In this document: piece after piece, positions 1 through 64,000 of the stretch | Layout of the letters: the number at the start of each line of letters is the position of its first letter | Position numbering within the stretch: position 1 is the first letter of the stretch | Assembly (NCBI GenBank): GCA_014238055.1 | Contig: JABABV010000001.1 | Location: 184,938 to 248,937, forward strand | Direction of reading: 5' to 3' | From: Mycoplasmatales bacterium | GTDB taxonomy: Bacteria; Bacillota_I; Bacilli_A; Mycoplasmatales; JABABV01 | DNA length: 64,000 nt | Notes under the pieces: generated by a model | Told to the model about the DNA's origin: nothing | Database searches by the model: none | What the model saw: the letters and a program-made list of their open reading frames with translations, nothing else | Program-made: the position numbers and the translations under genes

Positions 1-771
1 ATCTTTAGCTTGTAATTGATGTGCAATAGTAAAGACTCAATCTTTCATATTATATGTTTGTCCTGTTTTTGTATAAGTTATCACAGATTTGATCGGATCA
101 GCGGCGTAATCAGGGATGTTGGTTCCGCTTTTAGAAATGATTGCTGTAATCGTATGTTTTTGTTCATCGACAGTCGCTTGTCCTTTCATTCCTTTAAAAG
201 GATTAGGACTGCTTTTAATCGTTCCGCGTGTTGTATCGAATTCAGCTTTATCGCTAGCTTGTCATTTTCTTTGCTCATCTGTTCCATAAGTTCAACTAAA
301 TTTATCGATAACTTTCGTATTACGTGCTTGAGCAATTAATTGTTCCGGTGTTACTTTTAAAGCCAAAGCTTTAAAAACATTTCAACCATTGACTGGTTGA
401 TGCGAGCAAGTTCAATTTTTATAATCGTAAACTTCGTTATCTTTATATTCAATTTTAAAAGATGCTTTTTCTGATTTGACAGCATATGTAATGTCTAAAG
501 TAACATCATGATTAGTATCATCAGAATTACGATTGCTAATACTGAGTTTTGCTTCTGAAGCATCTTCTCAACCTACTGGTTTAGTTGCTTGGACGATTTT
601 CATAGCAGTTTCTGCATTAGCAGATTTTTTAAAATCATCCCAAGTATGTTTTTTGGCAGGATTTTGATGATTACCACAACTAATCGTCGCTAAACCTAAA
701 GTAGTGATCGATGCTATGCTAACGCTTGATGCAATAATTTTAAAAATTTTAATACTTTTTATATTTAACAT
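1..771 (-). CDS. Surface lipoprotein, paralogue A (3' end runs off the window)
   Basis: ATG at 771 (second ATG of ATGATG, GAGG upstream). Signal peptide then lipobox ...LGLATISC-GN. Frame stays open to position 1 when TGA is read as Trp. Clearly paralogous to 922-2121. Confidence 0.7.
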
Positions 772-870
772 CATTTACCTCTTTTTTAAAGATATTGTTT
801 TTAAAATGTTATTCTTAAAAAATTACTTATTATTAATAATATCTATATATTACAATTATAATATAAATAA

Positions 871-912
871 AAAAAATAAAAAAATTCTCATTAATTAAAA
901 TAAGAATTTTTT
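871..912 (-). terminator. Putative intrinsic terminator of lipoprotein B
   Basis: Arms AAAAAATTCT (879-888) / AGAATTTTTT (903-912) with a 14-nt loop, followed on the minus strand by a T-rich run. AT-only stem, so weak. Confidence 0.4.
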
Positions 913-921
913 TATTTTTCT

Positions 922-2121
922 TTAAAGAACGTTCTTAACTTCTCATACATTCGCAAAAGCGTTTCCGCCACCACTATTGTTAATGCCATTAGCATACATA
1001 TATTTAAAATCTAATATAATTTGATTAGCTCCTTTATCAGAATGACAAGAAAGAACCATTTCAGCTAAGACACCGATTTGCTGGCCTCCATTTTTAATAG
1101 CTCCGTTGAAAGTATTTCCACGAACATATTCTCAAGCAGTAATGTTACCAATATTATAATTGCTATCTTTCAAAACATTTGCTATCCCACCTGATGATGG
1201 TTCGTGATGTTTTGAAAGCTCATTTTCTTTCTGATTACCATTAATGTTATTTATAACGATTCAATTATTACTGTCAAAATTTTCAAAGTTATCTTTTACA
1301 TTTATTTTTTTAGCTAAATCAAGTGCTGCTAAAATACCACTATTTTTAGCAGCATCTTCAGATTGCAATTGTTTAATAGCGCTAAAGGTTCAATCTTTAA
1401 TATTATATGTTTGCCCTATTGTGCCATAAGTTATCATAGCTTTAATCGGATCAGCGGCATAATCAGGGATATTTTCTCCACTTTTAGAAATGATTGCTGT
1501 AATCGTATGTTTTTGTTCATCAACAGTTGCTTGTCCTTTCATTCCTTTGAAAGGATTAGAACTGCCTTTAATCGTTCCGCGTGTTGTATCGAATTCGGCT
1601 TTATCGCTAGTTTGTCATTTTCTTTGCTCATCTGTTCCATAAATTCAAGAAAGCTTATCAGTAACTTGACTATTACGTGCTTGAGCAATTAATTGTTCTG
1701 GTGTTATTTTTAAAGCTAAAGCTTTAAAATCATCCCAACCTACAGGTTGACTTACACAAGTTCAATTTTTAGAATCGTAAACTTCGTCATCTTTATATTC
1801 AATTTTAAAAGATGCTTTTTCCGATTTGGTATCGTAAGTAATATCTAAAGCGATGTCGTGATTAACATCATCAGAAACGCGATTAATAATATTTAATTTT
1901 GCTTCCGAAGCGTCTTCTCATCCTACTGGTTTAGTTGCTTGGACGATTTTCATAGCAGTTTCTGCATTTGCATCTTTTTTAAACTCGTTTCAAGTATGCT
2001 TCTTTGCAGCCGGACTTTTATGTCCACAGCTAATTGTAGTTAATCCTAAAGTAGTGAATAACGCTACACTAGAACTCGAAATAAAAATTTTAAATATTTT
2101 AACACTTTTTTTATTTAACAT
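922..2121 (-). CDS. Surface lipoprotein, paralogue B (399 aa)
   Basis: ATG 2121. MLNKKSVKIFKIFISSSSVALFTTLGLTTISC-GH lipobox. I traced the frame codon by codon from 1380 down to the TAA at 924-922 and found only TGA codons in frame. Confidence 0.75.
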
Positions 2122-2387
2122 AACTCACCTTTTTCAAGTATATTATTTTTAAATATATTATTAAAAAATTACGTATTATTGATTATATTTATATATTATA
2201 ATTATAATATAAATTAACAATTTGAATAACAATATAATGATTAATAATTATTTTAATCATTATATTGTTTTTAGATATTTAAAAAGTTAAAAAAAACACC
2301 TTTAAACGCTTATAAATAAGTGATAGAATAGAATTATAGAAATATCTATAATATTAATAATAATTAAAATTACGAATAGAGGAAAAA

Positions 2388-3062
2388 ATGAATACTTTAG
2401 AAGTAATTGCCCACACTATCGATGATGTTAAAAATATTGACCAATCGAAAGCAACGAGAATTGAACTATGTACTAATATGATGAATGATGGTTTAACACC
2501 ACCATTACAATTAATTGAAAATGCAGTTTCTTTAACTGATATTCCGATTATGGTTATGGTTAGAAACCATCATGCTAACTTTGTTTATGACGATAAAGAC
2601 TTTGCTCATATGTTAAGACAAATCGATAAACTTACTAGCATGGGAGTCCACGGAATCGTAATTGGTTGTTTAACTAAAACGAATAAAATTAATTATGCCC
2701 AAATGAAAAAAGTTAAAACAGCTGCTAAGAATTTAGAAATTACTTTTCATCGTGCCTTTGATTGAATCAAAGAAGAAGAAAAAGTTGAAGCTGCTAAGAA
2801 ATTGAAAAAAATTGGTATTGATCGAGTTATGACAATTGGTGATCCTAATCAAAATATTACTGATAATTGATCTATTTTGACAAAGATAAATGAAGAGATC
2901 GAACTTTTAGCTGGTGGAGGAGTTAATCATTCTAATGCTAAATTATTATCTAAACGAGGAATTAAACATTTCCACGTCGGAACTAGTGTTCGTGATAAAA
3001 AATCTTGACAAGGTCATATCATCCCAAAAAAAATAAATAAAATTTATAATAAAATTAATTAA
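2388..3062 (+). CDS. cutC: CutC-family copper homeostasis protein
   Basis: MNTLEVIAHTIDDV...RIELC...HRAFDW... is typical CutC TIM-barrel family sequence. Three in-frame TGA codons; TAA at 3060-3062. Confidence 0.75.
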
Positions 3063-3193
3063 TTGGCAAAAAAATAAATAACTATTTCAATACAAATTAG
3101 TTATTTATTTTTTTAAATAAAATTTTTTTAAAAAAGTCTTGTGTTTATCGCGAAATAAATATATAATTATAAGGCGATAAAAAATTAAATTAT

Positions 3194-3270
3194 CGGGAAG
3201 TGGCTCAGCTTGGTAGAGCACTCGGTTTGGGACCGAGGGGTCGCAGGTTCGAATCCTGTCTTCCCGACCA
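3194..3270 (+). tRNA. tRNA-Pro (UGG)
   Basis: Cloverleaf CGGGAAG...CTTCCCG-A-CCA, anticodon loop TTTGGGA, T-loop GGTTCGAATCC, encoded CCA. Confidence 0.9.
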
Positions 3271-3271
3271 T

Positions 3272-3346
3272 GGGGTGGTAGCTCAATCGGTAGAGCACCT
3301 GTCTTGCACACAGGAGGTCGCCAGTTCGATTCTGGTCCACTCCACC
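3272..3346 (+). tRNA. tRNA-Ala (UGC)
   Basis: Acceptor GGGGTGG/CCACTCC with the G3:U70 alanine identity pair, anticodon loop CTTGCAC, encoded CCA. Confidence 0.9.
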
Positions 3347-3359
3347 ATTTTTTTTATCA

Positions 3360-3436
3360 GGCTGGATAGCTCAGTTGGCTAGAGCACTCGGTTCATACCC
3401 GAAAGGTCGCGAGTTCGAATCTCACTCCCGCCACCA
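3360..3436 (+). tRNA. tRNA-Met elongator (CAU)
   Basis: GGCTAGAGC D-arm and anticodon loop TTCATAC as in Firmicute elongator tRNA-Met. One T:C mismatch at acceptor pair 4-69. Encoded CCA. Confidence 0.8.
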
Positions 3437-3437
3437 A

Positions 3438-3515
3438 TATGAACAAATCTTAATGAGGTATTTCAAATAATTAAATCAATTATTTGAAAGCAGGTTCAAC
3501 TCCTGAAAAGTTCAT
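3438..3515 (+). pseudogene. tRNA-like relic / tRNA-shaped element (no anticodon arm, no CCA)
   Basis: Acceptor-like ATGAAC/GTTCAT. Perfect 12-bp stem TTTCAAATAATT/AATTATTTGAAA with a 5-nt loop where the D and anticodon arms should be. Canonical T-arm CAGG-TTCAACT-CCTG, very close to that of the downstream tRNA-Ile2. Confidence 0.4.
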
Positions 3516-3520
3516 CTTTA

Positions 3521-3547
3521 AAAAGAATGTTAGTTCATTCTTTTTTA
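3521..3547 (+). terminator. Intrinsic terminator splitting the tRNA cluster
   Basis: AAAAGAATG / CATTCTTTT stem with loop TTAGTT, followed by a T-run. Confidence 0.55.
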
Positions 3548-3647
3548 TTTTAACAATTTTATAGCATATAAAAATTGTTTTATTAATACAATCGAATAAA
3601 AATTAAATTTTTTTCAAAAAGTTCTATACTTTTTAGCAAAAATATTA

Positions 3648-3653
3648 TATAAT
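3648..3653 (+). promoter_or_regulatory. Candidate -10 box (TATAAT) for the second half of the tRNA cluster
   Basis: TATAAT lies about 37 nt upstream of tRNA-Ile2, after the terminator. No convincing -35. Confidence 0.35.
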
Positions 3654-3690
3654 GAAATGGCGTTAATTAATGCCATAGCCAGAAATACAT

Positions 3691-3767
3691 GGACTCTTAG
3701 CTCAGTTGGTTAGAGCCACCGGCTCATAACCGGTTGGTCACAGGTTCGAGTCCTGTAGGGTCCACCA
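3691..3767 (+). tRNA. tRNA-Ile2 (CAU, lysidine-type)
   Basis: GGAC.CTTAGCTCAGTTGGTTAGAGC...GGCTCATAACC...AGGTTCGAGTCCT..GGTCCACCA closely resembles Firmicute tRNA-Ile2. Its position matches the known Mollicutes Met-Ile-Ser-fMet-Asp-Phe order. Confidence 0.75.
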
Positions 3768-3768
3768 C

Positions 3769-3861
3769 GGAGGAATACCCAAGTCTGGCTGAAGGGATCG
3801 GTCTTGAAAACCGGCAGGTCGCGAAAGCGGCGCGGGGGTTCGAATCCCTCTTCCTCCGCCA
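3769..3861 (+). tRNA. tRNA-Ser (UGA)
   Basis: GGAGGAA...TTCCTCC-G-CCA, anticodon loop CTTGAAA, long variable arm. Confidence 0.9.
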
Positions 3862-3867
3862 TTATAT

Positions 3868-3944
3868 CGCAGGGTGGAGCAGTTTGGTAGCTCGTCGGGC
3901 TCATAACCCGAAGGCCGTAGGTTCAAATCCTGCCCCTGCAACCA
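3868..3944 (+). tRNA. Initiator tRNA-fMet (CAU)
   Basis: C1:A72 mismatch (CGCAGGG...CCCTGCA-A-CCA) and GGG/CCC in the anticodon stem flanking CTCATAA. Confidence 0.9.
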
Positions 3945-3947
3945 TTA

Positions 3948-4023
3948 GGTTCTGTAGTGAAGTGGTTATCACGCCTCTCTGTCACAGAGGAGAACGCGGG
4001 TTCGAACCCCGTCAGAACCGCCA
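3948..4023 (+). tRNA. tRNA-Asp (GUC)
   Basis: GGTTCTG...CAGAACC-G-CCA, anticodon loop CTGTCAC. Confidence 0.9.
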
Positions 4024-4024
4024 T

Positions 4025-4100
4025 GGTTCAGTAGCTCAGTCGGTAGAGCAAGGGACTGAAAATCCCTGTGTCGGCGGTTCAATTCCGTCCTGAACCACCA
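4025..4100 (+). tRNA. tRNA-Phe (GAA)
   Basis: GGTTCAG...CTGAACC-A-CCA, anticodon loop CTGAAAA. Confidence 0.9.
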
Positions 4101-4133
4101 TTTATATCAATTATCAATAATGATATATTGGCC

Positions 4134-4165
4134 AAAAGCACCTTTTTTTAAAAAGGTGCTTTTTT
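4134..4165 (+). terminator. Intrinsic terminator after tRNA-Phe
   Basis: AAAAGCACCTTTTT / AAAAAGGTGCTTTT hairpin followed by a T-run. Confidence 0.7.
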
Positions 4166-4223
4166 AGTGCTTTTTTTCTTACATATATATTATAATAAAG
4201 ATAAATGTTGTTCGGAGGTACTT

Positions 4224-4877
4224 ATGCTTAAATATCGCTTAAATCTAAATCCAAAATACGTATTAATACATTTAAAGAATCATCATAAAATTAATTATCA
4301 TAATTTAGAAACAATCACTAGTAAAGATATCAAAATTCTTTATAGAGATTATTCTCAAGATATCGTTGATGATTTTGTGTGAAATTGTTTCGTTAAATAT
4401 TTCAACAAAAATATTCATAGTAATATTTATAATTTAAAAATGATCGAAAAAATTATTAAAAATTTAAAAATAAAACTAGATTTTTATGCTCATCGAGAAA
4501 TTCTAAATTTACACGAAAGCCAATTTACTAAAATCAGACCTTTGAAAACACAAGCAACGAGTGTTCAAGAATGGAAAAATGAAAAAATTTATTTTCAATT
4601 TTTAAACATTAAATTGACTTTTAATTCAACAATCAATTATTATAATAATAATTTAGGCGATTGTTATATTTCTAATAAAAGAATTATTTTTGTAAATGAT
4701 GAATTTGAAAAAACAATTTTAATCGATAAAGATTCCCAAATTAAAATCGAACGTCATAAAATTATTATTAAAAATTCAATAAATTTTAAAGATAAAAGCA
4801 TTATTAATATAAATAATCCAGAAACGTTTATGATTGCGATAAAGAGATCGTTTAATTTTAAACATTTAAAGAAATAG
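4224..4877 (+). CDS. Hypothetical protein (217 aa), C-terminal part resembles a bacterial PH-like domain
   Basis: GGAGG 5 nt upstream of ATG 4224. ORFs 4167-4382 and 4440-4877 share one frame and are joined by one TGA. No family recognised with confidence. Confidence 0.55.
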
Positions 4878-4887
4878 AGGTATGTGC

Positions 4888-6240
4888 ATGAAAAGAAAAT
4901 TTTTATGAGGAAGCGCTTTTTCAGGACCTCAAACTGAAGGTAAAGGACAAGGAAAATCACTTTCGACTTGAGATTATTGATTCCAAAAAGAACCACAAAA
5001 ATTTTATCATCAATTAGAAACTAGCAATGATTTTATCAATCAATATAAAACAGATATTAAACTAGCTAAAGAAGTTAATTTTAATTCTTTAAGAACTTCG
5101 ATTCAATGAACTTTTTTAATGCCTAATGGAAAAGACGTCAATCCCGCTGCTGTTACGTTTTACAATAATATGATCGATGAAATGTTGCAACAAGGAATTG
5201 TGCCAATTATTAATTTATTTCATTTTGATATGCCGATGTGATTAATGGACCAAGGTGGTTGAACGACTAAAGCAAGCATTGACGCTTTCTTACATTACGC
5301 AACGACTTGTTTTCAATTATTTGGTGATCGCGTAAAAACTTGAATGACATTCAACGAACCGATCGTTCACGTTGAATGTCAATATCTCTATCAATATCAT
5401 TATCCTTGTATTGAAAGTATTCCCCAAGCTCTGCAAGCGATGTGAAATACTATCATCGCTCATAAAGTAGTTGTTAAAAAATATCACGAATTAAATTTAG
5501 GTGGTGAAATTGGCATAATTTTAAATTTAAAATTACCAAAACCACGTAGTCAATCAGTTGAAGATCTCCAAGCTGCTAATTGAGCTGATATTTGACAAAG
5601 TCGCTGTTTCTTAGATGCTTGTTTAAAAGGTCAATTTCCAGAAGAGTTAATTAGCGAATCTAAAAAACGTAATTGAACTTGAAAAACAACTCCCGCAGAA
5701 TGAACTTTATTAAAAAATTACCCGATCGATTTACTAGGGCTTAATTATTATCAACCGTTAAGAGTTCAAGCGCCAACTAAACTAATAACTAAAGACTTGC
5801 CTGATCAATTGTTTTATAATGATTATCAAAAACCAGGCATTAAGATTAATAAATCGCGTGGTTGAGAAATATATCCTGAAGGTATTTACGAAGCGTTAAT
5901 GCACATTAAAAATAACTATAATAACATTCCTGTATATATCGCTGAGAACGGTACCGGAATCGAAGGCGAAGAAAAATTCGTTAATCAAAAAACGAAGATG
6001 ATCGAAGATGATTATCGCATTGAATTTTTAGGCGACCATATCGCTGCAGTTGAACGTGCCATTAAAGATGGTAGTAATTGTTTTGGATTTCATATGTGAA
6101 CTTATATCGATAATTGATCATGATTAAATTCTTATAAAAATCGCTACGGGATCGTTTCTTTAAATATCAATACCGGCCAAAGAACATTAAAAAAATCATA
6201 TTATTGATTACGAGATTTTATCGCTAATAAGGAGTTATAG
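4888..6240 (+). CDS. GH1 6-phospho-beta-glucosidase / beta-glucosidase
   Basis: MKRKFLWGSAFSGPQTEG..., acid/base motif TFNEP and nucleophile motif YIAENG. Many TGA=Trp codons. TAG at 6238-6240. Confidence 0.85.
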
Positions 6241-6243
6241 AAA

Positions 6244-8808
6244 ATGACAAAATGAAAGATTTATGTAGTCCCCCATACTCATTGAGATCGCGAATGATAT
6301 TTTTCACAAAGTCGCGCCAATACATTACTAGTTAATAATATGAAAGAAATTATTAAAGTTCTTGAAACTAATTCTAAATATCATAATTTTGTTTTAGATG
6401 GACAAATGTCAGTTATTAATGATTTAGAAGCTAATCATAAAAATTTATTACCACAAATTAAAGCACTTGCTAAAAGTAATAAATTACTTTTAGGACCGTG
6501 ATATTCACAACCTGATAGTTTTAATTCATTAGGTGAATCAATTATTAGAAATTTAGAATATGGAATTTCACAAAGTCAGCAATACGGTAATACTTTAGAT
6601 AGTGCTTATTTACCAGATTCTTTTGGTTTCAATCATAACTTACCACAAATATTTAATTATTTTGAACTTAAAAACATGATCTTTTGACGTGGCATGAAAA
6701 AAGAAGATAACGACAAAACGATTTACTTTAATTGAACAGGAGTTGATGGTAGTTCAATTCCTGCTTATTGTTATAATTCTGGTTATTGAGTTTTTGGTGG
6801 TGTTTTTCCATATTGCCAAATCACTCAAAAAAATTATCAAACTAAAACTCAAAAAATATTAGCAGACTTAAAACCTCATTTAGAGAAAATTAAAGCTCGT
6901 TCAAACGATACTAATAAATCAATCATCTTACCTTTCGGAGGCGATGAAGGTCCAATCACTAATGAACTTACATTAGTGATTGAAGAATTAAATAAAATCG
7001 ATGACGAACATAGTTGAGAGATTAGTAATTTCAAAACTTTTTTCAACGATGTTCCTGATCCTACTTATGAAATTAAAGATAGTCTTCATTGACCATACTT
7101 AGCGAGAATTCATCGTACGATAGCATCTTCAAGATATGACATTAAAAAATTATTTCGTCATTGTGAAACAAAACTATATTACGAACTAGAACCGTTACAA
7201 ATAATTTATCGACAAATCGATTCCAAATATCATAATCAAGAAATTATCGATGAAGCGATGAAGAAAATTTTAGTATCACAAGCGCACGATAGTTTAGGAT
7301 GTTGTAATAGTGATATTACTAATCGTGATATTACTAATCGCTTAACCCAAGCTCTAGAAATTATTAAAATGGAAATTGCAATCATTAAAAAGAAACTTTT
7401 CCATAAACTAAATTTAAATAAAGCAACTGATGTTCTTTGTTTTAATTTAGCACCTTACGCAAGAGCGGTTACTTTTGATAGTGTTATTTCTTCTACGAAT
7501 AAATTCATCAAAAGTAAAGAAGCTAAATTCGTTTTAGAAACTCGCGAAACGACTAAAAAATTTACTTTATTAGAACACGATCTTTATTATGAACATCAAG
7601 TTTCTATTAAAACTCCTAAAATGAAAGGTCTTAGTTTTCAAATTATGAAAATCGTTCATAGCGATGATAGTAAAGCTGAACATTTTAACAAGACTAATAT
7701 GATCGGTAATCCCGAACAACAAATTTGAGTTTATAAAGATTCAGTTTACTATAGTGAAAAAGATGAACATTTAAAAGATTTTATCAATATCTTACCGTTT
7801 GATGATTATGGTGATAGTTATGATTTTTCTCCTAATCCTCAAAATGATAAAACTACTAAAATTTCTGCCACTAATAAAGTAACTCATAATATTTCTCACC
7901 GTTTCTTTCAAATGGTTAGTTTTGTTCATAACGTTAAATATAGTAATGATTTAGAACAAAAATTTATGATTACGATTAAAAAGTGATTCGATAAGCCTTA
8001 TGACTTAACGATCACAACTGATAATAAATCAATCGATACTAAATGAGTTTTAAATATCGGTTTAGACGAAGAAATTGAGTTAGCTGATGTTTACGCTAGT
8101 CAATCATTAGCGATCGATATTCGCACAGATTTTACCGAACTAGATTGACGCGCTAAAGGTTATCCGGAATTTCCTTGTCCAATCGCAACTAACGATGGTT
8201 TAATTCATATTCCTAAAGTTGATAACTTCTCTTTATTAACTTTAGGAAATAATGAATTTAGAACTTTAGAACAATCGTTGCAAGTTACTTTATTTCGTAG
8301 TTATGGAAAGATTGGCCGTCCTGATTTAATTTGACGACCAGGTCGTCCTTCTGGAATAAGTTTAGAAACTCCAGATGCCCAACTACAAAAAGAATTGCAA
8401 TTTGATTTTCAATTTACTTTTAAAAAGACAAACATTGCTCGTATATTAAACGATTGATTTTTCAAAGCTGATTTGTATTACGCTAACAATCCAAATGATT
8501 TAGATTTTTATGCTGATCGTTTCGTGGTCAATTATGAACATCAACTAGAACCGGTTAAAGCGAGTCTTAATAATTTAGAAATCGATAGCGATTTTTTCGT
8601 TAGCTCATTTCGTATTTTTAAAAATCGATATTACAAATTAAGAATTTCTAATTTAAATGCAAAATCAAAAACTTTCACAATTAAAAAAGATAATCACATT
8701 TTAGAATTTGCTATTGAAAAACATTTTCAACAAAAAAGTTATTCATTTATTAATGAAGAAGTTGAAATTAAACCTCAACAATTTTTAACAATTATTATTA
8801 AAATTTAG
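6244..8808 (+). CDS. GH38 alpha-mannosidase (MngB-like)
   Basis: N-terminus MTKWKIYVVPHTHWDREWYF..., then GPWYSQPD and LPDSFG motifs of GH38. AAGGAG upstream. Fragments 7258-7728 and 8473-8808 are in the same frame. Confidence 0.85.
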
Positions 8809-8819
8809 AAAGGTTGATT

Positions 8820-9692
8820 ATGAAAAAAAAATATTTAGCAGTTGATATCGGGGGCACTTTTATAAAGTTAGCAATTCTTGATGAGAAAGGTAACTTTCAT
8901 AAAGAAACTAAAATTCCCACAATTAAAACTTATGATGCTTTAATTGCAAGTTTAAAAAAATTTATCGACCAAGAAATTATAGTAGCTATTACTTTCGCTC
9001 TACCTGGAACAGTTGATGAAGAAACAGGTACTATTGGCGATGCTAGCGCTGTTAACTTTATTATTAATTCACCTTTTAAGAAAAATTTAGAAACAGCTTT
9101 TCCCGGAATTGCTATTAGTATGGAAAATGATGCTAACGCTGCTTTGCTTGGTGAATTTTGACAAGGTGGTTTTCAAAAATATAAAAACTTAGTTTCTGTA
9201 GTAATTGGTACTGGTATCGGTGGCGCGATTATGATTAATCGAGAAATATATAAAACGTATAATAATATTAATGGTGAGTTTGGATATGCTTTATTAAGTG
9301 ATAAAAAGACGATCTTATCACGTAGTTCTTCAACTAAAGCAATTCTTGAACGCTACAACCAAAAATTTGAAACTAACTTTATTGTTGGTGATGATCTTTT
9401 TAATGATTATTTACAACGTAATAACGAAGAGCAAAATTGATTTATCGATAATATTATCGAACCATTAATAAAATTACTTTCTAATATTAAATATTTTTTA
9501 AATCCTGATGCCATTATTATTGGTGGCGGAATTTCAAAAAATAAAATATTTATTGAATTATTAATTAATAACGTTAAGAAGCGTTTTAAAAATATTTCCG
9601 AATATAATGAACCGCCTTTAATAGTTGCTTCTAAATTAGGTAATAGAGCTAACTTACTCGGTAGTTTATTTCACTTTTTACAAAAAAAATAA
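8820..9692 (+). CDS. ROK-family sugar kinase
   Basis: KYLAVDIGGTFIKLAILD ATP-binding start and ENDANAAALGE-like motif (ENDANAALLGEFW). ATG 8820 follows GAAAGG. Confidence 0.8.
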
Positions 9693-9720
9693 AAATAAGG
9701 TAACCCTTATTTTTATTTTT
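9691..9720. terminator. Bidirectional terminator between the convergent ROK and PTS genes
   Basis: AAAAATAAGG / CCTTATTTTT with loop TAAC, flanked by an A-run and a T-run. Confidence 0.6.
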
Positions 9721-12420
9721 TTATTTTTCATGTTTACTTAATAAGTTTTTTAATTTATGAATTTTTTGAGAAGCTTTATGAGTCTTTTTCTCAGACTTTT
9801 TAATATGACTAGATAATAAATATTCATTATTTTTAACAATTAAAATTTTAATTTTTTTAATTCTATATTTAGCAATAACTTTATTAATATTATCTTTTAA
9901 AGCTCGTTTGTCTATTTTGTGTTTTTTAGATTTAATTTTACGAATCATAGCAGTTGATTTAAGATTAGTTATTTCAATCACTTGATCACGTTTGTTTTTT
10001 ATTAATTCTGATTTAATATCATTTTTAAAATAACCAAAAAATAATCTTTGACTACCTTTTTCGCTATCATCTTTATCGATTAAAATTTGAAAACCAGTTT
10101 TTAAATTTTCGATTATTTCAATCTTGTCTTCGTATTTTAAACGAATCATTTCTTCATGTCTATGTATTTTAGTGATTTTATAAATTTTTGGATCTCCAAC
10201 TAAATTTGGATCTTTAAATCATAATTTAGGATTTAATAATGCCATGATTGAATGGAAAATAGCTACAAATATTTTTCGAACATTAAATCAAAATACATCA
10301 GATCTAGTTAAAAGTCCCATTCCTTGATATTTATCATTTTTAATTTCTTTTTCTAGAGCATAACTTTCTTCATACTCTAAAACTCGTGGTCTCGTAAAAC
10401 CAAATATTAAAGCTGTTGTTAGCGCTCCAGCACAAACTGAAACAATTCAACCGATGTAAGGAACTTCTCCTGGAATATATCCTAAAAACGTTCCTAATGG
10501 TGATCCTAGACCTCCAAAAAATCTACATCCAAAGAGAACTACTAATCCTCCAGCTACCATAGCTCCAGCTATGTTTGAAATAACAGCTCTTAACGGATTT
10601 GTGATAGCAAAAGGAATTGCTCCTTCACTAATACCAACAAGTCCCATCCCAAATGCTGCTTGTCCAGTTTGTTTTTCAGCACTAGAGAATTTATGTTTAA
10701 ATAACGTTGTCGCTAATCAAGCTCCTAATGGTGGTACCGATATAGCTGCTTGAGTGGCAGTTTGTGGTACAAAATCACTATAAGGTAAATCTAAAGGATT
10801 CGTTCCATGTGCTTGCGCACCATTAATAGCTGACGTAAATATCGCTGTCGCAACTACTAATGCTGTTTTGTTGAACGGACCTCCTAAATCAATCGCTATC
10901 ATTCCGGCAAATAACATTCCGATCAAAGGTAAAATTAGAGGACTTGCCCCGTTTGATTGATCTAATAAAGAGAAAAAAGTTCCCATAATTAAAATTAATG
11001 GTATTGCGATTATCAGTACAAAAACATAAATCATAAAAGTTGATATAATTGGTAATACCATAATTGGTGCTACCGGCTTTACAACTTTAGGAAAATTAAT
11101 TCACTTCAATCCTTTAACTAAATATCCAGCGGCTGCCCCGACGGCAATCGCTCCTAAAAATCCTGCATTAACCGTCAGATCTCCCGTTGGTTGATGAGTG
11201 ATTTTTTCAACTCATTCTAACAAACTATTAGGTAATGAAGTAGTTAAAGTTCCACTATCATTAATTGCATAACTACCGATCAATCCAGCAGGCATTGCTG
11301 ACCGACCACCAATTGCATAAGCAAGATACATTCCAAATATTGGCAACATTAGTTTCAATCCAATCCCACCAATTTGACTTCAACCAGCTACAAAACTATT
11401 AGGATAATGCCATTTACCACCATTAGATATATAATGAGATGCAATAACATTCGGGATTGCCATCAAGATTCCTCCGGTGATTGTAATTGGAATCATATAT
11501 CCAATCGCCGTCATCAACGCTTTCATGAAAGCGTTTTTGTTTTTAGCGCCTAAATTAAAGATTGCTGATTCATCACCGTCATTGTCTCTCCCTTCACTAA
11601 TTGCTTTGTTTTTCTTATCTTTAATTTTAATTGCACGATTAATAATTTTTTCAGCATTTTTAATCGCTTCATTTGTATCAGTTTCAATAATGAAACGATT
11701 CTTAAAACGACTAAGATCGATTTTTAAATCTGAAGCTATAAAAATAACATCAGCTTTTTCAATATCTTCTCTAGTTAAAACGTTTTTAGCTCCAGAAGCT
11801 CCTTGAGTTTCAACTTTATATTTTCAATTATTTTTGATACAAGCTGATTCAATTCGATCTTTAGCCATATAAGTATGGGCAATTCCTGCAGCACACGAAG
11901 TTACTGCAACGACCGATATTGTTTTATTGCTTAATTTTGATTCTTTTGAAGGTGTTCTTGTAGCGTTAGCGTTTTTATTTATATTGGCGCTAATATATTT
12001 AATAATATCTTCTTTATCACCAGTTTTGATGATCTGACGAAATTTTTCATTGTTCATTAAAACTGCTGCTTGAGATAATATTTTTAAATGTTCATCTTTA
12101 GCGTTTTCCGGCACTAAAATACACATAATGTATTTCACTGTATTTTTACCGTCTAATGTTTTTCATTTAATGTCTGTTTTATTTACAACGATATAAAGAC
12201 TTGGTTTTAAAACAGAACCACTAATCGCATGCGGAATCGCAAATCCATTTTCCAAACCTGTCGAAATCTCTTTTTCTCGTACATGAAGTGCTTTCTTCAC
12301 AACGTTTAAATCATTAATATCTTTATTTTTAAACGCTAGTTGGGCGATGCCTTCAAACACTTTTTCTGTGTTCTTAAAATTAGCATTTAAAATAATTTTA
12401 TTTATATTGATTAATTTCAT
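9721..12420 (-). CDS. PTS fructose/mannose-family EIIABC with about 240-aa Lys-rich C-terminal extension (899 aa)
   Basis: EIIA (GFAIPHA), EIIB (VTSCAAGIAHTYMA) and a polytopic EIIC. All five fragments share one frame. I traced 10447 down to 10147 codon by codon and found no TAA or TAG, so ORF 9721-10149 is the tail of the same protein. Confidence 0.8.
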
Positions 12421-12652
12421 TTTGCCTCCACCTAAATATTTAAAGTTTATTTGATATTCTTTTCCCTTGTTATATCTTATTATAAAAAGGTTTTTATTAA
12501 ATTTTCACCTTCAATAATTATTATAAATGATTATAAAAATAATAGGTATAAAAATAAATATTTAAAAAGTTATTAAAAGGAAATATCGATAAAAAACAAG
12601 ATTAAACTTTTATAGCGATAACTATTAAATAAAAAGATAATTTTTTGAAATA

Positions 12653-12694
12653 TTTTCACAATTAAATTTAATAAATATATTTTAATTGTGAAAA
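12653..12694. promoter_or_regulatory. Perfect 14-bp inverted repeat overlapping the cysS -35 region (candidate operator)
   Basis: TTTTCACAATTAAA-N14-TTTAATTGTGAAAA. No flanking T-run on either strand, so it is unlikely to be a terminator. Confidence 0.35.
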
Positions 12695-12713
12695 CTAAAA
12701 ATCTATGTATAAT
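12686..12713 (+). promoter_or_regulatory. Candidate cysS promoter
   Basis: TTGTGA (12686-12691), 16-nt spacer, extended -10 TGTATAAT (12706-12713). Confidence 0.45.
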
Positions 12714-12760
12714 TTTTATTGTAATGAAAAGTAATAAAATTATCCATTATGGAGGAAAAA

Positions 12761-14089
12761 ATGCTTTTATACAATTCTTTAACTAATAAAAAAGAAGAGT
12801 TATTAATTAAATCACAAAAAGTTAATTTATATATTTGCGGACCAACAGTTTATAATTACATCCATATTGGTAATGCTAGGCCGCTAATAAACTTTGATGT
12901 TTTACATCGAGTTTTGAAATTATATAATTACAAAGTGAATTACATTCATAATTTTACTGATATCGATGATAAGATAATTGCCAAAGCGCACGAAAAGAAA
13001 ATTAACGAAATTGAATTGGCGACTTATCATATGCAAGCTTATAATAATGATATTAAAAATTTACGTATTTTAAAACCAACTATGCAGCCAAAAGTTAGTG
13101 ATTCAATTCCACAAATTATTAAATTTATTGAAAAACTTGTCATACAGAAAGACGCTTATGTTGTTAATGGAAATGTTTATTTTAGAACAACAAAACATCT
13201 TGATCAATACGGAAAAATTAGTAATTTAAAAATTGATGATTTATCTAATGATGATCTCAATAATTCTGAAAAAGAAAACCCAAGAGATTTTTCTTTGTGA
13301 AAGAAAACCGATTTTGGTATGAATTGAAAATCACCTTGAAGTGATGGTCGTCCTGGATGACATACAGAATGCGTTGTTTTTAACGATGAAATATTTAATA
13401 GTGAAACGATTGATATTCATGGTGGTGGTGTTGATTTAAAATTTCCTCATCACGAAAACGAAAGAATTCAATGAATTGCCGCTAATAAAAAACCGCTAGC
13501 AAAATTCTGAATTCATAATGGTCAAGTCATGTTGAAAAATACTAAAATGTCAAAATCATTAGGTAATACTTTATTATTAAAAGACGTGCGTGAACAACAC
13601 GGCGTTATGGCTTTAAAATATATTATTTTAAATAGTCATTATCGCGGACCTATTAACGTTACTGAAGAAACTTTTACTAACGCTAAAATAATAATTAATA
13701 AATGAAAAAATAATTTACAAAAAATTCAAAATTATCTACAAACGAAAAATTTATACGACACAAATTCTATTGATTGAATAAGTTGTACAGATATTTCTTG
13801 AGTGACTTTTTTAAAATATCTAAACGATGACTTAAACACCGCTAACGCTATTATGGTAATCGACGATATTATTAAAAAAATTCAAAATATAAAAGATAAT
13901 TCAATTATTAATACTAAATTTTTAATTATTAATAAAATGTTAGAAACTTTAGGACTATTATTAGATATTCAAATTTTAACTAATAATGATATTGTTTTAT
14001 TAAACGAATGAAACGAATTAAAAGATAACAAAAATTACAAAGAAGCTGATGCACTAAGAAGTTTATTAGCTGAAAAGGGGATATTATAA
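12761..14089 (+). CDS. cysS: Cysteinyl-tRNA synthetase
   Basis: [14 protein letters not shown]...[18 protein letters not shown] (HIGH region) and KMSKS. GGAGG precedes ATG 12761; an in-frame ATG at 12749 overlaps that SD. Confidence 0.9.
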
Positions 14090-14090
14090 A

Positions 14091-14813
14091 ATGAATTATA
14101 ATTTAATATATGGAAAGAACCCAATTTTATTAATTGTTAAAATCGATCCGAGAATAATTAATAAAATTTATCTTAATTGGCAATACTCAAAAGATCCGAT
14201 CGTCGATACGTTAAAAGCAGCTAAAGTTGATTTCGAATTTAAAGATAGTAATTTTTTAAACGAAATAACTGATTTTGCTAATCATCAAAATTTTGTAGCC
14301 GAAGTAAAAGACCCGCGACAATATCAATTAGAAATGTTGAAAAAAATTCCTCAAGAAAAAAATCCTTTTGTAATTATGATTGACTCTATCACTGATCCTC
14401 ATAATTTCGGAGCAATTCTTAGAGTTGCCGATGCCGTTGGTGTTGAAGCTTTAATTTATTCTAAAAATCGACAAGTTAAACCAAATGCCACAGTAGCTAA
14501 AGTTTCTACTGGTGCAATGTATAGTGTTAAATTGATTGAAGTTACTAATCTAACTCGCACTTGTGAAACATTAAAAAAATGAGGTTATTGAATTATTGGT
14601 TCTGCCCTTGATGCAGATTCTATTAATGTTAAAGATTTTAATCATCAATCACCTATGTGTTTAATTATCGGTAGCGAAGGAAAAGGTATTTCTAAAAATT
14701 TATTAAGTAAAGTAGACATAAAAATTAAACTGCCAATGCAAGGTAAAGTCCAATCTTTAAATGCATCTGTTGCAGCCGGAATATTATCTTACAAGATTAA
14801 AAATTTAATTTAA
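14091..14813 (+). CDS. rlmB: SpoU/TrmH-family 23S rRNA 2'-O-methyltransferase (RlmB/YacO-like)
   Basis: DSITDPHNFGAILRVADAVG, IIGSEGKGIS and SLNASVAAGI motifs. Its position after cysS matches Bacillus. Confidence 0.8.
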
Positions 14814-14816
14814 AAA

Positions 14817-15380
14817 ATGAAAAATAAAAATATTATTGATGAATTAATATTAGAGTACCGATCAACTAAAAAATCTCAAATATTCAATAAATTAAAAAGT
14901 ATTTTTGATAGGTCTTTAGAAATTCATACTAAAATGGCTTATCAAAAATATTATAAATTTATAAATTATAATGAAATATTGTTATTAACTGAAATGTGTT
15001 TTTATAAATTAATTAATGATTATGACTTTAATAAAGGCGCTACTTTTAAAACATATGTTGGTAATTATTTAAAATACCGCTTAAACGATGAAATTAAAAT
15101 GATGCTACCTCCTAAAAAAGATGCTATGAGAAATTATTGTAATATTGAAAAAACTCATTATCAAGAAGATAAAAAGCAATATACTTTTAGGGAATTTAAT
15201 ATGGAAGAATATATTAATGATGTTTCTTTATCAGAAATCGAAAAACAAGTCTTTAAAATGCACTTTGAAGGCGAAACTTTAAATAGCATTTCAAAAATTC
15301 TAAAAAGAAATTATAAATCTGTTGATAACGCTTTACAAAGAGCTAAAAAGAAATTAAAAAAAAGTATTATTTTTAAATAA
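14817..15380 (+). CDS. Sigma-70-family alternative sigma factor (SigH-like by synteny)
   Basis: Region-2-like TFKTYVGNYLKYRLNDEI and region-4 HTH LSEIEKQVFKMHFEGETLNSISKILKRNYKSVDNALQRAKKKL. The gene order cysS-rlmB-sigma mirrors B. subtilis cysS-yazC-yacO-yacP-sigH. Confidence 0.65.
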   Translation: MKNKNIIDELILEYRSTKKSQIFNKLKSIFDRSLEIHTKMAYQKYYKFINYNEILLLTEMCFYKLINDYDFNKGATFKTYVGNYLKYRLNDEIKMMLPPKKDAMRNYCNIEKTHYQEDKKQYTFREFNMEEYINDVSLSEIEKQVFKMHFEGETLNSISKILKRNYKSVDNALQRAKKKLKKSIIFK

Positions 15381-15545
15381 AATTTTAAAAATAATACTTT
15401 TTCTTTTAAAGTTTATTTGTTGTTTGTCGCTATTATAATTAAACATTTAAACAATTGCTTTATTTTTTAAGAAAATTATATATAATTAATAATAGTCATA
15501 CTTAAAAGAATAAGGAAAAGAATAAGGAGTTTTGTCAATAAAAAT

Positions 15546-17267
15546 ATGAAGAAAAAAATAATTAAATCTATTGGTTTGTTTTCGATTATGGCTGGTTCTC
15601 TAACTACTATGAGTTGTTCTCATAGTAGCGATAAATGAGCTTTCAATTGAAACACAGGCGCAAAAGTAAGTATCGATGATTTTATAAATGACATTAAAAG
15701 AGACAGTGGTCAATTTAGTAAAACTGACACAGTTGTTTATAATGATTCAATTAACTTACTATACAAAAAAACAAATAGTAAAAGTGACTGAGATGGCGTT
15801 GTTAAAGAAGCGCACGATAAATTCAATGATGAACTTAAAAATTTTAAAAAAGCTAACGGACATGGTTGAAAAGCGAAATGAGTTAAATCTTTAAAAACTA
15901 AAGGTTACACTAGCAATAGTGATTATATCGATAGTTTAATAACTGCTTCAATATCTAGTCAAGTTAAATCAAAATTTGGTTATCAAGAAGAAACTAAAAC
16001 TCAAGATGAAATAAAAACAGAATATACAGGCGGTTTACAATTTAAATTTAAAGGTGTTGACTTAAGAAATAATTGAGGTAATTCAGCTACAAATAATTTA
16101 CCTGGAATTAGTTATGATCAAGCTACAGATACAAGTTCAATTTCTTTAACTGAACAACAAATAGTTGATAATTTTGCAAGTTCTAAGAGTGATAATAACG
16201 GTAACTACCGTGTTATGAATAAAAATAGTATTAAAGCATTTTATTTATACAATATTATTAACTTACCGATTTCAATGCAACATTCACTATCAAAATTTAG
16301 TTGATTTGATGCTAAAGCAGCTCCAAACGATTTTGGTCAACAAAATTCAATGGCAACAGCTGATATTAAATCTTTATATTATACTTTAAATTCATTAGGC
16401 GGAGCTAGTCCGGATCTTGAAACTATTGCTAAAAATAGAAGTGAAGATACTGGTTCTCAAGCTAAAAACGGTTACTTAGGTATTGTTAATATGTTAAGTA
16501 GTTCTTATGTCCCTGGATTTATCAACGGAATGTATAACAGCGTTGTTAATCCTGGAACTAATACTGCAAATTTCCCATTTACATTACATACTTTCCGAGA
16601 GTTATTACATAAGAATGCCCCTGATGTTTTTCCAGATTCAATTTGAAGTGATACACAAATTCCAGATAGCGTATGAAATAAATTAGATAACCCTCATAAC
16701 GGTAATGATTTAAGATTCGGAATCGCAAATGATGTTGCTAAAGGATTTCAAACTAACGGTTTTTATTCTTATTACAATATTGTAGGTGCAAATGGAGAAT
16801 CACTTAAAAATATACACGCTATGGTAAGTAAAGATGGATTCCATTTCTTTTCTTCAACAACTAATCCTACAACAATGATTAGAAAAGATTTTGATCAAGA
16901 AATAGATAAAATAAATAATCCTTCTGAAATTGTTGATTATGGAATTTTAGATAAATTTAGTAGTTGAGTTAGTGGAGCTAATTTTTGATACGAAATGAAC
17001 GCTTTAAATATAGTTCATGATGCAGATTCAAAAGATAGTAATAATACTGATATTTTACCTGATAAAGAATACAACAAATTTCAAAACGTATTAACAAGTA
17101 AAAATATTTTATTACCATTATTAAAAAATAGAGATACTTTCCTTGAAGGAACTTCAACATTTGTAGCTGATAACAATAATTCTACAATTAAATGAAACGA
17201 TACAAAATGAACTGATGATGCTGTAAATCAATTATTAAAATTGATTCCAGAATTAAATAATGCTTAA
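15546..17267 (+). CDS. Lipoprotein (573 aa)
   Basis: MKKKIIKSIGLFSIMAGSLTTMSC-SH lipobox. Fragments 16350-16646 and 16995-17195 are in the same frame; TAA at 17265-17267. Confidence 0.7.
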
Positions 17268-17283
17268 GGAGATAGAATTTAAA

Positions 17284-18633
17284 ATGATGAAAAGAAAAAA
17301 TAGAATTAAAAAGTTATTTATTGTTACAGCTAGTTTAGCATCTATGACTTCATTGGCTTTATCTACTATAAGTTGTGGTTCTTCTTCTGGATTAAGTACT
17401 GAGGACGGTTTCTACGTTGCTCAATACGGTTCTAAAGAATTAAAAGAACTTTACTATACTGGTGTAGCTAAAAACTTATATAAATTTAGTGGTGCTGATG
17501 ATCGTAAAATAGATGTAGCAGACAGCGTTACTTCTAACGATTATTTAAACATGAAAGAATATTTATTATTAAACGATCTATGAGCAACTGCTAATAGTTC
17601 TAAAAATAAAAATTATTCTGGTTCTGATTTATCTGAATTAATTATTACAACTAGAGATTATTCTGATTACAAAACTGAGTTTAAAACTGCTTTAAACTTT
17701 TTAATTAGAAATGATTTACACGATATTTTAAATGGTAAAGCTACTAATTCAAGTGGCGTAACTATTACAAAAAAACAAACAATTGAAATAATGAACATTT
17801 ATTATAATCTTTCTCAAGATGAAAGAATTAAAATCAATAAAGAAATGATCGATATGTATTTCTTGAATTCAGAACATTCATACAATTCATTGTATAGTAA
17901 TGATTACTTAGTTCAATATATTCAAGAATATCGCCCATCAATGCTTTGAGCAATCACTAATACTAAAGATAACGTTATTGATCCATTATCTAAAATAGGT
18001 GATAATCTTAACACTGTTAAAACGACAACTCCAAATGATTTTCTAAAAACTTGAAATGGTCAATTCGGAATTCGCGAAGGCGACAAAACTAATAATACAA
18101 ATTCATTCATTAACACAGAAACTGTTAATTATAAATATCAAAGATCTAGTTTAGGTGTTCTACCAATGTTAGGTAGCAATAATCCTGAATATAGTAATAT
18201 GTATAATTTTCAAGGTATGAAATTTACTTCTGATACATTAGCAGATGATGCTTCTACTTTATCTGTTTTTGGATACAATAGACAACAACAAGAAAAGAAA
18301 AATCCCGACATTTATCAAGACGGTATTGTTGTTACTAAAGATTCAAATAAAAATTCTGTTTATGTTCACGGTAAAATTAAAGGTTTAAACATTTATTACG
18401 CCAAAAACTTCGTAAACAATTACGCAGCTCCTAGTGAGGGATTGCCTTTTGGTCAATATAGTTTACCTACAAATATTACTTCTGACAAAACTAGTATTCT
18501 AAGAAATTACATCGAATTGCAATTGATAAGCAAAATGGAAACATCTGCTTTATCTTTCTACCAAGATCGTTACTACATTGACGTTACTAATGATGACGTT
18601 AAAAAAGTACAACCTTCTGGAACAGGAAAATAG
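17284..18633 (+). CDS. Lipoprotein (449 aa)
   Basis: AAGGAG upstream of ATG 17284. MMKRKNRIKKLFIVTASLASMTSLALSTISC-GS lipobox. Fragment 18166-18633 is in the same frame. Confidence 0.7.
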
Positions 18634-18641
18634 TTTCTTCG

Positions 18642-19025
18642 ATGGAAACAATTTTTTCTAAAATCATTAAAGGCGAAATCCCTTCTTACAAAATTTTTGA
18701 AGATAGCGATCATTTCGCCTTTCTTGATATAAATCCCGAAAATAGCGGTCATTTCTTAGTAATTCCTAAAAAACACAGTACTAACCTTATCGACATAAAA
18801 GAAGCTCAAATAGGCCCTTTATTTAGCACTGCTATAGCATTAGCTAAAGCAATGATCAAACCTCTAAACGCTAATAGCTTTAAATTAAGAGTCGCTAGCG
18901 GTAAAGAAGCTGGTCAAATGGTCTTTCATACTCACGTTCATATCATTCCTTTCTACGATGATAAAAACAAACAAATAGATAAAGATGATTTAAAGTTAAT
19001 TCATGCAACTATGATTAAAAAATAG
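18642..19025 (+). CDS. HIT-family (histidine triad) nucleotide hydrolase
   Basis: Intact ORF with the HTHVHIIP histidine-triad motif. Confidence 0.9.
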   Translation: METIFSKIIKGEIPSYKIFEDSDHFAFLDINPENSGHFLVIPKKHSTNLIDIKEAQIGPLFSTAIALAKAMIKPLNANSFKLRVASGKEAGQMVFHTHVHIIPFYDDKNKQIDKDDLKLIHATMIKK

Positions 19026-19072
19026 ACAATAAAAAAAAACAGACATTCAAGTCTGTTTTTTTTTATTGTCTA
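19023..19072. terminator. Bidirectional terminator (22-bp perfect palindrome arms)
   Basis: TAGACAATAAAAAAAAACAGAC-ATTCAA-GTCTGTTTTTTTTTATTGTCTA, overlapping the HIT stop codon and ending 2 nt before the stop codon (19074-19076) of the convergent gene. Confidence 0.7.
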
Positions 19073-19073
19073 T

Positions 19074-21974
19074 TTATCCATATATCTTAAACATAAAGAA
19101 TACGAATATTATAAATAGAATTATACAAGCTGTTAAAGCATAAAATTTAAAATAATTAACTCGTTTAATAATTTTTTTATTATAAATACGATCTTTAATA
19201 TTTGCATAATTTAATTTATCATAGATTTTTTCATTGATAGAGATCAATATCAGAGTAGACATAGATACCACTAGCGGAACAATGTATGTTCAGAAGCGAT
19301 AGAACCCTGTAAACGTTTTGATATTGTCTTCAGTGGCATTCTTAAACGAACTGAAGTTAATTGCGTAAAATAGAGCATCTATTGTACCTGCTCCACCTGG
19401 AGTAGGCATAAATGTATTAGCTACGTTAACTACTTTTTGAGATGATAAGAAAGCAAAGTAACTAATATCACTATCTAAAGTACCCATTGATTTTTGAGCG
19501 AAGTAATAAACTGCTAAAAAAGATGGGGCCGCATTAACTATACATAAAAGAATCATCGTTTTTTTATCTGTTCAGATTATTTTAATACTTCTTCGAAGTT
19601 CGCTAGCCTCGTGTTCTAAACGAGCATATTCACGATCATAATCTTTAATATATCTAACTTTAACTCCTAGTTTTAAGAAGAAGCTAATTAAAAGTCGATG
19701 AATTTTTGTTGATAATCCAGCAATAAAAAATACTGCTGAAACTAAAATATCCATAAAAAATCCAATAATAACACAAGATAAAGCTCAATATCCTGCCGCT
19801 CCATTATGGAAAAAAGTTTGTTTTAAAATAACTAACCCAGCAGGTATTAAAATAATGGCAATAATAATTTTAACTACTTGATTTACGATCGTTTCAACTA
19901 ATAGAGCTGATATTAATTTATTAGTTTGAACTTTTTTTCTTCGTAAATATCAAATTTGTAAAATTTGTCCTCCTGTTGAAAAAGGAGTTATTCCAGAAAC
20001 TATTTTATCTAAAATTTGAGCAATAAAGGCATGACGGTATTTCAAACCAGTCTTAAATTTCTTTCCAACAATCCAGACCCCTAAAGCACTAAAAGGTGCT
20101 CAAGTTAAAAAGATAGTGAATAGAAATACCACAAAATAAACAGCATTTTGACTACTTAAATCTCTCGAACTATGATGTCAAATAGCGGTAAAAATATCTC
20201 ATGATTTACGACTGTCATTACTATAAAATCTATAAACTAATATTAATAAAACAGCCATTAACATAACGCTTCAGAAAAGTCATATCCCAATTTCTTTTTT
20301 AGAAATTTGGGTTTTTTTAGAAACGTTTGTTAATATTTTAATTTCTTTTTCAAATTTCCTAAATTTAATTATTGCATTAATTTTATTGTTAGCAATTGTA
20401 CAATAATAAATTTTTAATTTAGGTTCTGTACCTGAAGGTCTAACAGCGATTCAAGAACCATCTTCTAAATGGAATTTAATCATGTTAGTTTTTGGAAATC
20501 CAGAAACACCTTTTCTAAAATCTTCTGTTTTAAGAACTTTAATTCCTCCAATAGAAGAAATATCTTGTCTTAAAGTATGCATGAAGTCTTCAACTTCAGC
20601 TTTATTATTAATCATTATAGATGTAGTTTGTTCATAATAATAACCATACTTATTATAAATTTCTAACAAAACATCGTTTAACGTTTTGTTTTGTGATTTA
20701 TAATAACTAGCAGCATCAGCAATTAATAGAGCTGTTTGAAAACCATCTTTATCACGACATAAATCGGAATTTATTAACGAACCATAAGATTCTTCAAAAC
20801 CATAAAGAAAGTCTTCGTTTTTAGTATTTTCAATTAGATGACCGATTCATTTAAATCCTGTTAAAGTATCTTTTACTTTAACATTATATTCTTTAGCAAT
20901 AGCATCAACTAAAGTTGTTGAGACGATTGATTTAGCAATATATTTATTTTTTAAATCAGCTTTAGCTGTATTAGATAAAATATATTCTAATAAAATAGCA
21001 GCTGTTTGATTACCATTTAAAATTTTATATTGTTTATCAACTTTTAAAACAACACCGACACGATCAGCGTCAGGGTCAGTTGTAATTCCAATATCAAAGT
21101 TTTTTTTCTTTAAAAATTTTATAATTTTATCATAAGCAGTATTGTTTTCCGGATTAGGAGATTTAGTTCCGTTAAAATCAGGGTTTGGATCTCTTTGCTC
21201 GGGAACAGTAAAATATTGATAATTATTCTCTTCGAATAAACGTTCCATTATTTTTAAAGATGTTCCTTGTTGCGGGGAAAATACGATCGATGCTTTTTGA
21301 CTAAGTTGATTGTTAAATTGAATTTTATTAAGATCGGTAATATAATTATCGATTATTTTTTGCGGTATTGTTGATCATTTTTCTTGATCACTTAAAGCAA
21401 TATCAAAAAAATCAATTTTTTTAGAAATTAAACTTATTTCGTCAGTATCTTTTGGCAATAATTGACAACCATTATGATCGTAGACTTTAAAACCATTATA
21501 CTCTTTTGGATTATGTGATGCAGTGATCACAATTCCCGACGCTAAATTCATTTTTCTAATTACATAAGATAAAAGCGGTGTTGGTTGTAATTCGTTGTTT
21601 TCAAAAAGAAAAACTTTAAAACCGAGATCAATTAAAACTTTGGCACTAATCTCACTAAATTCATTCGACATATGACGATTGTCATGAGCGATAACGATTC
21701 CTTTAGTTAAGTTATTGGCATTTTGTTTTTTTAAAAATTGACCTAAACTTCATGCTGCTTTTCTAATAGTATAACTATTAAGACGTTTGTTACCAGGACC
21801 CATTAGTCCACGTATACCTGCTGTTCCAAACATTAATTCTTCACCAAAATAAGCATTAATTTTATTGTGCTTAATTTTAGTTAGTGCATTATGATTTTTA
21901 GCATCTAAAGATTTATTATTTAATCATCGTTTGTATTCTATTTCGTTTATAGTTAGTTCTTTATTTTTTTTCAT
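19074..21974 (-). CDS. In-frame fusion: phosphoglucomutase/phosphomannomutase (N, about 555 aa) + LPG_synthase_TM / UPF0104 flippase-like membrane domain (C, about 410 aa)
   Basis: N-terminal part: FGTAGIRG, TASHNP (catalytic Ser), DPDADR, RPSGTEPKLKIYY. C-terminal part: multiple TM helices and a PTPGGAG motif. All fragments lie in one frame. I translated 20453 down to 19752 codon by codon and found no TAA or TAG, only TGA. Confidence 0.7.
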
Positions 21975-21982
21975 ATAAAAAA

Positions 21983-23125
21983 CTATTTATAGCGTTTACG
22001 CGCCTCTTTACGCGCTTCTTTATTGTGACGATTATTAATTCGATCTTTATATTTAGTTGATAAACGATTGTAGTAACTATCTCATTCTTGACAAATAATG
22101 TCATGATCATATTTTTTAGCTATCGCTTGGCTATATCCTTTAGCAGCAGCATAGCTTTCTTTATTAGTCGCTAATTTATCGATTATTTTAGCAAAATCAG
22201 CATTGTTATTAGCTTTTAAATATTTTGTAAAATTAAATATTTCAGCATATTCAGGTAAATCTCTTAATAACATTGGCACATTTACATTAGCTGCTTCTAA
22301 AATTGACATTGGAAACAACTCGTTTAAAGCCGGCATAAAGAAAAGGTCAGAAACGTTTAAATAATCATTAACTTCTTCTGGACTTACGCGCCCTTTAAAA
22401 AAGACATTGTCAGGAGGATTAGAAACAAATTGTTCGATTTCTTTATGTCCATGACTCATTTTTTTAAAGGCGAACGAACCAAGTCAAATAAATTTATATT
22501 TTGGTAACTTTTTAGCTACTTCAATAAAATCTTTAACACCTTTTCTAGTTTGTAATTGACCCACAGAAACTACAATAAATTCATCTTTAAATAAATTATA
22601 TTTTTTACGTAGCTCTAATCTTTCTACATTAGAAACAGGTGAGAATCCGCTGCTATCTACTACATTAGGAATATAAGTTATTTTTGAACGATCAACACCG
22701 ATATCAACTAAATCATTAATGAACATAGGATTAACTACAACTAGTTCATCTACGTGAGTTAAAAAATAATTAGATCAACTAATAATTTTTTTTAAAAATA
22801 AACGATGGATTCAATTTTGAGGATCGTATGAATTATCTGTATGTGTGTGCGGAATAAAATGTACGTTAAAAATTGTTACTCCATGATATTTACCGCGACG
22901 CATATGTCATTTGTAACGTGGATCTGGTGTGTTCATATGAATAAAATCAGCATCAGATTTACGATGATTTGTAGTTTGATATTCACTAGCAAAAGGTTCT
23001 TTTTCAAAATGTTTTAAGAACTCTCTTCAAGCAGAACCTGGACCAGTAGCTTTAACTCTATGAGCACTTGACAATAAATTTATTGATAGATTTTTTTTAC
23101 CTATTAAAGATTTTTTAATCGACAT
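21983..23125 (-). CDS. GT4-family glycosyltransferase (380 aa)
   Basis: AAGGAG before ATG 23125. GT-B C-terminal domain with EX7E (ELFPMSILEAANVNVPML). The ORF track stop at 22082 is a TGA; the true TAG is at 21985-21983. Confidence 0.8.
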
Positions 23126-23155
23126 CTTTTAACTCCTTATTTATAATGAATGAAA

Positions 23156-23881
23156 TTATTTATTTAGTAAACTAGCTGCTTCTTGATCAACTATAACAGT
23201 TACATTTGGATGGTCTTGTAAAATTGTACAAGGTCATTTAGTATCAATTTTACCTTCCACTAATTCTTTAACTGCTTCTGCTTTATGAGCTCCGTCAGTT
23301 AATAATAAAATTGTTTTTGCTTGCATAATTGATTTTATTCCCATAGTAATTGCTTCTTTAGGAACTTCATTTGCTGAATCGAAAAATCTAGCATTAGAAT
23401 CAATCGTATTTTGAGTTAATTTAACTACATGAACTTCACTATCAAAACTAGATCCTGGTTCATTAAAAGCGATATGGCCATTTTGACCTAAACCTAATAA
23501 TTGAACATCAATTTTATAATCGTTTAATTTATTTTGAAAATCACTAATATTGTTTTTTAAATTCCCGATTCCAGATACGATATTAATGTTTTCATCTTTG
23601 ATATTTAATTTTTCAAATAAAAGATTATGCATAAAATAATCATATGACTGAGGATGAGACTTTTCTAAACCAACATATTCATCTAAATTAAAAGTAGTAA
23701 TTTGGCTTCAATCAGTTAATTTATTTTTATAAGCTTCAATCAGTAATTCATAAGTTCTAATTGGACTTGAACCTGTAGCTAACCCTAAAATTGAATTTGG
23801 TTTTTTGATAATTTGTTTATTTAAAAAACTACTAGCTTTTAAAGCAATTTCTTCTTTATTTTTACAAATAATTAGTTTCAT
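23156..23881 (-). CDS. nagB: Glucosamine-6-phosphate deaminase
   Basis: LGLATGSSP..., LLGLGQNGHIAFNEPGS. The start ATG overlaps the nagA TAA (TAATG). Confidence 0.9.
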
Positions 23882-25092
23882 TAAAATTCCTCTTCCAATA
23901 TTATATTTTCTGTTAATTTTCCAAAAAGTGGTTTTCCTTTAATGAATACTTCAACTATTTCATAATATTTATCAACAATAATTATATCAGCTATTAAACC
24001 TGACTTTATCGTTCCAACTTTATTATCGATTTTTAATTGTACGGCTGCATTATAAGAACTCATGCGAACAGCATCATTAATTGAAGCATCGCTAAATTTC
24101 ATAATGTTTCTAAAACATTCAATCATTGTAGCGCCACTTCCAGCAATCGTATCAGTTCCAGTCAATGTTAATAGTCCGCCTTTTTTAGTAATGTCGAATC
24201 CGCCTGATTTATAACCAGAACCGTCTTGACATCCAGCAGGACTAATAGAATCAGTTACTAAAGTAATTTGTTCAGGTCCTAAAATACTATAAGTTATTTT
24301 AATGATTTCTTTTCTCAAATGAATCCCATCACAAATAATCTCGTGTAACATATTAGTATTTTTTGTAGCGTAGTTTAAACTAGCAGCTACTATCCCAGGC
24401 TTACGATGGTGAAACCCACTCATTGCATTATATAAATGAGTTGTGTGATTAGCACCTAATTCAAAAGCATCAGTCGCTTCTAAGAAAGTTGCTCCTGAAT
24501 GACCTACCGAAGGAATTATATTTAAATCTATTAAACCAGTAGTGAAGTTTTCATCTGCTAATTCTGGCGCGTAAGTAATAATTTTAATATTACCTTTAGC
24601 GATTTCTTGCATTTTTTTAACTTCTTCTAAATTTGGTTTTCTTAATAAATTAAGTTTATGAGCACCTTTAAATTTAGGTGATATATATGGACCTTCCATA
24701 TGACAACCTATTAAAGTAGCGGCATCATTTATTTCATCTTTTGATTGTAAATCAATGACTTTAGTCATGACTTTTAAAGCTTTATTTATATTAGGTATCG
24801 ATGCAGTTATTGAGGCTCCTACTACTGAAGTAGTTCCTCCTTTTGGTAAGTTTTGCAAAAATACTTTTCAACTTTCGATAGTACTGTCCATAAAATCTTT
24901 TTCAAAAGATCCATGAATATGCATATCTATAAAACCAGGAATAGCGATTAATTCACGACAATCAATACTATCGACTGGCGCTTTATCATCGCTAATAATA
25001 TCTGATATTTTATTCTTTTTAATGATAATTGCAGCATTTTCAATTGTCATATCATGATTTACAATTTTTAAATTTTTTAAAGATATTGACAT
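23881..25092 (-). CDS. nagA: N-acetylglucosamine-6-phosphate deacetylase
   Basis: PGFIDMHIHG metal site, HMEGPYIS and THLYNAM motifs. Two fragments are joined by one TGA at 24868-24870. Confidence 0.9.
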
Positions 25093-25124
25093 TTGTAATA
25101 CCTTGCTTTCTTATTAATGTTTAA

Positions 25125-25910
25125 TTATTTTTTATTTTCTTGATATTTTTGCATAATACGGATCGCTAATTGGATCGCATTGTAAATAGCTACTACGATA
25201 GCATAGAATAAACGAATTTTTTGAATTCTACGAATGATTGTTGCTTCTTGTTCAGTTAATTCACCATTTTTAACACATTTCTTTAAGAATGGTTTCATAA
25301 CTTTAACAATTTCAATATATCATAATACTGATATTCAAATAGCAATTAATATAACTGCTGTATAAATTATATTCAATACTCAAATTACACCATTAACTTG
25401 AAAAGTACTAGCATTTGTATTTTGAAATATCGGTATCATTATCATAATCCCTAAAATAAATACTAAACAAATTAAAAGTCCTGATAAAGAAGCAGAAAAT
25501 TTATATAGAAGTCGGCGTTTTGCGCTTTTTTCTACTAAAGTTGCATAGTAAGCATTTTCAGAAGCTTCATTTAATGTTCATAAAGATCTACGTCTGGCAG
25601 TTCACGGTTTTAAAGTTAAAGCTTTTCTCGCTTTAGAATAGTTTCAAAATTTATATCCACCAAAAAAATATCTTGATCTTACTTCAATATTTTTTTTAAC
25701 TCCAAAAGCTCTCATAGTTTTAACAGAAAAATCTGATCCTGTATAATTATGACTATTACCTCTATGAATTCATGAATGTTTTATTCAATATATAAAATAT
25801 ACTATTGCCGTTACCATCATCACTAAACCAACGATAGCTAACAAAGTAGCCATCACAATTAATCCAGGAGTCATCTTAACGTTCATATCTGTTGTTAATA
25901 AAGAAATCAT
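25125..25910 (-). CDS. Hypothetical membrane protein (261 aa)
   Basis: Open in code 4. At least three hydrophobic helices (LIVMATLLAIVGLVMMVTAIVYF, LLICLVFILGIMIMIPIF, VIWVLNIIYTAVILIAIWISVLW). No family recognised. Confidence 0.5.
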
Positions 25911-25996
25911 ATAAATACACCTCTTTAAAATTATACTATCTTTAGCAAAAAAGTCCTAATCTTTTTAACTAAAAATTAGGACTTTTTTTCATAATA

Positions 25997-27187
25997 TTAT
26001 TTTTGTAAAATAATTTGTAAATGTTTTTTTATTTCCGATACTTTATCTAGTTTTTCTCAAGGTAAATTAGGAATGTCATCTCTACCAAAATGACCATAAG
26101 CACTAACTTTAAAATATCAAGGTTTTTGTAACTCTAAATCAGCAATAATTCCTGAAGGAGTTAAATTAAAAGTATTTTTAATAACTTTAATTATTACGTT
26201 ATCGTCATATTGACTAGTTCCTTGAGTATTTACTCATATTGAAATTGGTTCCGAAACACCAATTGCATAAGACAATTGAATTTCAATTTGTTTAGCTAAT
26301 TTTGCAGCAACAATATTCTTAGCGATATATCTAGTAATATATGCTCCACTACGATCTACTTTAGTAGCATCTTTACCTGAAAACGCTCCGCCACCGTGAC
26401 GGGCTGAACCACCATAAGTATCGACAATAATTTTACGACCAGTTAAACCAGTGTCGCCAACAGGTCCCCCAATAACAAAACGACCAGTTGGATTTATTAA
26501 TATTTTAAATTCTTTTTGATTCTTTAAGTGTTTTTCTACTACTGGTTTAATTATTGATTCTTTAATATAATTATAAAATACTTCTAAATCAATTTTATCT
26601 TCATGTTGAATTGACATTAAAACACTATAAATTTTAACTTCTTGGGGATCACTATAATTTAAAGTTACTTCTGATTTCATATCTGGACCAGCATATTTAA
26701 AATCATTACTTTTACGAAGTTTAGATGCTGTTTTAACTAAATCATGTGCGATCGTTAAAGCTAAAGGCATATAAGAATCTGTTTCATCAGTTGCATAACC
26801 AAACATAATTCCTTGATCTCCAGCACCAATTAATTTTTGATGATCAGATGAATGATCTACTCCTTGGGCGATATCTTGCGATTGATTATTGATTAAAATT
26901 TCAATCGGATAAGTTTCTGGATCTAAACCATTTTTAGAACTATAACCAATATGAGTTAAAACTTGACGTGCTACTTTAGCATAATCTACAACAGCATTAG
27001 TTCTAATTTCTCCCGAAATTATCATCTTGTAAGCAGTTGCAAAAGTTTCACAAGCTACTCGTGAATTAGGATCTTGTTTTAAACACGCATCTAAAATAGC
27101 ATCTGATACTTGATCACATATTTTATCAGGGTGACCTTCCGATACCGATTCGCTCGAAAATAAAATTAATTCTTTTAAATTTGACAT
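25997..27187 (-). CDS. metK: S-adenosylmethionine synthetase
   Basis: SSESVSEGHPDKICDQVSDAILD, GAGDQGIMFGYA, GGGAFSGKD. Confidence 0.95.
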
Positions 27188-27192
27188 AATAA

Positions 27193-27391
27193 AAACCTCT
27201 TTCTCAATTATTAAATTAAGAAGAGGTTTATAAATAAATCTTATTTTTGTTCTTTATAACAAATAGATAAATTTAAAATTATTGATAACGCAAATAAGCG
27301 TCCTGGAACTGACCACCTTAATTATTGAAAACAATAATTGGTTGGTTGCAAATCATAGGAGTTCTCTATCCGATTTGCCTCTTAATAATTT
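27193..27391 (-). promoter_or_regulatory. S-box (SAM-I)-like riboswitch leader of metK with SD-sequestering hairpin
   Basis: On the minus strand: P1 AAAUUAUU/AAUAAUUU, then AAGAG. P2 is GCAAAUC...GAUUUGC with an inner hairpin whose loop GAAC can pair with GUUC of J3/4. Next come GCAACC, a long P3, then GGUGGUCAGUUCC (compare consensus GGUGC.AAUUCC) and P4 ACGC-UUAUUU-GCGU. Downstream, the hairpin AAACCUCUU/AAGAGGUUU buries the SD. Confidence 0.6.
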
Positions 27392-27405
27392 TTTTAATTA
27401 TCAAC

Positions 27406-27413
27406 ATTATACA
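27406..27413 (-). promoter_or_regulatory. Extended -10 promoter (TGTATAAT) for the metK leader
   Basis: The reverse complement of 27406-27413 reads TGTATAAT. It lies about 210 nt upstream of the metK ATG, directly after the PTS gene stop. Confidence 0.5.
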
Positions 27414-27438
27414 TTTTTTTTACAAAAATGTAAATTGA

Positions 27439-29193
27439 TTATTTACCTGTAATATCTTTTAAAGCATTTGCTACAAATTCTACTTTAGGTCCAATAATTA
27501 CTTGAACTGATTTTTTAGAAGGTGTAATAACACCAAATACTTGTAATTTTTTAATAGCATCTTTTTTAATTATAGAACTATCTAAAACATTAAGTCTTAA
27601 TCTAGTCGCACAATTTCCAACTGATACTATATTTTTATTTCCTCCTAAAAGAGGAAGTAATTTAGTAGCCAACAGTTTATATTTAGCTTTTTTATCTACA
27701 ACTGCTGGTTTTTCTGGTTTTTCATTAATTGTATCTTCATTATAACCTAAGTGATCTTCTGGTTTTTCAGTTGGATCACTAATAATGTTTGAATTTCTAC
27801 CTGGTGTAGATAGGTTGAATTTCAAGATAAATGTTCTAAATGTGAAGTAGTACAGCGCTGCTGTTGCCGCTCCGATTGGTCATAATCATAATGGATTTGC
27901 TCAAATTGAGTGAGCATCTTTGAAGTAATCTCATGAAGTAGGTAATGAAATTAAGTAATCAAATAATCCTGCTGAGAATCCGAATCCAATTCTAACTCCC
28001 ATAGCAACAAATAACATACTTATGATTCCAGTAAAGATTACATGGATACCATATAATACTGGTGCTAAGAATACGAATGAGAATTCAATTGGTTCAGTAA
28101 TACCAGTAAAGAATGATACTAGTGCTGCTGATCCTAAAATACCCATAGTTGCTTGACGATTTTCTATATCTGAACAATAGACCATCGCTATCGCTGCTGC
28201 TGGTAATCCAAACATCATGATTGGGAAGTAACCAGTTTGAAATACCCCGGCTCCTCTAATACCATTAGCAAAAGCTGAGATATCTCCAAAAGCATTAACT
28301 TCACCTTTACCTGGAATAACACTCATTCCATCTAACGGAATTTGGAATCAAAATATTGTATTAACAATATGATGTAATCCGAATGGTAATAATAAACGAT
28401 TTAGAACTCCATAAATTCCGGCAAGAGCTCCAACTGTCATAGAATTAACAAATCCTGATTTTCCTTTGGCTGCTGCTGATTGATGAACAACTCATCCACC
28501 AAATTCATCAAAAACATATGATATTCATGGCAGAATTAATGCTGCTAGAATACCAAACACCATAGTTGCTCCAGTAACGATCATCGGAATGAAACGTCTT
28601 CCTGAAAAGAAACCTAAAGCTGTTGGTAATTCAATTTCTTTATAACGATTGTATAAGGCAGCTGTAATAAATCCACAACCAATTCCACCTAATACGCCCG
28701 GTATTATATTTCAAGATGCAACTAAAGCATCTTTACCATCAACAATACCACCTGTCGTTGTATATAATAATTTAGATAAGAATAAATGGCGTATGTGATT
28801 CGTATCGCTTGGGTCGATAACATAGTGACCATTTGATTCTAAAGCTCCTACCATTACGTGTGAATAAAATAAACTAGGTAATGCATGTTCTGCTAATAGG
28901 CCTTGTAGTCCTAATAAACTTAACGCACCTACTAGAGCTGCTTCTCCTCGAGAATCTTTAGTTAATCCAAATGCAATTCCGATTGCAAAGAATAATCCAA
29001 GATTGTTGAAGAACGCTCCTCCGGGGGCACTTATAATATTTCCAAATATAGCTTGTAAATTTGTAGCATGATCTGCTCCTGTGTTATGGAATGATCCTGC
29101 GAACACTCCAACACGTAGTAATAAAGCTGCTACGGGCATACAAGCAATAGGATATAGAAGTGCTTTACCTAAATTTTGCAATTTAGCTAACAT
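27439..29193 (-). CDS. PTS EIICB, glucose/N-acetylglucosamine family (584 aa, no EIIA)
   Basis: Polytopic EIIC (three fragments in one frame) and a C-terminal EIIB with VGNCATRLRLNV. Confidence 0.85.
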
Positions 29194-29433
29194 CTTAATT
29201 TTCCTCCAAAAAAACTATTTATTATATTGATAATAGTTTTTTAATTCTTGTTTTTCATTTTTTAATTTACATTATAAATATATAGAGGTTTTAAATAACT
29301 AATTAAGTTTTAAAAAGTTATTTAAAACTTGTAGTTTTTTATTAAAGTTATGGGACGAATTTATTAAACATAAAAACTCATTCCAAAATCTATTATACAT
29401 TAAAAAACAAGATTTTTTGAGAAAAAATTAAAA

Positions 29434-30534
29434 TTATTCTCAAACTATATTTTTCTCGTCGTTTTCGTTTCTTTTCGTGAATTTTGTAACCATAATAATT
29501 CCGATAACCATAACTGTAATTAGTAGTCAAAATCATCAATGTAAATTATAATCTGAATCGCCACCAAGACTTTTTAACAATCCTAATTTAGCAAATATAT
29601 ATTGTAATAAAGCTGTTGATATAATTAAACTATTATAAAATGCTGAGGCAATTCCAGAACCGACTACTCGCACTGAATTATAGAAAAATATTCTACCAAT
29701 AAACATTATTGCTCCAACGAAAAATATAGAGATTAAAAATTTTCAATTAGAAAAGAACTCGCCATATCAATTGAAAGCTTGTGAAATCGATACTGGTGTA
29801 AATAACGTTGCAATAACAATAACTATTGGAGCAGCGATTGCTCCTGATAAAACTTTTAAATTAACAATTGCACTAGTGTTTAATTTCGTAGTAGAATTAC
29901 GCACTGCAATATCGATCAAGATATTTTCTATACTTCAACATAAAGGCGCAATTGAAGCTAAGACAATACCAATAATTAACATATTCCTGTTTGTACTTGT
30001 AGCATCGCTATTAATAATAGCAACAGTCCCAATCGTTGCGGCTGAAGCAATTGTTAGTAAAACACCAATTCATCCTTTTCAATTAATATGGTCTTTAAAA
30101 ACAAGGACCGCCCCAATCATCGTAAAGATTGGCATTCAAGAACTAAAAGTTGAACCGTATGCTGGTGTCGTAAATAAAATTCCTAGCGTTAGAAACGTAT
30201 AGCCAAATGGCCCAGAAATAATTCCACCAATTATAATTAATAATCCTCAACGATTTTTTAATAAACTTGATATTTCAGAAAAATAAGTTTTTATTTTACC
30301 TCTAACCAAGGCAATTAAAATTGAAGTTATCGTATTGAAGAATTCTTTTAAAGCAACTAGAACGAATCCTCAAATAACAATATTATAATTATTATTATTT
30401 AAAGGTCATTTAATAGATCCTTTATTAAATGCTAAAACTGCAATCAATATTGGAAATAAACCATAAAATAAAGAACAACTCATCCCCGATATAATTCCTT
30501 CAGTTTTTTTATTAACTTTTAAATTTAAATTCAT
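29434..30534 (-). CDS. DMT-superfamily (EamA-like) transporter (366 aa)
   Basis: GGAG before ATG 30534. About ten hydrophobic segments in two halves. Open only in code 4. Family call by architecture only. Confidence 0.5.
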
Positions 30535-30620
30535 AACTGTCTCCTCAATTTATAAATGTGCTTAAATTTCTCTATATCTATGTAATTAATAGTACCAAAA
30601 ATATAAAATAATACAAGTAA

Positions 30621-30659
30621 AAGTTAGTTTTCTTTAATATTTTAAAAGAAAACTAACTT
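30621..30659 (-). terminator. Intrinsic terminator after tpx
   Basis: AAGTTAGTTTTCTTT / AAAGAAAACTAACTT 15-bp arms. Confidence 0.6.
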
Positions 30660-30699
30660 TTTATCATTTATTTTTATTAAAAAAGTATAAAAATTAAGT

Positions 30700-31182
30700 T
30701 TATATCGTGCAAACTTCTTTTTCTCCTGAACTAATAGCTTTAACAGAATTACATAAACGAACAACTTCTTTAATAGATCTTGGCAGCAATACTGCATTCT
30801 TACCAAAATGTCATAAAATATTTTTCGGATCAGTAATTAAAGTCGCTCTAATTGATAATTTAAATTCTGGATCAAAAATATTATTTTCAACTAATCATTC
30901 TTCAGATAAAGAAATCATGCTAAAAGGTAATTTGTGTTCATCTTTTCATTTTTTTAATTCAGCTGCTGAACTTAAAGAACCTACAATAATATTTACTGAA
31001 TCAAAAGAATTACTTAAAGTCGCCAATCTATGAACTTCACTATCACAAATTGAAGTACCTAATTTTGGCACTATGAACAACAGATTATAATTATCTTTTT
31101 TTCAATTAATTTTTTCTAATTTACCTTCTAAATTTACACCATCAAAATTCAAATTTTCAACTTTTGTATTAACTTTAAACAT
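30700..31182 (-). CDS. tpx: Thiol peroxidase (atypical 2-Cys peroxiredoxin, Tpx)
   Basis: GGAG before ATG 31182. VPKLGTSICDSEVHRL peroxidatic-Cys context typical of Tpx. The plus-strand ORF 30707-31033 is its antisense shadow. Confidence 0.75.
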
Positions 31183-31211
31183 ATAATCAACTCCTAATTA
31201 TTTTATATTTT

Positions 31212-32219
31212 TCATTCTATAACTGTTTTAAATTCATTTTTAAGATCTTTGGAAAAAGCCTCGGAGACGTCTTTCAAAGATTCGGTAACAATGATTTCAT
31301 CTATTAAGTTTTTACTTAATTCACTGAATTCTTTATTTTTCATTAAATTAATAATAGCTTTGAAATCATCATAACCACTACGAGACCTACCTATAATAGT
31401 AATCCCTTTTTCTAATAAATCACGATATTTAAAATTAAAATCACTATCGCTGATTCCTAAAAGAATAATTGTACCTTCAGGAATCAATAATTTAATAGCT
31501 TCAATTACAATATTGTTTTGCTGACTTCCGCCAACACACTCAAAAACAAAATTATAATTATTATTATCTTTATCAGTTGGTTTAGTATTAAATTTATTTT
31601 CAATATGTTGAAAACGCTTTAACTTAGAATCATGTTTTCCAAATAACGAAATTTCTGCATCAGGTAATAAAAACTTAATAATCAAACTAGTTGAAAAAGC
31701 AATCGGCCCATCACCAATAATAGCAACTTTAGGTTTTTTGATTTTTTGAGCTTTTTCTAAAATAGCATTTATACCATGATGCGCCACTGATAAAGTTTCA
31801 CACATTACTAAACTTTCTCTATCGATATCATTAGCTTTAATTAATCGATTACTATCCATATCAATAAATTCTTGCATAAAACCATCAAATCCAGAACCTC
31901 TAAATTTACCTTGAACATAGTTTTCGGCAAAATCATTACATAAATAATCTGGCGTATTAGGTACCATAATAACTTGATCACCGATTTTAAATTTATTACT
32001 ACTATCAAAAACAACTTCTCCAATTGCTTCATGAATCAAAGCCATTGGTAACTTTTTGTTTAAAATTTCTTGATCTCGATTACCTAAAAAATAACGTTGA
32101 TCAGCTTTACAAATAGCTAATAATTTTGGTCTTACGATCACTTTATCATTTAATTTAATATCTCGATACGTTTCAATAAATTGGAATGGTTCGATTAATT
32201 GATATACTTTATTAATCAT
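31212..32219 (-). CDS. tarJ: Ribulose-5-phosphate reductase (ribitol-5-phosphate 2-dehydrogenase), TarJ
   Basis: MINKVYQLIEPFQFIE...ICKADQRYFLGNRDQEILNKKLPMALIHEAIGEVVFDS...MVPNTP...GFDGFMQEF closely tracks S. aureus TarJ as I remember it. The ATG at 32219 overlaps the tarI stop; two further in-frame ATGs lie upstream (32225, 32231). Confidence 0.8.
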   Translation of the reverse strand: MINKVYQLIEPFQFIETYRDIKLNDKVIVRPKLLAICKADQRYFLGNRDQEILNKKLPMALIHEAIGEVVFDSSNKFKIGDQVIMVPNTPDYLCNDFAENYVQGKFRGSGFDGFMQEFIDMDSNRLIKANDIDRESLVMCETLSVAHHGINAILEKAQKIKKPKVAIIGDGPIAFSTSLIIKFLLPDAEISLFGKHDSKLKRFQHIENKFNTKPTDKDNNNYNFVFECVGGSQQNNIVIEAIKLLIPEGTIILLGISDSDFNFKYRDLLEKGITIIGRSRSGYDDFKAIINLMKNKEFSELSKNLIDEIIVTESLKDVSEAFSKDLKNEFKTVIE

Positions 32220-32925
32220 CCTCATTACCAATTTCTACTATCGCTCGCGCTAATCTTAAATCGTAAGGAGTAGTTATTTTTATATTAGATTTTTTTCCAT
32301 AAATTAAATGAATTTTTTTACCAAAATGAGAAAACAATCCACAAGCATCAGTGAAATTATCGCCTTCTACTTTATTATATAATTTTTTGAATTCAGATGA
32401 ATTAAAACTTTGCGGTGTTACTCCTTGTAACATTTTTTTACGTTCAGGAATACTAGTAATTACTTTACCATCTTCACTAAAAACAATCGTATTGTCAGAA
32501 GTTACGACTGTATCTAATATTTCGTGTTTTGATATTAGATCAACATGTTTTTGAATTGTTTCATAAGATACAAAAGGTCTAACTGAATCATGAGTGATTA
32601 AATTAAAATCTTTTGTTTTTAATAATTTTTCTGAAAAATCAATTGAATTTAAAATTGTTTTATTTCTATTGATTCCTCCTTCACAAACAAAAATAGTTTT
32701 ATCTATTTTACCCGGGAAATTATTTTTTATTTCTTCAATAACATAGTTTTTTCATTTTTTATGACTTGCTATTACAATCGCATCAATATTTTTTACAAAT
32801 AAAAATCTTGAAACAGTATGAATGAAAATATCTTTATTGGCTATTTTTAAAAATTGTTTAGGTTTATCGATGTTTCCCATTCTATTTCCGACACCACCTG
32901 CTAATATGACAGCTATATTTTTCAT
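32212..32925 (-). CDS. tarI: D-ribitol-5-phosphate cytidylyltransferase (IspD/TarI family)
   Basis: AAGGAG before ATG 32925. MKNIAVILAGGVGNRMG...KPKQFL, THDSVRPF. Translationally coupled to tarJ. Confidence 0.8.
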
Positions 32926-32942
32926 AGTAAACTCCTTTTTAA

Positions 32943-34949
32943 TTAAATTAATTTTTCGACATATATATCTTTAATTTTCATGATTGGTTTTAACAAATTA
33001 GTTTGAGTGCTATAACTATTAAATTTCATTATTAATGTTATATTCCAACTTTTTAATTTATTCACTTCGTCTAAATCAAGATTATTATTTTTCATATCTT
33101 TAATAATTGGTTGCGCTTTTTTTCATGATCCGAATTTATTATTATTAGTTCATCACGCAGAATAAGAATTTAAAAAATAACCTTTATTTACAAAATTCTG
33201 CATTAAAAATAATTCTCTATCTGCAAGTAAAATCATATCATTATTAGTTACATAATTGTTTAATGAATTAAAATCTCGATTAAAATAAGTTTTTCCAGAA
33301 TTATTTGTGTTATTAATTAAAACCCCTTCACCTAAATTATATTTTATCGATGCGCATTTTGCATAAATTGATATTGAACTAGCTGAAAAAATTACCAAAG
33401 GAACGAAAGCAAGCGTTCCGTAATTAATTTTTTTATTAATTTGAATAAATTTAACATCTTTAAGACTCATCATAATTATAAAAATAGCGAAAAAATTACT
33501 AGATATAATATATATTCTATAAGAAGAATCAGATAATATTTGATAAAATATAATTCAAAAACAAGGATTATAAACAGTAAAAACTAATCAAGTATAATAA
33601 TGAAATTTTTTAGTTTTGATAGTTTGATATATTACTAACGTTCATAAAACTACAAATAAGATAGCTAAATCTATATTAAATAAACCTGCTTTTCCGTTTA
33701 GATATAAACTTAAATTTGATCAAGCTAATTTATCAATTAGAGTTTCAATTTTATAATTAGGGTATTTCTCATTAAAAATATTTCAATGATTATTAATTAC
33801 CATAAAAACTAAAGACATCAAAGATATTGATAAAATAGTTATAATTATTTGTTTGTTTGTGACTTTATTAATTATTTTATTTAAAAAATCCACTATTTTA
33901 GTTTTATATATTAGAATAATCATAATCGTTAATATTGATATTTCAACTAAAGTCATTATTATATTTGGAGTTGAAAACTTTATCATAGTCATAAATATAA
34001 ATAAAAAAACAATAATAGATAATAGTTCTTTGTTAATTTTTTTATTATAAACAACAATTAATATAACAAATAATAATTCAGGAAATATAACATAAGAAGA
34101 AACCACAGAATTAGCAATAGCAAATATGAGTAAATATAAATTACTAATTTTAGAATCTATTTTGTAAATAAAAATAATAAAAAATAATAATAAACTACCT
34201 AATGCAAAAGATAAATCTGTTCCTCTAACGCTTCATTTTAAAAAATAATTTTGCATAAAAGTTAAAACTATAGCTAAAAATATAAATATTAATATATTTC
34301 AATTTCATCTACTACTACCATAAATATAAATTAAATATATTAATATCATAGAAAATGTAAATATTAATATTGAGTTCATCATTAAAGTAGAATAGATTAA
34401 ACTTCCAGAAGCCATTTTGAAGACACTGATTATTAAATAATAACTTTCATTTAAATAATAAGAACTGACATCGTGATTATTTCACGAAAAACTCGTATTA
34501 ATATTAATGTGCTTAAATCAAGAATTAGATTTAACTAAATCTAAATAATAACGATTATCAAAATTAAAATTTTTAACTGGTTGAAAATTAAAAATAATTA
34601 AAATCAATAAAAATAAACTTCATATGATTAAATCTACTTTTACGTTATTTCAATTAAGAATTATTTTTTTATTAATTATTTTTATAATAAATAAAAACCA
34701 AGTAATAAAAATAAATAATGCCAAAATGATGAATCAAACAATAAAATCTAAAACGAATATAAATGGTAATAGATTAGCGATGAAAGATAAAAATAATAAA
34801 GTGATGAAAGCGGCGCAAAATCTGATTATTGATTTAGTAAACCTACTATCTTCTCCGTCTTTAGAAATCTTTATAATATTTATAGGAATTAAATAAAATA
34901 ATGGAATTTCTACTAATAATAATATTAAAAATATAATTATCGGTGTCAT
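32943..34949 (-). CDS. Large polytopic membrane protein (668 aa), candidate polymerase / GT-C-type transferase / ligase
   Basis: Three track fragments share one frame. More than 12 hydrophobic helices, then a roughly 150-aa hydrophilic C-terminal domain. The ATG overlaps the HAD stop (TAATG). No family motif recognised by eye. Confidence 0.6.
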
Positions 34950-35785
34950 TAATTATCATCTTCTTTTAATAAATTCTTATTAATTCAACTAGCAACCCCA
35001 TTATCTTTATGTCCAAGTGTGCTTTCTGAAGCAATTACTTTTAAAGTTTCACTAGCGTTTTTCATACTCACCGATACTCCCACTACATTAAACATGCTTT
35101 CATCATTCATAGAATCACCAATTGCAGCAGTTTGATCTAATTTAATATTTAATTTATCACAAAGAAATTTAACTCCATTACCTTTAGAAGTTTTTTTTCC
35201 AGTGATTTCAATAACTCAACCATTTCCAGATGTAGCAATTTCTAAATGCGGAAATTTAGCATCTAACTCTTTTTTCAATAGTTTAACAATTTTACGTTTA
35301 CGACCAGTAAACATAATTTTAAAATATGATTGGTCTTTAATTTTATCTAAAAAATATTCTTTATGTAAAATAGCATCCATTTTTGATCACTTAACATAAA
35401 GTTTAGTTAATAAATTAGTGCCATAAAACTCAAATGGTTCATCTACTTTAATAGAAAAATTATGATTAACAGCATATTTAATAATTTCATTAACATCTTT
35501 TTTCTCTATTTTTTTATTATAAAGACTTTTCTTTTTAGAGATATCTTCTATATGCGCACCATTAAAAGAAACGAAATAATTTCCAAAATTATTAACTCTT
35601 ATTTTTTCTTGAATCTTTCGACAACTATTAGTTCCTCTACCACTATTTACAATAACATAAATACCTTGTTCTTGCGCCGCTTTACAAGCTGCTAAATTTT
35701 CTGGACTAATATAATGTCTTTGATGACGTTTTCCGTTAACTAAAGTTCCATCTAAATCTAAAAAAATCGCTTTTATTTGATGCAT
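34949..35785 (-). CDS. HAD-IIB (Cof-type) phosphatase
   Basis: IKAIFLDLDGTL (DxD nucleophile), SGR, GDSMND motifs. Confidence 0.8.
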
Positions 35786-35787
35786 AA

Positions 35788-36783
35788 TTATTTTTCTCCA
35801 ATACTATTTTTATTTTGTTTTGGACTTACTTGTTTACATACTATCTTTATCAATCTTTTTCTTGGAACTAAAAACGTTATAAGACTAATAAATCATGGTT
35901 TACAACTCATAATTAAAAAACGATTCTTAAAAACTTTATTAATTATTTTTTTATTATATTTTGATTTAATGTATTGCTTTAATGTTTTATAACTATCATT
36001 TCTTAATTTACGATCACTAATTAATTTAATATCGATTAATTTAGGACACACAAATCTAAATAATAATATTTGAAATTGTTCTTCAGTAGTGATGTTTTCC
36101 AAAAATTTATTTACAGTAATAGCTTCTAATTGTTGGCCTTTAAAAGTTCTACTGACACTACCTTCGTTTATATTCGTTAAAATAAAAGGTTCATCTATAT
36201 ATAATATTTTAATATTATCTTGACAAATCTGCGTCAAAATCGCAACATCTTCATCATAACTAACATTTAAATCAGCTGTTATTTTTTTTGATAACGCTTT
36301 TTTAAAAATACAATTAACCATTGATAATGAATTTTTAAGTAAAAAGTTATAATCGATTTCAAAACTATTTTTGCTTGATTTATTTTTTATTTTTTTGTTA
36401 CCAGAAAAAGAAAAGCTTCCCATGTCGTAATCGTTATCTATAATCAAACTTAAATTATTTGCTAAATTTTTAAAATAATAAGAATCATCAATATCTAAAA
36501 AACAAATATATTTTCCAGATGCTTGATTTATCCCAAAAAGACGAATATGATAAAGATCATTATTTAATATTTCTACTGCTTTTATTTTTGATAATATTTT
36601 ATTATCTTCAATAATTTCAATTGGAAATTTATAATCTTTATTTTTAACTAATAAAATTTCATATTCAAAATTAGAAAAATTTTTAGCTATTTCTAATATT
36701 AAATTTTTAATATTATCTTCAAATTTTACTTTATGATAAGGTAATACAAAACTAATAATTTGTTGTTTGTTGTTTGTATTCAT
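35788..36783 (-). CDS. GT2-family glycosyltransferase (331 aa)
   Basis: ISFVLPYHK... N-terminus and GKYICFLDIDD (DxD). The track stop at 35893 is a TGA; the true TAA is at 35790-35788, 2 nt before the HAD ATG. Confidence 0.75.
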
Positions 36784-36870
36784 AATACCTGCTTTCGTCT
36801 ATAAAAATATAAAACAATTTTATATATATAATACCATAATTAATAAATTAAACCAATTTTTACAAAATAA

Positions 36871-36890
36871 AAAGCAGAATATTCTGCTTT
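36871..36890 (-). terminator. Intrinsic terminator after trxA
   Basis: Perfect palindrome AAAGCAGAAT/ATTCTGCTTT followed on the minus strand by a T-rich run. Confidence 0.65.
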
Positions 36891-36901
36891 TATATTTATA
36901 G

Positions 36902-37213
36902 TTATTTATGATTATTAATTATATCTCTAATTGCTGGTTCTGGTCTAAATCCTGAAAAACGTTCAACTTCTTTTCCGTTTTTTAAGATAACCATAGTAGG
37001 CACAGATTTAATATCATATTCTTGTGCATATTCTTGGTCTTGATCAACATCGATTTTAATTATTTTAGCTCCTAAATTTGTATCAGTTGCTAATTTATCT
37101 AAAATTGGTGCAATCATTTTACAAGGTCCACATCAAGTTGCAAAGAAATCCACTAACACTAATTCTGTATCGTTAATAATTTCTAAAGCTTCTTTTTTAC
37201 TAATTGCTTTCAT
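36902..37213 (-). CDS. trxA: Thioredoxin
   Basis: MKAISKKEALEII...VDFFATWCGPCKMIAP. The active-site Trp is encoded by TGA. Confidence 0.9.
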
Positions 37214-37258
37214 ATTTCCCCCTAAGTATTTAAAATTTATAAATATATTTTAACATGT

Positions 37259-38155
37259 TTACTTTTTAAAAGATAAATTTTGCTTTAATTCTTTTTTAAG
37301 TTTTAACATTTCGTTTTTATCATTAAAATAATCGAGATAAGATTTATCGTTCTTAAATAAAACAAAATGTTGGTTTTGATAAACTTTATTTTTTGGTATA
37401 TCCATTACGTCATCGCCATATTTATTAATTAAAAAATCGATACTATTTTTTAAAATTGGAAATTTTTGTTTTTCAAAAGTTTGTAAAATTATTTTTGATT
37501 CAATAATTTTTTTAGAAAAACTAACTTTTGGAAATTCTAGCGGATCAACTAGACATCCATAACGATAATTATCTTGTAATTTATTTCATTTAGAAAATCT
37601 ATGGTCCATTAATTTAGCAAATCATTTATTTGGCATTAAATTAAGAAATAATTTTAAACTAAAATATCCTGGTGCTATTAATAACTTTAATCAAAAATTA
37701 AAATTATGGAAACTCAATCGTTTAAAACGAACATATAATAATATATTTCAAAAACTATATAATTTTAAAAGTAATTTTCTTTTTTTGGTAGGGAACTTAT
37801 CGATTGGAAAAATATCGATAAACAAACCATGAGCTCACTTAGCTTTTTCACTTCAAGTTTCAATTACAGTCGTACTATTATCTTCTCATTTCATAAAGAA
37901 ATTGTCGTTTCCAGACATAAAAGCTTTTTTAATACAAAATGGTTTAGGTACGTCTTTAATCAATAGCTCTAATTTACGATAATTATCTCTATCCATACAA
38001 ATATCAATATCATCATCTCAAGGAACGAATCCTTGATGACGTAACGCTCCGATTAAACTACCATAACCTAAAAAATATTTAATATTATTTTCATTGCAAA
38101 ATTTATCAAATGCAATTAAATTTTTCTTTAATTCTTCATGTAATAATTTAATCAT
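37259..38155 (-). CDS. LicD-family phosphotransferase, paralogue 1 (298 aa)
   Basis: [28 protein letters not shown] is the LicD signature ([20 protein letters not shown]). Confidence 0.8.
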
Positions 38156-38166
38156 AAATCAATTCC

Positions 38167-39024
38167 TTATTTAGATAAAGTTATGCTTTCGCCGTTTTTC
38201 ATTTGGCAAATATAATTTTTTCCGATTGATTTAATTTCATCAAATTCTTCCGGAGCTAGTCCTGTTTTTTTAACAGCATAAATTAATGCTTTTGTTTCAG
38301 CATCTTGATTATATTTTTTATATTTCGGATCTAAACGTTTTAAATCATCTAAATTATCAACATCAAAAATAGAATTCTTTTTAACTAAATGACAATATAT
38401 TTTTATTTTTGGTTTTTCGCTTTTTAAATCATTGATAATGATATCTTCAAAATATCAATCGTTCATATCGATGCTTTTACGATATTTTTTTAATGATTTT
38501 CTAATTTTTTTATAAGTATCTTGACCAATAAAAGTAACTTCTCTTTGAGCGATTATATTAACGCCTCCAGATTTTTTAATTTTAGTAATCTGTTGTGTTT
38601 TTTGATTAACAGTTAGAGTTCATTCATTTGAAACACCATTAATTTTTTCACCATACATTAAAGTGTGTGGAAACTCTTGTTCAAAAATATTTTCTTTAAG
38701 AATAGTATCCCCGTTAACAATTAAAGCGTTTTTTAATTTATTTTTAGCGAAATATAACGTTCCAATATTATTGCAATGTCTTCAATTAAAATTATATTTT
38801 ATTTTTACTTTAAATTTTGATTTTAAATATTTAAATTTTTTATGTTTATAACCCGTTAAAATAGTTATTTTTTTAATGCCTTTTTCTTTAAGTTTTTTAA
38901 TAATATCTTCAATAATGATCGTTCCGTTTATATCTATTAATGGTTTTGCAGTTTCTTTTGTAACTGGTAGTAAACGCATACCTCGTCCAGCAGCTAATAT
39001 TAATGCTCTTTTAACTTTATACAT
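38167..39024 (-). CDS. LicC-like nucleotidyl (cytidylyl) transferase for a phospho-alcohol (285 aa)
   Basis: GGAG before ATG 39024. KRALILAAGRGMRLLPVTKETAKPLIDING, the sugar/phospho-alcohol nucleotidyltransferase N-terminus. The longer METIKNY... start in the track overlaps LicD2 and has no SD. Confidence 0.7.
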
Positions 39025-39028
39025 ATTA

Positions 39029-39805
39029 TTATGATTTCTCCTTCTTATTTTTAAAAAAATGATGTCCTCTACGATTTTTAAATGACGGTAATTCTTTATA
39101 GTCTCCAAAATAATTAATTAATATTTCATCATATTTATTATAAACGTAATATTCTCTATCTTCAAATTTTACTAGTTTAACTTTTGAAAATCATTCTCTG
39201 TCGAACATTTTAGATTGATGTTTTTTGAAAGCATAAGGATCAGAAGGGAAATAAAAATGAGTATAATTATCTTCTTTTTTAGATATTATATTTTCAATAT
39301 TATTAGCAATTTTCTTATAGAACATATTGCTAATAAATTTAAATTTATGATCACTTAAATTTCAGTAAAAAGCCATTTTTCTAAAATTTTTATTAACTTT
39401 TTTTAAACTTAAAGGTGCTGGTGAAATAACAAATATATCAACAAATATTGAAGTTTTAAAATTAAAATCATTTGTTTTTAAAAATATTTTATTAATTGCT
39501 TTATTCCATATTTTATTTTTATAATCAAAAATCAATAACTCTTTATTATATTCTTGATTAATAATATTTTTAAACTTTAAATAATTTTCCATCGTCATCA
39601 CAATATCTAAGTCATCATCTCAAGGAATAAACCCTTTATGACGAACTGCACCTAACATAGTTCCTCAAAATAATGAATATTCAATATTATGTTTAATACA
39701 AATATTATGAATTTTATCTGTAATGTTAAGTAATTTTTTTTGAACATTAATTAATTGATCAATTTCTTGACCATTCATATTAATATCTATATTTTTATAC
39801 AACAT
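39029..39805 (-). CDS. LicD-family phosphotransferase, paralogue 2 (258 aa)
   Basis: [28 protein letters not shown]. Confidence 0.8.
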
Positions 39806-39838
39806 TTAAAATTACCTCAAAATTCTATAATCGTGATT

Positions 39839-40720
39839 TTAATAATTATGTGTTCTTTTTCTTTCTTGTAAAGGTGGCAAAGTTTTGTAATCATAGTCTT
39901 CTATTTTGCATTTCCCTTTAGAATAAGCATGCTTTATTACTCAATCATAATCTTTCATAATTAATAATTTATAATTTTCAAATTTAATATCAATAACATC
40001 ATTAAACATTGATTTTTTAATTGTATTTAATTCATAATTAAATTTTAATTTATATGCAAACGGTGATGTTGGCATATAATACCTATCACTTTTGTATTTT
40101 TTATAAATGACTTTATTAACACTTCTAATAACGAACTTTATAGGCACCAAAAAGATAAATGGTTTTAAAAATCAAAATAACATTTTTTTCTTAAAACTGC
40201 CAATTTGTTTATTTACATTAGGAATCAATTTTAAAGATATAGTTCATAAAATTTTTGTTTTTAAAATATTATATCGAGCTTTAAAATTACTTTTAGGCGC
40301 TGTAACTACTACAACTATATCTACTGATGCATTAGTTTCTAGAGCGCAATTAGGATAATCATTATTTTTAAACCCTTTTTTTGAAAACTCTATTTTAACT
40401 AATGATCTAGCAAAAGTTTTACTATTTCAATCAAATATTTTTATTCTATTATCGTTTTTTAATTCTATTATTTTTTTTAATTTTAAATAATTTTCTAAAG
40501 TCATGGCAATATCCATATCGTCATCTCAAGGAATGAATCCTTGATGTCTAGCGGCACCAATCATACTACCTCAAATTAATGAATATTTAATATTATTTTC
40601 AATCATAATATCGTGTAGCATTTTAATAAATTCTAAAAAATTATTTTGTAATTTACTAAGTTCTTTAATTTCTGATTTAGAAATATTTACTTCTACACCT
40701 TTATATATATTACTTAACAT
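39839..40720 (-). CDS. LicD-family phosphotransferase, paralogue 3 (293 aa)
   Basis: [28 protein letters not shown]. The ATG lies 11 nt inside the end of the upstream PLP-enzyme gene. Confidence 0.8.
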
Positions 40721-41825
40721 TTTTCTCAGATTCTTTATTTAAAAAAGCTTTTATCCCAGAAATTAATATTTGATTTTGTTTGTGATTACCAATAGTTAAC
40801 CTTAAACCAATAGTTCTAACATTTCTAATACAAATAGAATAATTTACTAATAAGAACATTCTTAATTCATGATTTTCTCATTTTTCTTCTTTTGTTATTA
40901 AAAATATATAGTTACCTTGACTCTTAATAAAATTAAGATTTAATTTTGCAAATTCATTATATAAATATTCTTTTTCTGATATTGCTTTAGCTTTCATATC
41001 ACTATATCATTGACGATCATTTATAGCTGCGGTAGCGGCGTAAATTGCATATTTATTAGTAGATAATGGTTGGTATGTTTTTTTCATTGCATCTATTAAA
41101 TATTTTGAAGATAAAGCGTAACCTATACGAAATCCACTTAAACCGAAAAATTTTGAAAAAGTATGTAATATTAAAATATTATCATGCGTTTTTATTAGTT
41201 CGCTAGTTTTGTAAGGGAAATCGTTAGCATTAGCAAATTCGCAATATGCTTCATCAATAACTAATAAGATGTTTTTGGGAACTTTTTCAACAAAATCATA
41301 TAATTCTTTTTGATTTATATAAGTTCCTGTTGGCATATTTGGATTTGTTATATAAATAATTTTTGTATTACTATTAATAGCATTTAAAATACTATTTAAA
41401 TCATAATTATAATCTTCTAACTGTTTAATAATATTCACTTTATTTCCAGTAATTTTTGCAGTATTAGCATGTCTTCCATAAGTTAAATCAGTAACGATGA
41501 CTTCATCTTTTTCATCTAAAAAAACTCTTGGGATCAAATCTATTATTGCATCACTACCATTAGCAATCATGATATTATCATTATTAACATTTCAATATTT
41601 TGAAATTGAATCTAAAAGTTTTTTAGGTTTCATATCTGGATATATAAACCCCTTAATATCATTTTTAACTTTAATTCATTCATTAACTTTTGGAGAACAG
41701 CCAAATAAATTTTCATTATAATTCATTTTAATAATTCTTTTTATATTATGTTTTTTTTCTAATTCATTCATTGAAGGTATGTTGTGATCTGTTAAATTAA
41801 TAATTTCTTTTTTAATTTTTATCAT
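40710..41825 (-). CDS. Class I/II PLP-dependent enzyme, HisC / CobD (aminotransferase or phospho-amino-acid decarboxylase) family (371 aa)
   Basis: MNYNENLFGCSP (HisC/CobD N-terminal motif), ITNPNMPTG, and HTFSKFFGLSGFRIGYA with the PLP lysine. First gene of the LicD operon. Confidence 0.75.
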
Positions 41826-41930
41826 GTTGTTCCTTTCAAACTAAAATATAGCTTTATATTAAATAATAAATAACTAATTTTAATTATATCATAACTAAAT
41901 ATATAGATAAAATAATTAGCAAAATAAAAA

Positions 41931-41958
41931 AAAGCAATTTCTAAAAAGAAATTGCTTT
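41931..41958 (-). terminator. Second of two tandem terminators after the tRNA operon
   Basis: AAAGCAATTTCT / AGAAATTGCTTT, then a T-run on the minus strand. Confidence 0.6.
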
Positions 41959-41982
41959 CATGTACTCACTGCCATTAAAAAA

Positions 41983-42001
41983 AACACCGATAATAGGTGT
42001 T
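41983..42001 (-). terminator. First terminator after tRNA-Leu
   Basis: AACACC / GGTGTT hairpin followed on the minus strand by T8. Confidence 0.5.
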
Positions 42002-42028
42002 GGCCATTAAGGCTTTAAGTTAATGATT

Positions 42029-42113
42029 TGGTGCGCGAGAAGGGAATCGAACCCCCACGTCGTAAGACACTAGATCCTAAGTCTAGCGCGTCTGCCAGTT
42101 CCGCCACTCGCGC
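42029..42113 (-). tRNA. tRNA-Leu (UAG)
   Basis: Reverse complement GCGCGAG...CTCGCGC-A-CCA, anticodon loop CTTAGGA, long variable arm. Confidence 0.9.
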
Positions 42114-42116
42114 ATA

Positions 42117-42192
42117 TGGTGATCCCGAGAGGATTCGAACCTCCGACACCCTGATTAAAAGTCAGATGCTCTACCGGCTGAGCTACGGGACC
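42117..42192 (-). tRNA. tRNA-Lys (UUU)
   Basis: Reverse complement GGTCCCG...CGGGATC-A-CCA, anticodon loop CTTTTAA. Confidence 0.9.
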
Positions 42193-42196
42193 AATA

Positions 42197-42273
42197 TGGT
42201 GCTGGAGACAGGAATCGAACCTGCAACCTACTGATTACAAGTCAGTTGCACTGCCAGGTTGTGCTACTCCAGC
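42197..42273 (-). tRNA. tRNA-Thr (UGU)
   Basis: Reverse complement GCTGGAG...CTCCAGC-A-CCA, anticodon loop CTTGTAA. Confidence 0.9.
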
Positions 42274-42289
42274 GGATAAGTTTGTATAA

Positions 42290-42365
42290 TGGTGGATTAA
42301 TTCAGGATTTTCACCTGTTCTATTAATTCTTGTAACATTAATAGATCTTTAACAAGATAATCCAT
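42290..42365 (-). pseudogene. tRNA-sized, CCA-ending tRNA-like element (degenerate)
   Basis: Reverse complement GGATTAT...TTAATCC-A-CCA (6 of 7 acceptor pairs). No D-arm. Perfect 9-bp stem TCTATTAAT/ATTAATAGA with 9-nt loop GTTACAAGA. T-arm CAGG-TGAAAAT-CCTG lacks the TTC motif. Confidence 0.4.
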
Positions 42366-42366
42366 A

Positions 42367-42442
42367 TGGTGGGGCGTACAGGGCTCGAACCTGTGACCCC
42401 GTGCTTGTAAGGCACGTGCTCTCCCAACTGAGCTAACGCCCC
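42367..42442 (-). tRNA. tRNA-Val (UAC)
   Basis: Reverse complement GGGGCGT...ACGCCCC-A-CCA, anticodon loop CTTACAA. Confidence 0.9.
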
Positions 42443-42448
42443 ATATAA

Positions 42449-42524
42449 TGGTGACCCGTACGGGGTTTGAACCCGTGAATGCATGCGTGAAAGGCATGTG
42501 TGTTGACCGCTTCACCAACGGGCC
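42449..42524 (-). tRNA. tRNA-Glu (UUC)
   Basis: Reverse complement GGCCCGT...ACGGGTC-A-CCA, anticodon loop CTTTCAC. Confidence 0.9.
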
Positions 42525-42528
42525 ATAA

Positions 42529-42603
42529 TGGCGCCATGTATAGGATTTGAACCTATGACCAATCGGTTAACAGCCGATTGCTCTACCACTGAGCTAACAT
42601 GGC
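42529..42603 (-). tRNA. tRNA-Asn (GUU)
   Basis: Reverse complement GCCATGT...ACATGGC-G-CCA, anticodon loop CTGTTAA. Confidence 0.9.
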
Positions 42604-42722
42604 AAAATTAATAATTTTATAATTGATACTTTTATTTGATTTGCTTACATATAATAGCATATGAATTGTATAATATCAAGTATAAAATTAAATTTTTTGA
42701 GTTTATTTTAAGTTTATTTTAT

Positions 42723-44015
42723 TTAAAATAATTTTTTCATAATAACAGTTTGTTTTCTACCAGGTCCAACTGAAAAGATAGACAACTCTAAATCAGTTAA
42801 TTCTTTTATTTTAAGTAAATAATTTTGAGCGTTTTTAGGTAGTTGCGCAAAACTAGTAACATTAGTAATATCTTCGCTTCAACCAGCCATATTAATATAT
42901 ACAGGCTCAATTTTAGATATAGTTGCATTATCACCAGGGTAATTGTTGATCACTTTATTATTTATTTTATAATCAACACAAATTTTAATTTCTGAAATCC
43001 CAGTAAGCACATCTAATAATGTAACGGCAATGTCAGTTATCCCTGAAACTCGTTTAGCATGTTTTAAAGCAGGTACATCTAATCAACCAATTCGACGTGG
43101 TCTTTTAGTTACTGTTCCATACTCGTTTCCACATTCTCTAATTTGATGAGCTAAAGCATCATCTATTTCTGTAGGAAACGGTCCGCCACCAACTCTAGTA
43201 GTATAAGCTTTAACTATTCCTAGCACTTTATTTACATAAGCAGGTTTTATCCCACAATATAGAGGGATTGCTGCTGCTGTTGGCGAAGATGAAGTTACCA
43301 TTGGATAAGTTCCGTGTTCGATACATAGAAGCACTCCTTGCGCTCCTTCGAAAAGAACTTTTTTGTTAGCTTCAATAGCGTTATTAATTAATAAAGAAGT
43401 ATCAGTTACGAAAGGAGCGATCTTTTGCGCAATTGCTTCATATTCATTAAATAATTCATCAGCATTAATTTCAGCTAATCCATAAGCTTTAAATAAAATA
43501 TTTTTTTCTCGTAATAATTCGTTTAGTTTAGTTTTAAAAACATCTGGTTTGATGAATTCTCCAACACGAACTCCAATACGACTATATTTATCGCCATAAG
43601 CTGGACCGATACCTTTTTTAGTAGTACCAATACTATTTTTACCTTTAGCAATTTCACGAGCACCGTCTAATTCTTGATGCAAGTCAAAAATAATATGAGC
43701 ACGATCAGAAATAAATAAGTTCTTATTTACGATTCCTTGGTTTTTTAAAATCTTTAATTCATTTAAAAAAGCTTTTGGATTAATAACCATTCCATTTGCA
43801 AGGACGTTATCTACTCCAGGAGTTAATACTCCAGAAGGAATTAAAGTTAGTTTATATTTAATATTATCTACTACGATAGTATGTCCGGCGTTGTTACCAC
43901 CTTGAAAACGTACTACCATGTCAGATTCTTGCGAAGCAAAATCAGTAATTTTACCTTTTCCTTCATCGCCTCATTGACTACCAACGATAGCTAATGTATT
44001 AATATTGTTTTTCAT
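42723..44015 (-). CDS. purA: Adenylosuccinate synthetase
   Basis: VGSQWGDEGKGKITD, FQGGNNAGHT, TTKKGIGPAY. Confidence 0.95.
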
Positions 44016-44035
44016 GTTAAACTCCTGAATTATTT

Positions 44036-45328
44036 TTAAAGACCGGTTCTTTTATAAATTGTGTCAACTCATTTTAAATGAAAATTAACATCAAACAGTT
44101 TTGTTATTTCAACTTTAGTTAAAATTTTATTGATTGCTTCACTATTATTAACAGCTGCGAAAAAATCACTATTATTATCAAAACAATGAGATGCTATCTT
44201 TTGAACAATGTCATAAGAAAATTCACGTGAATTTCCTTTATTTATGATCGCTGTCATAACTTGTTGAGTGTAAATTAAACCTTTAGTTTTAGCTACGTTC
44301 TTAGCTACATTTTTTTCATTGACGATTAATCTATCAATAATGTTAGTAGTTCTTTTTAACATATAATCAATTAATGTAGTGGCGTCTTGTAAAACGATTC
44401 TTTCTGCTGATGAATGGGAAATATCACGTTCATGTCATAAAGCAACGTTTTCAAAACTAGGTATTAAATAACCACGTAAAACTCTAACTAACCCATTAAT
44501 GTTTTCTGAAGAAATTGGATTTCTTTTATGGGGCATTGCGCTCGAACCTTTTTGATTAGGTCCAAATCCTTCTTGAAATTCTTGAACTTCCGTTCTTTGT
44601 AAATGACGAACTTCTAAAGTAATTTTTTCTAATAAAGTTCCAATTAAAGTAATCGCACTAATATATTGAGCGTGACGATCTCTTTGTAAAACTTGCGTTG
44701 AAATAGCCGCTGAATTAATGCCTAATTTCTTACACACTTCGTCTTGAATTTCTGGTGTTGTGTTGGCGAAAGTACCTACCGCTCCAGAAATTTTACCAAT
44801 TTCAATATTATCACAAGCATCATAAAAAACTTTTGAAATACGTTTTAAATCGCTATATCATAGCGCAAATTTTAGTCCTATAGTCGTAATTTCAGCATGA
44901 ATACCATGAGTTCGACCAATAGTAACTAGTTTTTTATAAGTTAATGCCTTTTCTTTTAAAGCAATTTTTATTTTTTCTAAATCACTTTTAATAACATCAT
45001 TAACTAATTTTAAACGATAACCTTGAGCTGTATCAACAACGTCAGTTGAAGTAAGTCCATAATGAACTCATTTTTTCTCTTCGCCTAAACTTTCGCTAAC
45101 TGTTCTCGTAAAAGAAATAACATCATGACGAAGAACTTTTTCTAGTTCATGAATTCTTTCGATATTAAATTTAGCATTTTTTTTAATTAAATCGAGATCT
45201 TTTTGCGGCATTTTACCTTGTTTAGTTAAAACTTCACAAACAGCGATTTCAATTTTTAATCAAATATCAAATTTAGTTTGATCACTTCAAAGTTTTGTTA
45301 ATTCTGGTTTGCTATATCTGGCAATCAT
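44036..45328 (-). CDS. purB: Adenylosuccinate lyase
   Basis: MIARYSKPELTKLWSD..., GSSAMPHKRNP signature. Fragments share one frame. Confidence 0.95.
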
Positions 45329-45352
45329 ATTAAACACTCCATAATTTTGATA

Positions 45353-46315
45353 TTAATAATTTGAATATTTTAATACTACATAACTAACAGTTTTTAGAGA
45401 TGAGGTAGTTTTTCCCCCAGCATAAGAAATTGAAGATTGTAAATCTTGTTCCATAGTTCTTAAAGTTTCTCAAATTGATCCACGAACTTTAATAATTTCT
45501 CTTTTACCTTCAACGTATCGTTTTTCACCTTTATTATATTCTGATGCAGAACCGAAGTATTCTTTATATTTTACTCCGTTTTCCATAACTAATTTTCCAG
45601 GAGACTCGATATGAGCCGCAAACATAGAACCAACCATTGATAAAGTTGCTCCAAAACGAATTGACTTAGCGATGTCACCATTAACTCTTAAACCACCATC
45701 AGCGATGATTGGTTTAGTAGCTGCTTTTGAACATCATTTGATGTTTGATAATTGTCATCCACCAGATCCAAATCCAGTTTTTAATTTAGTTATACATACT
45801 TTACCAGGTCCAACTCCAACTTTAGTAGCGTCGGCTCCTCAGTTTTCTAAATCACGTACTGCTTCAGGAGTAGCTACATTACCAGCTATAACAAAAACTT
45901 TACGTCCTAGTCTTCTTTTTATATATCTAATCATTAAACGAACACTATCAGCGTGTCCATGAGCAATATCAATTGTAATAAAGTCTGGTCTAATTCCAGC
46001 TTCTTGAAATTGATCTACTACTGCAAAATCGGCTTTTTTAACTCCAATTGAAATCGAAGAAACTAAATTTAGTTCTTGCATTTTTTTAACAAAAGTAAAA
46101 CTATCGAAATTAAAACGATGCATAATATAGAAATAGTTTTTTTTAGCTAATTCAATTGCTAATTCTTCGTTGATAACTGTTTTCATATTTGCTAAAACTA
46201 CAGGCATTTTAAATTTAAATTTACCTAGTTTAACTGATGTTTCACATTCGGTTCTTGAGCTAACTACACATTTATTTGGTAGAAGCATTACGTCTTCATA
46301 ATCGAAAATTCTCAT
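45353..46315 (-). CDS. guaC: GMP reductase
   Basis: GAGG before ATG 46315. [16 protein letters not shown]..., [18 protein letters not shown]. The longer track start (46384) lies inside the upstream palindrome. Confidence 0.9.
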
Positions 46316-46352
46316 TTTATCACCTCTGTTTATTATAGTATAAAAAAGATAA

Positions 46353-46416
46353 AAACACAAGATTTTATTAGTTTTTTTTAACACGTGTATAAAAAAACTA
46401 ATAAAATCTTGTGTTT
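46353..46416. terminator. 64-nt near-perfect palindrome / bidirectional terminator
   Basis: 26-bp perfect arms AAACACAAGATTTTATTAGTTTTTTT / AAAAAAACTAATAAAATCTTGTGTTT. The 12-nt loop itself contains the palindrome ACACGTGT. Confidence 0.65.
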
Positions 46417-46431
46417 AATTAAAAAGTATAA

Positions 46432-47190
46432 CTAATTACCTATTGATAAAACCACAATTTGTTTTACTATTAATGCCAAAATAGTTAATCAAAGAATAAT
46501 TGTTACGTGTTTGTTATTTACTTTTAAGTGAATTTCAGTTCCAATTAAAGAACCAAGCACTGCTCCGATAATAATAACAAAGTATCATCATTCATAACTA
46601 ACGTTTCCTTTCGCTAATAAAGTAAACGCCCCAGTCAATGCTGTAAATGATTTTACTAACATTGCTGTAGTGGCTGCTTTTTTAGATTTAAAATTAAAGA
46701 ATATCATTAATCCAGGAACTAATAAAATTCCTCCACCAATTCCTAAAGAACCAGATGCTAATCCAACAAATGCTCCTAAAAAACAAGATAGTCATATTGG
46801 ATATTTAAATTTTAAGCGCGTTTTAAAAAACATTAAAACAGCTATTATTAATAATAAAATCAAAAATATTAAATTAAACATAAATTGATTATCCGCTAAT
46901 TTTGGAGCTACATAAAAAGAACCCACAAATTCAGCTGGAATTGCTAATGATAAAATAAACAATCAAGCTTTATAATTCGGTTTTGAATTTTGTAAATATT
47001 TATAATTCGAAATTAATGACATCACAAATATTGCAGATAGTGAATATAGTGTTGCACTTTCACTATTGATCCCCATTCAAATCATGATCGGCATCATAAT
47101 AACTCCGCCACCGATACCAATGATTCCACCTAATGACGTCGCTAGAAATCCTGCTAAAATTAACAACATTACTATTTCATATACTGGCAT
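46432..47190 (-). CDS. TauE/SafE (DUF81) family anion exporter membrane protein
   Basis: Two internal repeats, each with a GIGGG motif (LGGIIGIGGGVIMMP; GSLGIGGGILLVPGL). TAG at 46434-46432. Confidence 0.7.
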
Positions 47191-47278
47191 AAATTTCCTT
47201 CTTTCATATTTTTATAATACTAAAAATTAGTCATTATAATATTCGTTAGAATTATAATAACTAATCATTATAGCATTA

Positions 47279-47983
47279 CTAATTATAATTATCAATAATT
47301 ATAACATATTCACCTTTTATCTTTGGTGGTAATGACTCGATAATTTCAGAAGCTGTCCCATAAGATAGCGTTTCATATATCTTTGTTAATTCTTTAGCAA
47401 CTAAAACTTGTTGATTTGGAAAGATTTCTGAAATATCGATTAGAGTTTTTTCTAACTTATAAGGTGAACAATAAAAAATTAATGAGAAAGGCATTCCTGA
47501 TAATTTTTTTAGTTCAGTTTTACGTTTATTTACTTTTGGAGTTAAAAATCCATAAAAAATAAATTTATGATAAAACCCCGAAGCAGCCATAGCATCAACT
47601 AAAGCGCAAGGCCCAGGTATAACTGTTAAATTAAAATCATGTTCTTTAACTAAATTAACTACTCGATATCCTGGATCAGAAATAGTTGGCATACCAGCAT
47701 CACTTACTAAGGCAATATTTTTACCAGATTTTAAATATTCAATAATTAAATTACTAATATTTTTTTCGTTGTGATTATGATAAGTTATCAAAGTTTTTCC
47801 TTTAATCTCTAAAGCTGACAATAATTTTCTTGTATTTCTTTGATCTTCACAAGCAATAAAATCAACTTCATTTAAAGTTGCAATGGCTCTTTTAGAAATA
47901 TCATTTAAATTTCCTATCGGAGTCGCTACAATGAATAAAGTTGATTTTTCATCTTGGTCGATAAAGGGTTTTATAGTTTTCAT
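47279..47983 (-). CDS. rsmI: 16S rRNA (cytidine1402-2'-O)-methyltransferase
   Basis: LFIVATPIGNLNDIS, ACEDQRNTRKLL, SDAGMPTISDPG. Confidence 0.9.
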   Translation of the reverse strand: MKTIKPFIDQDEKSTLFIVATPIGNLNDISKRAIATLNEVDFIACEDQRNTRKLLSALEIKGKTLITYHNHNEKNISNLIIEYLKSGKNIALVSDAGMPTISDPGYRVVNLVKEHDFNLTVIPGPCALVDAMAASGFYHKFIFYGFLTPKVNKRKTELKKLSGMPFSLIFYCSPYKLEKTLIDISEIFPNQQVLVAKELTKIYETLSYGTASEIIESLPPKIKGEYVIIIDNYN

Positions 47984-48001
47984 AAAAACTCCTTTATTTA
48001 T

Positions 48002-48154
48002 TTATTTTTTATTTTTTTGATTAGCTTTATCTTCATCAGTTCCATAATCATCCATATCATCCATACTTAGATCAGAAATTTTATAACGTTTACCTGTTTT
48101 TGGATCGATTCAAGGTAATTCGTCATTTTGATTTTGTTTATGTTTTAATCCCAT
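48002..48154 (-). CDS. Small acidic hypothetical protein (50 aa)
   Basis: ATG 48154 lies 13 nt after the nrdJ stop with AAAGAG upstream. MGLKHKQNQNDELPWIDPKTGKRYKISDLSMDDMDDYGTDEDKANQKNKK. One TGA. Fills the nrdJ-rsmI gap. Confidence 0.4.
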
Positions 48155-48167
48155 AAAATCACTCTTT

Positions 48168-50684
48168 CTATAGTCCGCATTTTAATTGGGCACCACAATT
48201 AATACAAGTATTGCATCCACCTAATTCTTTAACGATACCTTCAGTACAAATCGGACAAATATTGTCTATTTCAACACCAATTGAACGTTCATGTTTTGAA
48301 CCACGTAAATTACCATCTAATTTTTCATTAATTTCTTTAACTTGTTCACTATTATTTAATTTTATATCTTTATCTTTAGCTTCCTCAGCATCACTTAAAT
48401 TATTTTCTTCAGCTGATAAAGTTAAAACTTGAGATTCACGTGAACCATCAACATAGACAGTTCCTCCTTTAGCGCCACCTTTATAAAGCTGTGAATAAAT
48501 TTCTTCAACTTGTTTAACGCTATATCCTTTAGGAGCATTAACCGTTTTTGAAATTGAAGAATCTACTCATTTTTGAATAATTAATTGTACTCCGACATGT
48601 TCTGAAGGACTCAATTCCATAGCACTAACAAAAATATCTGGTAATTTATTTTTTTCATCAAAATTATTTAATTCCATTCATTCTTGAACGATTGGTTGGT
48701 TTACTTCCATAAATTTACCTAATCTTCCAGAACGGTAATATTTAAACGCAAAATAAGGTTCTAGTCCTGTTGATACTCCAACCATAGTTCCAGTTGAACC
48801 AGTTGGTGCAATTGTTAAAATATGAGAATTTCTAATTCCGTATTTTAAAATACCTTCTTTTATTTTTGGATTTAATTGCGATACAAATCCAGTATTAATC
48901 ATTTTTTCACGATCTTTTAAAAACGGAAATGAACCTTTTTCTTTCGATAATTCGATTGAATATAAATAACCAGTCTCAGTTATACATTTCATTACTTTAT
49001 TAATTAATTTATTTGCTGATGGTGAACCGTAACGTTCTCCAGCTCAAATTAACATATCATGAAGACCCATGATTCCCATACCTAAACGACGTTCTCCCAA
49101 TGCTTGAGTTGAGTTTTCATCTAAAAAGTAAGGCGTTCCGTCAATAACATTATCTTGCATACGTACACAAGTTCTAACACTAGTTTTTAATTTATTAAAA
49201 TTAATTTCACCAGTTTTACGATCAACGAAGTTTGCTAAATTGATAGCAGCTAAATTACAAACAGAATAAGGTGCTAACGGTTGTTCTCCACAAGGATTAG
49301 TACAAACTACTTTTTGACCATATGCTTTGGCATTTGTCATTGAGTTAGCAGTATCCATGAAAAATACTCCTGGTTCAGCTGAATAAGTGGCACAAAAATT
49401 AATTAAATCTCATAAAGTTTTCGCTTTTAAAGTTAAGTATTTTTTAACCGGTTTTCCTAAAGCTTCTCATTCTCTTACATCACCCATTTTTTGTCATTCA
49501 GTGTCATAAAACTTTTTATCTTCTGCATTAAGAGCATCTACATCAGGAAATTTTAAAGTTCAATCAGCGTCTTGTTCAACAGCTTTCATAAAATCATCAG
49601 AAATAGATACAGAAATATTTGCTCCAGTTAAAAATTCAGGATTTTCAACTTCTCAAACACCAGATTCTTTAATTATTTTATGAGACTCTGTTGTTAATGT
49701 TTGATTTTCTTTAGCTAATATTTTTTCAATAACAGAAACAGAATGATTGCTTAAAGGTTTAAATACTAATTTTTCAGCAGCTAATTTACGAATGTAGGCA
49801 TGTTCTGATTTATCTTTTAAAAACTGTAAAATATTAGAATTTTGCATTTTTGAAATCATAAATTCTAGAATATCTGGATGTCAATCAGAAAGCATAATCA
49901 TTTGAGCTCCACGACGTGATCCACCTTGTTCAACTAAATGCGTTAAGTTAGCAATGTCATTTAATCAAGAAACAGCTCCTGATGATTTACCTCCAACACC
50001 TTTAGCTAAAGCTCCTCTTGGTCTAAGAGTAGAACCGTTAGTCCCGACTCCTCCACCTCTTGACATTATTTCCATAACTTGTTCACGATGACGAGAAATT
50101 CCAGTTCTTGAATCTTGAATAAATGGCATAACAAAACAATTAAAGTAAGTTACGTCAAATCCACTTCCAGCACCAAATAATACTCTTCCAGCAGGAATAA
50201 TATTTAATTCAGAAATTTCTTTCGACATTTTAGCAGTTCAACTATCTCTAGCTTCTTGAGTAATTTCTTGACCAGCTAAACTTTTACCAACACGTTTAGC
50301 AATTTGTTCAAAATAAATTTCTAACGGTTTATCAATTTCTTTTTTAGGTCGATTAATAATTCCGGTTTCTAATTCTTCACCAGTTAAAGAACCTCAAAAT
50401 TCTTCTTCTAATTTAACATCTACGCTTTCAGCATAAATTTTTTGAATAACTCCGATTCCCTTTGTCGGATATTTAGGATCGTGTTTAACTAATGTTAAAA
50501 CTAAATCGCCTTCTTTTAAAGTTTTTAAATCAATATCTTTTTGAGCATAACGATCTAACATAACTAATCTTGAAACGCTATCTCTTGATAATTTCATAGT
50601 TTTATTATTGATTGTTTCAAGGTGAGGGTAAAAACTTTCAATAGCTTCGTTAATAGATTTAACTATCTGTTTCGAATATTTCAT
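48168..50684 (-). CDS. nrdJ: Class II (adenosylcobalamin-type) ribonucleotide reductase NrdJ-like, with C-terminal Cys4 zinc-ribbon (838 aa)
   Basis: Single polypeptide; five fragments in one frame. RLVMLDRYAQKD N-terminus, TNPCGEQPL active-site loop, and C-terminal CPICTEG...GGCNTCINCG. No nrdF- or nrdI-like gene is adjacent. Confidence 0.7.
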
Positions 50685-51058
50685 TCAAACACAACCTTCT
50701 TTATTCTTATTTAAATTTTCTTTTTATATTTTATAAATAAAGTGTATAATTATTTATGTTTTTTTATAAAATTTTTCTTATATCTTCTAATTCAGTATAA
50801 TGAAGTATACCATACATAATGTTGTTGATGCGTCTTTTGTTTTATACATTTTATTTTACAATATTATTCTTAAAATTATACAAAAATTTTAAAAATATAA
50901 CATAATTATCAAAATCTTTTCAATATAAAAGCTAAATAAAATATTATTTAAAAAAATATCTTATTTGACCTTTAAAAAATAAATAATATGCTATATAATG
51001 ATTATAATAAATATTAAGAAAAACCTTAATATAATTATATATTTTTCAAGGAGTAAAG

Positions 51059-51646
51059 ATGGAGTCAACTAAAGGTAATATGGAGTTAATTGTAGGTCCT
51101 ATGTTTTCTGGTAAAAGTGAAGAATTAATTCGTAGAGTTAACCGATTAAAATATGCGAAAATAAATTTTTTAGTTTTTAAGCCGATGATCGATACTAGAA
51201 GCACTCAAATAAAATCTAGAAATGGTTTAACTGTTAAAGCTATTAACATTTCTAACATAGATAAAATAAAAGACATCGTTTTAAAATTTAAACCTCAAGT
51301 AGTTATTTTTGATGAAATTCAATTTTTCGATAAGAAAATAACTGTATTACTAAATGAATTAGCTAATGAAGGTATGCGTATTATCGCTTCAGGTTTAGAT
51401 AAAGATTTTCGCGGTATACCTTTCGGTCCTATGCCAGAACTATTAGCTTATGCTGACAAAATAACTAAGCTACAAGCTGTCTGTTTAGATTGTGGTAAAG
51501 ATGCTATTTATACTCAAAGATTAGTTAATGGTAAAGCAGCCCATTATAATGAACCTATCATTCAAATTGGTAGCGAAGAGAGTTACGAAGCTAGATGTCG
51601 AGATCATCATGACATACCAGGTAAATCACTTTATTCTACTATTTAA
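51059..51646 (+). CDS. tdk: Thymidine kinase
   Basis: AAGGAG before the ATG. GPMFSGKSEEL P-loop, FDEIQFF, and C-terminal zinc motif CLDCG...CRDHH. Confidence 0.95.
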   Translation: MESTKGNMELIVGPMFSGKSEELIRRVNRLKYAKINFLVFKPMIDTRSTQIKSRNGLTVKAINISNIDKIKDIVLKFKPQVVIFDEIQFFDKKITVLLNELANEGMRIIASGLDKDFRGIPFGPMPELLAYADKITKLQAVCLDCGKDAIYTQRLVNGKAAHYNEPIIQIGSEESYEARCRDHHDIPGKSLYSTI

Positions 51647-51652
51647 AAAAAT

Positions 51653-51673
51653 AAAAAACAAAGATTGTTTTTT
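51653..51673. terminator. Weak AT-rich hairpin between convergent tdk and folA
   Basis: AAAAAACA / TGTTTTTT with a 5-nt loop and T-run. Very low stability. Confidence 0.3.
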
Positions 51674-52139
51674 ATTTTTTTTTATAAATTTTAAAACTAA
51701 ATTGTGGGAATTCTTCTTCTTTAATTAAACTAAATTTATTAAAATCTATATCAATCATATAAACATCCCCAGGGAATTCTTGTTTTATATAAGAGACATA
51801 CAATTTGTTGACAACATTCTTTAAACTACTAAATAAATTAGCGCCACCAATAACAAAAATTTCTTCTTTAGAAGCGGTGAAATTTTTAATTATATCTGAG
51901 ATATTATTAATTAATTTTACACTTTCAGGGACATCATAATTCACGTTTCTAGTCACTACGATATTTTCTCTGTTAGGAAGTACAGTTTTTAATCCATCTC
52001 AAGTTTTTCGACCCATAATAATTTTATGATTTAAAGTAATTTTTTTAAAATTTTGTAATTCACTTTTTATTCTTCAAGGTAGTTTATTTTTTAATCCAAT
52101 AACTCCTGAATCAGTTTGTGCTCATATGAAAGAAATCAT
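51672..52139 (-). CDS. folA: Dihydrofolate reductase
   Basis: MISFIWAQTDSGVIGLKNKLPW..., IMGRKTW, VIGGANLF. The ATG immediately follows the thyA stop. Confidence 0.85.
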
Positions 52140-53006
52140 TTATATAGCAACTTTACCTTTAATAGTTGGCATCGGATCATAATCAACAATTTCAAAATCA
52201 TCAAATTTAAAATCATCAATATTTTTAACATCTCTTTTAATTATTAATTTAGGAGTTTTTTTAGGTGTTCTACTTAATTGTTCATTTATTTGTTTTAGAT
52301 GATTCATATATATATGAGTATCACCAGTTGAATGAATAAATTCGCCTACTTCTAAACCTACTACTTTAGCTACCATATGAGTTAAAAAAGCGTAAGAAGC
52401 AATATTAAAAGGTACTCCTAAAAATACATCAGCCGATCTTTGATATAACTGACAAGATAGTTTATTATTATTTACATAAAACTGGAAGAATGCATGACAA
52501 GGTGGCAGTGCCATTTTATGAATTAAAGGCGGATTTCAAGCACTAACAATTATTCTTCTTGAAGTAGGGTTAGTTTTTAATGTTTCAATAGCTTCTTTAA
52601 TTTGATCGAACCCATTAAAATCTCTTCATTGTTTTCCATAAACTGGACCTAAATCGCCATATTTATGTGCGAAAGCATCATCAGTTTTAATTTTTTCAAC
52701 AAAATCAGCCATAGTTTCATTATTATAATCATCACTATTTTTAAAAGATTGAAAAGGTCATTCATTTCAAATACGAACATTATTCTCTACTAAATATTTT
52801 ATATTAGTATCACCTTTTATAAATCATAATAATTCATGTAATATTGATCTAATATGAATTTTTTTAGTAGTTAATAGTGGGAAACCTTCTTCTAAGTTGT
52901 ATCTAGTTTGTGTACCAAAATACGATATTGTACCCGTCCCTGTACGATCTTCTTTTTTAGTACCTTTTTCTAAAATTAATTTACATAAATCAAGATATTG
53001 TTTCAT
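52140..53006 (-). CDS. thyA: Thymidylate synthase
   Basis: [20 protein letters not shown] (catalytic Cys), [17 protein letters not shown]. Confidence 0.95.
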
Positions 53007-53020
53007 ATATTTTACCTCAT

Positions 53021-53539
53021 TTAGTAATTTGTAATTTGTCTTTTGTGATTAATTTTATTCTTAATATCATAAACTTTTAATAATTCAGTTTCATTTCCAA
53101 AAACATATTTATTAAACATATCAATATATTCTCAAATTTTAATGATTGAAGTTTCAGGTACACTAGCTAAATTTATAAAACTGAAAAATAATTGACCAAT
53201 ATTATCTTTATCTATTTTCTTTTTTGAATTAGATATTGAGTTATAAAATTCTTCTATACCAATATTATTATCTATAATATATTTTTGAGCAATTGATAAA
53301 GCAAAATGAATTACATCAATTAATTCTTCTTTTACTTTTTGAGTATCAGAATTTTTTTTACTTCAATATTTAAATCATTTAACTTCATTTGCAAATTCAA
53401 CAATTTCAGTTAAAAGAGCGAAGCGACGTTTATAAATTAAATTTGAATTTTCTATTTTATCGATACGTTTCATAATTTCTAAATCTAATTTTGATTGTTT
53501 TTCCAACAACTCTATATAATTATTTAAAGATATTAACAT
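53021..53539 (-). CDS. All-alpha dimeric-type dUTPase family (dUTPase_2-like) NTP pyrophosphatase
   Basis: [20 protein letters not shown] and [14 protein letters not shown] match the two metal-binding helix motifs of dimeric dUTPases. Sits between thyA and the tmk operon. Confidence 0.55.
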
Positions 53540-54279
53540 TAATTATCTCCTTCGTTATTTCAACGATAAATCGCCTTTGCTTGTTCGCTATATTCATTAT
53601 TATGATTTTGAATTACAAACGGTTTTTGCACAATTAAATTATGTTTTCCATTTAAGTTTAATTCTATTAAAACGCTTTGTGATGGTTTTGAAAATTTAGG
53701 AAAAATAAACTGTAATTTACTAATAGAAAAATTATATTTATTTGCAAATATAAATATTTCTTTTAATCGTGATGGTGGATATATCAAACTTAAACGACCT
53801 TTATTTTTCAGTAATTTACTAGATTTAGAAATTATATCTTCTAAAGTTAGTTTTAATTCATGCCTTGCTATTTGAAAAGATACGTTTTTATTCATTTTAT
53901 TATTATTGATTTTAAAAAATGGTGGATTACAAATTATTAAATCAAATTTTTTAGTGGTGTTATTTATAGATCATTGATTAAAATCAACATTTTCTAACGA
54001 AATATTATCAGAGACTTTATTTAAAATAAAATTTTCTTTAGCTAATTCACAAGCTGTTTCTTGAATTTCTAAAGCTGTTATTTTTAAATTTGGTTTTGCT
54101 AAGGCTAATATTAATGAAACAACTCCATTATTAGTACCTATTTCCAATACATTTACATCATTAGTTAATAACGTAGTTTTTCTAGCTAAAATTAAACTAT
54201 CGATTGAAAAATTAAACATTTCACTATCTTGATATATCTTTCAAGGTTGATCTTTGAAAATATAATTCAAAACTTTCAT
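53539..54279 (-). CDS. N6-adenine methyltransferase, tRNA1(Val) m6A37 TrmN6/YabB-like
   Basis: SAM-binding VLEIGTNNG and catalytic NPPF. The stop overlaps the next ATG (TAATG). Confidence 0.65.
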
Positions 54280-55071
54280 TTAAATAATTCCTTCTTCTAA
54301 AACAATAAACATATTTATTATAAATATCTTTTTATTATTTTCTTGAAAATCACTGTATAATTTTAAAATATTTTTCAAAATTATGATTAATTTTGAATTA
54401 CTACTTTTATTTAAATCATGATTTATTTTATTATTTAATAAATTAATAATAGTTTCAAAAATAATAGTTTGATTATTTTTTATTTCAGATAATAATAATT
54501 CGTTTTTATAAAGTTGATAATTAATACTATCTCTTTTAAATAAACTAACTAACATTTTTTTAATAGAAGATGATATCACTTCATAATTTTCTTCAGAAAT
54601 ACCAAGATTATCTATTAAATTATTAGATTTAATTTTATTATTAGTTTCTAAATATATTTTTTGCGATCTCGAAACAATAGTATCAATCACATCTTCTTCT
54701 TTTGAACAAGACATAATAATGTAATAATTATTAAGATTTTCCATTAATTTTAATAAACTGTTAGCTACTTGTTCGCTAATTTGATCAATATTCTTTATAT
54801 AAATGATCGTTTTAATAGTTGATTTTTGATGACAAAATTCAATTATATTATTAACATTATTTTTATCTAAAATATTTTCTTTATCAAACGTAATTATATT
54901 ACTTAAACTATTATTACCATTGATAATTTTGATAATTTCTTTAATTAATTTATCAGTTTTTACAACATTTTTATTTATAAATAAAAAACAATTAGCTAAT
55001 TTATTATTTTTAATAGCTTTTTCAAAATATTTAAAAATATGTTTTTGTGAATTTAGAAAGTTATTATTCAT
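54280..55071 (-). CDS. holB: DNA polymerase III delta' subunit (HolB), divergent
   Basis: Call rests mainly on the tmk-holB gene order and the N-terminal ...LANCFLF... clamp-loader-like segment. The sequence is very AT-biased. Confidence 0.55.
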   Translation of the reverse strand: MNNNFLNSQKHIFKYFEKAIKNNKLANCFLFINKNVVKTDKLIKEIIKIINGNNSLSNIITFDKENILDKNNVNNIIEFCHQKSTIKTIIYIKNIDQISEQVANSLLKLMENLNNYYIIMSCSKEEDVIDTIVSRSQKIYLETNNKIKSNNLIDNLGISEENYEVISSSIKKMLVSLFKRDSINYQLYKNELLLSEIKNNQTIIFETIINLLNNKINHDLNKSSNSKLIIILKNILKLYSDFQENNKKIFIINMFIVLEEGII

Positions 55072-55708
55072 CTTTTAAATGTCTTAGAACTACTCTAAAA
55101 ACTTGCTCAAGAACTTTATCAATAGAATTTGATGCATCTATTTTTTTTATTCTTTTCGGTCATTTTTTAAATAATTCTAAATAGCCATTTCTAACTTTAT
55201 TATGAAATTCTAAACTTTCATTATCTAATCTATTTTTATTTAAATTTCGATTTTCAATTCTGTTTAAACCTATCTTAGCTTCAATATCTAAATATATTGT
55301 TAAGCTAGGCATCATTTCATCGATAGCAAATTTATTCAATTCAAAGACTTCGTTAATCCCTATTCCTCTAGCTATACCTTGGTACACTAAAGAAGAATCT
55401 AAAAATCTATCACATAATATAATTTTATTTTTTGATAAAGCTGGCAGAACTTTTTCAACTAAATGTTGTCTTCTTGAAGCGGCATATAAAATCGCTTCTG
55501 TTCTAGCATCCATATTATTGTTGTTGTTATCTAAAATAATATTTCTGATATCTTCTGATATCTTAACTCCGCCTGGTTCTCTAGTTATAACAATATTATC
55601 TGATTGAAATATTTTATCTTTAATAAGTTTTTCTTTTAACAAAGATATTATTGTAGTTTTACCACTACCTTCACATCCTTCAAAACTAATAAAAGTTTTA
55701 TTATTCAT
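55064..55708 (-). CDS. tmk: Thymidylate kinase
   Basis: [15 protein letters not shown]-loop and [12 protein letters not shown]. The track stop at 55160 is a TGA; the true TAA is at 55066-55064. Confidence 0.9.
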
Positions 55709-56004
55709 TAAAATAAACCTGGCATTCCTGCGGCTTGTTGAGGCATTGATTCAGATAAAGCAGCATCAATTTGTTCCATTAATTTATTTATAGTAATTTG
55801 CAGTAAATCAAATAACATTTCTTTATCTTCTGGATCAATTAAATCATTATCAATATTAATACTGATAACTTTTTTTTCTCCTGTCATTTTAATTTCGATT
55901 CCTTGATTATTTAACGTAAATTCTTTAGCATTAAATTCCTCTTGTTTTTTAGCCATATTTTTTTGCATTTTTTTAGCTTGTTGCATTAGTGCTTGAATGT
56001 TCAT
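55708..56004 (-). CDS. ybaB: YbaB/EbfC nucleoid-associated protein
   Basis: [17 protein letters not shown]... and C-terminal GMPGLF. Confidence 0.85.
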
Positions 56005-56062
56005 TTTATTCTCCTTGATTTTTAAATTATTATTTAATAAATATTATAACCTATAATCTACT

Positions 56063-58057
56063 TTACAGAACTTTTAATTCAATCAAAATATCACGAAGTT
56101 CAGTCGCTCTTTCAAAATCTAATTCTTTGGCAGCTTCCAACATTTGTTTTTTTAATTTTAAAACTAATTTTTCTTTGTCTGCTTTATCTTTTAACTTATT
56201 ACGTTTAGATTTTATGAATGACATTATCGCGTTTTCAGTATTAGAATTTTTAATCGGATTATGAATCGGTTTAATTATAGTTTGTGGAGTAATTGAATGC
56301 TTTTTATTATATGCTCTTTGAATATCTCTACGACGATCAGTTTCGTCAATAGCTTTTTGCATAGAATCGGTTATTCTATCTGCATACATAATTACTTTTC
56401 CTTCTTTATTTCGAGAAGCTCTACCAATAATTTGAATTAAAGATCTAGTATCTCTTAAAAATCCTGCTTTATCAGCATCTAGAATTAAAATTTTTGAAAT
56501 TTCTGGAATGTCTAATCCTTCTCTCAATAAATTTATTCCAATAATAACATCAATTTTTCCTAATCTTAAATCTCTGATTACTTGTAATCGTTCTAAAGTT
56601 TTTAATTCACTATGTAAATATGCTGATTTTATTTTCTTTTCCTTTAGAAAAGTCGTTAATTTTTCCGACATTCTAATAGTTAAAGTTAAAAGCATAGTTC
56701 TATGTTTTTTAGCAATTGTTTGTTTTATTTCGTTGATAATATCATCCATTTGACCGGTAGATCTACGAATTTCTATAGTTGGATCTAATAGTCCGGTTGG
56801 ACGAATTATTTGTTCGATAAATTTATTATTTACTAGTTCTGATTCGTATTTTCCTGGAGTTGCCGATACATAAATAGTGTTAGGCATCAAACTATTAAAT
56901 TCATCGAATTGTAAAGGTCGATTATTTAGTGCGCTCGGTAATCTGAATCCAAAATTAACTAAATTACTTTTTCGAGAAAAATCACCACTATACATTCCTC
57001 TTATTTGAGGTAGAGAAATATGTGACTCATCTATAACTAAAAGAAAATCTTTACCAAAATAATCTATTAGAGTATATGGTCTTTGGTCATCATTTCTAAG
57101 ATCTAAATGTTGAGCATAATTTTCTACACCTGGACAAAAGCCAAATTCTTCTAATGAATTGATATCGTTCAATGTTCGTTCTTTTATTCTTTGATATTCA
57201 ATAATACGATTATTTTCTTTAAAAAATGTTAATCTTTTTTCTAATTCAATTTTAATTCTAGCAACCGATTTTTTCAACCCATCAGGTGTTGTTTTATAAT
57301 CTTTAGCCGGGAATAACGTATATCTTTTATAAGAATTCATAATTTTTTTATTAAGTTTATCTAACTTATAAATACCATCTATAGTATTACCGAATAAATC
57401 TATCCTAATAAAATATTCATCAGTTCAACCTGGAGATATTTCAATAACATCTCCTCGAGCACGAATAGATCCCGGATTTGAACTTTTATCATTTCGTACA
57501 TAACCCATGTCAATTAATTTTAAAATTAAAGCTTCTTTTGTTGTTATCTTTTCAACTTCAATTTCAAAAAAAAGTTCTTTGTATTTTTCAGGATTATATT
57601 CACCATAAATAGCTGCCACACTCGCAATGACAATAACGTCTTTTCTAGTCGTTAAAGCGTTAAGTGTAGATAAACGCATCATTTCAATTTCCATATTAGA
57701 TTTAGCAGTTTTTTCAATATACGTATCACTTTTAGATACGTATGCTTCGGGTTGATAAAAATCAAAATTAGAAATAAAATATTCTACTCTATTTTCAGGA
57801 AACAAAAATTTCATTTCACTATATAATTGAGCAGCAAGTGTTTTATTAGCTACCATAATTAAAGTAGGTCGATTAAATTCATTAATGACATTAGCGACTG
57901 TAAAAGTTTTTCCAGTTCCAGTTGCTCCCATTAATACTTGGTCTTTAATTCCTTTCTTTAAACCAGCACTTAATTTTGATATAGCATTGATTTGATCGCC
58001 TTTAGGTTTATAAGGCGCTGATATTTTTAAAACTTTATTTTCTGTTTTTTTAGTCAT
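56063..58057 (-). CDS. uvrB: Excinuclease ABC subunit B
   Basis: GATGTGKTFT Walker A, DESH, and C-terminal UVR domain (FERATELRD). Two fragments in the same frame. Confidence 0.95.
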
Positions 58058-58093
58058 ATAATAATTATATATAAAAAACTATTAATATGAATA

Positions 58094-58122
58094 AAAAAAA
58101 CGAACAAATTGTTCGTTTTTTT
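58094..58122. terminator. Bidirectional terminator
   Basis: AAAAAAACGAAC-AAATT-GTTCGTTTTTTT. Confidence 0.65.
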
Positions 58123-58132
58123 TATTTAAAAA

Positions 58133-58903
58133 TTATAATCTTAATTTTGCAAATTTACCAAATATTTTATCGTAACCTTTAATGATTCATTCTACTATGA
58201 ATCCAAAGAAAAATGGTGATAATGTAGCAAATCCAAAAATACTTTTATAATCAGACGTCGGTAATACCACTAAAAATAAAACGATTGAAATTACACCAGT
58301 TGCAGCATCACAAGCAATTCTCATGTATTTATATTCAACTTTAAATGATATACATCCTCATAATGTAAATCCATTATAAGGTCCTTGAAATAAAAACCCT
58401 CTAATGAAGATAGCTACTCCAAAAGCTAATACTAACGTAGAAATAATACCAAATAATATGATCATTCCATAGTTATCATGACTTCAAAGTTTTTCTATGT
58501 AATTACTAAATGTTGTTCCACTACCAATAACTTTAGATCACATTCCTACTAAAAAACCAGAAAAATAAACATAAGTTAAAGTTGCACATAGTTGAATTAT
58601 ATGAGTTCAATTATGTAATTTTTTCATTTTTCTTAAAACTAATAAATCTATTATAAAAATTGAAAGCATAAATATTCATACTATATAACTTGTATATTTA
58701 CCATTTGTATAATCTCATCCTGAATTCGGGAAAGCGTGTTGTACAACAGCAACGATAGCTGCGAAAAACCCATCTAAAGGATCGTAACCACTATGTATTG
58801 TTACAATTAGTGTGATTCCTAAAGATAAAGCCAATATTCCTATTATAGTAGTAACTACTTGAACATAGAAATCTGGGGTTTTTAAATAATTTTTTTTATT
58901 CAT
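58133..58903 (-). CDS. Polytopic membrane protein (256 aa), family uncertain (YczE/YitT-like?)
   Basis: Open in code 4, about 6-7 hydrophobic segments. Family not securely recognised. Confidence 0.5.
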
Positions 58904-58907
58904 TTTT

Positions 58908-59555
58908 TTAATATTCTCCTTTTAATATGTATTGGTCACCATTAAATCTCTGGGGAAAATAATTTATATTAATATCTCAACTATATTTTTTACTAACGGG
59001 ATATTTTTCTAAATATCCTAGATGATTCACATATTTATTAATATCTAATAACTTCGATAATTTAAATAAAACATCTTTAGTTGCCATAATATCATCTAAT
59101 GAATTATGAGCATTTTCTAAACTAATATCTAACTTCTGACAAGCATTTACTAATTTATGGGGATATTTATAATGATCTCGATAAATTGTTAAAGGACATA
59201 AAACATTTTTTAATACTAAAGGTTTTTTTAAAATTTTTAAAAAACTATTATGTAAAAAATCTAAATCAAAAACAGCATTATAAGCAACTACTAAATCTGC
59301 TCCTTCAATAATTTTATAGACTTTTTCTAAAACTTTTTTAGGATCAAATCCATTTTCTTTTAAAAACTTTTTTGATAACTTATGAATTTTAAAAGATTCT
59401 TCAGGAATATCTATATTATGATCACAATAAATATTATGTTTATACATAATCTTACCTTGATTAACTGCAATAATTCCAATAGATAATATTTCGTCCTTTT
59501 TAGTATCGATACCTGTTGTTTCTAAATCTAAATAGACTACTTTTTTAAAACTCAT
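58908..59555 (-). CDS. DEDD 3'-5' exonuclease (DnaQ/PolC-exonuclease-like)
   Basis: VVYLDLETTG (Exo I), AYNAVFDLDFL (Exo II), HNSLDDIMAT (Exo III). Start taken at MSFKK (59555), just after the secA stop. The track stop at 58977 is a TGA. Confidence 0.8.
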
Positions 59556-59559
59556 ATAT

Positions 59560-62013
59560 TTAAAAAAGTAATACTCTTCCAGCAATAAATTTACTAATTT
59601 CTGGTTTTTTAATTTCTGGTTTTTCAACAACAGCAGCTTCAGGGACGATTTCTTTACTTTCGTTAGTTGCTTTATTTTCTAAATCAGCATTCATAATAAT
59701 TCTAACTGTATTATGAGCTATTCTACGTTTTAATTCTTGGAATAGTTTATCTGCTTCTTCAACATATACTTGTAATGGATTTTTTTGAGCATATGATCTT
59801 AAATAAATTCCATGTTTTAGTTTATCAAGTTCATCGATATGTTTTTGTCAATTTTGATCAAAAACTTGTAAAGATAACGTCTTTTCAAAAGAATTATATG
59901 CATCTTCTTTAAAAGATTTTTTATTTTCATAATTATTTTTTAGTTTTTCAAAAACAATTGTTTTAATTCCATCATTATCTTTATTTTCTATATCATCAAT
60001 AATAATTTTGTTATCGTAATTAGCGAAATGAGATTTATTTAAAGCTAAAATTAATTTATCTTTAACAACATTTCCTTCACTATCTACTAAGAAAGGTAGT
60101 GCTACGATATCACTAGTAACAGATTTAAGCATACTATAAACTATATTAGTAACGTTTTCATTGTCGATAAAAACTTGTCTTTGACGATACATTATTTCTC
60201 TTTGTTGACGAATAACATCATCATAATCTAAAACATTTTTTCGAGAATCGAAATTCATTCCTTCAATTCTTTTTTGAGCAGAAGTTATTTTTCTAGAAAT
60301 AATTCTTGATTTAATCGGTGCATCTTCAAAAGAAGCAAAGATTTTTTTCAATTTTTCATACGATGTAAATCTACGCATAATATTATCGTCAATTGAAATA
60401 TAAAATCTAGAATCTCCTTTATCACCTTGACGGCCAGAACGACCTCTTAATTGATTATCAATTCTTCTAGCTTCATGTCTTTCAGTTCCAATAACTGCAA
60501 GTCCACCTAATTTTTTAACACCTTCACCTAATTTAATATCAGTTCCACGACCCGCCATATTAGTAGCAATAGTAACACTACCTCTTTGACCAGCTTTAGA
60601 AATAATTTGAGCTTCGTTTAAATGGTTTTTGGCATTTAAGATTTCATGTTTAATTTTAGCTTCTTTTAATAATTTTGATAAATGTTCTGAATATTCAACA
60701 GCACTAGTACCAACTAATATTGGTTGTGTTTGAGCATGCTTTTCAGCGATAGCAGCAACTACTGCTTTTCATTTAGCGGCCATATTAGAAAAAATTAAAT
60801 CATGGTCATCTCTTCTAATAATAGGTTTATTAGTAGGAATTACAATTACTCGCATATTATATATTTTTAAAAATTCTTCTTCTTCAGTTTTAGCAGTTCC
60901 TGTCATACCTGATAATTTTTTATACATTCTAAAAAAGTTTTGATATGTGATAGTTGCTAAAGTTTTAGTTTCTGGTTCAATTTTTACGCCTTCTTTAGCT
61001 TGGATTGCTTGTTGTAATCCTTCACTGTAAGAACGACCTTCCATAACACGACCAGTAAATTGATCAACTAATAATATTTCATCATCTTTGACCATGTATT
61101 CAATATCGTATTTCATAATATAATTAGCACGTAAAGCATTTTGTACTCGATGAACGATTTCAGAATGTTGCATCGAAAATAAATTTTTTAATTTAAAAAA
61201 TTCTTCAGCTTTCTTAACACCTTCTGGTTCTAAAGAAATACTTTTACTTTCGTGATCTATTTTATATTCTTTATCATTTAATGATTTTACGAATTTATCA
61301 ACAGAAATGTAAAGTTCTGATGGCGTTGAATCTCCTCCAGAAATAATTAATGGTGTTCTAGCTTCATCAATTAAAATTGAATCAGCTTCATCAATTACAG
61401 CAAAGTGGTGGCCACGTTGAACTTGATTCATTTTTGTTTTACACATATTATCTCTTAGATAATCAAACCCTAATTCAGAGTTTACTGTATAAGTGATATC
61501 GCAATCGTAAGCTTTTTTCTTTTCGGGATTACCCATATCTTTTAAACTAACACCAACTGTTAATCCAAGAAAACGATAAACTTCACCTGTTATTTCAGCA
61601 TCACGTTGTGCTAAATATTCATTAACAGTAACAACATGGACACCTTTTCCTCCTAAAGCATTTAAATATACTGGCATAGTAGCTGTTAAAGTTTTACCTT
61701 CTCCAGTTTTCATTTCAGCAACGTCACCACGATGAATCGCTACCGCTCCAATAACTTGTACTTTAAAGGCAAATAAACCTAATACTCGACGAGCAGCTTC
61801 TCTTACAACTGCATAAGCTTCTGGTAGAATATTATCGACTGTTTTCCCATTTTCTAATTCTTGAATAAAATATGAAGTTTTAGCTTTTAATTCTTCATCT
61901 GATAAATTTTTCATTTCGTCAGATAAATTATTTATAGTTTCATAGATCTTACTAGTTTTTTTTATAAATAGACTATCTTTACTTAAGTTTTTAAAAATTC
62001 CCATTATTATCAA
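59560..62013 (-). CDS. secA: Preprotein translocase ATPase SecA
   Basis: [32 protein letters not shown]. Start is either TTG 62013 or ATG 62004. TAA at 59562-59560. Confidence 0.95.
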
Positions 62014-62080
62014 TTTACTCCTTTGTCTATAGTTGGCTTGAAGCCAATTAATTTAAACTATTAATATTATACCAAATAAA

Positions 62081-62683
62081 TTAAATAATTTTCTTACTCA
62101 ATACTAATAATTTAATATTTTTCGGTTTAAATTTTAAAATTTTGTGTTTAATTGATAATAATGTGTTGCCAGTTGTCATAACATCATCAACTAATAAAAT
62201 GTTTTTACCAGTTATTAAAGAACCATAACTAATCGAAATAGTGTCAAAAATTTTTCTTCTACCATTTATCGATTGTTCTGATTGTTTATATTGTTTATTT
62301 TTGTAACAAACATCTAAAACAGGTAAATTAAGTGATTTAAAAATAATTTTTGTATGATTAAAACCTCTTTTAAAATCACTTAAATAATAAGAAGGTGCCG
62401 TAATAATAAAATAATTTTTGTATTTATTAATTAATTGTTTTTTAAAAGGGGTTATTAAATTAACACCTGCTTTTAAATCATTATTAACTTTTAAATCAAA
62501 AATTATTTTTTTTAAAATTTTGGAATATAAATAAAGGATATGTACTTTTTCATTTTTTATTATCTTAATATCATTAATTACAAATAGTTTTTTATTACAT
62601 CTGTAACAAAAAACTTTTTGACTTTTATAAATAAAATCTATAAAAGTAATTATATTTATTTTACAATTTAAACATCTCATCAA
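62081..62683 (-). CDS. comFC: ComF-family protein (ComFC-like phosphoribosyltransferase domain)
   Basis: N-terminal Cys pairs (CLNC...CYRC) and PRTase motif ILLVDDVMTTGNT. comF-secA neighbourhood as in Bacillus. Confidence 0.75.
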   Translation of the reverse strand: MMRCLNCKINIITFIDFIYKSQKVFCYRCNKKLFVINDIKIIKNEKVHILYLYSKILKKIIFDLKVNNDLKAGVNLITPFKKQLINKYKNYFIITAPSYYLSDFKRGFNHTKIIFKSLNLPVLDVCYKNKQYKQSEQSINGRRKIFDTISISYGSLITGKNILLVDDVMTTGNTLLSIKHKILKFKPKNIKLLVLSKKII

Positions 62684-62720
62684 TAAATATATATTAATTT
62701 CTAGATTCTTTTCCTTTAAT

Positions 62721-63641
62721 TTAATCTAAAATATTTTGAATTTCACTAATGTGAGCTTTTTCTAACAAAAATAAACTAAGTTTAAATAAATTTATTTTAA
62801 AAGAAAAACTCGTACCGTCTAATTCGTATGTTTTTTCTCCATGATTCAAATCATTTACATTTAAAATATTTTTCAAACTATCTTTTTCACGAATTGATAA
62901 CCTTAAAATATCATAAGATCTATGATAAAAATTATTATAAACAAATAATTTTGCATCTAGTTCTTCTTCATTATATTTTTTTTCTTTTTGTTCTAATTGT
63001 TTTCCAGAATTTAATTTTGAATTCATTCCATAAATTAAAACTATATTATGTTTTTCAACAATAGCGTTGATTCGTTCTTCTAAAGATAAATACCCAAACT
63101 CTTTTTCAATTTCTTGAAATGAAATTACTTTTATTTTATCTTTAAACAAAAATTTTAATTTAGAAAATTTTTTTATTAAAATATCATTAAGATCTACAAG
63201 CATTTTATTGATAAAATAAAAACTATTATTTAAATATTTAAAATTTCTATTTTCATCGGTAATTTTTAATTCTACATCAATTTCATTAACACTATAAAAT
63301 TGAGTAGGATTAGGCGTTAAATCACGATCAATATAAACATTATTAGTAATGATTCCTTCGTTATTTTTCATTTTAAATTTAACTAGTGATTTTAACAATA
63401 AATTATCAAAATCAACTGGTAAAGAGTAAATTTGTAAGTCATCCTTCGTATCAAAATTAATGTTTTTTTGATACAAGTTTTTATTAGAGTTATATTTTAT
63501 AAAATTAGGTAAATTGATTTCTAATAAAGTGTATTGATTTTTTAACGCCGAATAGATTTCTTTTTTAATAATTTCAAAAGCTTGTAAAGTTTCTTTTTCA
63601 TTTAATATAGAATTATAATATTTTGGTAATGAATTAAGCAT
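62721..63641 (-). CDS. AsnA (aspartate-ammonia ligase)-like protein, divergent
   Basis: The N-terminal and C-terminal stretches (LLEINLPNFI...; ...LSLFLLEKAHISEIQ) resemble E. coli AsnA as I recall it. The Gly-rich GGGIGQSR-type motif is not conserved. Confidence 0.45.
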   Translation of the reverse strand: MLNSLPKYYNSILNEKETLQAFEIIKKEIYSALKNQYTLLEINLPNFIKYNSNKNLYQKNINFDTKDDLQIYSLPVDFDNLLLKSLVKFKMKNNEGIITNNVYIDRDLTPNPTQFYSVNEIDVELKITDENRNFKYLNNSFYFINKMLVDLNDILIKKFSKLKFLFKDKIKVISFQEIEKEFGYLSLEERINAIVEKHNIVLIYGMNSKLNSGKQLEQKEKKYNEEELDAKLFVYNNFYHRSYDILRLSIREKDSLKNILNVNDLNHGEKTYELDGTSFSFKINLFKLSLFLLEKAHISEIQNILD

Positions 63642-63643
63642 AA

Positions 63644-64000
63644 TTACCTCTGAGTTTTATCGTAATGTTTACCAGCGGCTTTCGGCGCCAGTGATTTACG
63701 GGAAGTTATAATCAATGCAATGATCGAAATTATGAAAGGTCAAATTAATAATAAATTAGTGTCGATCGCTCCAATTGCATAATCTTTTCCTGTAAAAAAG
63801 TGAGTTAAGTGAGTGAATCAAGTTAATCTTAAAGCACCGTGATCCATCGCGATTCCTTCTAAAGTTCCGAAGAATATCGCACTTAAAAATACTGTAATTA
63901 TTCTTCATCTTCCAAAAATCAAGATCGCTAAGGCAATGAATCCCATTCCGTTTACGTTTCCTGCAAAAGATCCAATATCTTGTACAAAGATTGCGCCTGC
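63644..64000 (-). CDS. ABC transporter permease, C-terminal part (5' end outside window)
   Basis: Hydrophobic C-terminus ...GNVNGMGFIALAILIFGRW... typical of sugar/nucleoside-type ABC permeases. TAA at 63646-63644. Confidence 0.5.

What the first reader, a model, noticed from the sequence alone, without database searches (positions are those of the whole stretch)
19074..21974. Phosphohexomutase fused in frame to a flippase-like (MprF-type LPG_synthase_TM / UPF0104) membrane domain, downstream of a GT4 glycosyltransferase
A complete alpha-D-phosphohexomutase is present (TASHNP catalytic serine, DPDADR metal loop, RPSGTEPKLKIYY, plus the usual C-terminal tail of about 45 aa). It runs without any TAA or TAG into ...SKKTQISKKEIGIWLFWSVMLMAVLLILVY..., which looks like the natural N-terminus of a UPF0104/LPG_synthase_TM protein. 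That domain has a PTPGGAG motif further on. I traced every codon from 20453 to 19752. There is no ATG at the junction, so the membrane domain cannot easily be made separately.

A soluble sugar-phosphate mutase tethered to a putative lipid flippase, 8 nt downstream of a GT4 (EX7E) transferase, suggests channelled synthesis and translocation of a glycolipid or lipid-linked glycan. I do not know of this domain combination being described.
Basis: seen in the sequence. Interest (0 to 1): 0.7.

Follow-up and report, generated by a model that had tools for sequence, protein, structure and literature searches.

The report
Sugar-phosphate mutase fused to lipid flippase
A wall-less bacterium (a mycoplasma relative) encodes one 111-kDa protein joining an apparently active sugar-phosphate mutase to an MprF-type lipid-translocating membrane domain; the fusion is real and conserved, probably helps make and export a membrane glycolipid, and explains the origin of unrecognised 'dead-mutase' versions found in cultured mycoplasmas.

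Summary
Read with genetic code 4 (TGA=Trp), window 19074..21974 (-) is one 966-aa ORF. It has a complete PgcA/PGM2-type alpha-D-phosphohexomutase (residues 1-549, all catalytic loops intact), a 9-residue basic linker, and a PF03706 (MprF-TMD1/YbhN/"PplT") membrane domain. A confident model of the membrane domain matches only MprF structures. It is not an assembly artefact. At least 46 protein clusters (50% identity) share the architecture, all tested ones lie in code-4 Mollicutes, and three 66-68% relatives keep the whole nagA-nagB-GT4-fusion gene order.

In 41 of 67 family members the mutase domain has lost its catalytic residues while the membrane domain stays conserved. Those degenerate forms sit in cultured Mycoplasmopsis/Mesomycoplasma and are annotated only as "flippase-like/YbhN" proteins. 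Also, the nearest stand-alone relatives of the membrane domain sit next to diacylglycerol-glycolipid glycosyltransferases.

Best reading: a membrane-tethered mutase plus glycolipid translocator working with the upstream GT4. The dead-mutase relatives argue that metabolic channelling is not the whole reason for the fusion. It is a new variant of a known kind (MprF-like two-module proteins), and I found no literature describing it. Function is inferred, not shown.

The parts
19074..21974 (-). Whole fusion gene, 966 aa, 110.8 kDa, pI 9.5 (genetic code 4)
   Evidence: Continuous frame under table 4, 14 in-frame TGA. Pfam PGM_PMM_I-IV plus LPG_synthase_TM. Coordinates and mass checked.
20328..21974 (-). 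Cytoplasmic alpha-D-phosphohexomutase module, residues 1-549 (62.8 kDa), ending in helix 531-549
   Evidence: Pfam domains I-IV. AF2 pLDDT about 90 and Foldseek TM-score 0.76-0.85 (normalised to target) against solved PGMs 2Z0F, 9DU5, 3OLP. 38-44% identity to unfused 'phospho-sugar mutase' proteins of about 560 aa.
21507..21524 (-). Catalytic phosphoserine loop TASHNP (Ser153)
   Evidence: Invariant in 19 fused homologues as TASHNPKEYNGFKVY. Kept in 26 of 67 family members.
21060..21077 (-). Metal-binding loop DPDADR (residues 300-305)
   Evidence: Invariant D300, D302, D304, R305. Coordinates checked.
20781..20795 (-). Sugar-binding loop EESYG (residues 394-398), of the PGM type (EES) rather than the GlmM type
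   Evidence: Invariant E394, E395, S396, G398. Assigning the loop type to glucose-phosphate specificity rests on my own knowledge of the superfamily.
20418..20441 (-). Phosphate-binding loop RPSGTEPK (residues 512-519) in domain IV
   Evidence: Invariant R512 to E517.
20301..20327 (-). Short basic linker NVSKKTQIS (residues 550-558) between the mutase and TM1
   Evidence: Low-confidence segment 551-557 between helix 531-549 and helix 559-584 in the AF2 model. No conserved internal start codon.
19185..20300 (-). MprF-TMD1/YbhN-type membrane domain, residues 559-930 (eight TM elements including two broken helices)
   Evidence: PF03706 E 7.8e-25. AF2 of this half from a 62-sequence alignment: pLDDT 88.6, pTM 0.86. 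The top six Foldseek PDB hits are all MprF (7DUW, 9GOE, 7F47, 6LVF, 9J8S, 9J8Q), probability 1.00, TM-score 0.40-0.44, followed by a drop to TM about 0.2.
19941..19988 (-). First helix break with invariant TPxxxGG (663-669), followed by WYLR (675-678); candidate re-entrant hairpin equivalent to MprF TM3a/3b
   Evidence: Invariant T663, P664, G668, G669, W675, Y676, R678. TP/GG and W675-Y676 are kept in nearly all of the 62 core degenerate and intact members. The fourth WYLR position (R678 in the window protein) varies (K, M, N, S or Q in some), and the five weakest-scoring 852-912 aa members (P0197, P0214, P0248, P0249, P0256) depart from the TP..GG motif. Helices 646-662 | 668-679 in the model. 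The MprF hairpins are described in PMC11980842 and PMC8131360.
19386..19403 (-). Second helix break with invariant TPGGxG (858-863); candidate equivalent of MprF TM7a/7b
   Evidence: Invariant T858, P859, G860, G863. Helices 839-852 | 864-876 in the model.
19569..19640 (-). Basic amphipathic helix 779-802 (YDREYARLEHEASELRRSIKIIWT) in the predicted cytoplasmic TM5-TM6 loop, with conserved D780, R794, W801
   Evidence: Conservation, helix. In MprF the TM5-TM6 loop contacts the soluble domain (PMC8131360). A contact with the mutase here is inference only.
19080..19154 (-). Extra C-terminal TM helix (residues 941-965) after a Lys/Arg-rich stretch
   Evidence: Hydropathy peak 944-962 and 9 K/R in the loop 914-943. 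Helix 941-965 in the models.
19025..19070 (.). 20-bp bidirectional terminator hairpin 3 nt after the stop codon, shared with the convergent HIT gene (18642..19025, +)
   Evidence: Terminator scan, distance checked, HIT domain.
21983..23125 (-). GT4 glycosyltransferase, 380 aa, EX7E at residue 269; AAGGAG Shine-Dalgarno upstream; stop codon 8 nt before the fusion's ATG
   Evidence: Pfam Glycos_transf_1 E 6e-23. Best NCBIfam matches are IagA/BgsA (147 bits) and the processive DAG alpha-glucosyltransferase Dgs (123 bits), both below their cut-offs. Gene order conserved in L001-L003. Upstream sequences.
23156..25092 (-). nagB (23156..23881) and nagA (23881..25092) directly upstream, same strand, conserved in gene order with GT4 and the fusion
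   Evidence: Pfam Glucosamine_iso and Amidohydro_1. Gene order in L001-L003.

Best explanation
The gene encodes a genuine bifunctional membrane protein of a code-4 Mollicute.

Its N-terminal 62-kDa module is a PgcA/PGM2-type alpha-D-phosphohexomutase that stays in the cytoplasm. It most likely still interconverts hexose-6-phosphate and hexose-1-phosphate, the precursor of the UDP-sugar.

A 9-residue basic linker holds this module against the membrane, on an MprF-TMD1/YbhN-type domain. By analogy with MprF, that domain moves a lipid from the inner to the outer leaflet.

The gene is co-transcribed, and probably translationally coupled, with a GT4 enzyme related to diacylglycerol alpha-glucosyltransferases. 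The most likely cargo is therefore the glycosyl-diacylglycerol that this GT4 makes on the inner leaflet. It could be further decorated, for example with phosphocholine by the LicD/Mf1-like enzymes encoded 15 kb away.

Shown: the fusion, its conservation, the intact catalytic motifs, the MprF-like fold, and the operon with GT4.

Inferred: mutase activity and sugar specificity, lipid translocation, the identity of the cargo, and any physical or kinetic coupling between the two halves.
For: The fusion is real and ancient:
- 19 fused homologues down to 31% identity have no frame break.
- An exhaustive HMMER search of 1.84e9 representatives gives 53 hits at E<=1e-30, almost all 890-990 aa with the match in the C-terminal half, then a gap from 156 bits to 89 bits or less for stand-alone proteins.
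- Tested loci use TGA as Trp.

The mutase looks active: all four functional loops are invariant in the intact subgroup, and the fold matches solved PGMs.

The membrane half is MprF-like: PF03706 scores above its cut-off. The confident model (pLDDT 88.6) matches only MprF structures. The two invariant motifs lie at two helix breaks, as with the MprF TM3a/b and TM7a/b hairpins (PMC11980842).

Link to glycolipids:
- The GT4 lies 8 nt upstream and is closest to IagA/BgsA/Dgs.
- The order GT4-fusion is conserved in three relatives.
- Distant fused homologues lie among GT2, GT4, Glf, UDP-glucose dehydrogenase and LicD genes.
- Stand-alone relatives sit in pgk|PF03706|GT4|tpiA and in a cluster of two UgtP-like genes, a deacetylase, YkoP and PF03706.
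- Published GT4 + UPF0104 operons make glycolipids: gpgSDF (PMC12713373) and hexSDF (PMC10128005).
- Mycoplasmas are known to make alpha-Glc-DAG and phosphocholine-Glc-DAG through Mf3 and Mf1 (PMC11982090), and the window has an Mf1-like LicD.
Against: - No activity was measured for either half.
- The GT4 scores far below the NCBIfam cut-offs for IagA/BgsA/Dgs (147 against 460 bits), so its acceptor and sugar are unknown.
- No galU-type gene lies next to the fusion; the only sugar-1-P nucleotidylyltransferase-like ORF in the window (38167..39024) is a generic N-terminal match in the second glycan locus (TIGR01099 galU 29 bits against a 327-bit cut-off). The pathway is therefore not contiguous.
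- 41 of 67 family members have a dead mutase domain but a conserved membrane domain, so precursor supply cannot explain why the two modules stay together.
- The Foldseek match to MprF is specific but only moderate (TM-score 0.40-0.44, rmsd 8-13 A), and sequence searches of the PDB find nothing.
- The MprF YRxxY/Glu-Arg gate is not recognisably conserved.
- MprF TMD1 can scramble many lipids (PMC11980842), so the cargo need not be a glycolipid.
Confidence: 0.55

Rival explanations
1. The mutase-fold domain is mainly a non-catalytic partner of the translocator. It could be a cytoplasmic cap that recognises a sugar or sugar-phosphate head group, or senses sugar-phosphate levels, and loads or gates the lipid channel, much as the MprF soluble domain docks on TMD1. 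In the window clade it happens to retain catalysis, perhaps because it is also the cell's only phosphohexomutase. In most mycoplasmas it has become a pseudoenzyme.
For: - 41 of 67 members lack the catalytic Ser, the metal loop and the phosphate loop, yet keep TPxxxGG, WYLR and TPGGxG.
- The degeneration is graded, from domains still recognisable as PGM_PMM_I-III to undetectable ones.
- In the P0005/P0136 pair the membrane halves are 66% identical and the N-domains 40%.
- Degenerate N-domains keep full-length similarity to the NCBIfam MAG5620 'putative phospho-sugar mutase' model, so the fold is retained rather than deleted.
- Linker length and pattern are conserved across the family.
Against: - In the window protein every catalytic residue is invariant across 26 intact members, which points to selection for catalysis here.
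- No structure or contact data show that the two halves touch. I had no access to inter-domain confidence values.
- Binding of a lipid head group by a PGM fold has no precedent that I know of.
Confidence: 0.25
2. The two halves are functionally unrelated. A housekeeping mutase, needed for pentose or hexose phosphate metabolism, simply became anchored to a general phospholipid scramblase (PplT/YbhN-like) that serves membrane biogenesis. The GT4 neighbour is a coincidence of operon packing in a small genome.
For: - PaMprF TMD scrambles many lipids without an energy source (PMC11980842).
- E. coli YbhN/PplT is proposed to be a general phospholipid translocase (preprint 10.1101/2022.03.11.483950).
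- nagA and nagB in the same operon are catabolic genes, not glycolipid genes.
- The contexts of distant fused homologues differ from the window's.
Against: - The fusion has persisted across at least 46 clusters with a conserved linker.
- The N-domain is retained even after catalytic death, which is hard to explain for an unrelated passenger.
- Glycosyltransferase neighbours recur around both fused and stand-alone relatives.
Confidence: 0.15
3. The fusion is an artefact: a sequencing or assembly error removed a stop codon or frameshift, or TGA was wrongly read as Trp, so there are really two genes.
For: The genome is a metagenome-type assembly (unnamed NCBI contig of 286 kb). Under table 11 the frame is broken 14 times.
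Against: - Independent assemblies of many organisms carry the same continuous architecture.
- TGA sits at invariant Trp columns and outnumbers TGG 172 to 5.
- No start codon or ribosome-binding site exists for a separate membrane protein.
Confidence: 0.02

Closest known systems
MprF (multiple peptide resistance factor; structures 7DUW, 6LVF, 9GOE)
   Same: Two-module logic: a cytoplasmic enzyme fused to a PF03706 membrane domain with two broken or re-entrant helices that translocates a lipid. The membrane half's only significant structural matches are MprF.
   Different: - The soluble module here is N-terminal and is a sugar-phosphate mutase, not a C-terminal tRNA-dependent aminoacyl-PG synthase.
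- No TMD2 (TM9-14) is present, only one extra C-terminal helix.
- The mutase product is a soluble metabolite, not the lipid cargo itself.
- The YRxxY/Glu-Arg gate is not recognisable.
- Sequence similarity to MprF is undetectable by phmmer or hmmsearch.
Stand-alone YbhN / 'PplT' / UPF0104 proteins and their fusions (AglD-type GT-A fusions, GT-B, kinase and others; preprint 10.1101/2022.03.11.483950)
   Same: Same Pfam family (PF03706). The preprint documents that this domain is fused to many enzyme types and is encoded next to lipid-synthesis genes.
   Different: The preprint names GT-A, GT-B, kinase, HAD, O-antigen ligase, methyltransferase and 'phosphotransferases (cl37506)'. It does not mention a phosphohexomutase or Mollicutes, and I could not establish what cl37506 is. 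Stand-alone relatives score 108 bits or less against the fused-family profile, compared with 241 bits or more for the window clade.
gpgSDF (P. aeruginosa, PMC12713373) and hexSDF (C. difficile, PMC10128005) glycolipid operons
   Same: A GT4 glycolipid synthase encoded beside a UPF0104 'flippase'. The product is a membrane glycolipid presumed to be flipped outward. One stand-alone relative of the window's membrane half lies in a hexSDF-like cluster.
   Different: Those operons have a polysaccharide-deacetylase gene and a separate flippase, with no mutase. Here no such deacetylase lies next to the GT4, and the flippase-like domain is fused to a mutase. Flippase activity is unproven in those systems as well.
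PgcA - GtaB - UgtP - LtaA glycolipid-anchor pathway of Bacillota (knowledge of the pathway; PMC7961091 for GtaB and the glucolipids)
   Same: The same chemical logic: phosphoglucomutase, UDP-glucose, glucosyl-DAG, then a flip to the outer leaflet. The window's mutase belongs to the same family of roughly 560-aa 'phospho-sugar mutases'.
   Different: In that pathway all steps are separate proteins and the flippase (LtaA) is an MFS transporter. Here the first and last steps share one polypeptide and the translocator is of the MprF type.
Mycoplasma 'flippase-like / YbhN family / LPG synthase TM domain-containing' proteins of about 960 aa (e.g. WP_130429583.1 Mycoplasmopsis phocirhinis, WP_146367686.1 M. 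anserisalpingitidis, WP_280101738.1 Mesomycoplasma lagogenitalium) and the NCBIfam NF045968 'MAG5620 family putative phospho-sugar mutase'
   Same: Same family and architecture by profile search and alignment. Their N-domains match NF045968 end to end.
   Different: Their N-domains have lost the catalytic Ser, the metal loop and the phosphate loop. The window protein keeps all of them and so looks like the ancestral, enzymatically competent state.
Mycoplasma fermentans GGPL pathway (Mf3 alpha-glucosyl-DAG synthase, Mf1 LicD-type phosphocholine transferase; PMC11982090)
   Same: A mycoplasma glycoglycerolipid built from alpha-Glc-DAG. The window has a DAG-glucosyltransferase-like GT4 and a LicD whose best NCBIfam match is Mf1.
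   Different: No translocator has been assigned in that pathway. The window's LicD scores 77 bits against a cut-off of 225, so it is not an Mf1 equivalog. The link to the fusion gene is inference only.

Membership tests
alpha-D-phosphohexomutase superfamily (PGM/PMM/GlmM) | Four-domain architecture (PGM_PMM_I-IV) | tested here: met
   All four Pfam domains score above their gathering cut-offs. The model superposes on solved PGMs with TM-score 0.76-0.85 normalised to target.
alpha-D-phosphohexomutase superfamily (PGM/PMM/GlmM) | Catalytic phosphoserine loop (T-A-S-H-N-P) | tested here: met
   TASHNP at residues 151-156, invariant in 19 homologues.
alpha-D-phosphohexomutase superfamily (PGM/PMM/GlmM) | Metal-binding loop D-x-D-x-D-R | tested here: met
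   DPDADR at residues 300-305.
alpha-D-phosphohexomutase superfamily (PGM/PMM/GlmM) | Sugar-binding loop and phosphate-binding loop (domains III and IV) | tested here: met
   EESYG at 394-398 and RPSGTEPK at 512-519, both invariant.
alpha-D-phosphohexomutase superfamily (PGM/PMM/GlmM) | Mutase activity and sugar specificity | not testable with these tools
   No NCBIfam equivalog cut-off is reached; the best is Arch_GlmM at 202 against 439 bits. The closest named relatives are generic 'phospho-sugar mutase' proteins.
PF03706 / TIGR00374 flippase-like domain (MprF TMD1, YbhN, 'PplT') | Profile match above the curated threshold | tested here: met
   PF03706 at 88.4 bits against a cut-off of 33.4, over residues 604-903. 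NCBIfam TIGR00374 was not reported for the window protein at E<=0.01, but it was for the family members P0154 and P0176.
PF03706 / TIGR00374 flippase-like domain (MprF TMD1, YbhN, 'PplT') | MprF-TMD1 fold | tested here: met
   Model pLDDT 88.6. The top six PDB matches are all MprF, probability 1.00, TM-score 0.40-0.44, with the next hits at TM about 0.2. The match is moderate, not close.
PF03706 / TIGR00374 flippase-like domain (MprF TMD1, YbhN, 'PplT') | Two re-entrant or broken helices (TM3a/b, TM7a/b) | tested here: inconclusive
   The secondary structure shows breaks at 663-667 and 853-863 that carry the invariant TPxxxGG and TPGGxG motifs. I could not inspect coordinates to confirm re-entrant geometry.
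PF03706 / TIGR00374 flippase-like domain (MprF TMD1, YbhN, 'PplT') | Lipid translocation activity | not testable with these tools
   Needs a liposome scrambling assay or an in vivo leaflet-exposure assay.
MprF proper (bifunctional aminoacyl-PG synthase/flippase) | C-terminal aminoacyl-PG synthase (GNAT-like) domain | tested here: not met
   No such Pfam domain is found. The protein ends about 35 residues after TM8 with one more TM helix.
MprF proper (bifunctional aminoacyl-PG synthase/flippase) | YRxxY motif on TM8 and the Glu-Arg gate (PMC8131360) | tested here: not met
   The window has FYRFWTY (891-897, that is YRxxxY). Only W895 of this stretch is conserved across the family; other members have K or other residues in place of R893.
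MprF proper (bifunctional aminoacyl-PG synthase/flippase) | Second TM subdomain (TM9-14) | tested here: not met
   Only one helix (941-965) follows the TMD1-like region.
GT4 diacylglycerol glucosyltransferases (IagA/BgsA NF053513; Dgs NF049987) | Equivalog-level profile score | tested here: not met
   147 against 460 bits and 123 against 500 bits. These are the best matches only, so the window GT4 is a relative, not a member.
GT4 (Glycos_transf_1) family | GT-B C-terminal domain with the EX7E motif | tested here: met
   PF00534 at 81.7 bits against a cut-off of 26.4. ELFPMSILE at residue 269.
hexSDF / gpgSDF-type glycolipid operon | Glycolipid GT next to a UPF0104 gene | tested here: met
   The GT4 stop is 8 nt before the fusion's start, and the order is conserved in L001-L003.
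hexSDF / gpgSDF-type glycolipid operon | Polysaccharide-deacetylase (D) gene in the operon | tested here: not met
   The upstream genes are nagB and nagA (an Amidohydro_1 GlcNAc-6-P deacetylase), not Polysacc_deac_1.
NCBIfam NF045968 'MAG5620 family putative phospho-sugar mutase' | Score above the subfamily cut-off (115 bits) | tested here: not met
   The window protein scores 71.3 bits. Degenerate fused relatives score 52-89 bits over nearly the full model.

The most novel reading that the evidence does not exclude
A Mollicute-wide protein family has recruited the phosphohexomutase fold as the dedicated cytoplasmic partner of an MprF-type lipid scramblase. The mutase fold binds, or even acts on, the sugar or sugar-phosphate head group of a glycolipid (for example 6-phospho- or phosphocholine-glucosyl-diacylglycerol) and hands it to the channel. 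The window's protein would be the still-catalytic ancestral form, and the versions in cultured mycoplasmas would be pseudoenzyme descendants. That would be a new kind of machine coupling head-group recognition to translocation, and it would identify the missing glycolipid exporter of wall-less bacteria.
Probability: 0.15. Interest if true: 0.8.

Novelty: new variant of a known kind. Interest (0 to 1): 0.6.

Why it matters
Mycoplasmas expose glycolipids and phosphocholine-glycolipids that act as antigens and virulence factors, yet no protein that moves them to the outer leaflet has been identified.

This fusion works as a 'Rosetta stone'. It ties an MprF/YbhN-type translocator to sugar-nucleotide precursor supply and to a diacylglycerol-glycosyltransferase-like GT4, which gives a concrete, testable candidate for that exporter.

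It also explains the roughly 540-aa N-terminal region of the ~960-aa 'flippase-like/YbhN' proteins annotated in cultured Mycoplasmopsis and Mesomycoplasma genomes. That region is a decayed phosphohexomutase.

A graded series from active enzyme to pseudoenzyme, always attached to the same membrane module, is a useful natural experiment on why enzymes stay fused to transporters. It also extends the list of partners of the MprF-type domain, which is of interest as an antimicrobial-resistance determinant.

Tried and rejected
1. Table-11 ORF calling fragments the gene. It was replaced by table-4 translation in Python.
2. Sequence searches of the PDB with the whole protein found only PGMs. A profile of the membrane half found nothing. 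The structural route was needed.
3. Foldseek with the full-length model was swamped by PGM hits. I re-modelled the membrane half alone from a deeper alignment.
4. My single genome-contig scan used one sequence and returned only three close relatives, so the taxonomic spread had to be pieced together from cluster look-ups.
5. The third word-indexed protein search, with an alignment of degenerate members, returned only the query and ordinary mutases, with no names.
6. The look-up of encoding contigs could not locate the window protein itself or P0144.
7. Kyte-Doolittle TM prediction missed the amphipathic and broken helices and was not used for topology.
8. I looked for a split version. Short high-scoring hits (P0141, P0155, P0175, P0178-P0181) look like fragments or truncated gene calls. 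P0181 (402 aa) begins within the conserved linker, and I could not decide whether it is a true stand-alone form.
9. I looked for a second mutase or a second PF03706 gene in the window and found none. The rest of the genome is not available.
10. A crude NJ tree of mutase domains did not recover all fused proteins as one clade, so I do not claim a single fusion event on that evidence.
11. Literature searches for the architecture, for YbhN in mycoplasmas and for MAG5620 found nothing relevant.
12. Artefact and misread-stop explanations were considered and rejected.

Full report
**1. What is in the sequence.**

The window has about 27% G+C. Its ORFs are shattered under the standard bacterial code. 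Under genetic code 4 the minus strand from 21974 to 19074 is one uninterrupted 966-codon frame. It has 14 in-frame TGA codons and a single terminal TAA.

TGA is clearly read as tryptophan. Long ORFs of the window contain 172 TGA and 5 TGG codons. TGA also occupies four of the five Trp columns that are invariant across the protein family.

Pfam finds all four phosphoglucomutase/phosphomannomutase domains between residues 48 and 524. It also finds LPG_synthase_TM (PF03706) at 604-903, with 88 bits against a gathering score of 33.

Between the two lies helix 531-549, then a nine-residue Lys-rich linker (NVSKKTQIS), then the first TM helix. The only in-frame start codons near the junction are M571 and M573. 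Both lie inside TM1 and are not conserved.

The product is 110.8 kDa. A 20-bp bidirectional terminator hairpin follows the stop codon by 3 nt and separates it from a convergent HIT-family gene.

**2. The fusion is genuine and old.**

A search of 5.8 billion proteins returned 18 proteins of 949-978 aa that carry both domain sets. Three are 66-67% identical to the window protein and the rest 31-36%. In their alignment there is no break at the junction, and both halves contain many invariant residues.

The three close relatives come from MAGs labelled Mycoplasmatales. They share the full gene order: conserved membrane ORF, nagA, nagB, GT4, fusion, then the convergent HIT gene and two lipoprotein-like genes.

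I then ran an exhaustive HMMER search with a profile of the membrane half alone, against 1.84 billion representatives. It gave 53 hits at E<=1e-30. Almost all are 890-990 aa long with the match in the C-terminal 420 residues. Scores then fall from 156 bits to 89 bits or less for stand-alone PF03706 proteins. At least 46 clusters at 50% identity therefore share the architecture.

All four fused genes whose DNA I could read contain 15-23 in-frame TGA codons, so they come from code-4 Mollicutes.

An HMM of membrane halves built without the window clade still scores the window clade at 241-251 bits, against 108 bits or less for stand-alone proteins. An assembly or sequencing artefact is excluded.

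**3. The mutase half.**

The phosphoserine loop TASHNPKEYNGFKVY is invariant among the 19 aligned proteins. So are the metal loop TDPDxDR, the sugar loop EESxG with the following RDKD, and the phosphate loop RPSGTE.

The model of this half has pLDDT of about 90 and superposes on solved phosphoglucomutases with TM-scores of 0.76-0.85.

The closest unfused relatives (38-44% identity) are proteins of about 560 aa named 'phospho-sugar mutase' or 'phosphoglucomutase'. They come from Spiroplasma, Erysipelotrichaceae and other Bacillota/Mycoplasmatota.

No NCBIfam equivalog threshold is reached, so the sugar is not established. From my own knowledge of the superfamily, the EES-type sugar loop is the phosphoglucomutase type rather than the GlmM type.

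**4. The membrane half.**

Sequence searches of the PDB find nothing for it, even with a profile.

A model built from a 62-sequence alignment is confident (mean pLDDT 88.6, pTM 0.86). Its six best matches among 350,000 PDB chains are all MprF structures from three species, at probability 1.00 and TM-score 0.40-0.44 over 357-386 columns. The next hits are unrelated transporters at TM about 0.2.

Published MprF structures show that TMD1 (TM1-8) is the lipid-translocating domain. They also show that it contains two re-entrant or broken helices, TM3a/b and TM7a/b (PMC8131360, PMC11980842). In the model the family's two most conserved motifs, TPxxxGG (663-669, followed by WYLR) and TPGGxG (858-863), lie exactly at two helix breaks. 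I could not inspect coordinates, so the re-entrant geometry is inferred.

Three MprF-specific features are absent:
- the C-terminal aminoacyl-PG synthase domain;
- the second TM subdomain;
- the YRxxY/Glu-Arg gate.

The domain is therefore MprF-TMD1/YbhN-like, and the protein is not an MprF.

With the mutase in the cytoplasm, the MprF topology places the Lys/Arg-rich 753-806 segment on the cytoplasmic face. That segment contains a conserved helix with D780, R794 and W801. Its position corresponds to the TM5-TM6 loop that contacts the soluble domain in MprF (PMC8131360). A contact with the mutase is a hypothesis only.

**5. An unexpected split in the family.**

I aligned 67 long members and read out the motif columns. 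In 26 of them, including the window protein, every mutase motif is kept. In 41 the catalytic Ser, the metal loop, the sugar loop and the phosphate loop are all lost. Across the 62 core members the membrane motifs TP..GG and TPGGxG and the W-Y of WYLR are retained with only occasional substitutions. The fourth WYLR position (R678) varies, and the five weakest-scoring members (852-912 aa) diverge further.

The decay is graded. Some N-domains are still recognised as PGM_PMM_I-III, some only as a trace of domain I, and some not at all. They still align end to end with the mycoplasma-specific NCBIfam model NF045968, 'MAG5620 family putative phospho-sugar mutase', though below its cut-off.

In one close pair (P0005 intact, P0136 degenerate) the membrane halves are 66% identical and the N-domains only 40%.

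Cluster look-ups show where the degenerate forms occur. They are in cultured Metamycoplasmataceae: Mycoplasmopsis phocirhinis, Mycoplasma anserisalpingitidis, Mesomycoplasma lagogenitalium and others. There they are annotated only as 'flippase-like domain-containing', 'lysylphosphatidylglycerol synthase TM domain-containing' or 'YbhN family' proteins. The intact forms I looked up are unnamed metagenomic sequences.

The window protein thus reveals where the unannotated N-terminal ~540 residues of those proteins came from.

**6. Context and likely cargo.**

The gene 8 nt upstream is a GT4 with an EX7E motif and its own AAGGAG ribosome-binding site. The fusion gene has none at a normal distance, which suggests translational coupling.

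The GT4's best family matches are the LTA-glycolipid-anchor enzymes IagA/BgsA and the processive diacylglycerol alpha-glucosyltransferase Dgs. Both are well below their thresholds.

Distant fused homologues lie among GT2, GT4, UDP-galactopyranose mutase, UDP-glucose dehydrogenase and LicD genes.

The nearest stand-alone relatives of the membrane half sit in two informative contexts:
- between pgk and tpiA, overlapping a GT4 gene by a few bases;
- at the end of a cluster with two UgtP/MGDG-synthase-type genes, a polysaccharide deacetylase and YkoP.

The second arrangement resembles the published hexSDF and gpgSDF glycolipid operons, in which a UPF0104 protein is the presumed flippase (PMC10128005, PMC12713373).

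Mycoplasmas make alpha-glucosyl-diacylglycerol and its 6'-phosphocholine derivative through Mf3 and the LicD-type Mf1 (PMC11982090). The window carries, 15 kb away, a low-GC locus containing:
- three LicD-like genes, one of which matches Mf1 best;
- a sugar-1-P/choline-P nucleotidylyltransferase-like gene;
- a bona fide ribitol-5-P cytidylyltransferase;
- a GT2;
- a 668-aa polytopic protein of unknown family.

No galU-type gene lies next to the fusion; the nucleotidylyltransferase-like ORF in that distant locus scores only 29 bits against the 327-bit galU cut-off.

**7. How it most likely works.**

The cytoplasmic mutase supplies hexose-1-phosphate at the membrane. A UDP-sugar is then formed by an enzyme encoded elsewhere. 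The GT4 glycosylates diacylglycerol on the inner leaflet. The MprF-TMD1-like domain moves the glycolipid, possibly after further decoration, to the outer leaflet of this wall-less cell.

Only the parts list, its conservation and the fold assignments are shown. Activity, cargo and coupling are inferred (confidence 0.55).

The dead-mutase relatives argue that substrate channelling is not what holds the two modules together. The main rival (0.25) is that the mutase fold is a structural, head-group-binding or regulatory partner of the translocator, and that the window clade has merely kept its enzymatic activity. The two readings are not mutually exclusive.

A functionally unrelated anchor-plus-general-scramblase reading (0.15) is weakened by two observations. 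The N-domain persists after catalytic death, and glycosyltransferase neighbours recur around family members. An artefact is essentially excluded (0.02).

**8. Unresolved.**

On the mutase half, the window clade is about as distant from the other fused proteins (40-45% identity) as from unfused mutases (41-44%). In a crude NJ tree the other 22 intact fused proteins form a clean clade, but the window clade does not join it. Either the window clade kept a slowly evolving ancestral mutase, or its N-domain was replaced or fused independently. The membrane half supports common ancestry.

I could not determine whether the genome has another mutase. I could not tell whether P0181 (402 aa) is a true split form. 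I also could not establish what the CDD superfamily 'cl37506 phosphotransferases' in the PplT preprint refers to.

**9. Novelty and score.**

The architecture exists in public sequence data, and its degenerate members are in RefSeq under generic names. Searches of 8 million open-access papers and preprints found no description of it, of YbhN-type proteins in mycoplasmas, or of MAG5620.

It is a new variant of a known kind: MprF-like enzyme-plus-translocator proteins and GT4 + UPF0104 glycolipid loci.

It matters for three reasons. It nominates a candidate for the unknown glycolipid exporter of mycoplasmas. It explains a widespread unannotated domain. It offers a natural enzyme-to-pseudoenzyme series on a constant membrane partner.

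Interest 0.6.

Noticed in passing
window 31203..41825 (-), GC about 22%: A second surface-glycan or teichoic-acid-like locus in a wall-less organism. It contains a Zn-ADH (TarJ-like?), a ribitol-5-P cytidylyltransferase above the NCBIfam cut-off (32212..32925), a Cof-type HAD phosphatase, a GT2, three LicD-like genes (37259..38155 matches the Mf1 GGPL phosphocholine transferase best), an NTP-transferase and an aminotransferase. Its GC is lower than the surroundings, which may point to horizontal acquisition.
   Followed up: partly
window 32943..34949 (-): A 668-aa highly polytopic membrane protein inside the glycan locus has no Pfam or NCBIfam match at all. It is a candidate polymerase, ligase or transferase of unknown family.
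   Followed up: partly
window 25125..25910 (-): A 261-aa membrane protein with no Pfam or NCBIfam match lies directly upstream of nagA. It is conserved in the same position in all three related MAG loci at 43-47% identity.
   Followed up: partly
L007-L009, positions 3821..7987 (Hadza gut metagenome, Spo0A-encoding Firmicute): A stand-alone PF03706 gene and a GT4 gene are inserted between pgk and tpiA of the glycolysis operon. This is an unusual place for a glycolipid synthase/flippase pair.
   Followed up: no
protein family (P0136, P0139, P0142, P0144-P0148, P0150, P0152-P0184 etc.): Most members of the fused family carry a catalytically dead mutase domain. RefSeq names them only by the membrane domain (flippase-like, YbhN, LPG synthase TM). 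The N-domains match NCBIfam NF045968 'MAG5620 family putative phospho-sugar mutase' below its cut-off.
   Followed up: yes
window 27439..29193 (-) to 23156 (-): A PTS EIICB that matches the GlcNAc-specific family best (below its cut-off), then metK, the unknown membrane ORF, nagA and nagB, all lie on the same strand upstream of GT4 and the fusion. Amino-sugar catabolism and glycolipid genes may be co-expressed.
   Followed up: partly
window 3194..4100 (+) and 42029..42603 (-): Two tRNA clusters (8 and 6 genes) account for the ORF-free, GC-richer stretches. No tRNA-Trp(UCA) lies in the window.
   Followed up: yes
window 19855..20139 (+), antisense to the fusion gene: An antisense ORF gives BLAST matches to antisense ORFs in L001-L003 at 68-79% identity. 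This is most simply a shadow of the conserved sense frame, not a gene.
   Followed up: no

Follow-up and report, generated by a model that had tools for sequence, protein, structure and literature searches.

A candidate surface-glycoconjugate decoration locus with CDP-ribitol-type genes in a small clade of uncultured Mycoplasmatales

A block of eleven genes from a Mycoplasmatales bacterium known solely from metagenome assemblies is read here, with confidence slightly above even, as a surface-glycoconjugate decoration locus of a small uncultured clade, by which ribitol phosphate and an amino-alcohol phosphate would be placed on a glycolipid. The block lies within a stretch of 64,000 nucleotides, the whole of which is called the window. 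What the locus makes, how this is anchored and what the membrane protein g03 does are inferred from sequence; the molecule would be a phospho-polyol glycolipid, zwitterionic or anionic and held in the membrane, or else a short chain resembling lipoteichoic acid. An earlier, sequence-only reading of this DNA had proposed a membrane-anchored glycoconjugate with ribitol phosphate and a second CDP-activated group. Candidate genes for such a molecule are present, and the molecule itself is still a proposal. The accompanying label "teichoic-acid-like" was too strong, as the window holds no defining teichoic-acid polymerisation, export or ligation gene. Counting against our own reading, the block has nothing that belongs to a known flippase, polymerase or ligase family.

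Translated with table 11 the region splits into dozens of short ORFs, while table 4 (UGA = Trp) gives eleven co-directional genes on the minus strand (31203-41825), the strand of every feature described below. The genes overlap slightly or are separated by gaps of at most 45 nt, except around a terminator-like hairpin (36870-36891, AAAAGCAGAATATTCTGCTTTT and then a T-run) that separates trxA from the GT2 gene and divides the block into two transcription units, as had been described from the sequence alone. Two further terminator-like hairpins (41930..42001) close a tRNA cluster and form the upstream boundary of operon 1; downstream of them, the first gene, g11, has a ribosome-binding site (GAAAGGA) ahead of its ATG. 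Domains were called from Pfam, NCBIfam and PDB matches of the table 4 translations, and all families assigned previously were recovered (ADH/MDR, IspD, Hydrolase_3/Cof, Glycos_transf_2, Thioredoxin, three LicD, NTP_transferase and Aminotran_1_2), Glycos_transf_2 weakly. Two gene boundaries had to be moved: the stop codon of tarJ is at 31203 and not at 31212, the TGA at 31212-31214 being a Trp codon, and for the LicC-like gene the most likely start is the ATG at 39024, which an AAGGAG site precedes, and not an upstream TTG.

The second head group is addressed by two genes of operon 1. The first, g11 (40710..41825), encodes a HisC-like PLP enzyme of 371 aa (Pfam Aminotran_1_2, 190 bits; best PDB match HisC 3FFH, E=8e-46) that scores under the cut-offs of both the hisC model TIGR01141 (261.8 against 276.55) and the CobD model (175 against 290). 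It keeps K214, D184, Y187, R222, R322 and R335 and carries clade-specific changes (Y20 lost, S36Y, M/Q112R, Y113 lost, N157M); throughout the HisC-like clade of 12 Mollicute sequences the PLP lysine and two phosphate-binding arginines are retained, with five clade-invariant changes at positions where canonical HisC is invariant. The second, g08 (38167..39024), encodes a LicC-like cytidylyltransferase of 285 aa that is extended at its C terminus by about 50 aa, and its full-length match to LicC (PDB 1JYK, E=5e-31) identifies it by sequence as a true LicC homologue, in agreement with the sequence-only reading. Relative to pneumococcal LicC its pocket is changed at D105N, D192E, Y85C, E216D and R129I and unchanged at W136, Y190, D107 and K28; D105N, D192E and Y85C are common to the LicC-like enzymes of all four syntenic genomes described below. 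The PLP gene stands beside the LicC-like gene in the eight Mollicute loci examined, immediately before it in L002, L003, L006/L007, L009, L011 and L012 and no more than two genes away in L008 and in the window.

LicC residues D105 and D192 have documented roles, and LicC discriminates 2700-fold against phosphoethanolamine (PMC6697681). The enzyme that accepts the primary amine AEP, by comparison, has Glu at both positions. In the phosphonate-tailoring PntC cytidylyltransferases, whose pocket shows this Glu pair, a LicC-family enzyme is likewise paired with an aminotransferase making its primary-amine substrate (e.g. the Tde1415 PntC-aminotransferase fusion; PMC6697681). Among the PDB matches of g08, PntC (6PD1) ranks second. 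However, g08 is far nearer to LicC (5e-31) than to PntC (6e-10), the partner of PntC is a class V aminotransferase, and the PntC pathway needs a PEP mutase, which is absent from the window. Because of the PLP-LicC gene linkage and the clade-specific pocket substitutions in both proteins, the cell probably makes the second head group itself, as an amino-alcohol phosphate. Judging from this linkage and these residues, the HisC-derived enzyme, either a transaminase or a decarboxylase, would convert a central metabolite to a small amino-alcohol phosphate, preferably DHAP to serinol phosphate by transamination, and the LicC-derived enzyme would turn this with CTP into a CDP-amino-alcohol.

Serinol phosphate is a candidate by analogy, being a proven component of the Mollicute glycolipid MfGL-II/GGPL-III of M. 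fermentans (PMC3403081), and DHAP transamination to it is established for Cj1437 (PMC11800397) and RtxA (PMC3222319). No close M. fermentans homologue of the PLP enzyme is among its best 120 matches, so the link to MfGL-II is one of chemical analogy only. We also found no genes assigned to the serinol-phosphate part of MfGL-II in the literature searched, making a gene-level comparison impossible. Among the C. jejuni HS:2 capsule amidation genes (Cj1437/Cj1436/Cj1435), one PLP enzyme converts DHAP to (S)-serinol-P and another converts Ser-P to ethanolamine-P, and this surface-polysaccharide locus, like the present block, includes a HAD phosphatase, a likeness at the level of published description (PMC11800397). 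Unlike the scheme proposed here, with CTP and LicD, Campylobacter joins the amino-alcohol phosphate to glucuronate with an ATP-grasp amide ligase.

It is unlikely that the block is instead a classical lic pathway, in which the LicC-like enzyme would make CDP-choline from host-derived choline or phosphocholine, at least one LicD would add phosphocholine as in S. pneumoniae, H. influenzae and M. fermentans GGPL-I, and the PLP enzyme would be an unrelated housekeeping protein. Such a pathway is consistent with pneumococcal LicC being the best structural homologue of g08, with Mf1 cholinephosphotransferase being the best NCBIfam model of all three LicDs, with a DMT/EamA transporter as conserved neighbour, and with the retained W136 and Y190, which we take to be part of the aromatic choline box of LicC. 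However, the LicC pocket residues D105, D192 and Y85 are replaced in every member, the PLP gene is repeatedly and tightly linked to the LicC-like gene with no histidine pathway present to explain it, and the LicDs reach only 77-90 bits (LicD3, 90) on the Mf1 equivalog model, whose cut-off is 225, a shortfall that also counts against our preferred reading. No LicA-like gene was seen among the ORFs of the 64 kb window (Pfam on neighbours and ambiguous ORFs, the others by eye), in line with what had been noted before, and the EamA transporter has no match in PDB, LicB included, or in NCBIfam, leaving a LicB-type identity unsupported. The altered pocket and the PLP linkage in eight loci lend genuine weight to the earlier suggestion of a second head group other than choline.

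In S. pneumoniae, lic1 is arranged tarI-tarJ-licA-licB-licC, and lic2/lic3 comprise tacF and licD1-3. As proposed for the window, TarI and TarJ there lead to CDP-ribitol, a LicC-family enzyme to a second CDP-alcohol, several LicD paralogues add alcohol phosphates, and the final polymer can have a glycolipid anchor. Unlike S. pneumoniae, the window has no licA, demonstrable licB or tacF (Wzx), its LicC-like gene has the substituted pocket and is linked to a HisC-like PLP gene instead, TarP-type polymerase, TacL ligase and LCP enzyme are absent, and the organism has no cell wall.

All three LicD genes reported earlier are real, scoring 88-119 bits against a Pfam gathering score of 22.6 with an intact WDDD(I/L/M)D motif in each, which rules out matches under the family threshold. 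They are g07 (LicD paralogue 1, type A, 298 aa; 37259..38155; 119.5 bits, WDDDID), g09 (paralogue 2, type B, 258 aa; 39029..39805; 107.8 bits, WDDDLD) and the fast-evolving g10 (paralogue 3, type B, 293 aa; 39839..40720; 88.6 bits, WDDDMD), with 47-54%, 36-47% and only 31-35% identity to relatives, respectively. The orthologue of g07 in L003 is fragmented, and the sole PDB match of g07 is a weak one to FKRP. From family knowledge, g10 would be a phospho-alcohol transferase with a CDP-alcohol donor, and each LicD would add one alcohol phosphate to a sugar or to an earlier-added alcohol phosphate through a phosphodiester bond. A Mollicute precedent is the LicD-family enzyme Mf1, which decorates Glc-DAG from CDP-alcohols (PMC11982090). 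M. fermentans, also a Mollicute, makes GGPL-I and GGPL-III (MfGL-II) with the Glc-DAG synthase Mf3 and the LicD-type phosphotransferase Mf1, so decorating alpha-Glc-diacylglycerol, and the 2-amino-1,3-propanediol (serinol) phosphate of MfGL-II is what the PLP and LicC-like enzymes are proposed to make (PMC3403081, PMC11982090). Unlike the proposed product, GGPLs contain no known ribitol, and the window LicDs fall under the Mf1 cut-off. The mammalian ISPD-FKTN-FKRP system shares IspD/TarI-type CDP-ribitol synthesis, and two LicD-superfamily paralogues add successive ribitol phosphates on alpha-dystroglycan (PMC4873967); its acceptor, however, is a protein O-mannosyl glycan in the eukaryotic Golgi, and no second CDP-alcohol is used.

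Operon 2 begins with g05 (35788..36783), a GT2 glycosyltransferase of 331 aa that has an FLDIDD motif and, towards its C terminus, a single hydrophobic segment (residues 289-307). Its Glycos_transf_2 score is weak (29.4 bits, GA 23.3), as are its matches to TuaG and to GalT1 (PDB 5HEA, E=9e-4), and the gene is duplicated in L002. The next gene, g04 (34949..35785), encodes a Cof-type HAD-IIB phosphatase of 278 aa (DLDGT motif; Hydrolase_3, 191 bits; TIGR00099 Cof subfamily, 172 bits, cut-off 137) that may provide a dephosphorylation step. The orphan polytopic membrane protein g03 (32943..34949, 668 aa) has about 14-17 transmembrane helices predicted from hydropathy and loop charge, a conserved loop (residues 125-171, with D131-N132 and SYY..ESYY) and a C-terminal soluble domain of 139 aa. 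It matches nothing in Pfam, NCBIfam or PDB, its AlphaFold mean pLDDT is 38, and its homologues, all syntenic, number only two among 1.84 billion representative proteins plus one in L008. We propose g03 for the membrane step, that is export, polymerisation or ligation.

Two genes 8-12 kb downstream of the block encode an LTA-anchor-type GT4 and a PGM-MprF-TM fusion. Of the NCBIfam models, the GT4 glycosyltransferase (21983..23125; 67% identity in L002) fits best to the IagA/BgsA LTA-anchor glycosyltransferase, with 147 bits where the cut-off is 460, and to the processive DAG alpha-glucosyltransferase, with 123 bits; it is a candidate maker of the glycosyl-diacylglycerol acceptor or anchor. Directly downstream, a protein of 966 aa (19074..21974) fuses Pfam PGM_PMM_I-IV to an MprF-type, flippase-like LPG_synthase_TM domain (88 bits) and is a candidate for both sugar-1-P supply and glycolipid translocation; the fusion is also found in L002 and L012, and L009 has an LPG_synthase_TM protein with no PGM match on record. 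Both this neighbourhood and precedent point to a glycosyl-diacylglycerol as the most likely acceptor, with the IagA/BgsA-like GT4 as its maker and the GT2 as the enzyme that extends it. The sequence-only reading saw a paradox in the lack of peptidoglycan as an anchor; this falls away, since LTA and the GGPL/MfGL-II of M. fermentans sit on glycolipids (PMC3403081) and the GT4 gene is 8 kb from the block.

LicD-family enzymes act on capsules. They also act on protein glycans in mammals (PMC4873967), and with these precedents the ribitol phosphate could decorate a secreted or capsular polysaccharide or a lipoprotein glycan and not a membrane glycolipid, on the model of pneumococcal or Hib ribitol-phosphate capsules or of FKTN/FKRP on a protein O-glycan. 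The GT2 and the large, fast-evolving g03 do resemble capsule loci, in which Wzy-like polymerases diverge quickly. We give this only a small chance of being correct: the block has no initiating phosphoglycosyltransferase, Wzx, ABC exporter or recognisable Wzy domain, the sole characterised Mollicute LicD acts on Glc-DAG (PMC11982090), and the conserved neighbour is a glycolipid-anchor-type GT4.

The ribitol branch of the preferred glycolipid reading is encoded by g01 and g02, which overlap by 8 nt. TarJ (g01, 31203..32219), a ribulose-5-phosphate reductase of 338 aa from its likely start, the ATG at 32219, matches S. aureus TarJ (PDB 6XH9) over its full length with E=3.8e-73, the next match being at 3e-9. 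TarI (g02, 32212..32925), a D-ribitol-5-phosphate cytidylyltransferase of 237 aa, scores 238 bits on the NCBIfam ribitol-5-P cytidylyltransferase model NF001183 (cut-off 166) and matches the TarI entries 4JIS, 6XHP and 2VSH at E=1e-56 to 7e-48, while the best true IspD reaches 4e-21, a distance of 35 orders of magnitude in E-value. A generic IspD/ADH identity is ruled out by these matches, and the pair assigned to CDP-ribitol synthesis from the sequence alone belongs by sequence to the CDP-ribitol-synthesis subfamilies, within which ribitol and arabinitol are not separable from sequence. By homology, TarJ would reduce ribulose-5-P to ribitol-5-P and TarI would convert ribitol-5-P to CDP-ribitol.

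Against this, two of the four syntenic genomes lack tarJ but keep tarI, and the 22 kb fetched hold no remnant of tarJ; those genomes have either another source of ribitol-5-P or a TarI that uses another polyol phosphate. TarI orthologues are just 45-54% identical, and TarJ is about 40-45% identical to each of its characterised relatives, so its specificity is not readable from identity. AbpA/AbpB of pneumococcal serotype 17F reportedly make CDP-arabinitol. That the pair makes such another CDP-polyol, or that TarI alone activates a TarJ-independent polyol phosphate, is nonetheless very unlikely, given that TarI passes the curated ribitol-5-P model and that the best matches of both proteins are the biochemically defined TarI and TarJ of S. 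aureus and B. subtilis.

Four related genomes of uncultured Mycoplasmatales share one site order (purA, six tRNAs, block, tpx-like gene, EamA, PTS, metK), and their flanking housekeeping proteins are 60-82% identical. The upstream landmark, correctly noted before as a tRNA operon, is a cluster of six (42029..42603, Asn-Glu-Val-Thr-Lys-Leu) that is also present in L002, L003 and L008. The downstream edge in all four genomes is a Tpx/AhpC-like peroxiredoxin gene (30700..31182, PxxxTxxC motif) with its own ribosome-binding site; because it follows tarJ by 20 nt with no terminator between them, it is probably co-transcribed with operon 2. The last gene of operon 1, g06 (36902..37213; Pfam Thioredoxin, 99 bits; WCGPC motif), adjoins the PLP-LicC pair in L009 and L011 too, and is probably an ancestral housekeeping neighbour, not a pathway enzyme. 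Block content varies, with tarJ missing in two genomes and LicD copies turning over. The precursor enzymes evolve at housekeeping rates (identities of 73% for LicC, the most conserved gene of the block, 65% for the PLP enzyme and 64% for TarJ), while LicD (31-54%), GT2 (41-53%) and g03 (29-31%) evolve fast. Slow precursor enzymes with fast transferases and membrane protein are taken to be the usual pattern of a surface-polysaccharide locus.

The block does have a higher AT content than its surroundings: its genes average 0.229 GC and the flanking genes 0.270 (Mann-Whitney p=0.002). Codon positions 1 and 2, which mirror amino-acid composition, account for most of the GC deficit, with GC3 at 0.125 against 0.146, and the compositional argument for acquisition is not supported; the core genes holB (0.155) and comF (0.179) are lower still than the block mean. 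The sequence-only reading saw the AT content and the tRNA neighbour as fitting an accessory or acquired island. A recent insertion beside the tRNA operon is improbable despite the adjacent tRNAs, the low GC, close TarJ relatives outside the clade in Firmicutes and Pasteurellaceae (40-45% identity), no named Mollicute among the best 120 TarJ matches, and an operon 2 that parts trxA from its likely partner tpx like an old insertion: site, orientation and tRNA cluster are equal in four genomes, no integrase, repeats or mobile-element genes were seen, and any acquisition would be older than the divergence of these species. The shared site and the codon-position pattern indicate that the block is not a recent island.

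In the literature searched we found no report of teichoic-acid-style chemistry in this bacterial group. If the preferred reading of the block as a glycolipid-decorating locus is true, it would mean teichoic-acid-style chemistry in a wall-less bacterium.

Under the standard bacterial code, the 29–44 kb region of the window breaks up into dozens of short ORFs. With UGA read as tryptophan, eleven long co-directional minus-strand genes appear between 31203 and 41825, each with 1 to 16 in-frame TGA codons, in a window of about 27% GC; this code usage marks the source as a Mollicute-type organism. These ORFs and their domain assignments confirm the eleven-gene Tar/Lic block that had been noticed from the sequence alone. 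The genes are closely packed. The gene for the HisC-like PLP enzyme (g11) overlaps that for LicD3 by 11 nt, tarI and tarJ overlap by 8 nt, and the genes for the HAD phosphatase (g04) and the 668-aa membrane protein (g03) overlap by 1 nt. The GT2 and HAD genes lie 2 nt apart, and the LicD2 and LicC-like genes 4 nt apart, given a start for the latter at ATG 39024; this codon is preceded by an AAGGAG site and yields a protein of about 285 aa, corrected from 313. The end of tarJ was likewise moved from 31212 to 31203, the TGA at 31212 being a Trp codon. The proposed layout of two operons is real, with a hairpin and T-run directly 3' of trxA (36870–36891, minus strand) and two further hairpins (41930–42001, minus strand) closing the tRNA cluster upstream. 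A tpx/AhpC-like gene with its own ribosome-binding site starts 20 nt past tarJ, and as this gap contains no terminator the gene is probably part of the second transcript. A search of the locus for phase-variation tracts like the CAAT repeats of H. influenzae lic1 or the poly-A tracts of mycoplasmas found none. Upstream of both operons, a search for riboswitches or other Rfam elements matched the tRNAs only. That the block is a decaying remnant was rejected: none of the eleven ORFs is broken, the proteins have their catalytic motifs, and four genomes retain the block.

The identities first given to TarI and TarJ held up. TarI (g02) scores 238.1 bits on the curated subfamily model NF001183 of NCBIfam (D-ribitol-5-phosphate cytidylyltransferase, cut-off 166) and matches the TarI structures of B. 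subtilis, S. aureus and S. pneumoniae in PDB at 1e-56 to 7e-48, which sets it apart from true IspD (best PDB match 4e-21). TarJ (g01) is homologous over its full length (residues 5–340) to the biochemically defined ribulose-5-phosphate reductase of S. aureus (6XH9, E=3.8e-73), the second-best PDB match being a xylitol dehydrogenase at 3e-9. The catalytic Cys, His and Glu of the MDR family are present, with the motifs AICKAD and LIHEAIGE, which supply zinc ligands in MDR enzymes. By homology g01 is a TarJ, a choice between ribitol and arabinitol specificity being finer than sequence resolves. The two enzymes would, on the same grounds, reduce Ru5P to ribitol-5-phosphate (TarJ) and convert this to CDP-ribitol (TarI). 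Outside the clade, the closest TarJ relatives lie on a plateau of 40–45% identity and belong to Firmicutes and Pasteurellaceae; none of the best 120 matches comes from a named Mollicute. Three relatives (L002, L003 and L008) carry loci syntenic with the window, and tarJ is absent without trace from L002 and L008 (22 kb fetched), thus from two of the four genomes; no tarJ remnants were found downstream of tarI at 12732–12948 in L002 or 19885–20521 in L008. The gap in L008 is AT-rich, non-coding and 636 bp long, and a terminator-like hairpin stands in it directly after tarI.

All three LicD assignments were likewise upheld. LicD1, LicD2 and LicD3 (g07, g09 and g10) score 119.5, 107.8 and 88.6 bits on Pfam LicD PF04991 (gathering threshold 22.6) and keep the acidic motif WDDDxD as WDDDID, WDDDLD and WDDDMD, respectively. 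Their best NCBIfam model is the Mf1 diacylglycerol cholinephosphotransferase of M. fermentans (NF045866), on which the three score 77.2, 88.8 and 90.3 bits against an equivalog cut-off of 225; judged by these scores they belong to the Mf1 superfamily and are not Mf1 orthologues. Two genomes hold one LicD of type A and two of type B, and the other two hold two A and one B. At 5415–6728 of L003 the LicD1 orthologue (type A) lies in pieces of 132, 43, 30 and 96 aa, whether because it is a pseudogene or because the assembly has errors there. Among the remaining proteins, g04 scores above cut-off as a Cof-type HAD-IIB phosphatase, g05 counts as a GT2 on a low but sufficient score (29 bits, gathering threshold 23.3) and has an FLDIDD motif, and g06 is an ordinary thioredoxin.

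The LicC-like enzyme (g08) aligns end to end with pneumococcal LicC (1JYK, E=5e-31) and has the LicC fold and catalytic motif (LAAGxGxR, K28, D107); the pocket for choline, a quaternary amine (D105, D192 and an aromatic box), is not preserved. When six Mollicute LicC-like proteins, four from the syntenic genomes and two distant, were aligned to the pneumococcal enzyme, D105 was found replaced by Asn in all six, and D192 by Glu in the syntenic genomes and by Ile or Leu in the distant sequences; Cys or Gly stands in place of Y85, and Asp in place of E216. All six proteins retain the catalytic motif, D107 and W136, and those of the syntenic genomes also retain Y190, for which the distant proteins have F or M. 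Y85, W136 and Y190 are residues of the choline pocket in LicC. D105 and D192 of LicC flank the amine, and the enzyme prefers phosphocholine over phosphoethanolamine 2700-fold; PntC, which acts on the primary amine AEP, has the larger Glu104 and Glu196 at the equivalent positions (PMC6697681). A C-terminal extension of about 50 aa in g08 (window 38167–38320; KYKK..AE.KALI..VKKTGL..EE...IK...NYI) is conserved in the window, L002 and L008 and truncated in L003; neither pneumococcal LicC nor the homologues in M. marinum and Mycoplasma sp. have it.

The PLP enzyme (g11) finds its best PDB match in HisC (3FFH, 8e-46) and falls just under the cut-off of the hisC model TIGR01141 (261.8 bits, cut-off 276.55). 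This score, a changed substrate arm and a position beside LicC and LicD genes, not his genes, place it outside HisC proper. It belongs to a Mollicute clade of about a dozen sequences with 39–82% identity to g11, beyond which identity falls to about 33–36% (ordinary HisC); no sequence named M. fermentans is among the best 120 matches. Twelve clade members were aligned with the HisC of E. coli and with eleven further canonical sequences. The clade retains the PLP lysine K214, D184, Y187, R222, Y55 and the phosphate-binding R322 and R335. Y20, Y113 and N157, which do not vary in canonical HisC, are replaced in 12 of 12 members, and the clade has gained a Tyr at position 36 and an Arg at position 112, both without exception. 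Because the PLP and phosphate-binding residues are kept and the three others replaced, the enzyme is predicted still to bind a phosphorylated substrate, and not histidinol phosphate.

The HisC-like gene is followed directly by the LicC-like gene in six places, namely L002, L003, M. marinum (L006/L007), a Mycoplasma sp. MAG (L009) and two further contigs (L011 and L012), often with overlapping stop and start codons; in L008 and the window one or two LicD genes lie between them. Gene linkage and pocket residues are independent lines, and both suggest that the second head group is not choline. The sequence-only reading had suggested that the second head group may not be choline, and by the linkage of PLP enzyme and LicC together with the altered pocket this looks largely right. 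No choline kinase was seen in the window (Pfam for neighbours and ambiguous ORFs, the rest by eye). The EamA transporter downstream was considered as a LicB choline permease and dropped, having no PDB or NCBIfam match.

What the second head group is can be stated with less confidence. We lean towards an endogenous amino-alcohol phosphate, which g11 would make from DHAP and g08 would activate to a CDP-amino-alcohol, as linkage and pocket residues indicate. The natural keto substrate of HisC is a 3-substituted 2-oxopropyl phosphate, and DHAP has this same skeleton with OH replacing the imidazole. Transamination of DHAP to serinol phosphate is established (Cj1437, PMC11800397; RtxA, PMC3222319), and serinol phosphate (2-amino-1,3-propanediol phosphate) is proven in MfGL-II/GGPL-III, the major glycolipid of M. 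fermentans (PMC3403081). These three points are the basis for proposing serinol as the head group and CDP-serinol as its donor, an identification that we offer as a tentative one. The alternatives are ethanolamine phosphate or aminopropanol phosphate formed through CobD-like decarboxylation; on the CobD model g11 scores 175 against a cut-off of 290. Should serinol be correct, the HisC-like/LicC-like pair would be a testable candidate route to the serinol phosphate of MfGL-II, for which we found no paper assigning biosynthetic genes.

The closest known system is the pneumococcal tar/lic locus, which shares tarI-tarJ, a LicC-family enzyme and multiple LicDs with the block. However, pneumococcal licA, licB and tacF are absent from the window, and the block differs in its linked PLP enzyme, in the altered pocket of its LicC-like enzyme and in having no polymerase, ligase or wall-attachment gene. 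The second comparator, the GGPL pathway of M. fermentans, is also from a Mollicute, with a LicD acting on Glc-DAG and serinol phosphate in the product; the LicDs of the block are not orthologous to its Mf1, and GGPLs are not known to contain ribitol. TagO, TagA/B, TagF/TarL, TarGH/TacF, LCP, LtaS and TacL were not found in the window (block and neighbours by Pfam or NCBIfam, remaining ORFs by eye). Because no Tag/Tar/LtaS family for polymerisation, export or ligation was found there, and the window holds only precursor and decoration modules of a wall or lipoteichoic acid pathway, 'teichoic acid locus' overreaches and 'Tar/Lic-type phospho-alcohol decoration locus' is accurate. Anchoring on a glycolipid removes the apparent paradox of such genes in a wall-less organism.

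Downstream of the block lie, in order, the tpx-like gene, an EamA/DMT transporter, a GlcNAc/Glc-type PTS EIICB and metK, then a membrane protein, nagA, nagB, a GT4 and a 966-aa fusion protein. Among NCBIfam families the GT4 (21983–23125, minus strand) comes closest to IagA/BgsA, the lipoteichoic acid glycolipid-anchor glycosyltransferase, and to Dgs, the processive diacylglycerol glucosyltransferase; its scores of 147 and 123 bits are under the respective cut-offs of 460 and 500. The fusion, directly downstream (19074–21974, minus strand), joins a complete phosphoglucomutase (PGM_PMM I–IV) to an MprF-type, flippase-like LPG_synthase_TM domain and may couple sugar-1-phosphate supply to glycolipid translocation. 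It recurs beside glycosyltransferase genes in L002 and L012, and L009 has a 925-aa LPG_synthase_TM protein, with no recorded PGM hit, beside a GT2. Beyond donor synthesis, we infer the steps from neighbourhood, family knowledge and analogy. The acceptor would be a glycosyl-diacylglycerol made by the IagA/BgsA-like GT4, with sugar-1-phosphate supplied, and the glycolipid possibly translocated, by the fusion; the GT2 would extend this acceptor. Each LicD would then transfer an alcohol phosphate from a CDP donor. The LicDs may act successively, by analogy with the tandem ribitol phosphate of FKTN/FKRP (PMC4873967) and with Mf1 acting on Glc-DAG (PMC11982090). The HAD-IIB phosphatase is a candidate for removing a terminal phosphate after the transfer step, as with Cj1435.

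Two other regions of the window were recorded in passing. A sugar-utilisation cluster at 4882–12420, assigned by eye from translations, includes genes resembling those for a GH1 6-phospho-beta-glucosidase and a GH38 alpha-mannosidase, as well as a ROK kinase and a large PTS EIIABC of fructose/mannitol type whose C-terminal tail is long and rich in Lys. At 48168–50684 (minus strand) lies an 838-aa ribonucleotide-reductase large-subunit-like protein (Ribonuc_red_lgC, TNPCGEQ motif) with a C-terminal CxxC...CxxC tail and 80% identity in L008. Neither nrdF nor nrdI adjoins its gene in the window. The protein may belong to the monomeric class II type, to our knowledge an unusual one for a Mollicute.

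The membrane protein g03 (668 aa, roughly 14–17 hydrophobic helices) has no match in Pfam (E up to 10), NCBIfam or a PDB profile search, and AlphaFold2, run on an alignment of three sequences, reached a mean pLDDT of 38. Searched exhaustively with HMMER, 1.84 billion representative proteins yielded just two homologues at 30–33% identity, both within syntenic blocks of MAGs labelled 'Mycoplasmatales bacterium', and the family comprises four members in about 15 billion proteins. An HMM of these four did not match the M. marinum and Mycoplasma sp. loci. A conserved loop (D131-N132 / SYY..ESYY) and a 139-aa C-terminal domain may face outward according to a crude topology estimate, which would fit a polymerase, ligase or GT-C-like enzyme. 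The protein is a candidate new family for a membrane step of glycoconjugate assembly.

The fourth syntenic genome, L008, was found through the PLP-enzyme search. In 4 of 4 genomes purA, six tRNAs (Asn-Glu-Val-Thr-Lys-Leu), the block and the tpx-like gene follow in the same order, and in L002 and L003, where the fetched DNA is longer, EamA, PTS and metK come next as in the window. In the window the tRNAs are followed upstream by purA, purB and guaC. The gap between tRNA-Thr and tRNA-Val (42273–42367) measures 93 nt, as opposed to 5–6 nt in L002, L003 and L008, and is a small insertion in an otherwise identical tRNA cluster. Flanking housekeeping proteins share 60–82% identity between the window and its three relatives. 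Within the block, identity to the relatives is 73% for the LicC-like enzyme, 66% for TrxA, 65% for the PLP enzyme, 64% for TarJ, 57% for the HAD phosphatase, 45–54% for TarI, 47–54% for LicD1, 41–53% for the GT2 (duplicated in one of the four genomes), 36–47% for LicD2, 31–35% for LicD3 and 29–31% for g03. Conserved donor synthesis, alongside transferases and a membrane component that evolve fast and turn over, is the pattern of capsule and O-antigen loci.

The overall interpretation of the sequence-only reading was largely right as to gene identities and the non-choline head group, and wrong or unproven as to an acquired island. The block is indeed more AT-rich than the rest of the window (gene mean GC 0.229 vs 0.270, p=0.002). 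The deficit falls mainly on codon positions 1 and 2, reflecting amino-acid composition, and GC3 is nearly equal (0.125 vs 0.146 in the rest of the window). Since core genes at 53021–55071 and 62081–63641 are lower still (holB 0.155, comF 0.179, dimeric dUTPase 0.193, asnA 0.194), low GC here tracks weak amino-acid constraint and not foreign origin. Recent horizontal acquisition was therefore rejected, given this codon-position pattern and the fixed position in four diverged genomes. An old acquisition is possible, because TarJ relatives plateau in Firmicutes and Pasteurellaceae and operon 2 lies between trxA (36902–37213) and the Tpx/AhpC-like peroxiredoxin gene (30700–31182, PKLGTSIC motif). 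The products of these two genes would be natural redox partners, so the operon that separates them may be an insertion. In L009 and L011, too, trxA adjoins the PLP-LicC pair. An 8.5-kb contig carrying operon 2 of the window (L001, ENA ERZ26869290 ctg232785) has at 1–2415 an inverted duplicate of trxA, GT2 and a partial third gene, a palindrome that is almost certainly a fold-back assembly artefact.

Public data show the full system in a handful of uncultured Mycoplasmatales only, and the PLP-LicC module is more widely distributed, including Mycoplasma marinum. In M. marinum (GCA_004335975.1) the pair lies within 4428–18950, together with a UDP-galactopyranose mutase (Glf), a GT2, a LicD, a GT4, a TagF-like CDP-glycerol glycerophosphotransferase (PF04464) beside the pair, and three large unannotated proteins of 685, 542 and 606–619 aa. 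In L012 a TagD-type gene (CTP_transf_like) is close by. Many members of this Mollicute group may have polyol-phosphate chemistry. Because the two-gene module occurs in M. marinum, which we take to be a cultured species, it is open to bench tests.

Mollicutes are the textbook wall-less bacteria. As far as the searched literature goes they have no teichoic acids, and full-text searches returned no paper tying CDP-ribitol, ribitol or teichoic acid biosynthesis to them. We consider it unlikely that this marine or host-associated clade builds a true lipoteichoic-acid analogue with both ribitol phosphate and serinol phosphate. If it did, ribitol phosphate and serinol phosphate would alternate or be mixed along a chain anchored on a glycolipid, and the amino alcohol would provide the positive charge for which Gram-positive bacteria use D-alanine or choline. 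A HisC-derived DHAP transaminase and a LicC-derived cytidylyltransferase would then make up an undescribed CDP-serinol pathway, which would also suggest the origin of the serinol-phosphate part of MfGL-II, and g03 would represent a new family that polymerises, ligates or exports at the membrane. The locus would surprise mycoplasmologists, and through its linked HisC-like and LicC-like genes it gives concrete access to an amino alcohol, activated by a nucleotide, that may be new. A conserved, intact locus for CDP-ribitol and multiple LicDs would mean lipid-anchored polyol-phosphate surface chemistry in wall-less cells. If this reading of the locus is true, such chemistry survived or was regained in Mollicutes, with a bearing on host interaction and immune recognition like that of phosphocholine and the GGPL lipids in M. 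fermentans.

What the first reader, a model, noticed from the sequence alone, without database searches (positions are those of the whole stretch)
37259..40720. Three tandem LicD paralogues bracketing a LicC-like cytidylyltransferase
Three ORFs of 258-298 aa each carry the intact LicD core (G..GA.RH.GF.PWDDD.D). They diverge strongly outside it, especially in the C-terminal halves. That pattern suggests three different acceptor and/or donor specificities rather than a recent duplication. Pneumococcus needs two LicD proteins (LicD1 and LicD2) to place two phosphocholines per teichoic-acid repeat. Three paralogues next to two different CDP-alcohol-forming enzymes (TarI and the LicC-like protein) imply a repeat unit or glycolipid with several phosphodiester-linked substituents.
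Basis: partly seen in the sequence, partly recalled or inferred. Interest (0 to 1): 0.7.

Follow-up and report, generated by a model that had tools for sequence, protein, structure and literature searches.

The report
Three LicD transferases in mycoplasma operon
A wall-less, mycoplasma-type bacterium carries an operon with three old, intact LicD enzymes, which attach phosphate-linked head groups to surface sugars or lipids. The operon also holds a previously unremarked enzyme pair that probably makes a new amino-alcohol head group from scratch instead of scavenging choline.

Summary

- **Genetic code.** The ORFs exist only under genetic code 4 (TGA=Trp).
- **The three LicDs.** They lie on the minus strand at 39839-40720, 39029-39805 and 37259-38155. 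All three keep every FKRP-defined catalytic residue. They are 24-35% identical overall (about 50% in the core, 23-30% in the C-terminal half).
- **Selection and lineages.** LicD-B and LicD-C are under purifying selection. Both belong to lineages conserved in two other Mollicute genomes. LicD-A is lineage-specific and is swapped as a cassette in a near-identical strain.
- **LicC.** The enzyme between them is a true LicC homologue (PDB 1JYK, E=5e-30).
No choline kinase was found in the window. LicC's tail looks like a remnant of a lost LicC-LicA fusion. A HisC-derived aminotransferase sits immediately upstream.
- **The aminotransferase-LicC pair.** It is adjacent in all 10 Mollicute loci examined, including M. 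marinum and M. todarodis, and in no non-Mollicute LicC locus fetched.
- **Best reading.** TarI/TarJ make CDP-ribitol. The aminotransferase plus LicC make a CDP-amino-alcohol, most likely CDP-serinol from dihydroxyacetone phosphate. The three LicDs place these groups on a glycolipid or glycopolymer.

It is a new variant of a known kind. All donor and acceptor assignments are inferred.

The parts
40710..41825 (-). HisC-derived PLP aminotransferase (371 aa), first gene of the operon; proposed source of the amino-alcohol phosphate used by LicC
   Evidence: - Pfam Aminotran_1_2, E=1e-55.
- NCBIfam hisC 261.8 bits, just under the 276.55 cutoff.
- Best PDB matches are HisC structures, E=8e-46.
- It belongs to a distinct clade of 37 Mollicute-type proteins (416-625 bits against 288 bits or less for true HisC).
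- The lid Tyr is lost, NNPTG has become NMPTG, and a new invariant Arg appears. The catalytic Lys and both phosphate-binding Arg residues are kept.
39839..40720 (-). LicD-A (293 aa): the lineage-specific, strain-variable LicD phosphotransferase
   Evidence: - Pfam LicD, E=8e-25; all catalytic motifs intact.
- AF2 model pLDDT 88; FKRP is the only significant PDB neighbour.
- It groups only with L005_1, at 34% identity and 65% bootstrap.
39029..39805 (-). LicD-B (258 aa): conserved LicD lineage upstream of LicC; lacks the hydrophobic insert
   Evidence: - Pfam LicD, E=1e-30.
- FKRP alignment covers hG[GS], the DxDxD motif and VDI.
- Orthologues in L003, L004 and L005, clade bootstrap 99%.
- dN/dS 0.16 against L005; no hydrophobic 19-mer.
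38167..39024 (-). LicC-type cytidylyltransferase (285 aa) with a roughly 50-aa C-terminal tail that looks like the linker of a lost LicC-LicA fusion
   Evidence: - PDB 1JYK LicC, E=5e-30 over residues 6-236.
- Orthologues at 73-99% identity in L003, L004 and L005.
- Tail residues 241-267 align with the linker before the kinase P-loop of a streptococcal LicC-LicA fusion.
- dN/dS 0.03.
37259..38155 (-). LicD-C (298 aa): conserved LicD lineage immediately downstream of LicC; best candidate user of the LicC product
   Evidence: - Pfam LicD, E=3e-34.
- C1 clade with L003_2, L004_2 and L005_3, bootstrap 100%.
- AF2 pLDDT 90.5; dN/dS 0.10; hydrophobic helical insert.
39822..41859 (.). Strain-variable cassette (aminotransferase plus LicD-A) between two breakpoints shared with strain L005
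   Evidence: - blastn of L005 against the window gives flanks at 99% and 94.7% identity.
- Between the breakpoints, L005 has LicD-A' then AT, whereas the window has AT then LicD-A. The AT is 79% nt identical and the LicDs are 34% aa identical.
- dS rises from 0.04 to 0.79 along the locus.
36902..37213 (-). Thioredoxin, last gene of the first transcription unit; probably housekeeping
   Evidence: Pfam Thioredoxin, E=1.5e-28. Its position is conserved in L003-L005.
36870..36891 (-). Terminator-like hairpin that ends the AT-LicD-LicC-LicD-Trx unit
   Evidence: 9-bp stem followed by a T-run, directly downstream of Trx.
35788..36783 (-). GT2-type glycosyltransferase (331 aa)
   Evidence: Pfam Glycos_transf_2, E=9e-7. 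Orthologues in L003 (two copies), L004 and L005.
34949..35785 (-). Cof-type HAD-IIB phosphatase (278 aa)
   Evidence: Pfam Hydrolase_3, E=5e-56. NCBIfam Cof-subfamily 172 bits, above the 137 cutoff. Syntenic in L003 and L004.
32943..34949 (-). 668-aa polytopic membrane protein (about 12-13 hydrophobic segments plus a C-terminal soluble domain); family unknown
   Evidence: - No Pfam or NCBIfam match, even at E of 10 or less.
- Orthologues in L003 and L004 at 28-31% identity.
- Not detectably related to the large proteins of the M. marinum and M. todarodis loci.
32212..32925 (-). TarI, D-ribitol-5-phosphate cytidylyltransferase (237 aa)
   Evidence: NCBIfam NF001183 238 bits, above the 166 cutoff. 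Pfam IspD, E=3e-37.
31203..32231 (-). TarJ-like medium-chain alcohol dehydrogenase overlapping the TarI stop; presumed ribulose-5-P reductase
   Evidence: Pfam ADH_N, Glu_dehyd_C and ADH_zinc_N. It overlaps TarI. L003 and L004 have no orthologue and no remnant.
29434..30534 (-). EamA/DMT-family transporter (366 aa), conserved at the end of the locus; substrate unknown
   Evidence: Pfam EamA, E=5e-13. Identity of 64-68% in L003 and L004. No NCBIfam or PDB match, so it is not a close LicB relative.
41930..42603 (-). Upstream boundary: seven tRNA genes (42032-42603) followed by two terminator-like hairpins (41983-42001, 41930-41959)
   Evidence: Rfam tRNA hits; terminator scan.

Best explanation
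This is a surface phospho-glycoconjugate operon of an uncultured, code-4 Mollicute.

**Shown**
- Three intact, anciently diverged LicD-family phosphotransferases with an FKRP-like nucleotidyltransferase fold.
- One true LicC-type cytidylyltransferase.
- A TarI/TarJ pair.
- A GT2 glycosyltransferase, a Cof-type phosphatase, a large membrane protein of unknown family and a DMT-family transporter.

**Inferred mechanism**
- Two CDP-activated alcohols are made in the cytoplasm.
- TarJ and TarI make CDP-ribitol.
- The HisC-derived aminotransferase makes an amino-alcohol phosphate. The most likely reaction is transamination of dihydroxyacetone phosphate to serinol phosphate.
- The kinase-less LicC activates that product with CTP to a CDP-amino-alcohol.
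- Each LicD then transfers one alcohol-phosphate onto a different hydroxyl of a membrane-bound acceptor. That acceptor is either a glycosyl-diacylglycerol, as for M. fermentans Mf1, or a lipid-linked glycan built by the GT2.
- The product carries several phosphodiester-linked head groups.
- LicD-C directly follows LicC and groups weakly with the sole LicD of the M. marinum and M. todarodis loci. It is the best candidate for the CDP-amino-alcohol transferase.
- LicD-B is the second conserved transferase.
- LicD-A occupies a strain-variable slot that diversifies the surface structure.
For: **The LicDs**
- Catalytic residues are intact in all three.
- Models are confident, and FKRP is the only significant PDB neighbour.
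- The two clades are deep and well supported, and the B and C1 lineages are orthologous across species.
- dN/dS is 0.03-0.20.

**LicC**
- It matches 1JYK at E=5e-30.

**The aminotransferase-LicC link**
- The pair is adjacent or overlapping in L003-L006, L009, L010 and L086-L088 at only 35-44% identity.
- It is absent from about 75 non-Mollicute LicC loci.
- The aminotransferase clade is separated from true HisC by a score gap of more than 125 bits.
- The clade keeps the PLP residues and both phosphate-binding Arg residues. It has lost the imidazole-lid Tyr and gained an Arg in the imidazole pocket.

**Against a choline route**
- No choline kinase in the 64-kb window or the related loci.
- The LicC tail aligns with the linker of a LicC-LicA fusion.
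- Asp105 of LicC is Asn here, and Asp192 is Glu, as in the primary-amine enzyme PntC.

**Precedents**
- Cj1437, described in PMC11800397 only as the DHAP transaminase of a capsule locus, converts DHAP to serinol-P. That it belongs to the HisC/CobD family is my recollection and was not tested here.
- Serinol bisphosphate occurs in the M. fermentans lipid MfGL-II.
- Mf1 accepts more than one CDP-alcohol.

**Other support**
- TarI passes its curated cutoff.
- A DAG-glycosyltransferase-like GT4 lies in the same window.
- The operon layout is tight.
Against: - No donor or acceptor was tested. All specificities are inferred from context.
- Only 64 kb of the genome was seen, so a choline or ethanolamine kinase could lie elsewhere.
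- LicC keeps the aromatic residues Trp135 and Tyr191 of the choline box.
- A streptococcal LicC-kinase fusion also has Glu at the Asp192 position, so the pocket argument is weak.
- A DMT-family transporter, the superfamily of the choline permease LicB, is conserved in the locus.
- M. fermentans, the one organism known to make a serinol-phosphate glycolipid, has no member of this aminotransferase clade among the hits.
- The invariant Asn-to-Met change at the PLP O3' position has unknown consequences. It could mean a reaction other than transamination.
- TarJ is missing in L003 and L004, so the CDP-ribitol branch is not universal.
- The tree is neighbour-joining only. It contains no LicD of experimentally known donor other than streptococcal homologues assumed to be LicDs.
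Confidence: 0.5

Rival explanations
1. This is a classical Lic-1-type phosphocholine pathway. Choline is imported, perhaps by the EamA transporter, and phosphorylated by a kinase encoded outside the window. LicC makes CDP-choline, and two or three LicDs add phosphocholine, with one perhaps adding ribitol phosphate, as in pneumococcal teichoic acid or M. fermentans GGPL-I. The aminotransferase would have an unrelated or accessory role.
For: - LicC aligns full-length with pneumococcal LicC and keeps Trp135 and Tyr191 of the aromatic box.
- The only NCBIfam hit for all three LicDs is the Mf1 cholinephosphotransferase model.
- An EamA/DMT transporter is syntenic.
- Only 64 kb of the genome was inspected.
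Against: - No choline kinase in the window or in six related loci.
- The LicC tail looks like a fusion that has lost its kinase.
- The aminotransferase-LicC pair is conserved or overlapping in every Mollicute locus examined, which an unrelated enzyme would not explain.
- The Mf1 hits are far below cutoff (77-90 bits against 225).
- EamA has no detectable similarity to any PDB chain, solved LicB included.
- Asp105 is Asn and Asp192 is Glu.
Confidence: 0.2
2. The aminotransferase-like enzyme is really a decarboxylase of the CobD/Cj1436 type. It converts O-phospho-L-serine to phosphoethanolamine (or phosphothreonine to aminopropanol phosphate). LicC then makes CDP-ethanolamine, and the LicDs add phosphoethanolamine.
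For: - CobD threonine-phosphate decarboxylase is the fourth NCBIfam hit (175 bits).
- Cj1436 in a capsule locus decarboxylates L-serine phosphate to ethanolamine phosphate.
- The new invariant Arg and the Asn-to-Met change could reflect a carboxylate-bearing substrate and altered chemistry.
- Mf1 can transfer phosphoethanolamine from CDP-ethanolamine.
Against: - The protein scores much closer to HisC transaminases (262 bits) than to CobD (175 bits), and its best PDB hits are all HisC.
- From general knowledge, Mollicutes have no obvious source of phosphoserine, whereas dihydroxyacetone phosphate is a glycolytic intermediate.
Confidence: 0.15
3. The three LicDs are redundant or decaying duplicates with no distinct roles: recent duplication, pseudo-enzymes or assembly artefact.
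For: - The genome is AT-rich and fast-evolving.
- One copy elsewhere (L004_3) has lost the RH motif, and L005_1 lacks the C-terminal His.
- The L005 assembly has fold-back artefacts.
Against: - All three window copies have complete ORFs and all catalytic residues.
- Pairwise identity is 24-35% with deep, well-supported clades.
- dN/dS is 0.10-0.16 for B and C.
- Orthologues of B and C occur in other species.
- The same sequences occur in independent NCBI and ENA assemblies.
Confidence: 0.03

Closest known systems
Pneumococcal teichoic-acid lic/tar system (TarI, TarJ, LicA, LicB, LicC, LicD1, LicD2)
   Same: - TarI/TarJ-type CDP-ribitol genes are present.
- A LicC-type cytidylyltransferase matches at E=5e-30.
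- Several LicD transferases sit in one locus.
- CDP-alcohol donors feed NTase-fold phosphotransferases.
   Different: - No LicA kinase is detected, and there is no recognisable LicB.
- LicC is coupled to a HisC-derived aminotransferase.
- There are three LicDs rather than two, and the third is not orthologous between genomes.
- The organism has no cell wall, so the product cannot be a wall teichoic acid.
Mycoplasma fermentans GGPL/MfGL-II pathway (Mf1 LicD-type cholinephosphotransferase acting on alpha-glucosyl-diacylglycerol)
   Same: - A Mollicute LicD acts on a membrane glycolipid.
- Mf1 is the only NCBIfam model the three LicDs hit.
- MfGL-II contains a 2-amino-1,3-propanediol (serinol) bisphosphate bridge, the head group proposed here.
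- A DAG-glycosyltransferase-like GT4 lies in the window.
   Different: - The scores are far below the Mf1 equivalog cutoff (77-90 bits against 225).
- No M. fermentans protein falls in the aminotransferase clade.
- There are three LicDs plus a TarI/TarJ branch here, against a single assigned transferase in M. fermentans.
FKRP/FKTN with ISPD (mammalian tandem ribitol-phosphate transfer onto alpha-dystroglycan)
   Same: - The fold and catalytic constellation are the same: hG[GS], Asp360/362/364 and Asp416.
- Two paralogous transferases act in sequence using CDP-ribitol made by an IspD-family enzyme.
   Different: - Sequence identity is about 11-12% and TM-score only about 0.44.
- There is no stem or zinc-finger domain.
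- The acceptors are bacterial membrane glycoconjugates, not O-mannosyl glycans.
Campylobacter jejuni HS:2 capsule enzymes Cj1437 (DHAP to (S)-serinol phosphate), Cj1436 (L-serine phosphate to ethanolamine phosphate) and Cj1435 (HAD phosphatase)
   Same: - PLP enzymes in a surface-glycan locus make small amino-alcohol phosphates. That they belong to the HisC/CobD family is my recollection.
- A HAD phosphatase is encoded nearby in both systems.
   Different: - In C. jejuni the amino-alcohol phosphate is joined by an ATP-dependent amide ligase to glucuronate and then dephosphorylated.
- Here the adjacent partner is a cytidylyltransferase, which implies phosphodiester transfer through a CDP intermediate.
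- No direct sequence comparison with Cj1437 or Cj1436 could be made.
PntC phosphonate cytidylyltransferases (for example Treponema denticola Tde1415, a LicC-like domain fused to an aminotransferase)
   Same: - A LicC-family enzyme is physically coupled to an aminotransferase that makes its primary-amine substrate.
- PntC is the second-best PDB hit (6PD1, E=5e-10).
- Glu occupies the LicC Asp192 position.
   Different: - The PntC partner is a class V aminotransferase and the substrate is a phosphonate made via PEP mutase.
- Here the partner is class I/II and HisC-like.
- The precomputed Pfam annotations of the related loci list no PEP mutase, and the partial Pfam scan of the window found none.

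Membership tests
LicD family (PF04991; FKRP/FKTN-like NTase-fold phosphotransferases) | Significant full-length match to the family profile | tested here: met
   Pfam LicD at E=8e-25, 1e-30 and 3e-34, covering profile positions 1-227.
LicD family (PF04991; FKRP/FKTN-like NTase-fold phosphotransferases) | hG[GS] motif plus four essential acidic residues (FKRP Asp360, Asp362, Asp364, Asp416) | tested here: met
   WGS / WGT / YGS, PWDDDxDI and VDI / IDI are present in A, B and C. Essentiality is taken from PMC6965139.
LicD family (PF04991; FKRP/FKTN-like NTase-fold phosphotransferases) | Nucleotidyltransferase fold like FKRP | tested here: met
   AF2 models have pLDDT 88 and 90.5. In Foldseek, 13 FKRP chains are the only hits at E of 1e-3 or less, with probability 1.0 and TMq 0.40-0.44.
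LicD family (PF04991; FKRP/FKTN-like NTase-fold phosphotransferases) | Transfers an alcohol-phosphate from a CDP-alcohol to a glycan or glycolipid hydroxyl | not testable with these tools
   This needs enzyme assays with CDP-ribitol, CDP-choline, CDP-ethanolamine, CDP-glycerol and CDP-serinol.
Mf1 diacylglycerol-glycolipid cholinephosphotransferase (NCBIfam NF045866 equivalog) | Score at or above the curated equivalog cutoff (225 bits) | tested here: not met
   Scores are 77.2, 88.8 and 90.3 bits. The three are related to Mf1 but are not its equivalogs.
LicC CTP:phospho-alcohol cytidylyltransferase | Full-length homology to a structurally characterised LicC, with the N-terminal G-x-G-x-R-L nucleotide-binding loop | tested here: met
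   1JYK matches at E=5e-30 over residues 6-236. 'LAAGRGMRL' is conserved.
LicC CTP:phospho-alcohol cytidylyltransferase | Choline-specific pocket (small Asp at positions 105 and 192, plus the aromatic box) | tested here: inconclusive
   Asp105 is Asn104 and Asp192 is Glu193 here, while Trp135 and Tyr191 are kept. A kinase-fused streptococcal homologue also has Glu at that position.
Lic-1 phosphocholine pathway (LicA, LicB, LicC, LicD) | Choline kinase LicA encoded with or near LicC | tested here: not met
   phmmer with two streptococcal kinase domains against the six-frame code-4 window and six related loci gave no real hit. The rest of the genome was not seen.
Lic-1 phosphocholine pathway (LicA, LicB, LicC, LicD) | LicB-type choline permease | tested here: inconclusive
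   An EamA/DMT transporter is present. It matches no PDB chain and no NCBIfam model.
Histidinol-phosphate aminotransferase HisC (TIGR01141) | Score at or above the curated cutoff, plus conserved substrate residues (lid Tyr20, Asn157 of NNPTG, two phosphate-binding Arg) | tested here: not met
   - 261.8 bits against a cutoff of 276.55.
- The lid Tyr is absent in all 37 clade members, against Tyr in 80 of 82 true HisC.
- Asn157 is Met in 37 of 37, against Asn in 82 of 82.
- The Arg322 and Arg335 equivalents are kept.
- The clade is separated from HisC by a gap of more than 125 bits.
TarI D-ribitol-5-phosphate cytidylyltransferase (NF001183) | Score at or above the curated cutoff | tested here: met
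   238.1 bits against a cutoff of 166. It overlaps a TarJ-like MDR dehydrogenase.

The most novel reading that the evidence does not exclude
The HisC-derived aminotransferase and the kinase-less LicC together form a previously undescribed de novo route to a CDP-activated amino-alcohol (CDP-serinol). The route replaces choline scavenging.

With TarI/TarJ and a modular, strain-swappable set of LicD transferases, it would let wall-less Mollicutes build teichoic-acid-like glycolipids or polymers. These would be decorated with ribitol phosphate and serinol phosphate, and would vary between strains like serotypes.

It would also point to the kind of enzymes that install the long-unexplained serinol-phosphate bridge of mycoplasma phosphoglycolipids such as MfGL-II.
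Probability: 0.3. Interest if true: 0.75.

Novelty: new variant of a known kind. Interest (0 to 1): 0.55.

Why it matters
- **Why LicD enzymes matter.** They decorate bacterial surfaces with small zwitterionic or polyol phosphates that control immune recognition. Very few have been characterised, and no bacterial LicD structure turned up in the PDB copy searched here.
- **What this locus offers.** One small genome holds three diverged LicDs, two of them orthologously conserved and one strain-variable, next to two donor-synthesis branches. That makes it a compact natural system for working out donor and acceptor specificity.
- **The aminotransferase-LicC module.** It is conserved across marine and host-associated Mollicutes, including the cultured M. 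marinum and M. todarodis. It is currently annotated as 'histidinol-phosphate transaminase' in organisms that do not make histidine.
- **If the module makes a CDP-amino-alcohol.** That would be a new nucleotide-activated donor. It would also give a testable route to amino-alcohol-phosphate head groups like the one in M. fermentans MfGL-II.
- **The cassette swap.** It suggests surface-antigen diversification in uncultured mycoplasmas.

Tried and rejected
- **Table-11 tools.** I worked around this with TGA-free ORFs and database copies.
- **Naming the organism.** This failed. The listing of cluster members gave no names. The closest named relatives, from the aminotransferase only, are M. marinum and M. 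todarodis at about 43%.
- **M. fermentans orthology.** I considered that the locus is the M. fermentans GGPL-III pathway itself. I rejected this as an orthology claim because no M. fermentans protein is in the aminotransferase clade and the LicDs are far below the Mf1 cutoff. It is kept only as a chemical precedent.
- **Phosphonate (PntC-like) route.** Considered and set aside. The partner aminotransferase is class I/II rather than class V. No PEP mutase appears in the precomputed Pfam lists of the related loci or in the partial Pfam scan of the window.
- **Cobamide (CobD/CobY) reading.** Rejected. LicC is a full-length LicC homologue and the context is LicD and glycosyltransferase genes.
- **Phase-variation tracts.** None in 29.4-42.75 kb.
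- **668-aa membrane protein.** No family by Pfam or NCBIfam, even at E of 10 or less. No homology to the large proteins of the M. marinum and M. todarodis loci.
- **EamA as LicB.** No support.
- **TarJ in L003 and L004.** No remnant.
- **Donor pockets.** The models could not be compared at that level, because the tools return no coordinates.

Full report
**1. The observation**

- With the standard bacterial code the region 36.8-41.0 kb has almost no ORFs. GC content there is about 22%.
- Translating with code 4 (TGA=Trp) raises the ORF-covered length of the window from 9,239 to 22,169 aa. It also yields a tight minus-strand gene array. The window therefore comes from a Mollicute-type genome.
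- The array in the finding is:
  - LicD-A, 39839-40720, 293 aa
  - LicD-B, 39029-39805, 258 aa
  - a nucleotidyltransferase, 38167-39024, 285 aa
  - LicD-C, 37259-38155, 298 aa
- These coordinates and lengths are exactly those of the finding.
- Pfam LicD matches all three nearly end to end, at E=8e-25 to 3e-34.
- A six-frame scan with my own profiles finds exactly three LicDs, one LicC and one aminotransferase in the 64 kb.
- The same proteins occur in independent NCBI and ENA assemblies.

**2. Are the three LicDs intact and old?**

*Catalytic residues*
- FKRP is the only solved relative.
- Its hG[GS] motif and Asp360, Asp362, Asp364 and Asp416 are essential (PMC6965139).
- All of these are present in A, B and C, as WGS/WGT/YGS, PWDDDxDI and VDI/IDI.

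*Structure*
- AlphaFold models of LicD-A and LicD-C are confident, with pLDDT 88 and 90.5.
- Foldseek returns FKRP chains as the only significant PDB neighbours, with probability 1.0 and TMq about 0.44.

*Divergence*
- Pairwise identity is 24-35%.
- Identity is 47-52% in the core and 23-30% in the C-terminal half.

*Phylogeny (neighbour-joining, 100 bootstraps)*
- An A/B clade and a C clade each have 100% support. They are 18-28% identical to each other.
- LicD-B has orthologues in L003, L004 and L005 (99%).
- LicD-C has orthologues directly after LicC in the same genomes (100%).
- LicD-A groups only, and weakly, with one LicD of strain L005 (34% identity).
- L003 and L004 instead carry a second C-type copy.
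- So two LicD lineages are conserved and the third slot is filled differently in different genomes.

*Selection and membrane association*
- Against strain L005, dN/dS is 0.10 for LicD-C and 0.16 for LicD-B.
- A- and C-type copies carry a hydrophobic helical insert around residues 160-200. B-type copies lack it. This hints at different membrane association.

**3. The enzyme between them**

- It is a genuine LicC. Pneumococcal LicC (1JYK) aligns over residues 6-236 at E=5e-30.
- It has an extra tail of about 50 aa, conserved in its 73%-identical orthologues.
- A streptococcal locus (L031) encodes HTH-LicC-choline-kinase fusions.
- Tail residues 241-267 align without gaps to the fusion's linker, which leads into the kinase P-loop. 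The tail looks like what is left of a LicC-LicA fusion.
- No choline-kinase domain is detectable in the window or in six related loci.
- PMC6697681 identifies two amine-contacting positions in LicC. At these, Asp105 is Asn and Asp192 is Glu here, and Glu is also the PntC state.
- This pocket argument is weak. The aromatic residues are retained, and the kinase-fused streptococcal homologue also has Glu.

**4.

*The gene*
- The first gene of the operon (40710-41825) is a class I/II aminotransferase overlapping the LicD-A start by 11 nt.
- It is HisC-like (NCBIfam hisC 261.8 bits against a 276.55 cutoff; PDB HisC E=8e-46). From general knowledge, Mollicutes do not make histidine.

*A separate clade*
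- A profile search shows a clean split. 37 Mollicute-type proteins score 416-625 bits, and true HisC proteins start at 288 bits.
- Compared with 82 true HisC and E. coli HisC, the clade keeps the PLP residues and both phosphate-binding Arg residues.
- The clade lacks the lid Tyr.
- It has Met in place of the universally conserved Asn of NNPTG (37 of 37).
- It has an invariant Arg in the imidazole pocket.

*Conserved pairing with LicC*
- The aminotransferase is next to, often overlapping, a LicC homologue in every Mollicute locus examined: L003-L006, L009, L010, and M. marinum and M. todarodis.
- In the window, L004 and L005, one or two LicD genes lie between the two.
- The pair is found in none of about 75 non-Mollicute LicC loci.
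- In M. marinum and M. todarodis the pair sits in clear glycopolymer loci, with a TagF-type transferase, LicD, GT1/GT2/GT4, Glf, and IspD plus a reductase.

*Likely chemistry*
- HisC acts on R-CH2-CO-CH2-O-phosphate. Dihydroxyacetone phosphate has the same skeleton.
- C. jejuni Cj1437 makes serinol phosphate from it in a capsule locus, and Cj1436 makes ethanolamine phosphate (PMC11800397).
- A serinol bisphosphate bridge exists in the M. fermentans lipid MfGL-II (PMC3403081).
- I therefore infer that this enzyme supplies LicC with an amino-alcohol phosphate. Serinol phosphate is the most likely product.
- 'CDP-serinol' does not occur in the searchable literature.

**5. Wider locus**

- *Upstream:* seven tRNA genes and two terminator-like hairpins.
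- *Unit 1:* AT, LicD-A, LicD-B, LicC, LicD-C and Trx, ending at a hairpin (36870-36891).
- *Unit 2:* GT2, Cof-type HAD phosphatase, a 668-aa polytopic membrane protein of unknown family, TarI (above its curated cutoff), TarJ-like dehydrogenase, an AhpC-like protein and an EamA transporter.
- *Synteny:* the order is conserved in L003 and L004, except that TarJ is missing there.
- *Possible acceptor supply:* a DAG-glycosyltransferase-like GT4 and a phosphoglucomutase-flippase-like fusion lie 14-20 kb away.

**6. Strain variation**

- L005 is the same species. LicC, LicD-C and Trx are 99-100% identical.
- Between two shared breakpoints (window about 41859 and 39822) it carries LicD-A' then AT, instead of AT then LicD-A.
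- Across that cassette the AT is 79% nt identical and the LicDs are 34% aa identical.
- Synonymous divergence rises from 0.04 (LicD-C) to 0.79 (AT) along the locus. This mosaic pattern is typical of recombination at surface-antigen loci.

**7. Verdict**

- The pneumococcal phosphocholine analogy probably does not hold. The more interesting feature is the Mollicute-specific aminotransferase-LicC module.
- All donor and acceptor assignments are inferences.
- The system is a new variant of the known LicC/LicD/TarIJ kind.

Noticed in passing
window 19074-21974 (-): A 966-aa fusion of a complete phosphoglucomutase/phosphomannomutase (domains I-III, aa 48-443) with an MprF-type LPG_synthase_TM flippase-like membrane domain (aa 604-903). 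It is an unusual architecture and might couple sugar-phosphate supply to lipid translocation.
   Followed up: no
window 21983-23125 (-): A GT4/GT1 glycosyltransferase. Its best NCBIfam matches are diacylglycerol glycosyltransferases: the IagA/BgsA LTA-anchor family at 147 bits and the processive DAG alpha-glucosyltransferase at 123 bits, both below cutoff. It is a candidate maker of the glycolipid acceptor.
   Followed up: partly
L005 1-2413 and 8558-10983: The metagenomic contig of the sister strain has fold-back inverted duplications at both ends. The same window segments match in both orientations, which is most likely an assembly artefact. The internal cassette difference does not depend on them.
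   Followed up: partly
L031 1372-3528, 6008-7783, 9782-11587: A Streptococcus locus carries two paralogous HTH-LicC-choline-kinase triple fusions, each followed by a cytosine/purine-type permease. It also has a Wzy_C (O-antigen ligase-like)-LicD fusion and a stand-alone LicD.
   Followed up: partly
L056 9989-11866; L075 3273-5141: Single ORFs of about 620 aa in a Thermoplasmata archaeon and a Chitinispirillaceae MAG contain the locus's LicC-type nucleotidyltransferase match and also hit the aminotransferase profiles. This suggests LicC-aminotransferase fusions outside Mollicutes. They are closer to HisC than to the Mollicute clade.
   Followed up: no
L003 19155-19371; L004 17871-18507: The two related genomes keep TarI but have no TarJ and no detectable remnant of it. 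Either ribitol-5-phosphate comes from elsewhere there, or their TarI uses another substrate.
   Followed up: partly
L004 11830-12765 (L004_3); L005 2430-3284 (L005_1): Two LicD copies in the relatives deviate at conserved positions. L004_3 has LLYK instead of the (A/G)xRH motif. L005_1 lacks the C-terminal His. They may have altered or lost activity.
   Followed up: no
window 3194-4097 (+) and 42032-42603 (-): There are two dense tRNA clusters, of eight and seven genes. The second lies directly upstream of the LicD operon, next to the breakpoint of the strain-variable cassette.
   Followed up: no
window 4882-8808 (+): Adjacent GH1 (452 aa) and GH38 alpha-mannosidase-like (854 aa) glycoside hydrolases, followed by a large PTS-like protein on the opposite strand. 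This looks like a host-glycan foraging module.
   Followed up: no

Follow-up and report, generated by a model that had tools for sequence, protein, structure and literature searches.

What reaction is carried out by a PLP enzyme of histidinol-phosphate aminotransferase (HisC) descent when its gene is placed among LicD- and LicC-type genes in a wall-less marine Mycoplasmatales bacterium? The window analyzed, i.e., the whole stretch of 64,000 nucleotides taken from contig JABABV010000001.1, contains one such gene, and all positions given here are those of the window. The features of the locus, listed in the direction of transcription, are as follows:

42001-41983 and 41959-41930, minus strand: two terminator-like hairpins closing the upstream tRNA cluster, read from the sequence
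41891-41883, minus strand: promoter-like extended -10 element, TGaTATAAT (consensus match only)
41837-41831, minus strand: putative ribosome-binding site, GAAAGGA (consensus match only)
40710..41825, minus strand: HisC-derived PLP enzyme, 371 aa, ATG at 41825
39839..40720, minus strand: LicD-family phosphotransferase, LicD3 (PF04991, 8e-25)
39029..39805, minus strand: LicD-family phosphotransferase, LicD2 (PF04991, 1e-30)
38167..39024, minus strand: LicC-like cytidylyltransferase, 285 aa, the only LicC homologue of the genome
37259..38155, minus strand: LicD-family phosphotransferase, LicD1 (PF04991, 3e-34)
36902..37213, minus strand: thioredoxin gene trxA, the final gene of the unit
36891-36870, minus strand: terminator-like hairpin after trxA, ending the first operon (operon 1)
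31203..36783, minus strand: downstream co-directional unit, made up of the five genes below
35788-36783, minus strand: GT2 glycosyltransferase
34949-35785, minus strand: Cof-type HAD phosphatase
32943-34949, minus strand: polytopic membrane protein, 668 aa
32212-32925, minus strand: TarI-like ribitol-5-P cytidylyltransferase
31203-32231, minus strand: TarJ-like reductase

The tRNA cluster upstream ends with a tRNA-Leu that stops at 42029. The hairpins that follow it, together with the extended -10 element and the ribosome-binding site, suggest that the PLP-enzyme gene heads a transcription unit. This unit is bounded by terminators on both sides and has the gene order aminotransferase, LicD, LicD, LicC-like, LicD, and trxA. 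The original prediction had placed the gene at the head of an operon with a LicC-like gene and without a kinase gene, and this was borne out, as no kinase gene was found within the operon. The predicted overlap of 11 nt between the 3' end of the aminotransferase gene and the start of LicD3 was likewise found, at 40710-40720. A choline-kinase-like ORF of 253 aa is located on the same contig, about 92 kb away (C76:130645-131406). The LicC-like gene most likely starts at ATG 39024 rather than at TTG 39108. The gene order of the downstream unit recurs in another locus (L001), and the unit probably serves the same glycoconjugate locus by building the acceptor and providing a second head group. A thioredoxin gene also adjoins the aminotransferase/LicC pair in L001, L004, and L102.

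The 371-aa reading of the first gene requires genetic code 4, under which four TGA codons within the frame are read as Trp (W50, W78, W273, and W316). The translated protein matched the Pfam family Aminotran_1_2 with an E-value of 1.2e-55; it scored 261.8 bits with the NCBIfam hisC model TIGR01141 (cut-off 276.55) and 175.4 bits with the CobD model TIGR01140 (cut-off 290.55), reaching neither cut-off. Both of the motifs predicted for it, NEN..G.SP and the SK motif of the PLP lysine, were read in the ORF, the former as Y36-N-E-N-L-F-G-C-S-P45 and the latter as T-F-S224-K225. Sequence alignment with E. coli HisC placed K225, D191, Y194, R233, R334, and R342 opposite K214 (the PLP lysine), D184, Y187, R222, R322, and R335, respectively, and the anion-binding pair R334 and R342 is kept. 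The PLP residues and the two C-terminal Arg residues show the fold-type I, subfamily I-beta architecture to be present.

A phmmer search of the PDB returned HisC (3ffh, 8e-46), the Ser-P decarboxylase 6oux (3e-15), and CobD (1lc5, 4e-13). The AF2 model of the protein (pLDDT 86), when used as a Foldseek query, gave HisC structures (3ffh and 3get) as best matches with TM values of 0.86-0.92, and CobD appeared at rank 38. HisC is the best match in sequence, profile, and structure alike, and the likeness to subfamily I-beta HisC (3ffh, 3get, 1fg3/1gew, and 4r8d) extends to the fold, the length, the PLP-contacting Lys, Asp, Tyr, and Arg, and the two phosphate-holding Arg residues. The ORF clearly encodes a HisC-fold PLP enzyme that is HisC-like rather than CobD-like. 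Of the HisC/CobD-family assignment made in the original prediction, the HisC side was upheld by the profile scores (262 against 175 bits), the PDB matches, and the Foldseek ranks, and the CobD side was not.

The substrate pocket, on the other hand, is unlike that of HisC. A comparison of 13 members of the clade to which the enzyme belongs with 107 canonical HisC sequences revealed that the lid Tyr (Y20 of E. coli) is gone in all 13 clade members, whereas Tyr is present in 105 of the 107. The Asn of the NPTG motif, found in 107/107 of the others, is replaced by Met throughout the clade (M164, in NPNMPTG). At E. coli position 112, Arg is present in 13/13 clade members (R118 in this enzyme) and in only 2/107 of the others; this invariant residue occupies the Met/Gln position of the HisC imidazole pocket. 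E86 is changed in every member (to Ala in 11, to Ser or Phe in the remaining two), and the Ser/Ala of the "SNEN" motif has become Tyr in all 13 (Y36). In M. tuberculosis HspAT, the equivalents Tyr25 and Met129 touch the imidazole ring, and Asn176 touches the substrate phosphate (PMC4703992). The residues for recognition of histidinol phosphate, i.e., the lid Tyr, the NPTG Asn, and the imidazole pocket, are not found in the clade.

In the phylogenetic tree, the clade formed a monophyletic group with support of 100/99 and a stem length of 0.57, apart from genuine Mycoplasmatales HisC. The subfamily amounts to 13 clusters among 5.8 billion proteins, all from Mollicutes, and to 3 clusters at 50% identity among 1.84 billion representatives; within Mycoplasmatales it occurs in 6 of 399 genomes. 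When genome contigs were searched with the clade alignment, the matches listed were ordinary HisC loci, none from a Mollicute, which served as the outgroup. On the alignments, the PLP enzyme is a member of a very rare, Mollicute-restricted HisC offshoot in which the substrate pocket is systematically remodelled. Unlike HisC genes, the gene is always placed in glycoconjugate or LicC contexts and was never seen in a his operon among the contexts read.

The canonical pathways in which such an enzyme could act were looked for in the genome. HisD, HisB, and HisH/A gave no match in this 96.7% complete genome in tblastn searches with Mycoplasmatales queries. The earlier statement that Mollicutes are without histidine biosynthesis thus holds for this genome but not for the order, as one Mycoplasmatales genus carries hisD and a hisC-hisB fusion with an adjacent hisH/hisA-like ORF. 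A canonical HisC fragment is present on a 517-bp contig of this assembly. CbiB (PF03186) was absent from the genome, while control genomes were positive, and on this ground a cobamide role, which the B12-type RNR of the window had suggested, was rejected. The canonical his and cob roles of the PLP enzyme are excluded in this genome, as had been expected. PEP mutase (PF13714) is also absent, so that no endogenous phosphonate can be counted on, and a phosphonate reading was rejected.

The gene neighborhood points instead to the LicC-like gene. In five of six contexts outside the own genus, from relatives of ∼40% identity, the LicC-like gene is overlapped by the aminotransferase gene or directly follows it, with overlaps between aminotransferase stop and LicC-like start of 11 nt in L002, 1 nt in L004, and 14 nt each in L102 and L103; the two genes are also adjacent in genomes G368 and G383. 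In one context, L104, the aminotransferase is followed by GT2 and not by LicC. The aminotransferase is accordingly translationally coupled with a LicC-family nucleotidyltransferase (overlaps of 1-14 nt), and in the own genus one LicD gene lies between the two in the same operon. Each of the six genomes with the aminotransferase, out of 399 from Mycoplasmatales, also has the linked LicC subclade; in G367 (77% complete), a LicC of this subclade was found and the aminotransferase was not. Genome G368, which carries the pair, showed no choline-kinase homologue. Orthology to a generic aminotransferase of Mollicutes devoid of LicC and LicD genes, named beforehand as the outcome that would speak against a role with LicC, was not observed.

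The LicC-like protein gave a full-length best PDB match to S. pneumoniae LicC (1jyk, 5e-30), followed by 6pd1. In phylogenetic analysis, the linked LicC-like proteins clustered together, and that of 38167-39024 fell into this aminotransferase-linked "NGD" subclade. Of the choline-box residues of LicC, W136 and Y190 are kept, whereas D105 is replaced by Asn, W191 by Phe, and D192 by Glu. The pocket residues D105 and D192 (Asp versus Glu; Rice et al.) were considered as a means of telling choline from primary amines, and this was abandoned: Glu is found at the D192 position in every Mollicute LicC-like protein, even in the kinase fusions, which presumably act on choline, and the choline-pocket residues are therefore not discriminating. 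As a choline-kinase-like ORF is present in the own genus, phosphocholine might be an additional or alternative substrate of its one LicC-like enzyme.

It is somewhat more probable than otherwise that the PLP enzyme is a transaminase that converts DHAP to serinol phosphate, which would then be activated to CDP-serinol and transferred by LicD. DHAP is imidazole-acetol phosphate (IAP) with a hydroxyl group in place of the imidazole. A HisC-type transaminase would have been neofunctionalised by losing imidazole recognition while retaining the phosphate-ester site beside the reacting carbon. In the first step, DHAP would be aminated with glutamate by the PLP enzyme to give serinol phosphate (2-amino-1,3-propanediol phosphate); in the second, the co-transcribed LicC-like enzyme would form CDP-serinol from serinol phosphate and CTP; and in the third, one of the three LicD phosphotransferases would place serinol phosphate on a membrane glycolipid or lipoglycan, the acceptor being built by the products of the adjacent GT2, membrane-protein, and TarIJ genes. 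The rare clade, the conserved pairing, the excluded canonical roles, and a fusion found in Mycoplasmopsis (see below) support the original prediction of a phospho-amine passed from this enzyme to the LicC-like enzyme and on to LicD; as to the chemistry, we infer DHAP as the substrate, serinol phosphate as the product, CTP as the nucleotide, and a glycolipid or lipoglycan as the acceptor. Against the choice of DHAP stands the replacement of Asn by Met, which, on sequence grounds, would not be predicted from a simple change of IAP to DHAP. In HisC, this universal Asn contributes to the binding of the substrate phosphate and of PLP O3', and the Arg newly invariant in the clade could be there to bind a further anionic group instead.

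The missing universal Asn and lid Tyr point to an altered reaction or substrate geometry and may be taken to suggest a CobD-type decarboxylase, by which O-phospho-L-serine (or -threonine) would be converted to phosphoethanolamine (or aminopropanol phosphate), with CDP-ethanolamine formed by the LicC-like enzyme and LicD transferring the head group to the glycoconjugate. Bacterial surfaces are commonly decorated with phosphoethanolamine, and the carboxylate could be held by the new invariant Arg118. CobD, SMUL_1544 (6oux), and Cj1436 are, moreover, HisC-like folds that decarboxylate phospho-amino acids (PMC11800397). However, HisC reached 233 bits in the family-profile scores as against 78-107 bits for every solved decarboxylase (1lc5, 3fkd, and 6oux), CobD came only 38th with Foldseek as noted, and a phosphoserine source was not found linked to the locus. 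CobD of S. enterica probably retains the NPTG Asn, and the Asn-to-Met replacement would therefore be no decarboxylase signature. This explanation is considered unlikely.

A similarly low likelihood is assigned to transamination of some other phospho- or phosphonyl carbonyl compound, i.e., 3-phosphohydroxypyruvate to phosphoserine, a ketose-1-phosphate or -bisphosphate, or scavenged phosphonoacetaldehyde to 2-aminoethylphosphonate, with the product handed to the LicC-like enzyme. For the conserved aminotransferase-LicC pairing, any phospho(no)-amine product would suffice; Arg118, at the place where HisC binds the imidazole, would be a fitting partner for a second anionic group; and the nearest characterized aminotransferase-LicC architecture, T. 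denticola PntC-AEPT, uses a phosphonate (PMC6697681). Yet the genome is without PEP mutase, neither PGDH nor another supplier was found at the locus, and neither CDP-serine nor CDP-aminosugar-alcohol donors for LicD have a precedent in the literature searched. To our knowledge, DHAP is the sole such keto-phosphate that is made in bulk by every glycolytic Mollicute.

Coincidental proximity to LicC and LicD would have to be assumed if the enzyme were a general amino-acid aminotransferase (of aromatic, Asp, or Ala type) serving nitrogen metabolism. Some 8-10 kb around the pair are free of LicD in L004 and L102, the missing polar lid Tyr is reminiscent of a loss of specificity for histidinol phosphate, and a HisC-family ArAT of M. 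tuberculosis (4r2n) takes aromatic amino acids (PMC4703992). This explanation is nevertheless quite improbable, as lineages with just ∼40% identity have kept the translational overlap with the LicC-like gene, the few genomes with the gene each carry the linked LicC subclade, and the clade pocket has acquired Arg and Gln, unlike the hydrophobic ArAT pocket. Finally, a residual genuine histidinol-phosphate aminotransferase, to which a TIGR01141 score just 15 bits under the trusted cut-off, the his genes of one Mycoplasmatales genus, and the HisC fragment of the 517-bp contig might point, is improbable in the extreme given the missing HisD, HisB, and HisH/A, the replacement of the imidazole- and phosphate-contact residues in all members, the lack of a his-operon context, and the separation from Mycoplasmatales HisC in the tree.

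The pathway proposed for the PLP enzyme can be compared with several known systems. In C. jejuni, the PLP enzyme Cj1437 converts DHAP to (S)-serinol-P, and its partner Cj1436 is an L-Ser-P decarboxylase (PMC11800397). By analogy, the proposed reaction would be identical to that of Cj1437, a central metabolite being turned into a small amino-alcohol phosphate destined for a surface glycan (PMC11800397); in C. jejuni, however, an ATP-grasp-type ligase links the product to glucuronate through an amide bond, dephosphorylation follows, and neither nucleotide activation nor a LicD is involved. The T. denticola enzyme PntC-AEPT (Tde1415, 6pd1/6pd2) would offer an analogous order of steps, namely, the formation of a small phospho(no)-amine by an aminotransferase, its activation by a LicC-type cytidylyltransferase, and a LicD-type transfer to the surface (PMC6697681). 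The aminotransferase of T. denticola is of class V and fused, whereas that studied here is HisC-type (class I/II) and separate, and the phosphonate of the Pnt pathway comes from PEP mutase, which is absent here. Similar to the LicA/LicC/LicD1/LicD2 and TarI/TarJ system of S. pneumoniae, which places phosphocholine on teichoic acids, the locus combines a LicC homologue, several LicD genes, and TarI/TarJ; it differs in the absence of a LicA kinase from the operon, in the proposed supply of the phospho-substrate by a transaminase, and in belonging to an organism without a cell wall.

A further parallel is found within the Mollicutes. Mycoplasmopsis species, M. fermentans (P0127) included, carry a fusion of a LicC-like protein with a class-V aminotransferase, with the same architecture as PntC-AEPT of T. 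denticola (6pd1). PEP mutase was not found in 12 fusion-bearing genomes, a set in which the presence of M. fermentans was not established. The major lipid of M. fermentans, MfGL-II/GGPL-III, contains 2-amino-1,3-propanediol phosphate (PMC3403081). The class-V aminotransferase of the fusion is non-homologous to the HisC-like enzyme, and the parallel is a putative one, drawn by analogy. The idea that a homologous aminotransferase ties M. fermentans directly to the enzyme was considered and rejected, as the Mf1-bearing genus is without the HisC-like clade; the LicD proteins of the window matched the M. fermentans Mf1 model weakly, at 77-90 bits against an equivalog cut-off of 225 bits. It is possible, though somewhat short of an even chance, that Mollicutes use CDP-serinol and reach it in two independent ways, each ending in a LicC-type enzyme: one through a HisC-derived transaminase with Met for the NPTG Asn, in this bacterium and its marine or uncultured relatives, and the other through the class-V fusion of Mycoplasmopsis, M. 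fermentans included. CDP-serinol itself is not mentioned in the literature searched.

The signature of NPNMPTG together with Arg118 would let annotators drop the name "histidinol-phosphate transaminase" for such genes, and the exchange of Asn for Met where 107 of 107 relatives are invariant is of enzymological interest by itself. The enzyme also offers a clean case of pathway recruitment, in which an enzyme of the histidine pathway was retained after loss of the pathway with a diagnostic rewrite of its active site. If the serinol-phosphate reading is true, candidate genes would be at hand for the serinol phosphate of M. fermentans MfGL-II/GGPL-III, for which none is named in the literature searched. 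CDP-serinol would then join choline, ethanolamine, glycerol, ribitol, and AEP among the CDP-activated head groups placed by LicD/TagF-type enzymes. Serinol-phosphate glycolipids would be predicted in wall-less marine bacteria; in carriers with a TagF-like enzyme encoded next after the pair, such as the cultured M. marinum, polymers of the poly(serinol phosphate) type would be predicted.

The ORF at 40710..41825 (-) encodes a protein of 371 amino acids under genetic code 4, with four TGA=Trp codons, and belongs to the fold-type I, class I/II PLP enzymes (Pfam Aminotran_1_2, 1.2e-55). Both motifs named in the original prediction were located, the N-terminal one as YNENLFGCSP at residues 36-45 and the SK-PLP one as TFSK, whose K225 occupies the site of the PLP lysine. 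Among curated models, hisC (TIGR01141) scored highest with 261.8 bits, slightly under its cut-off of 276.55, and CobD (TIGR01140) reached 175.4 bits against a cut-off of 290.55. The top solved structures were HisC of Listeria (3ffh, 8e-46) and Campylobacter (3get, 2e-43), phospho-amino-acid decarboxylases being much weaker matches (6oux, 3e-15; 3fkd, 8e-15; 1lc5, 4e-13). The ranking was unchanged with a family profile (HisC, 233 bits; decarboxylases, 78-107 bits), and an AlphaFold2 model built from the family alignment (pLDDT 86.3) superposed best on HisC structures (TM 0.86-0.92), with CobD only at rank 38.

The canonical roles of HisC and CobD do not fit this genome, as had been argued. In the assembly (845 kb, 96.7% complete), tblastn with HisD, HisB and HisH/A queries from a Mycoplasmatales his operon matched only the gene under study, and searches for CbiB and PEP mutase found neither. 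Use of the CobD product needs CbiB, and 2-aminoethylphosphonate needs PEP mutase. A 517-bp contig (C50) carries a lone fragment of canonical HisC with a PFN motif, resembling HisC of Firmicutes (36-51%) more than the clade described below; the assembly holds no further his genes, so the fragment is probably a binning contaminant. The premise that Mollicutes lack histidine biosynthesis thus stands for this genome and fails for the order, as one Mycoplasmatales genus (loci L091 = G343:C36, L092 and L093) carries, side by side, hisD, a HisH/HisA-like ORF and a HisC-HisB (IGPD) fusion of 554 aa, which contradicts the common assumption that Mollicutes have no histidine pathway. The genuine HisC of that genus shares ∼30% identity with the present protein and lies elsewhere in the tree. 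The gene at 40710..41825 should be filed neither as HisC nor as CobD.

Close relatives are rare: a search of 5.8 billion clustered proteins gave just 13 clusters (39-82% identity), all placeable members being Mollicutes, and these were followed by ordinary HisC at ≤37% identity. A search of 1.84 billion representatives with the family profile gave three clusters at 451-576 bits and then 297 bits. In the maximum-likelihood tree, the 13 members grouped as a single clade with support of 100/99, its stem measuring 0.57 substitutions per site. The organism itself was detected in marine metagenomes and in runs carrying one host label; no RNA run matched the locus.

The alignment comprised the 13 members, 107 HisC relatives and HisC of E. 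coli. Every PLP-binding residue is retained, and so are the two C-terminal arginines, R334 and R342 (R322 and R335 in E. coli). All 13 members lack the lid Tyr (Y20 in E. coli), which is present in 105/107 others; the Asn of NPTG is Met in 13/13 (signature NPNMPTG) and Asn in 107/107 others; and Arg occupies the site of E. coli M112 in every member and in 2/107 others. E86 is substituted throughout (Ala in 11/13, Ser or Phe in the remaining two), an invariant Tyr (Y36) replaces the Ser/Ala preceding N-E-N, and the Pro preceding the conserved Pro-Phe is Gln in 12/13. In M. tuberculosis HspAT, the homologous Tyr25, Tyr127 and Met129 touch the imidazole and amino group, Asn176 and two Arg residues bind the substrate phosphate, and the Asn-Pro pair is said to be conserved throughout the subfamily (PMC4703992). 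Therefore, the catalytic machinery and anion site are retained and the side-chain-reading part is rebuilt. A further HisC-like representative (P0375, 361 aa, low-complexity and AT-rich in type) shares NPNMPTG and the absence of the lid Tyr. At position 112 it has Ser in place of Arg, and it scores among ordinary HisC; it may represent a second, independent Asn-to-Met lineage.

The genomic arrangement around the gene is as follows.

Six-tRNA cluster, upstream of the aminotransferase gene, ending at 42029
Two terminator-like hairpins, between the tRNA cluster and the aminotransferase gene
41891-41883, minus strand: promoter-like extended -10 (TGaTATAAT), downstream of the hairpins
GAAAGGA, minus strand: putative ribosome-binding site upstream of the aminotransferase start
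39839..40720, minus strand: LicD-family gene (LicD3), directly after the aminotransferase gene, 11-nt overlap
39029..39805, minus strand: second LicD, downstream of 39839..40720
ATG at 39024, minus strand: most plausible start, by likeness to orthologues, of the LicC-like nucleotidyltransferase gene, between the second and third LicD
37259..38155, minus strand: third LicD
36902..37213, minus strand: thioredoxin (trxA), last gene of the unit
36891-36870, minus strand: terminator-like hairpin after trxA

The upstream hairpins, -10 and GAAAGGA, together with the hairpin after trxA, place the PLP gene at the head of a six-gene unit. This bears out its predicted position as first gene of an operon, and the predicted coupling to LicD was likewise seen in the final 11 nt of the ORF, which overlap the start of 39839..40720. 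ARAGORN called six tRNAs in the upstream cluster and left a 93-nt gap (window 42274-42366) between tRNA-Thr and tRNA-Val. A second co-directional unit follows, with genes for GT2, a Cof-type HAD protein, a 668-aa membrane protein, and TarI-like and TarJ-like proteins. Immediately downstream of the TarJ-like gene lies a 366-aa EamA-family transporter (window 29434-30534, minus strand); LicB choline permeases belong to the EamA family, which makes it a possible importer of choline or a different head-group precursor.

Eight independent genomic contexts of the clade were compared. The overlap between the aminotransferase gene and a LicC-like gene measures 11 nt in M. marinum (L002; LicC-like protein of 230 aa) and 1, 14 and 14 nt in three uncultured mycoplasmas (L004, L102 and L103, respectively); the two genes abut in two Mycoplasmatales genomes (G368 and G383), and a single LicD separates them in the genus of the source organism. 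On one short contig (L104), GT2 and GT1 genes follow the aminotransferase in place of a LicC-like gene. The surroundings of the pair vary among LicD, TagF-like glycerophosphotransferase, GT2, GT1, a phosphohexomutase-flippase fusion, HAD phosphatases and thioredoxin. In M. marinum (L002:11841-17011), two large proteins without family match (685 and 542 aa) follow the pair, and further on lie a TagF-like CDP-glycerol glycerophosphotransferase, a LicD and a GT1; the arrangement resembles a locus for a teichoic-acid-like polymer, here in a bacterium that has no wall. Of 399 Mycoplasmatales genomes, 6 carry the clade (four of the source genus, G368 and G383) and 45 a LicC-like gene. The nearest relatives of the present LicC-like protein are exactly the aminotransferase-adjacent LicC proteins plus one in G367 (77% complete), where the LicC-like gene follows trxB and no aminotransferase is present. 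In a tree, these LicC proteins group with moderate support (87/63), and the LicC and aminotransferase trees show an identical split between the source genus and the rest.

The LicC-like protein, the sole LicC homologue of the genome, aligns along its full length with LicC of S. pneumoniae (1jyk, 5e-30), the second-best PDB match being a T. denticola nucleotidyltransferase/aminotransferase fusion (6pd1). The pocket Asp/Glu positions that separate LicC from PntC (PMC6697681) gave no discrimination among Mollicute LicC-like proteins. The protein of the source genus has 285 aa, against 224-230 aa in the other aminotransferase-linked orthologues, with an additional C-terminal tail of ∼55 aa (window 38167-38330) that has no family match. 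A fourth LicD paralogue, with 43% identity to LicD3, lies outside the window (contig C120:18701-19585). An isolated choline-kinase-like ORF of 253 aa, conserved in the genus (C76:130645-131406; Pfam Choline_kinase, weak match, 31.5 bits), is located ∼54 kb before the window start, far from the operon, and could be a phosphocholine source for the single LicC-like enzyme. No choline-kinase homologue was found in G368, which has the aminotransferase-LicC pair.

HisC acts on the keto substrate imidazole-acetol phosphate, in which an imidazolyl group replaces the C3 hydroxyl of DHAP. Thus, a HisC without imidazole recognition and with the phosphate-binding Arg would be pre-adapted to DHAP amination. 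Glycolytic Mollicutes contain DHAP in abundance, and the locus has no other linked supplier gene; a three-step pathway to serinol phosphate head groups is therefore proposed. The aminotransferase would convert DHAP and Glu to serinol phosphate, the LicC-like enzyme would form CDP-serinol with CTP, and a LicD would transfer serinol phosphate to an acceptor with release of CMP; the remaining LicD paralogues and TarIJ would add more head groups, e.g., ribitol phosphate and possibly phosphocholine. C. jejuni Cj1437 is known to carry out the amination of DHAP proposed here (PMC11800397). The observations concern anatomy and associations only, from which we infer substrate, nucleotide and acceptor. 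It is quite probable that the LicC-like enzyme acts on the product of the aminotransferase, and serinol phosphate is a slightly favoured identity for that product. The Asn-to-Met change drops a HisC residue helping to bind PLP O3' and the substrate phosphate, and the new Arg118 could hold a second anion; therefore, the enzyme may instead be a transaminase acting on another keto-phosphate, or a phospho-amino-acid decarboxylase yielding phosphoethanolamine. The comparative evidence supports the predicted supply route from PLP enzyme through LicC-like enzyme to LicD.

Many other Mollicute LicC-like genes are fusions. In Mycoplasmopsis, a ∼540-aa group (L121:1471-3090, L124, L125 and, from M. caviae, P0452) joins LicC to a choline kinase (Pfam Choline_kinase and APH), and a ∼605-aa group (L112-L118, L127, L128 and P0127) joins it to a class-V, AGXT-type aminotransferase (Aminotran_5, 4e-26). 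The latter often adjoins orthologues of the M. fermentans LicD-type cholinephosphotransferase Mf1 and, by NCBI names, occurs in M. adleri, M. felifaucium, M. phocirhinis, M. caviae, M. gallinarum, M. lipofaciens, M. iguanae and M. fermentans (P0127, 604 aa, L135:7001-8815, after cdsA); M. caviae has both types. It is built like PntC-AEPT of T. denticola (P0127 against 6pd1, residues 4-531, 2.5e-30), yet a search for PEP mutase in 12 fusion-bearing genomes found it in 0/12. From these fusions and pairings, the protein attached to LicC in Mollicutes looks like the supplier of its phospho-substrate; in the present genome this would be the HisC-derived aminotransferase, elsewhere a kinase or a class-V aminotransferase.

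MfGL-II, which is the major M. fermentans lipid, is 6'-O-(3''-phosphocholine-2''-amino-1''-phospho-1'',3''-propanediol)-alpha-D-glucopyranosyl-diacylglycerol and therefore contains serinol phosphate (PMC3403081); it is probably the same lipid as GGPL-III. In the literature searched, the cholinephosphotransferase mf1 was the only biosynthetic gene named (PMC3403081, PMC11982090), and no mention of CDP-serinol was found. The LicC::class-V aminotransferase fusions are candidate CDP-serinol synthases for MfGL-II/GGPL-III. The logic of aminotransferase, LicC-type nucleotidyltransferase and LicD is a known one, on which the present aminotransferase is a variant: a new HisC-derived subfamily of narrow distribution, coupled to LicC-type activation. 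The subfamily provides a testable connection to a lipid antigen of mycoplasmas, for which the literature searched yielded no serinol-biosynthesis gene.
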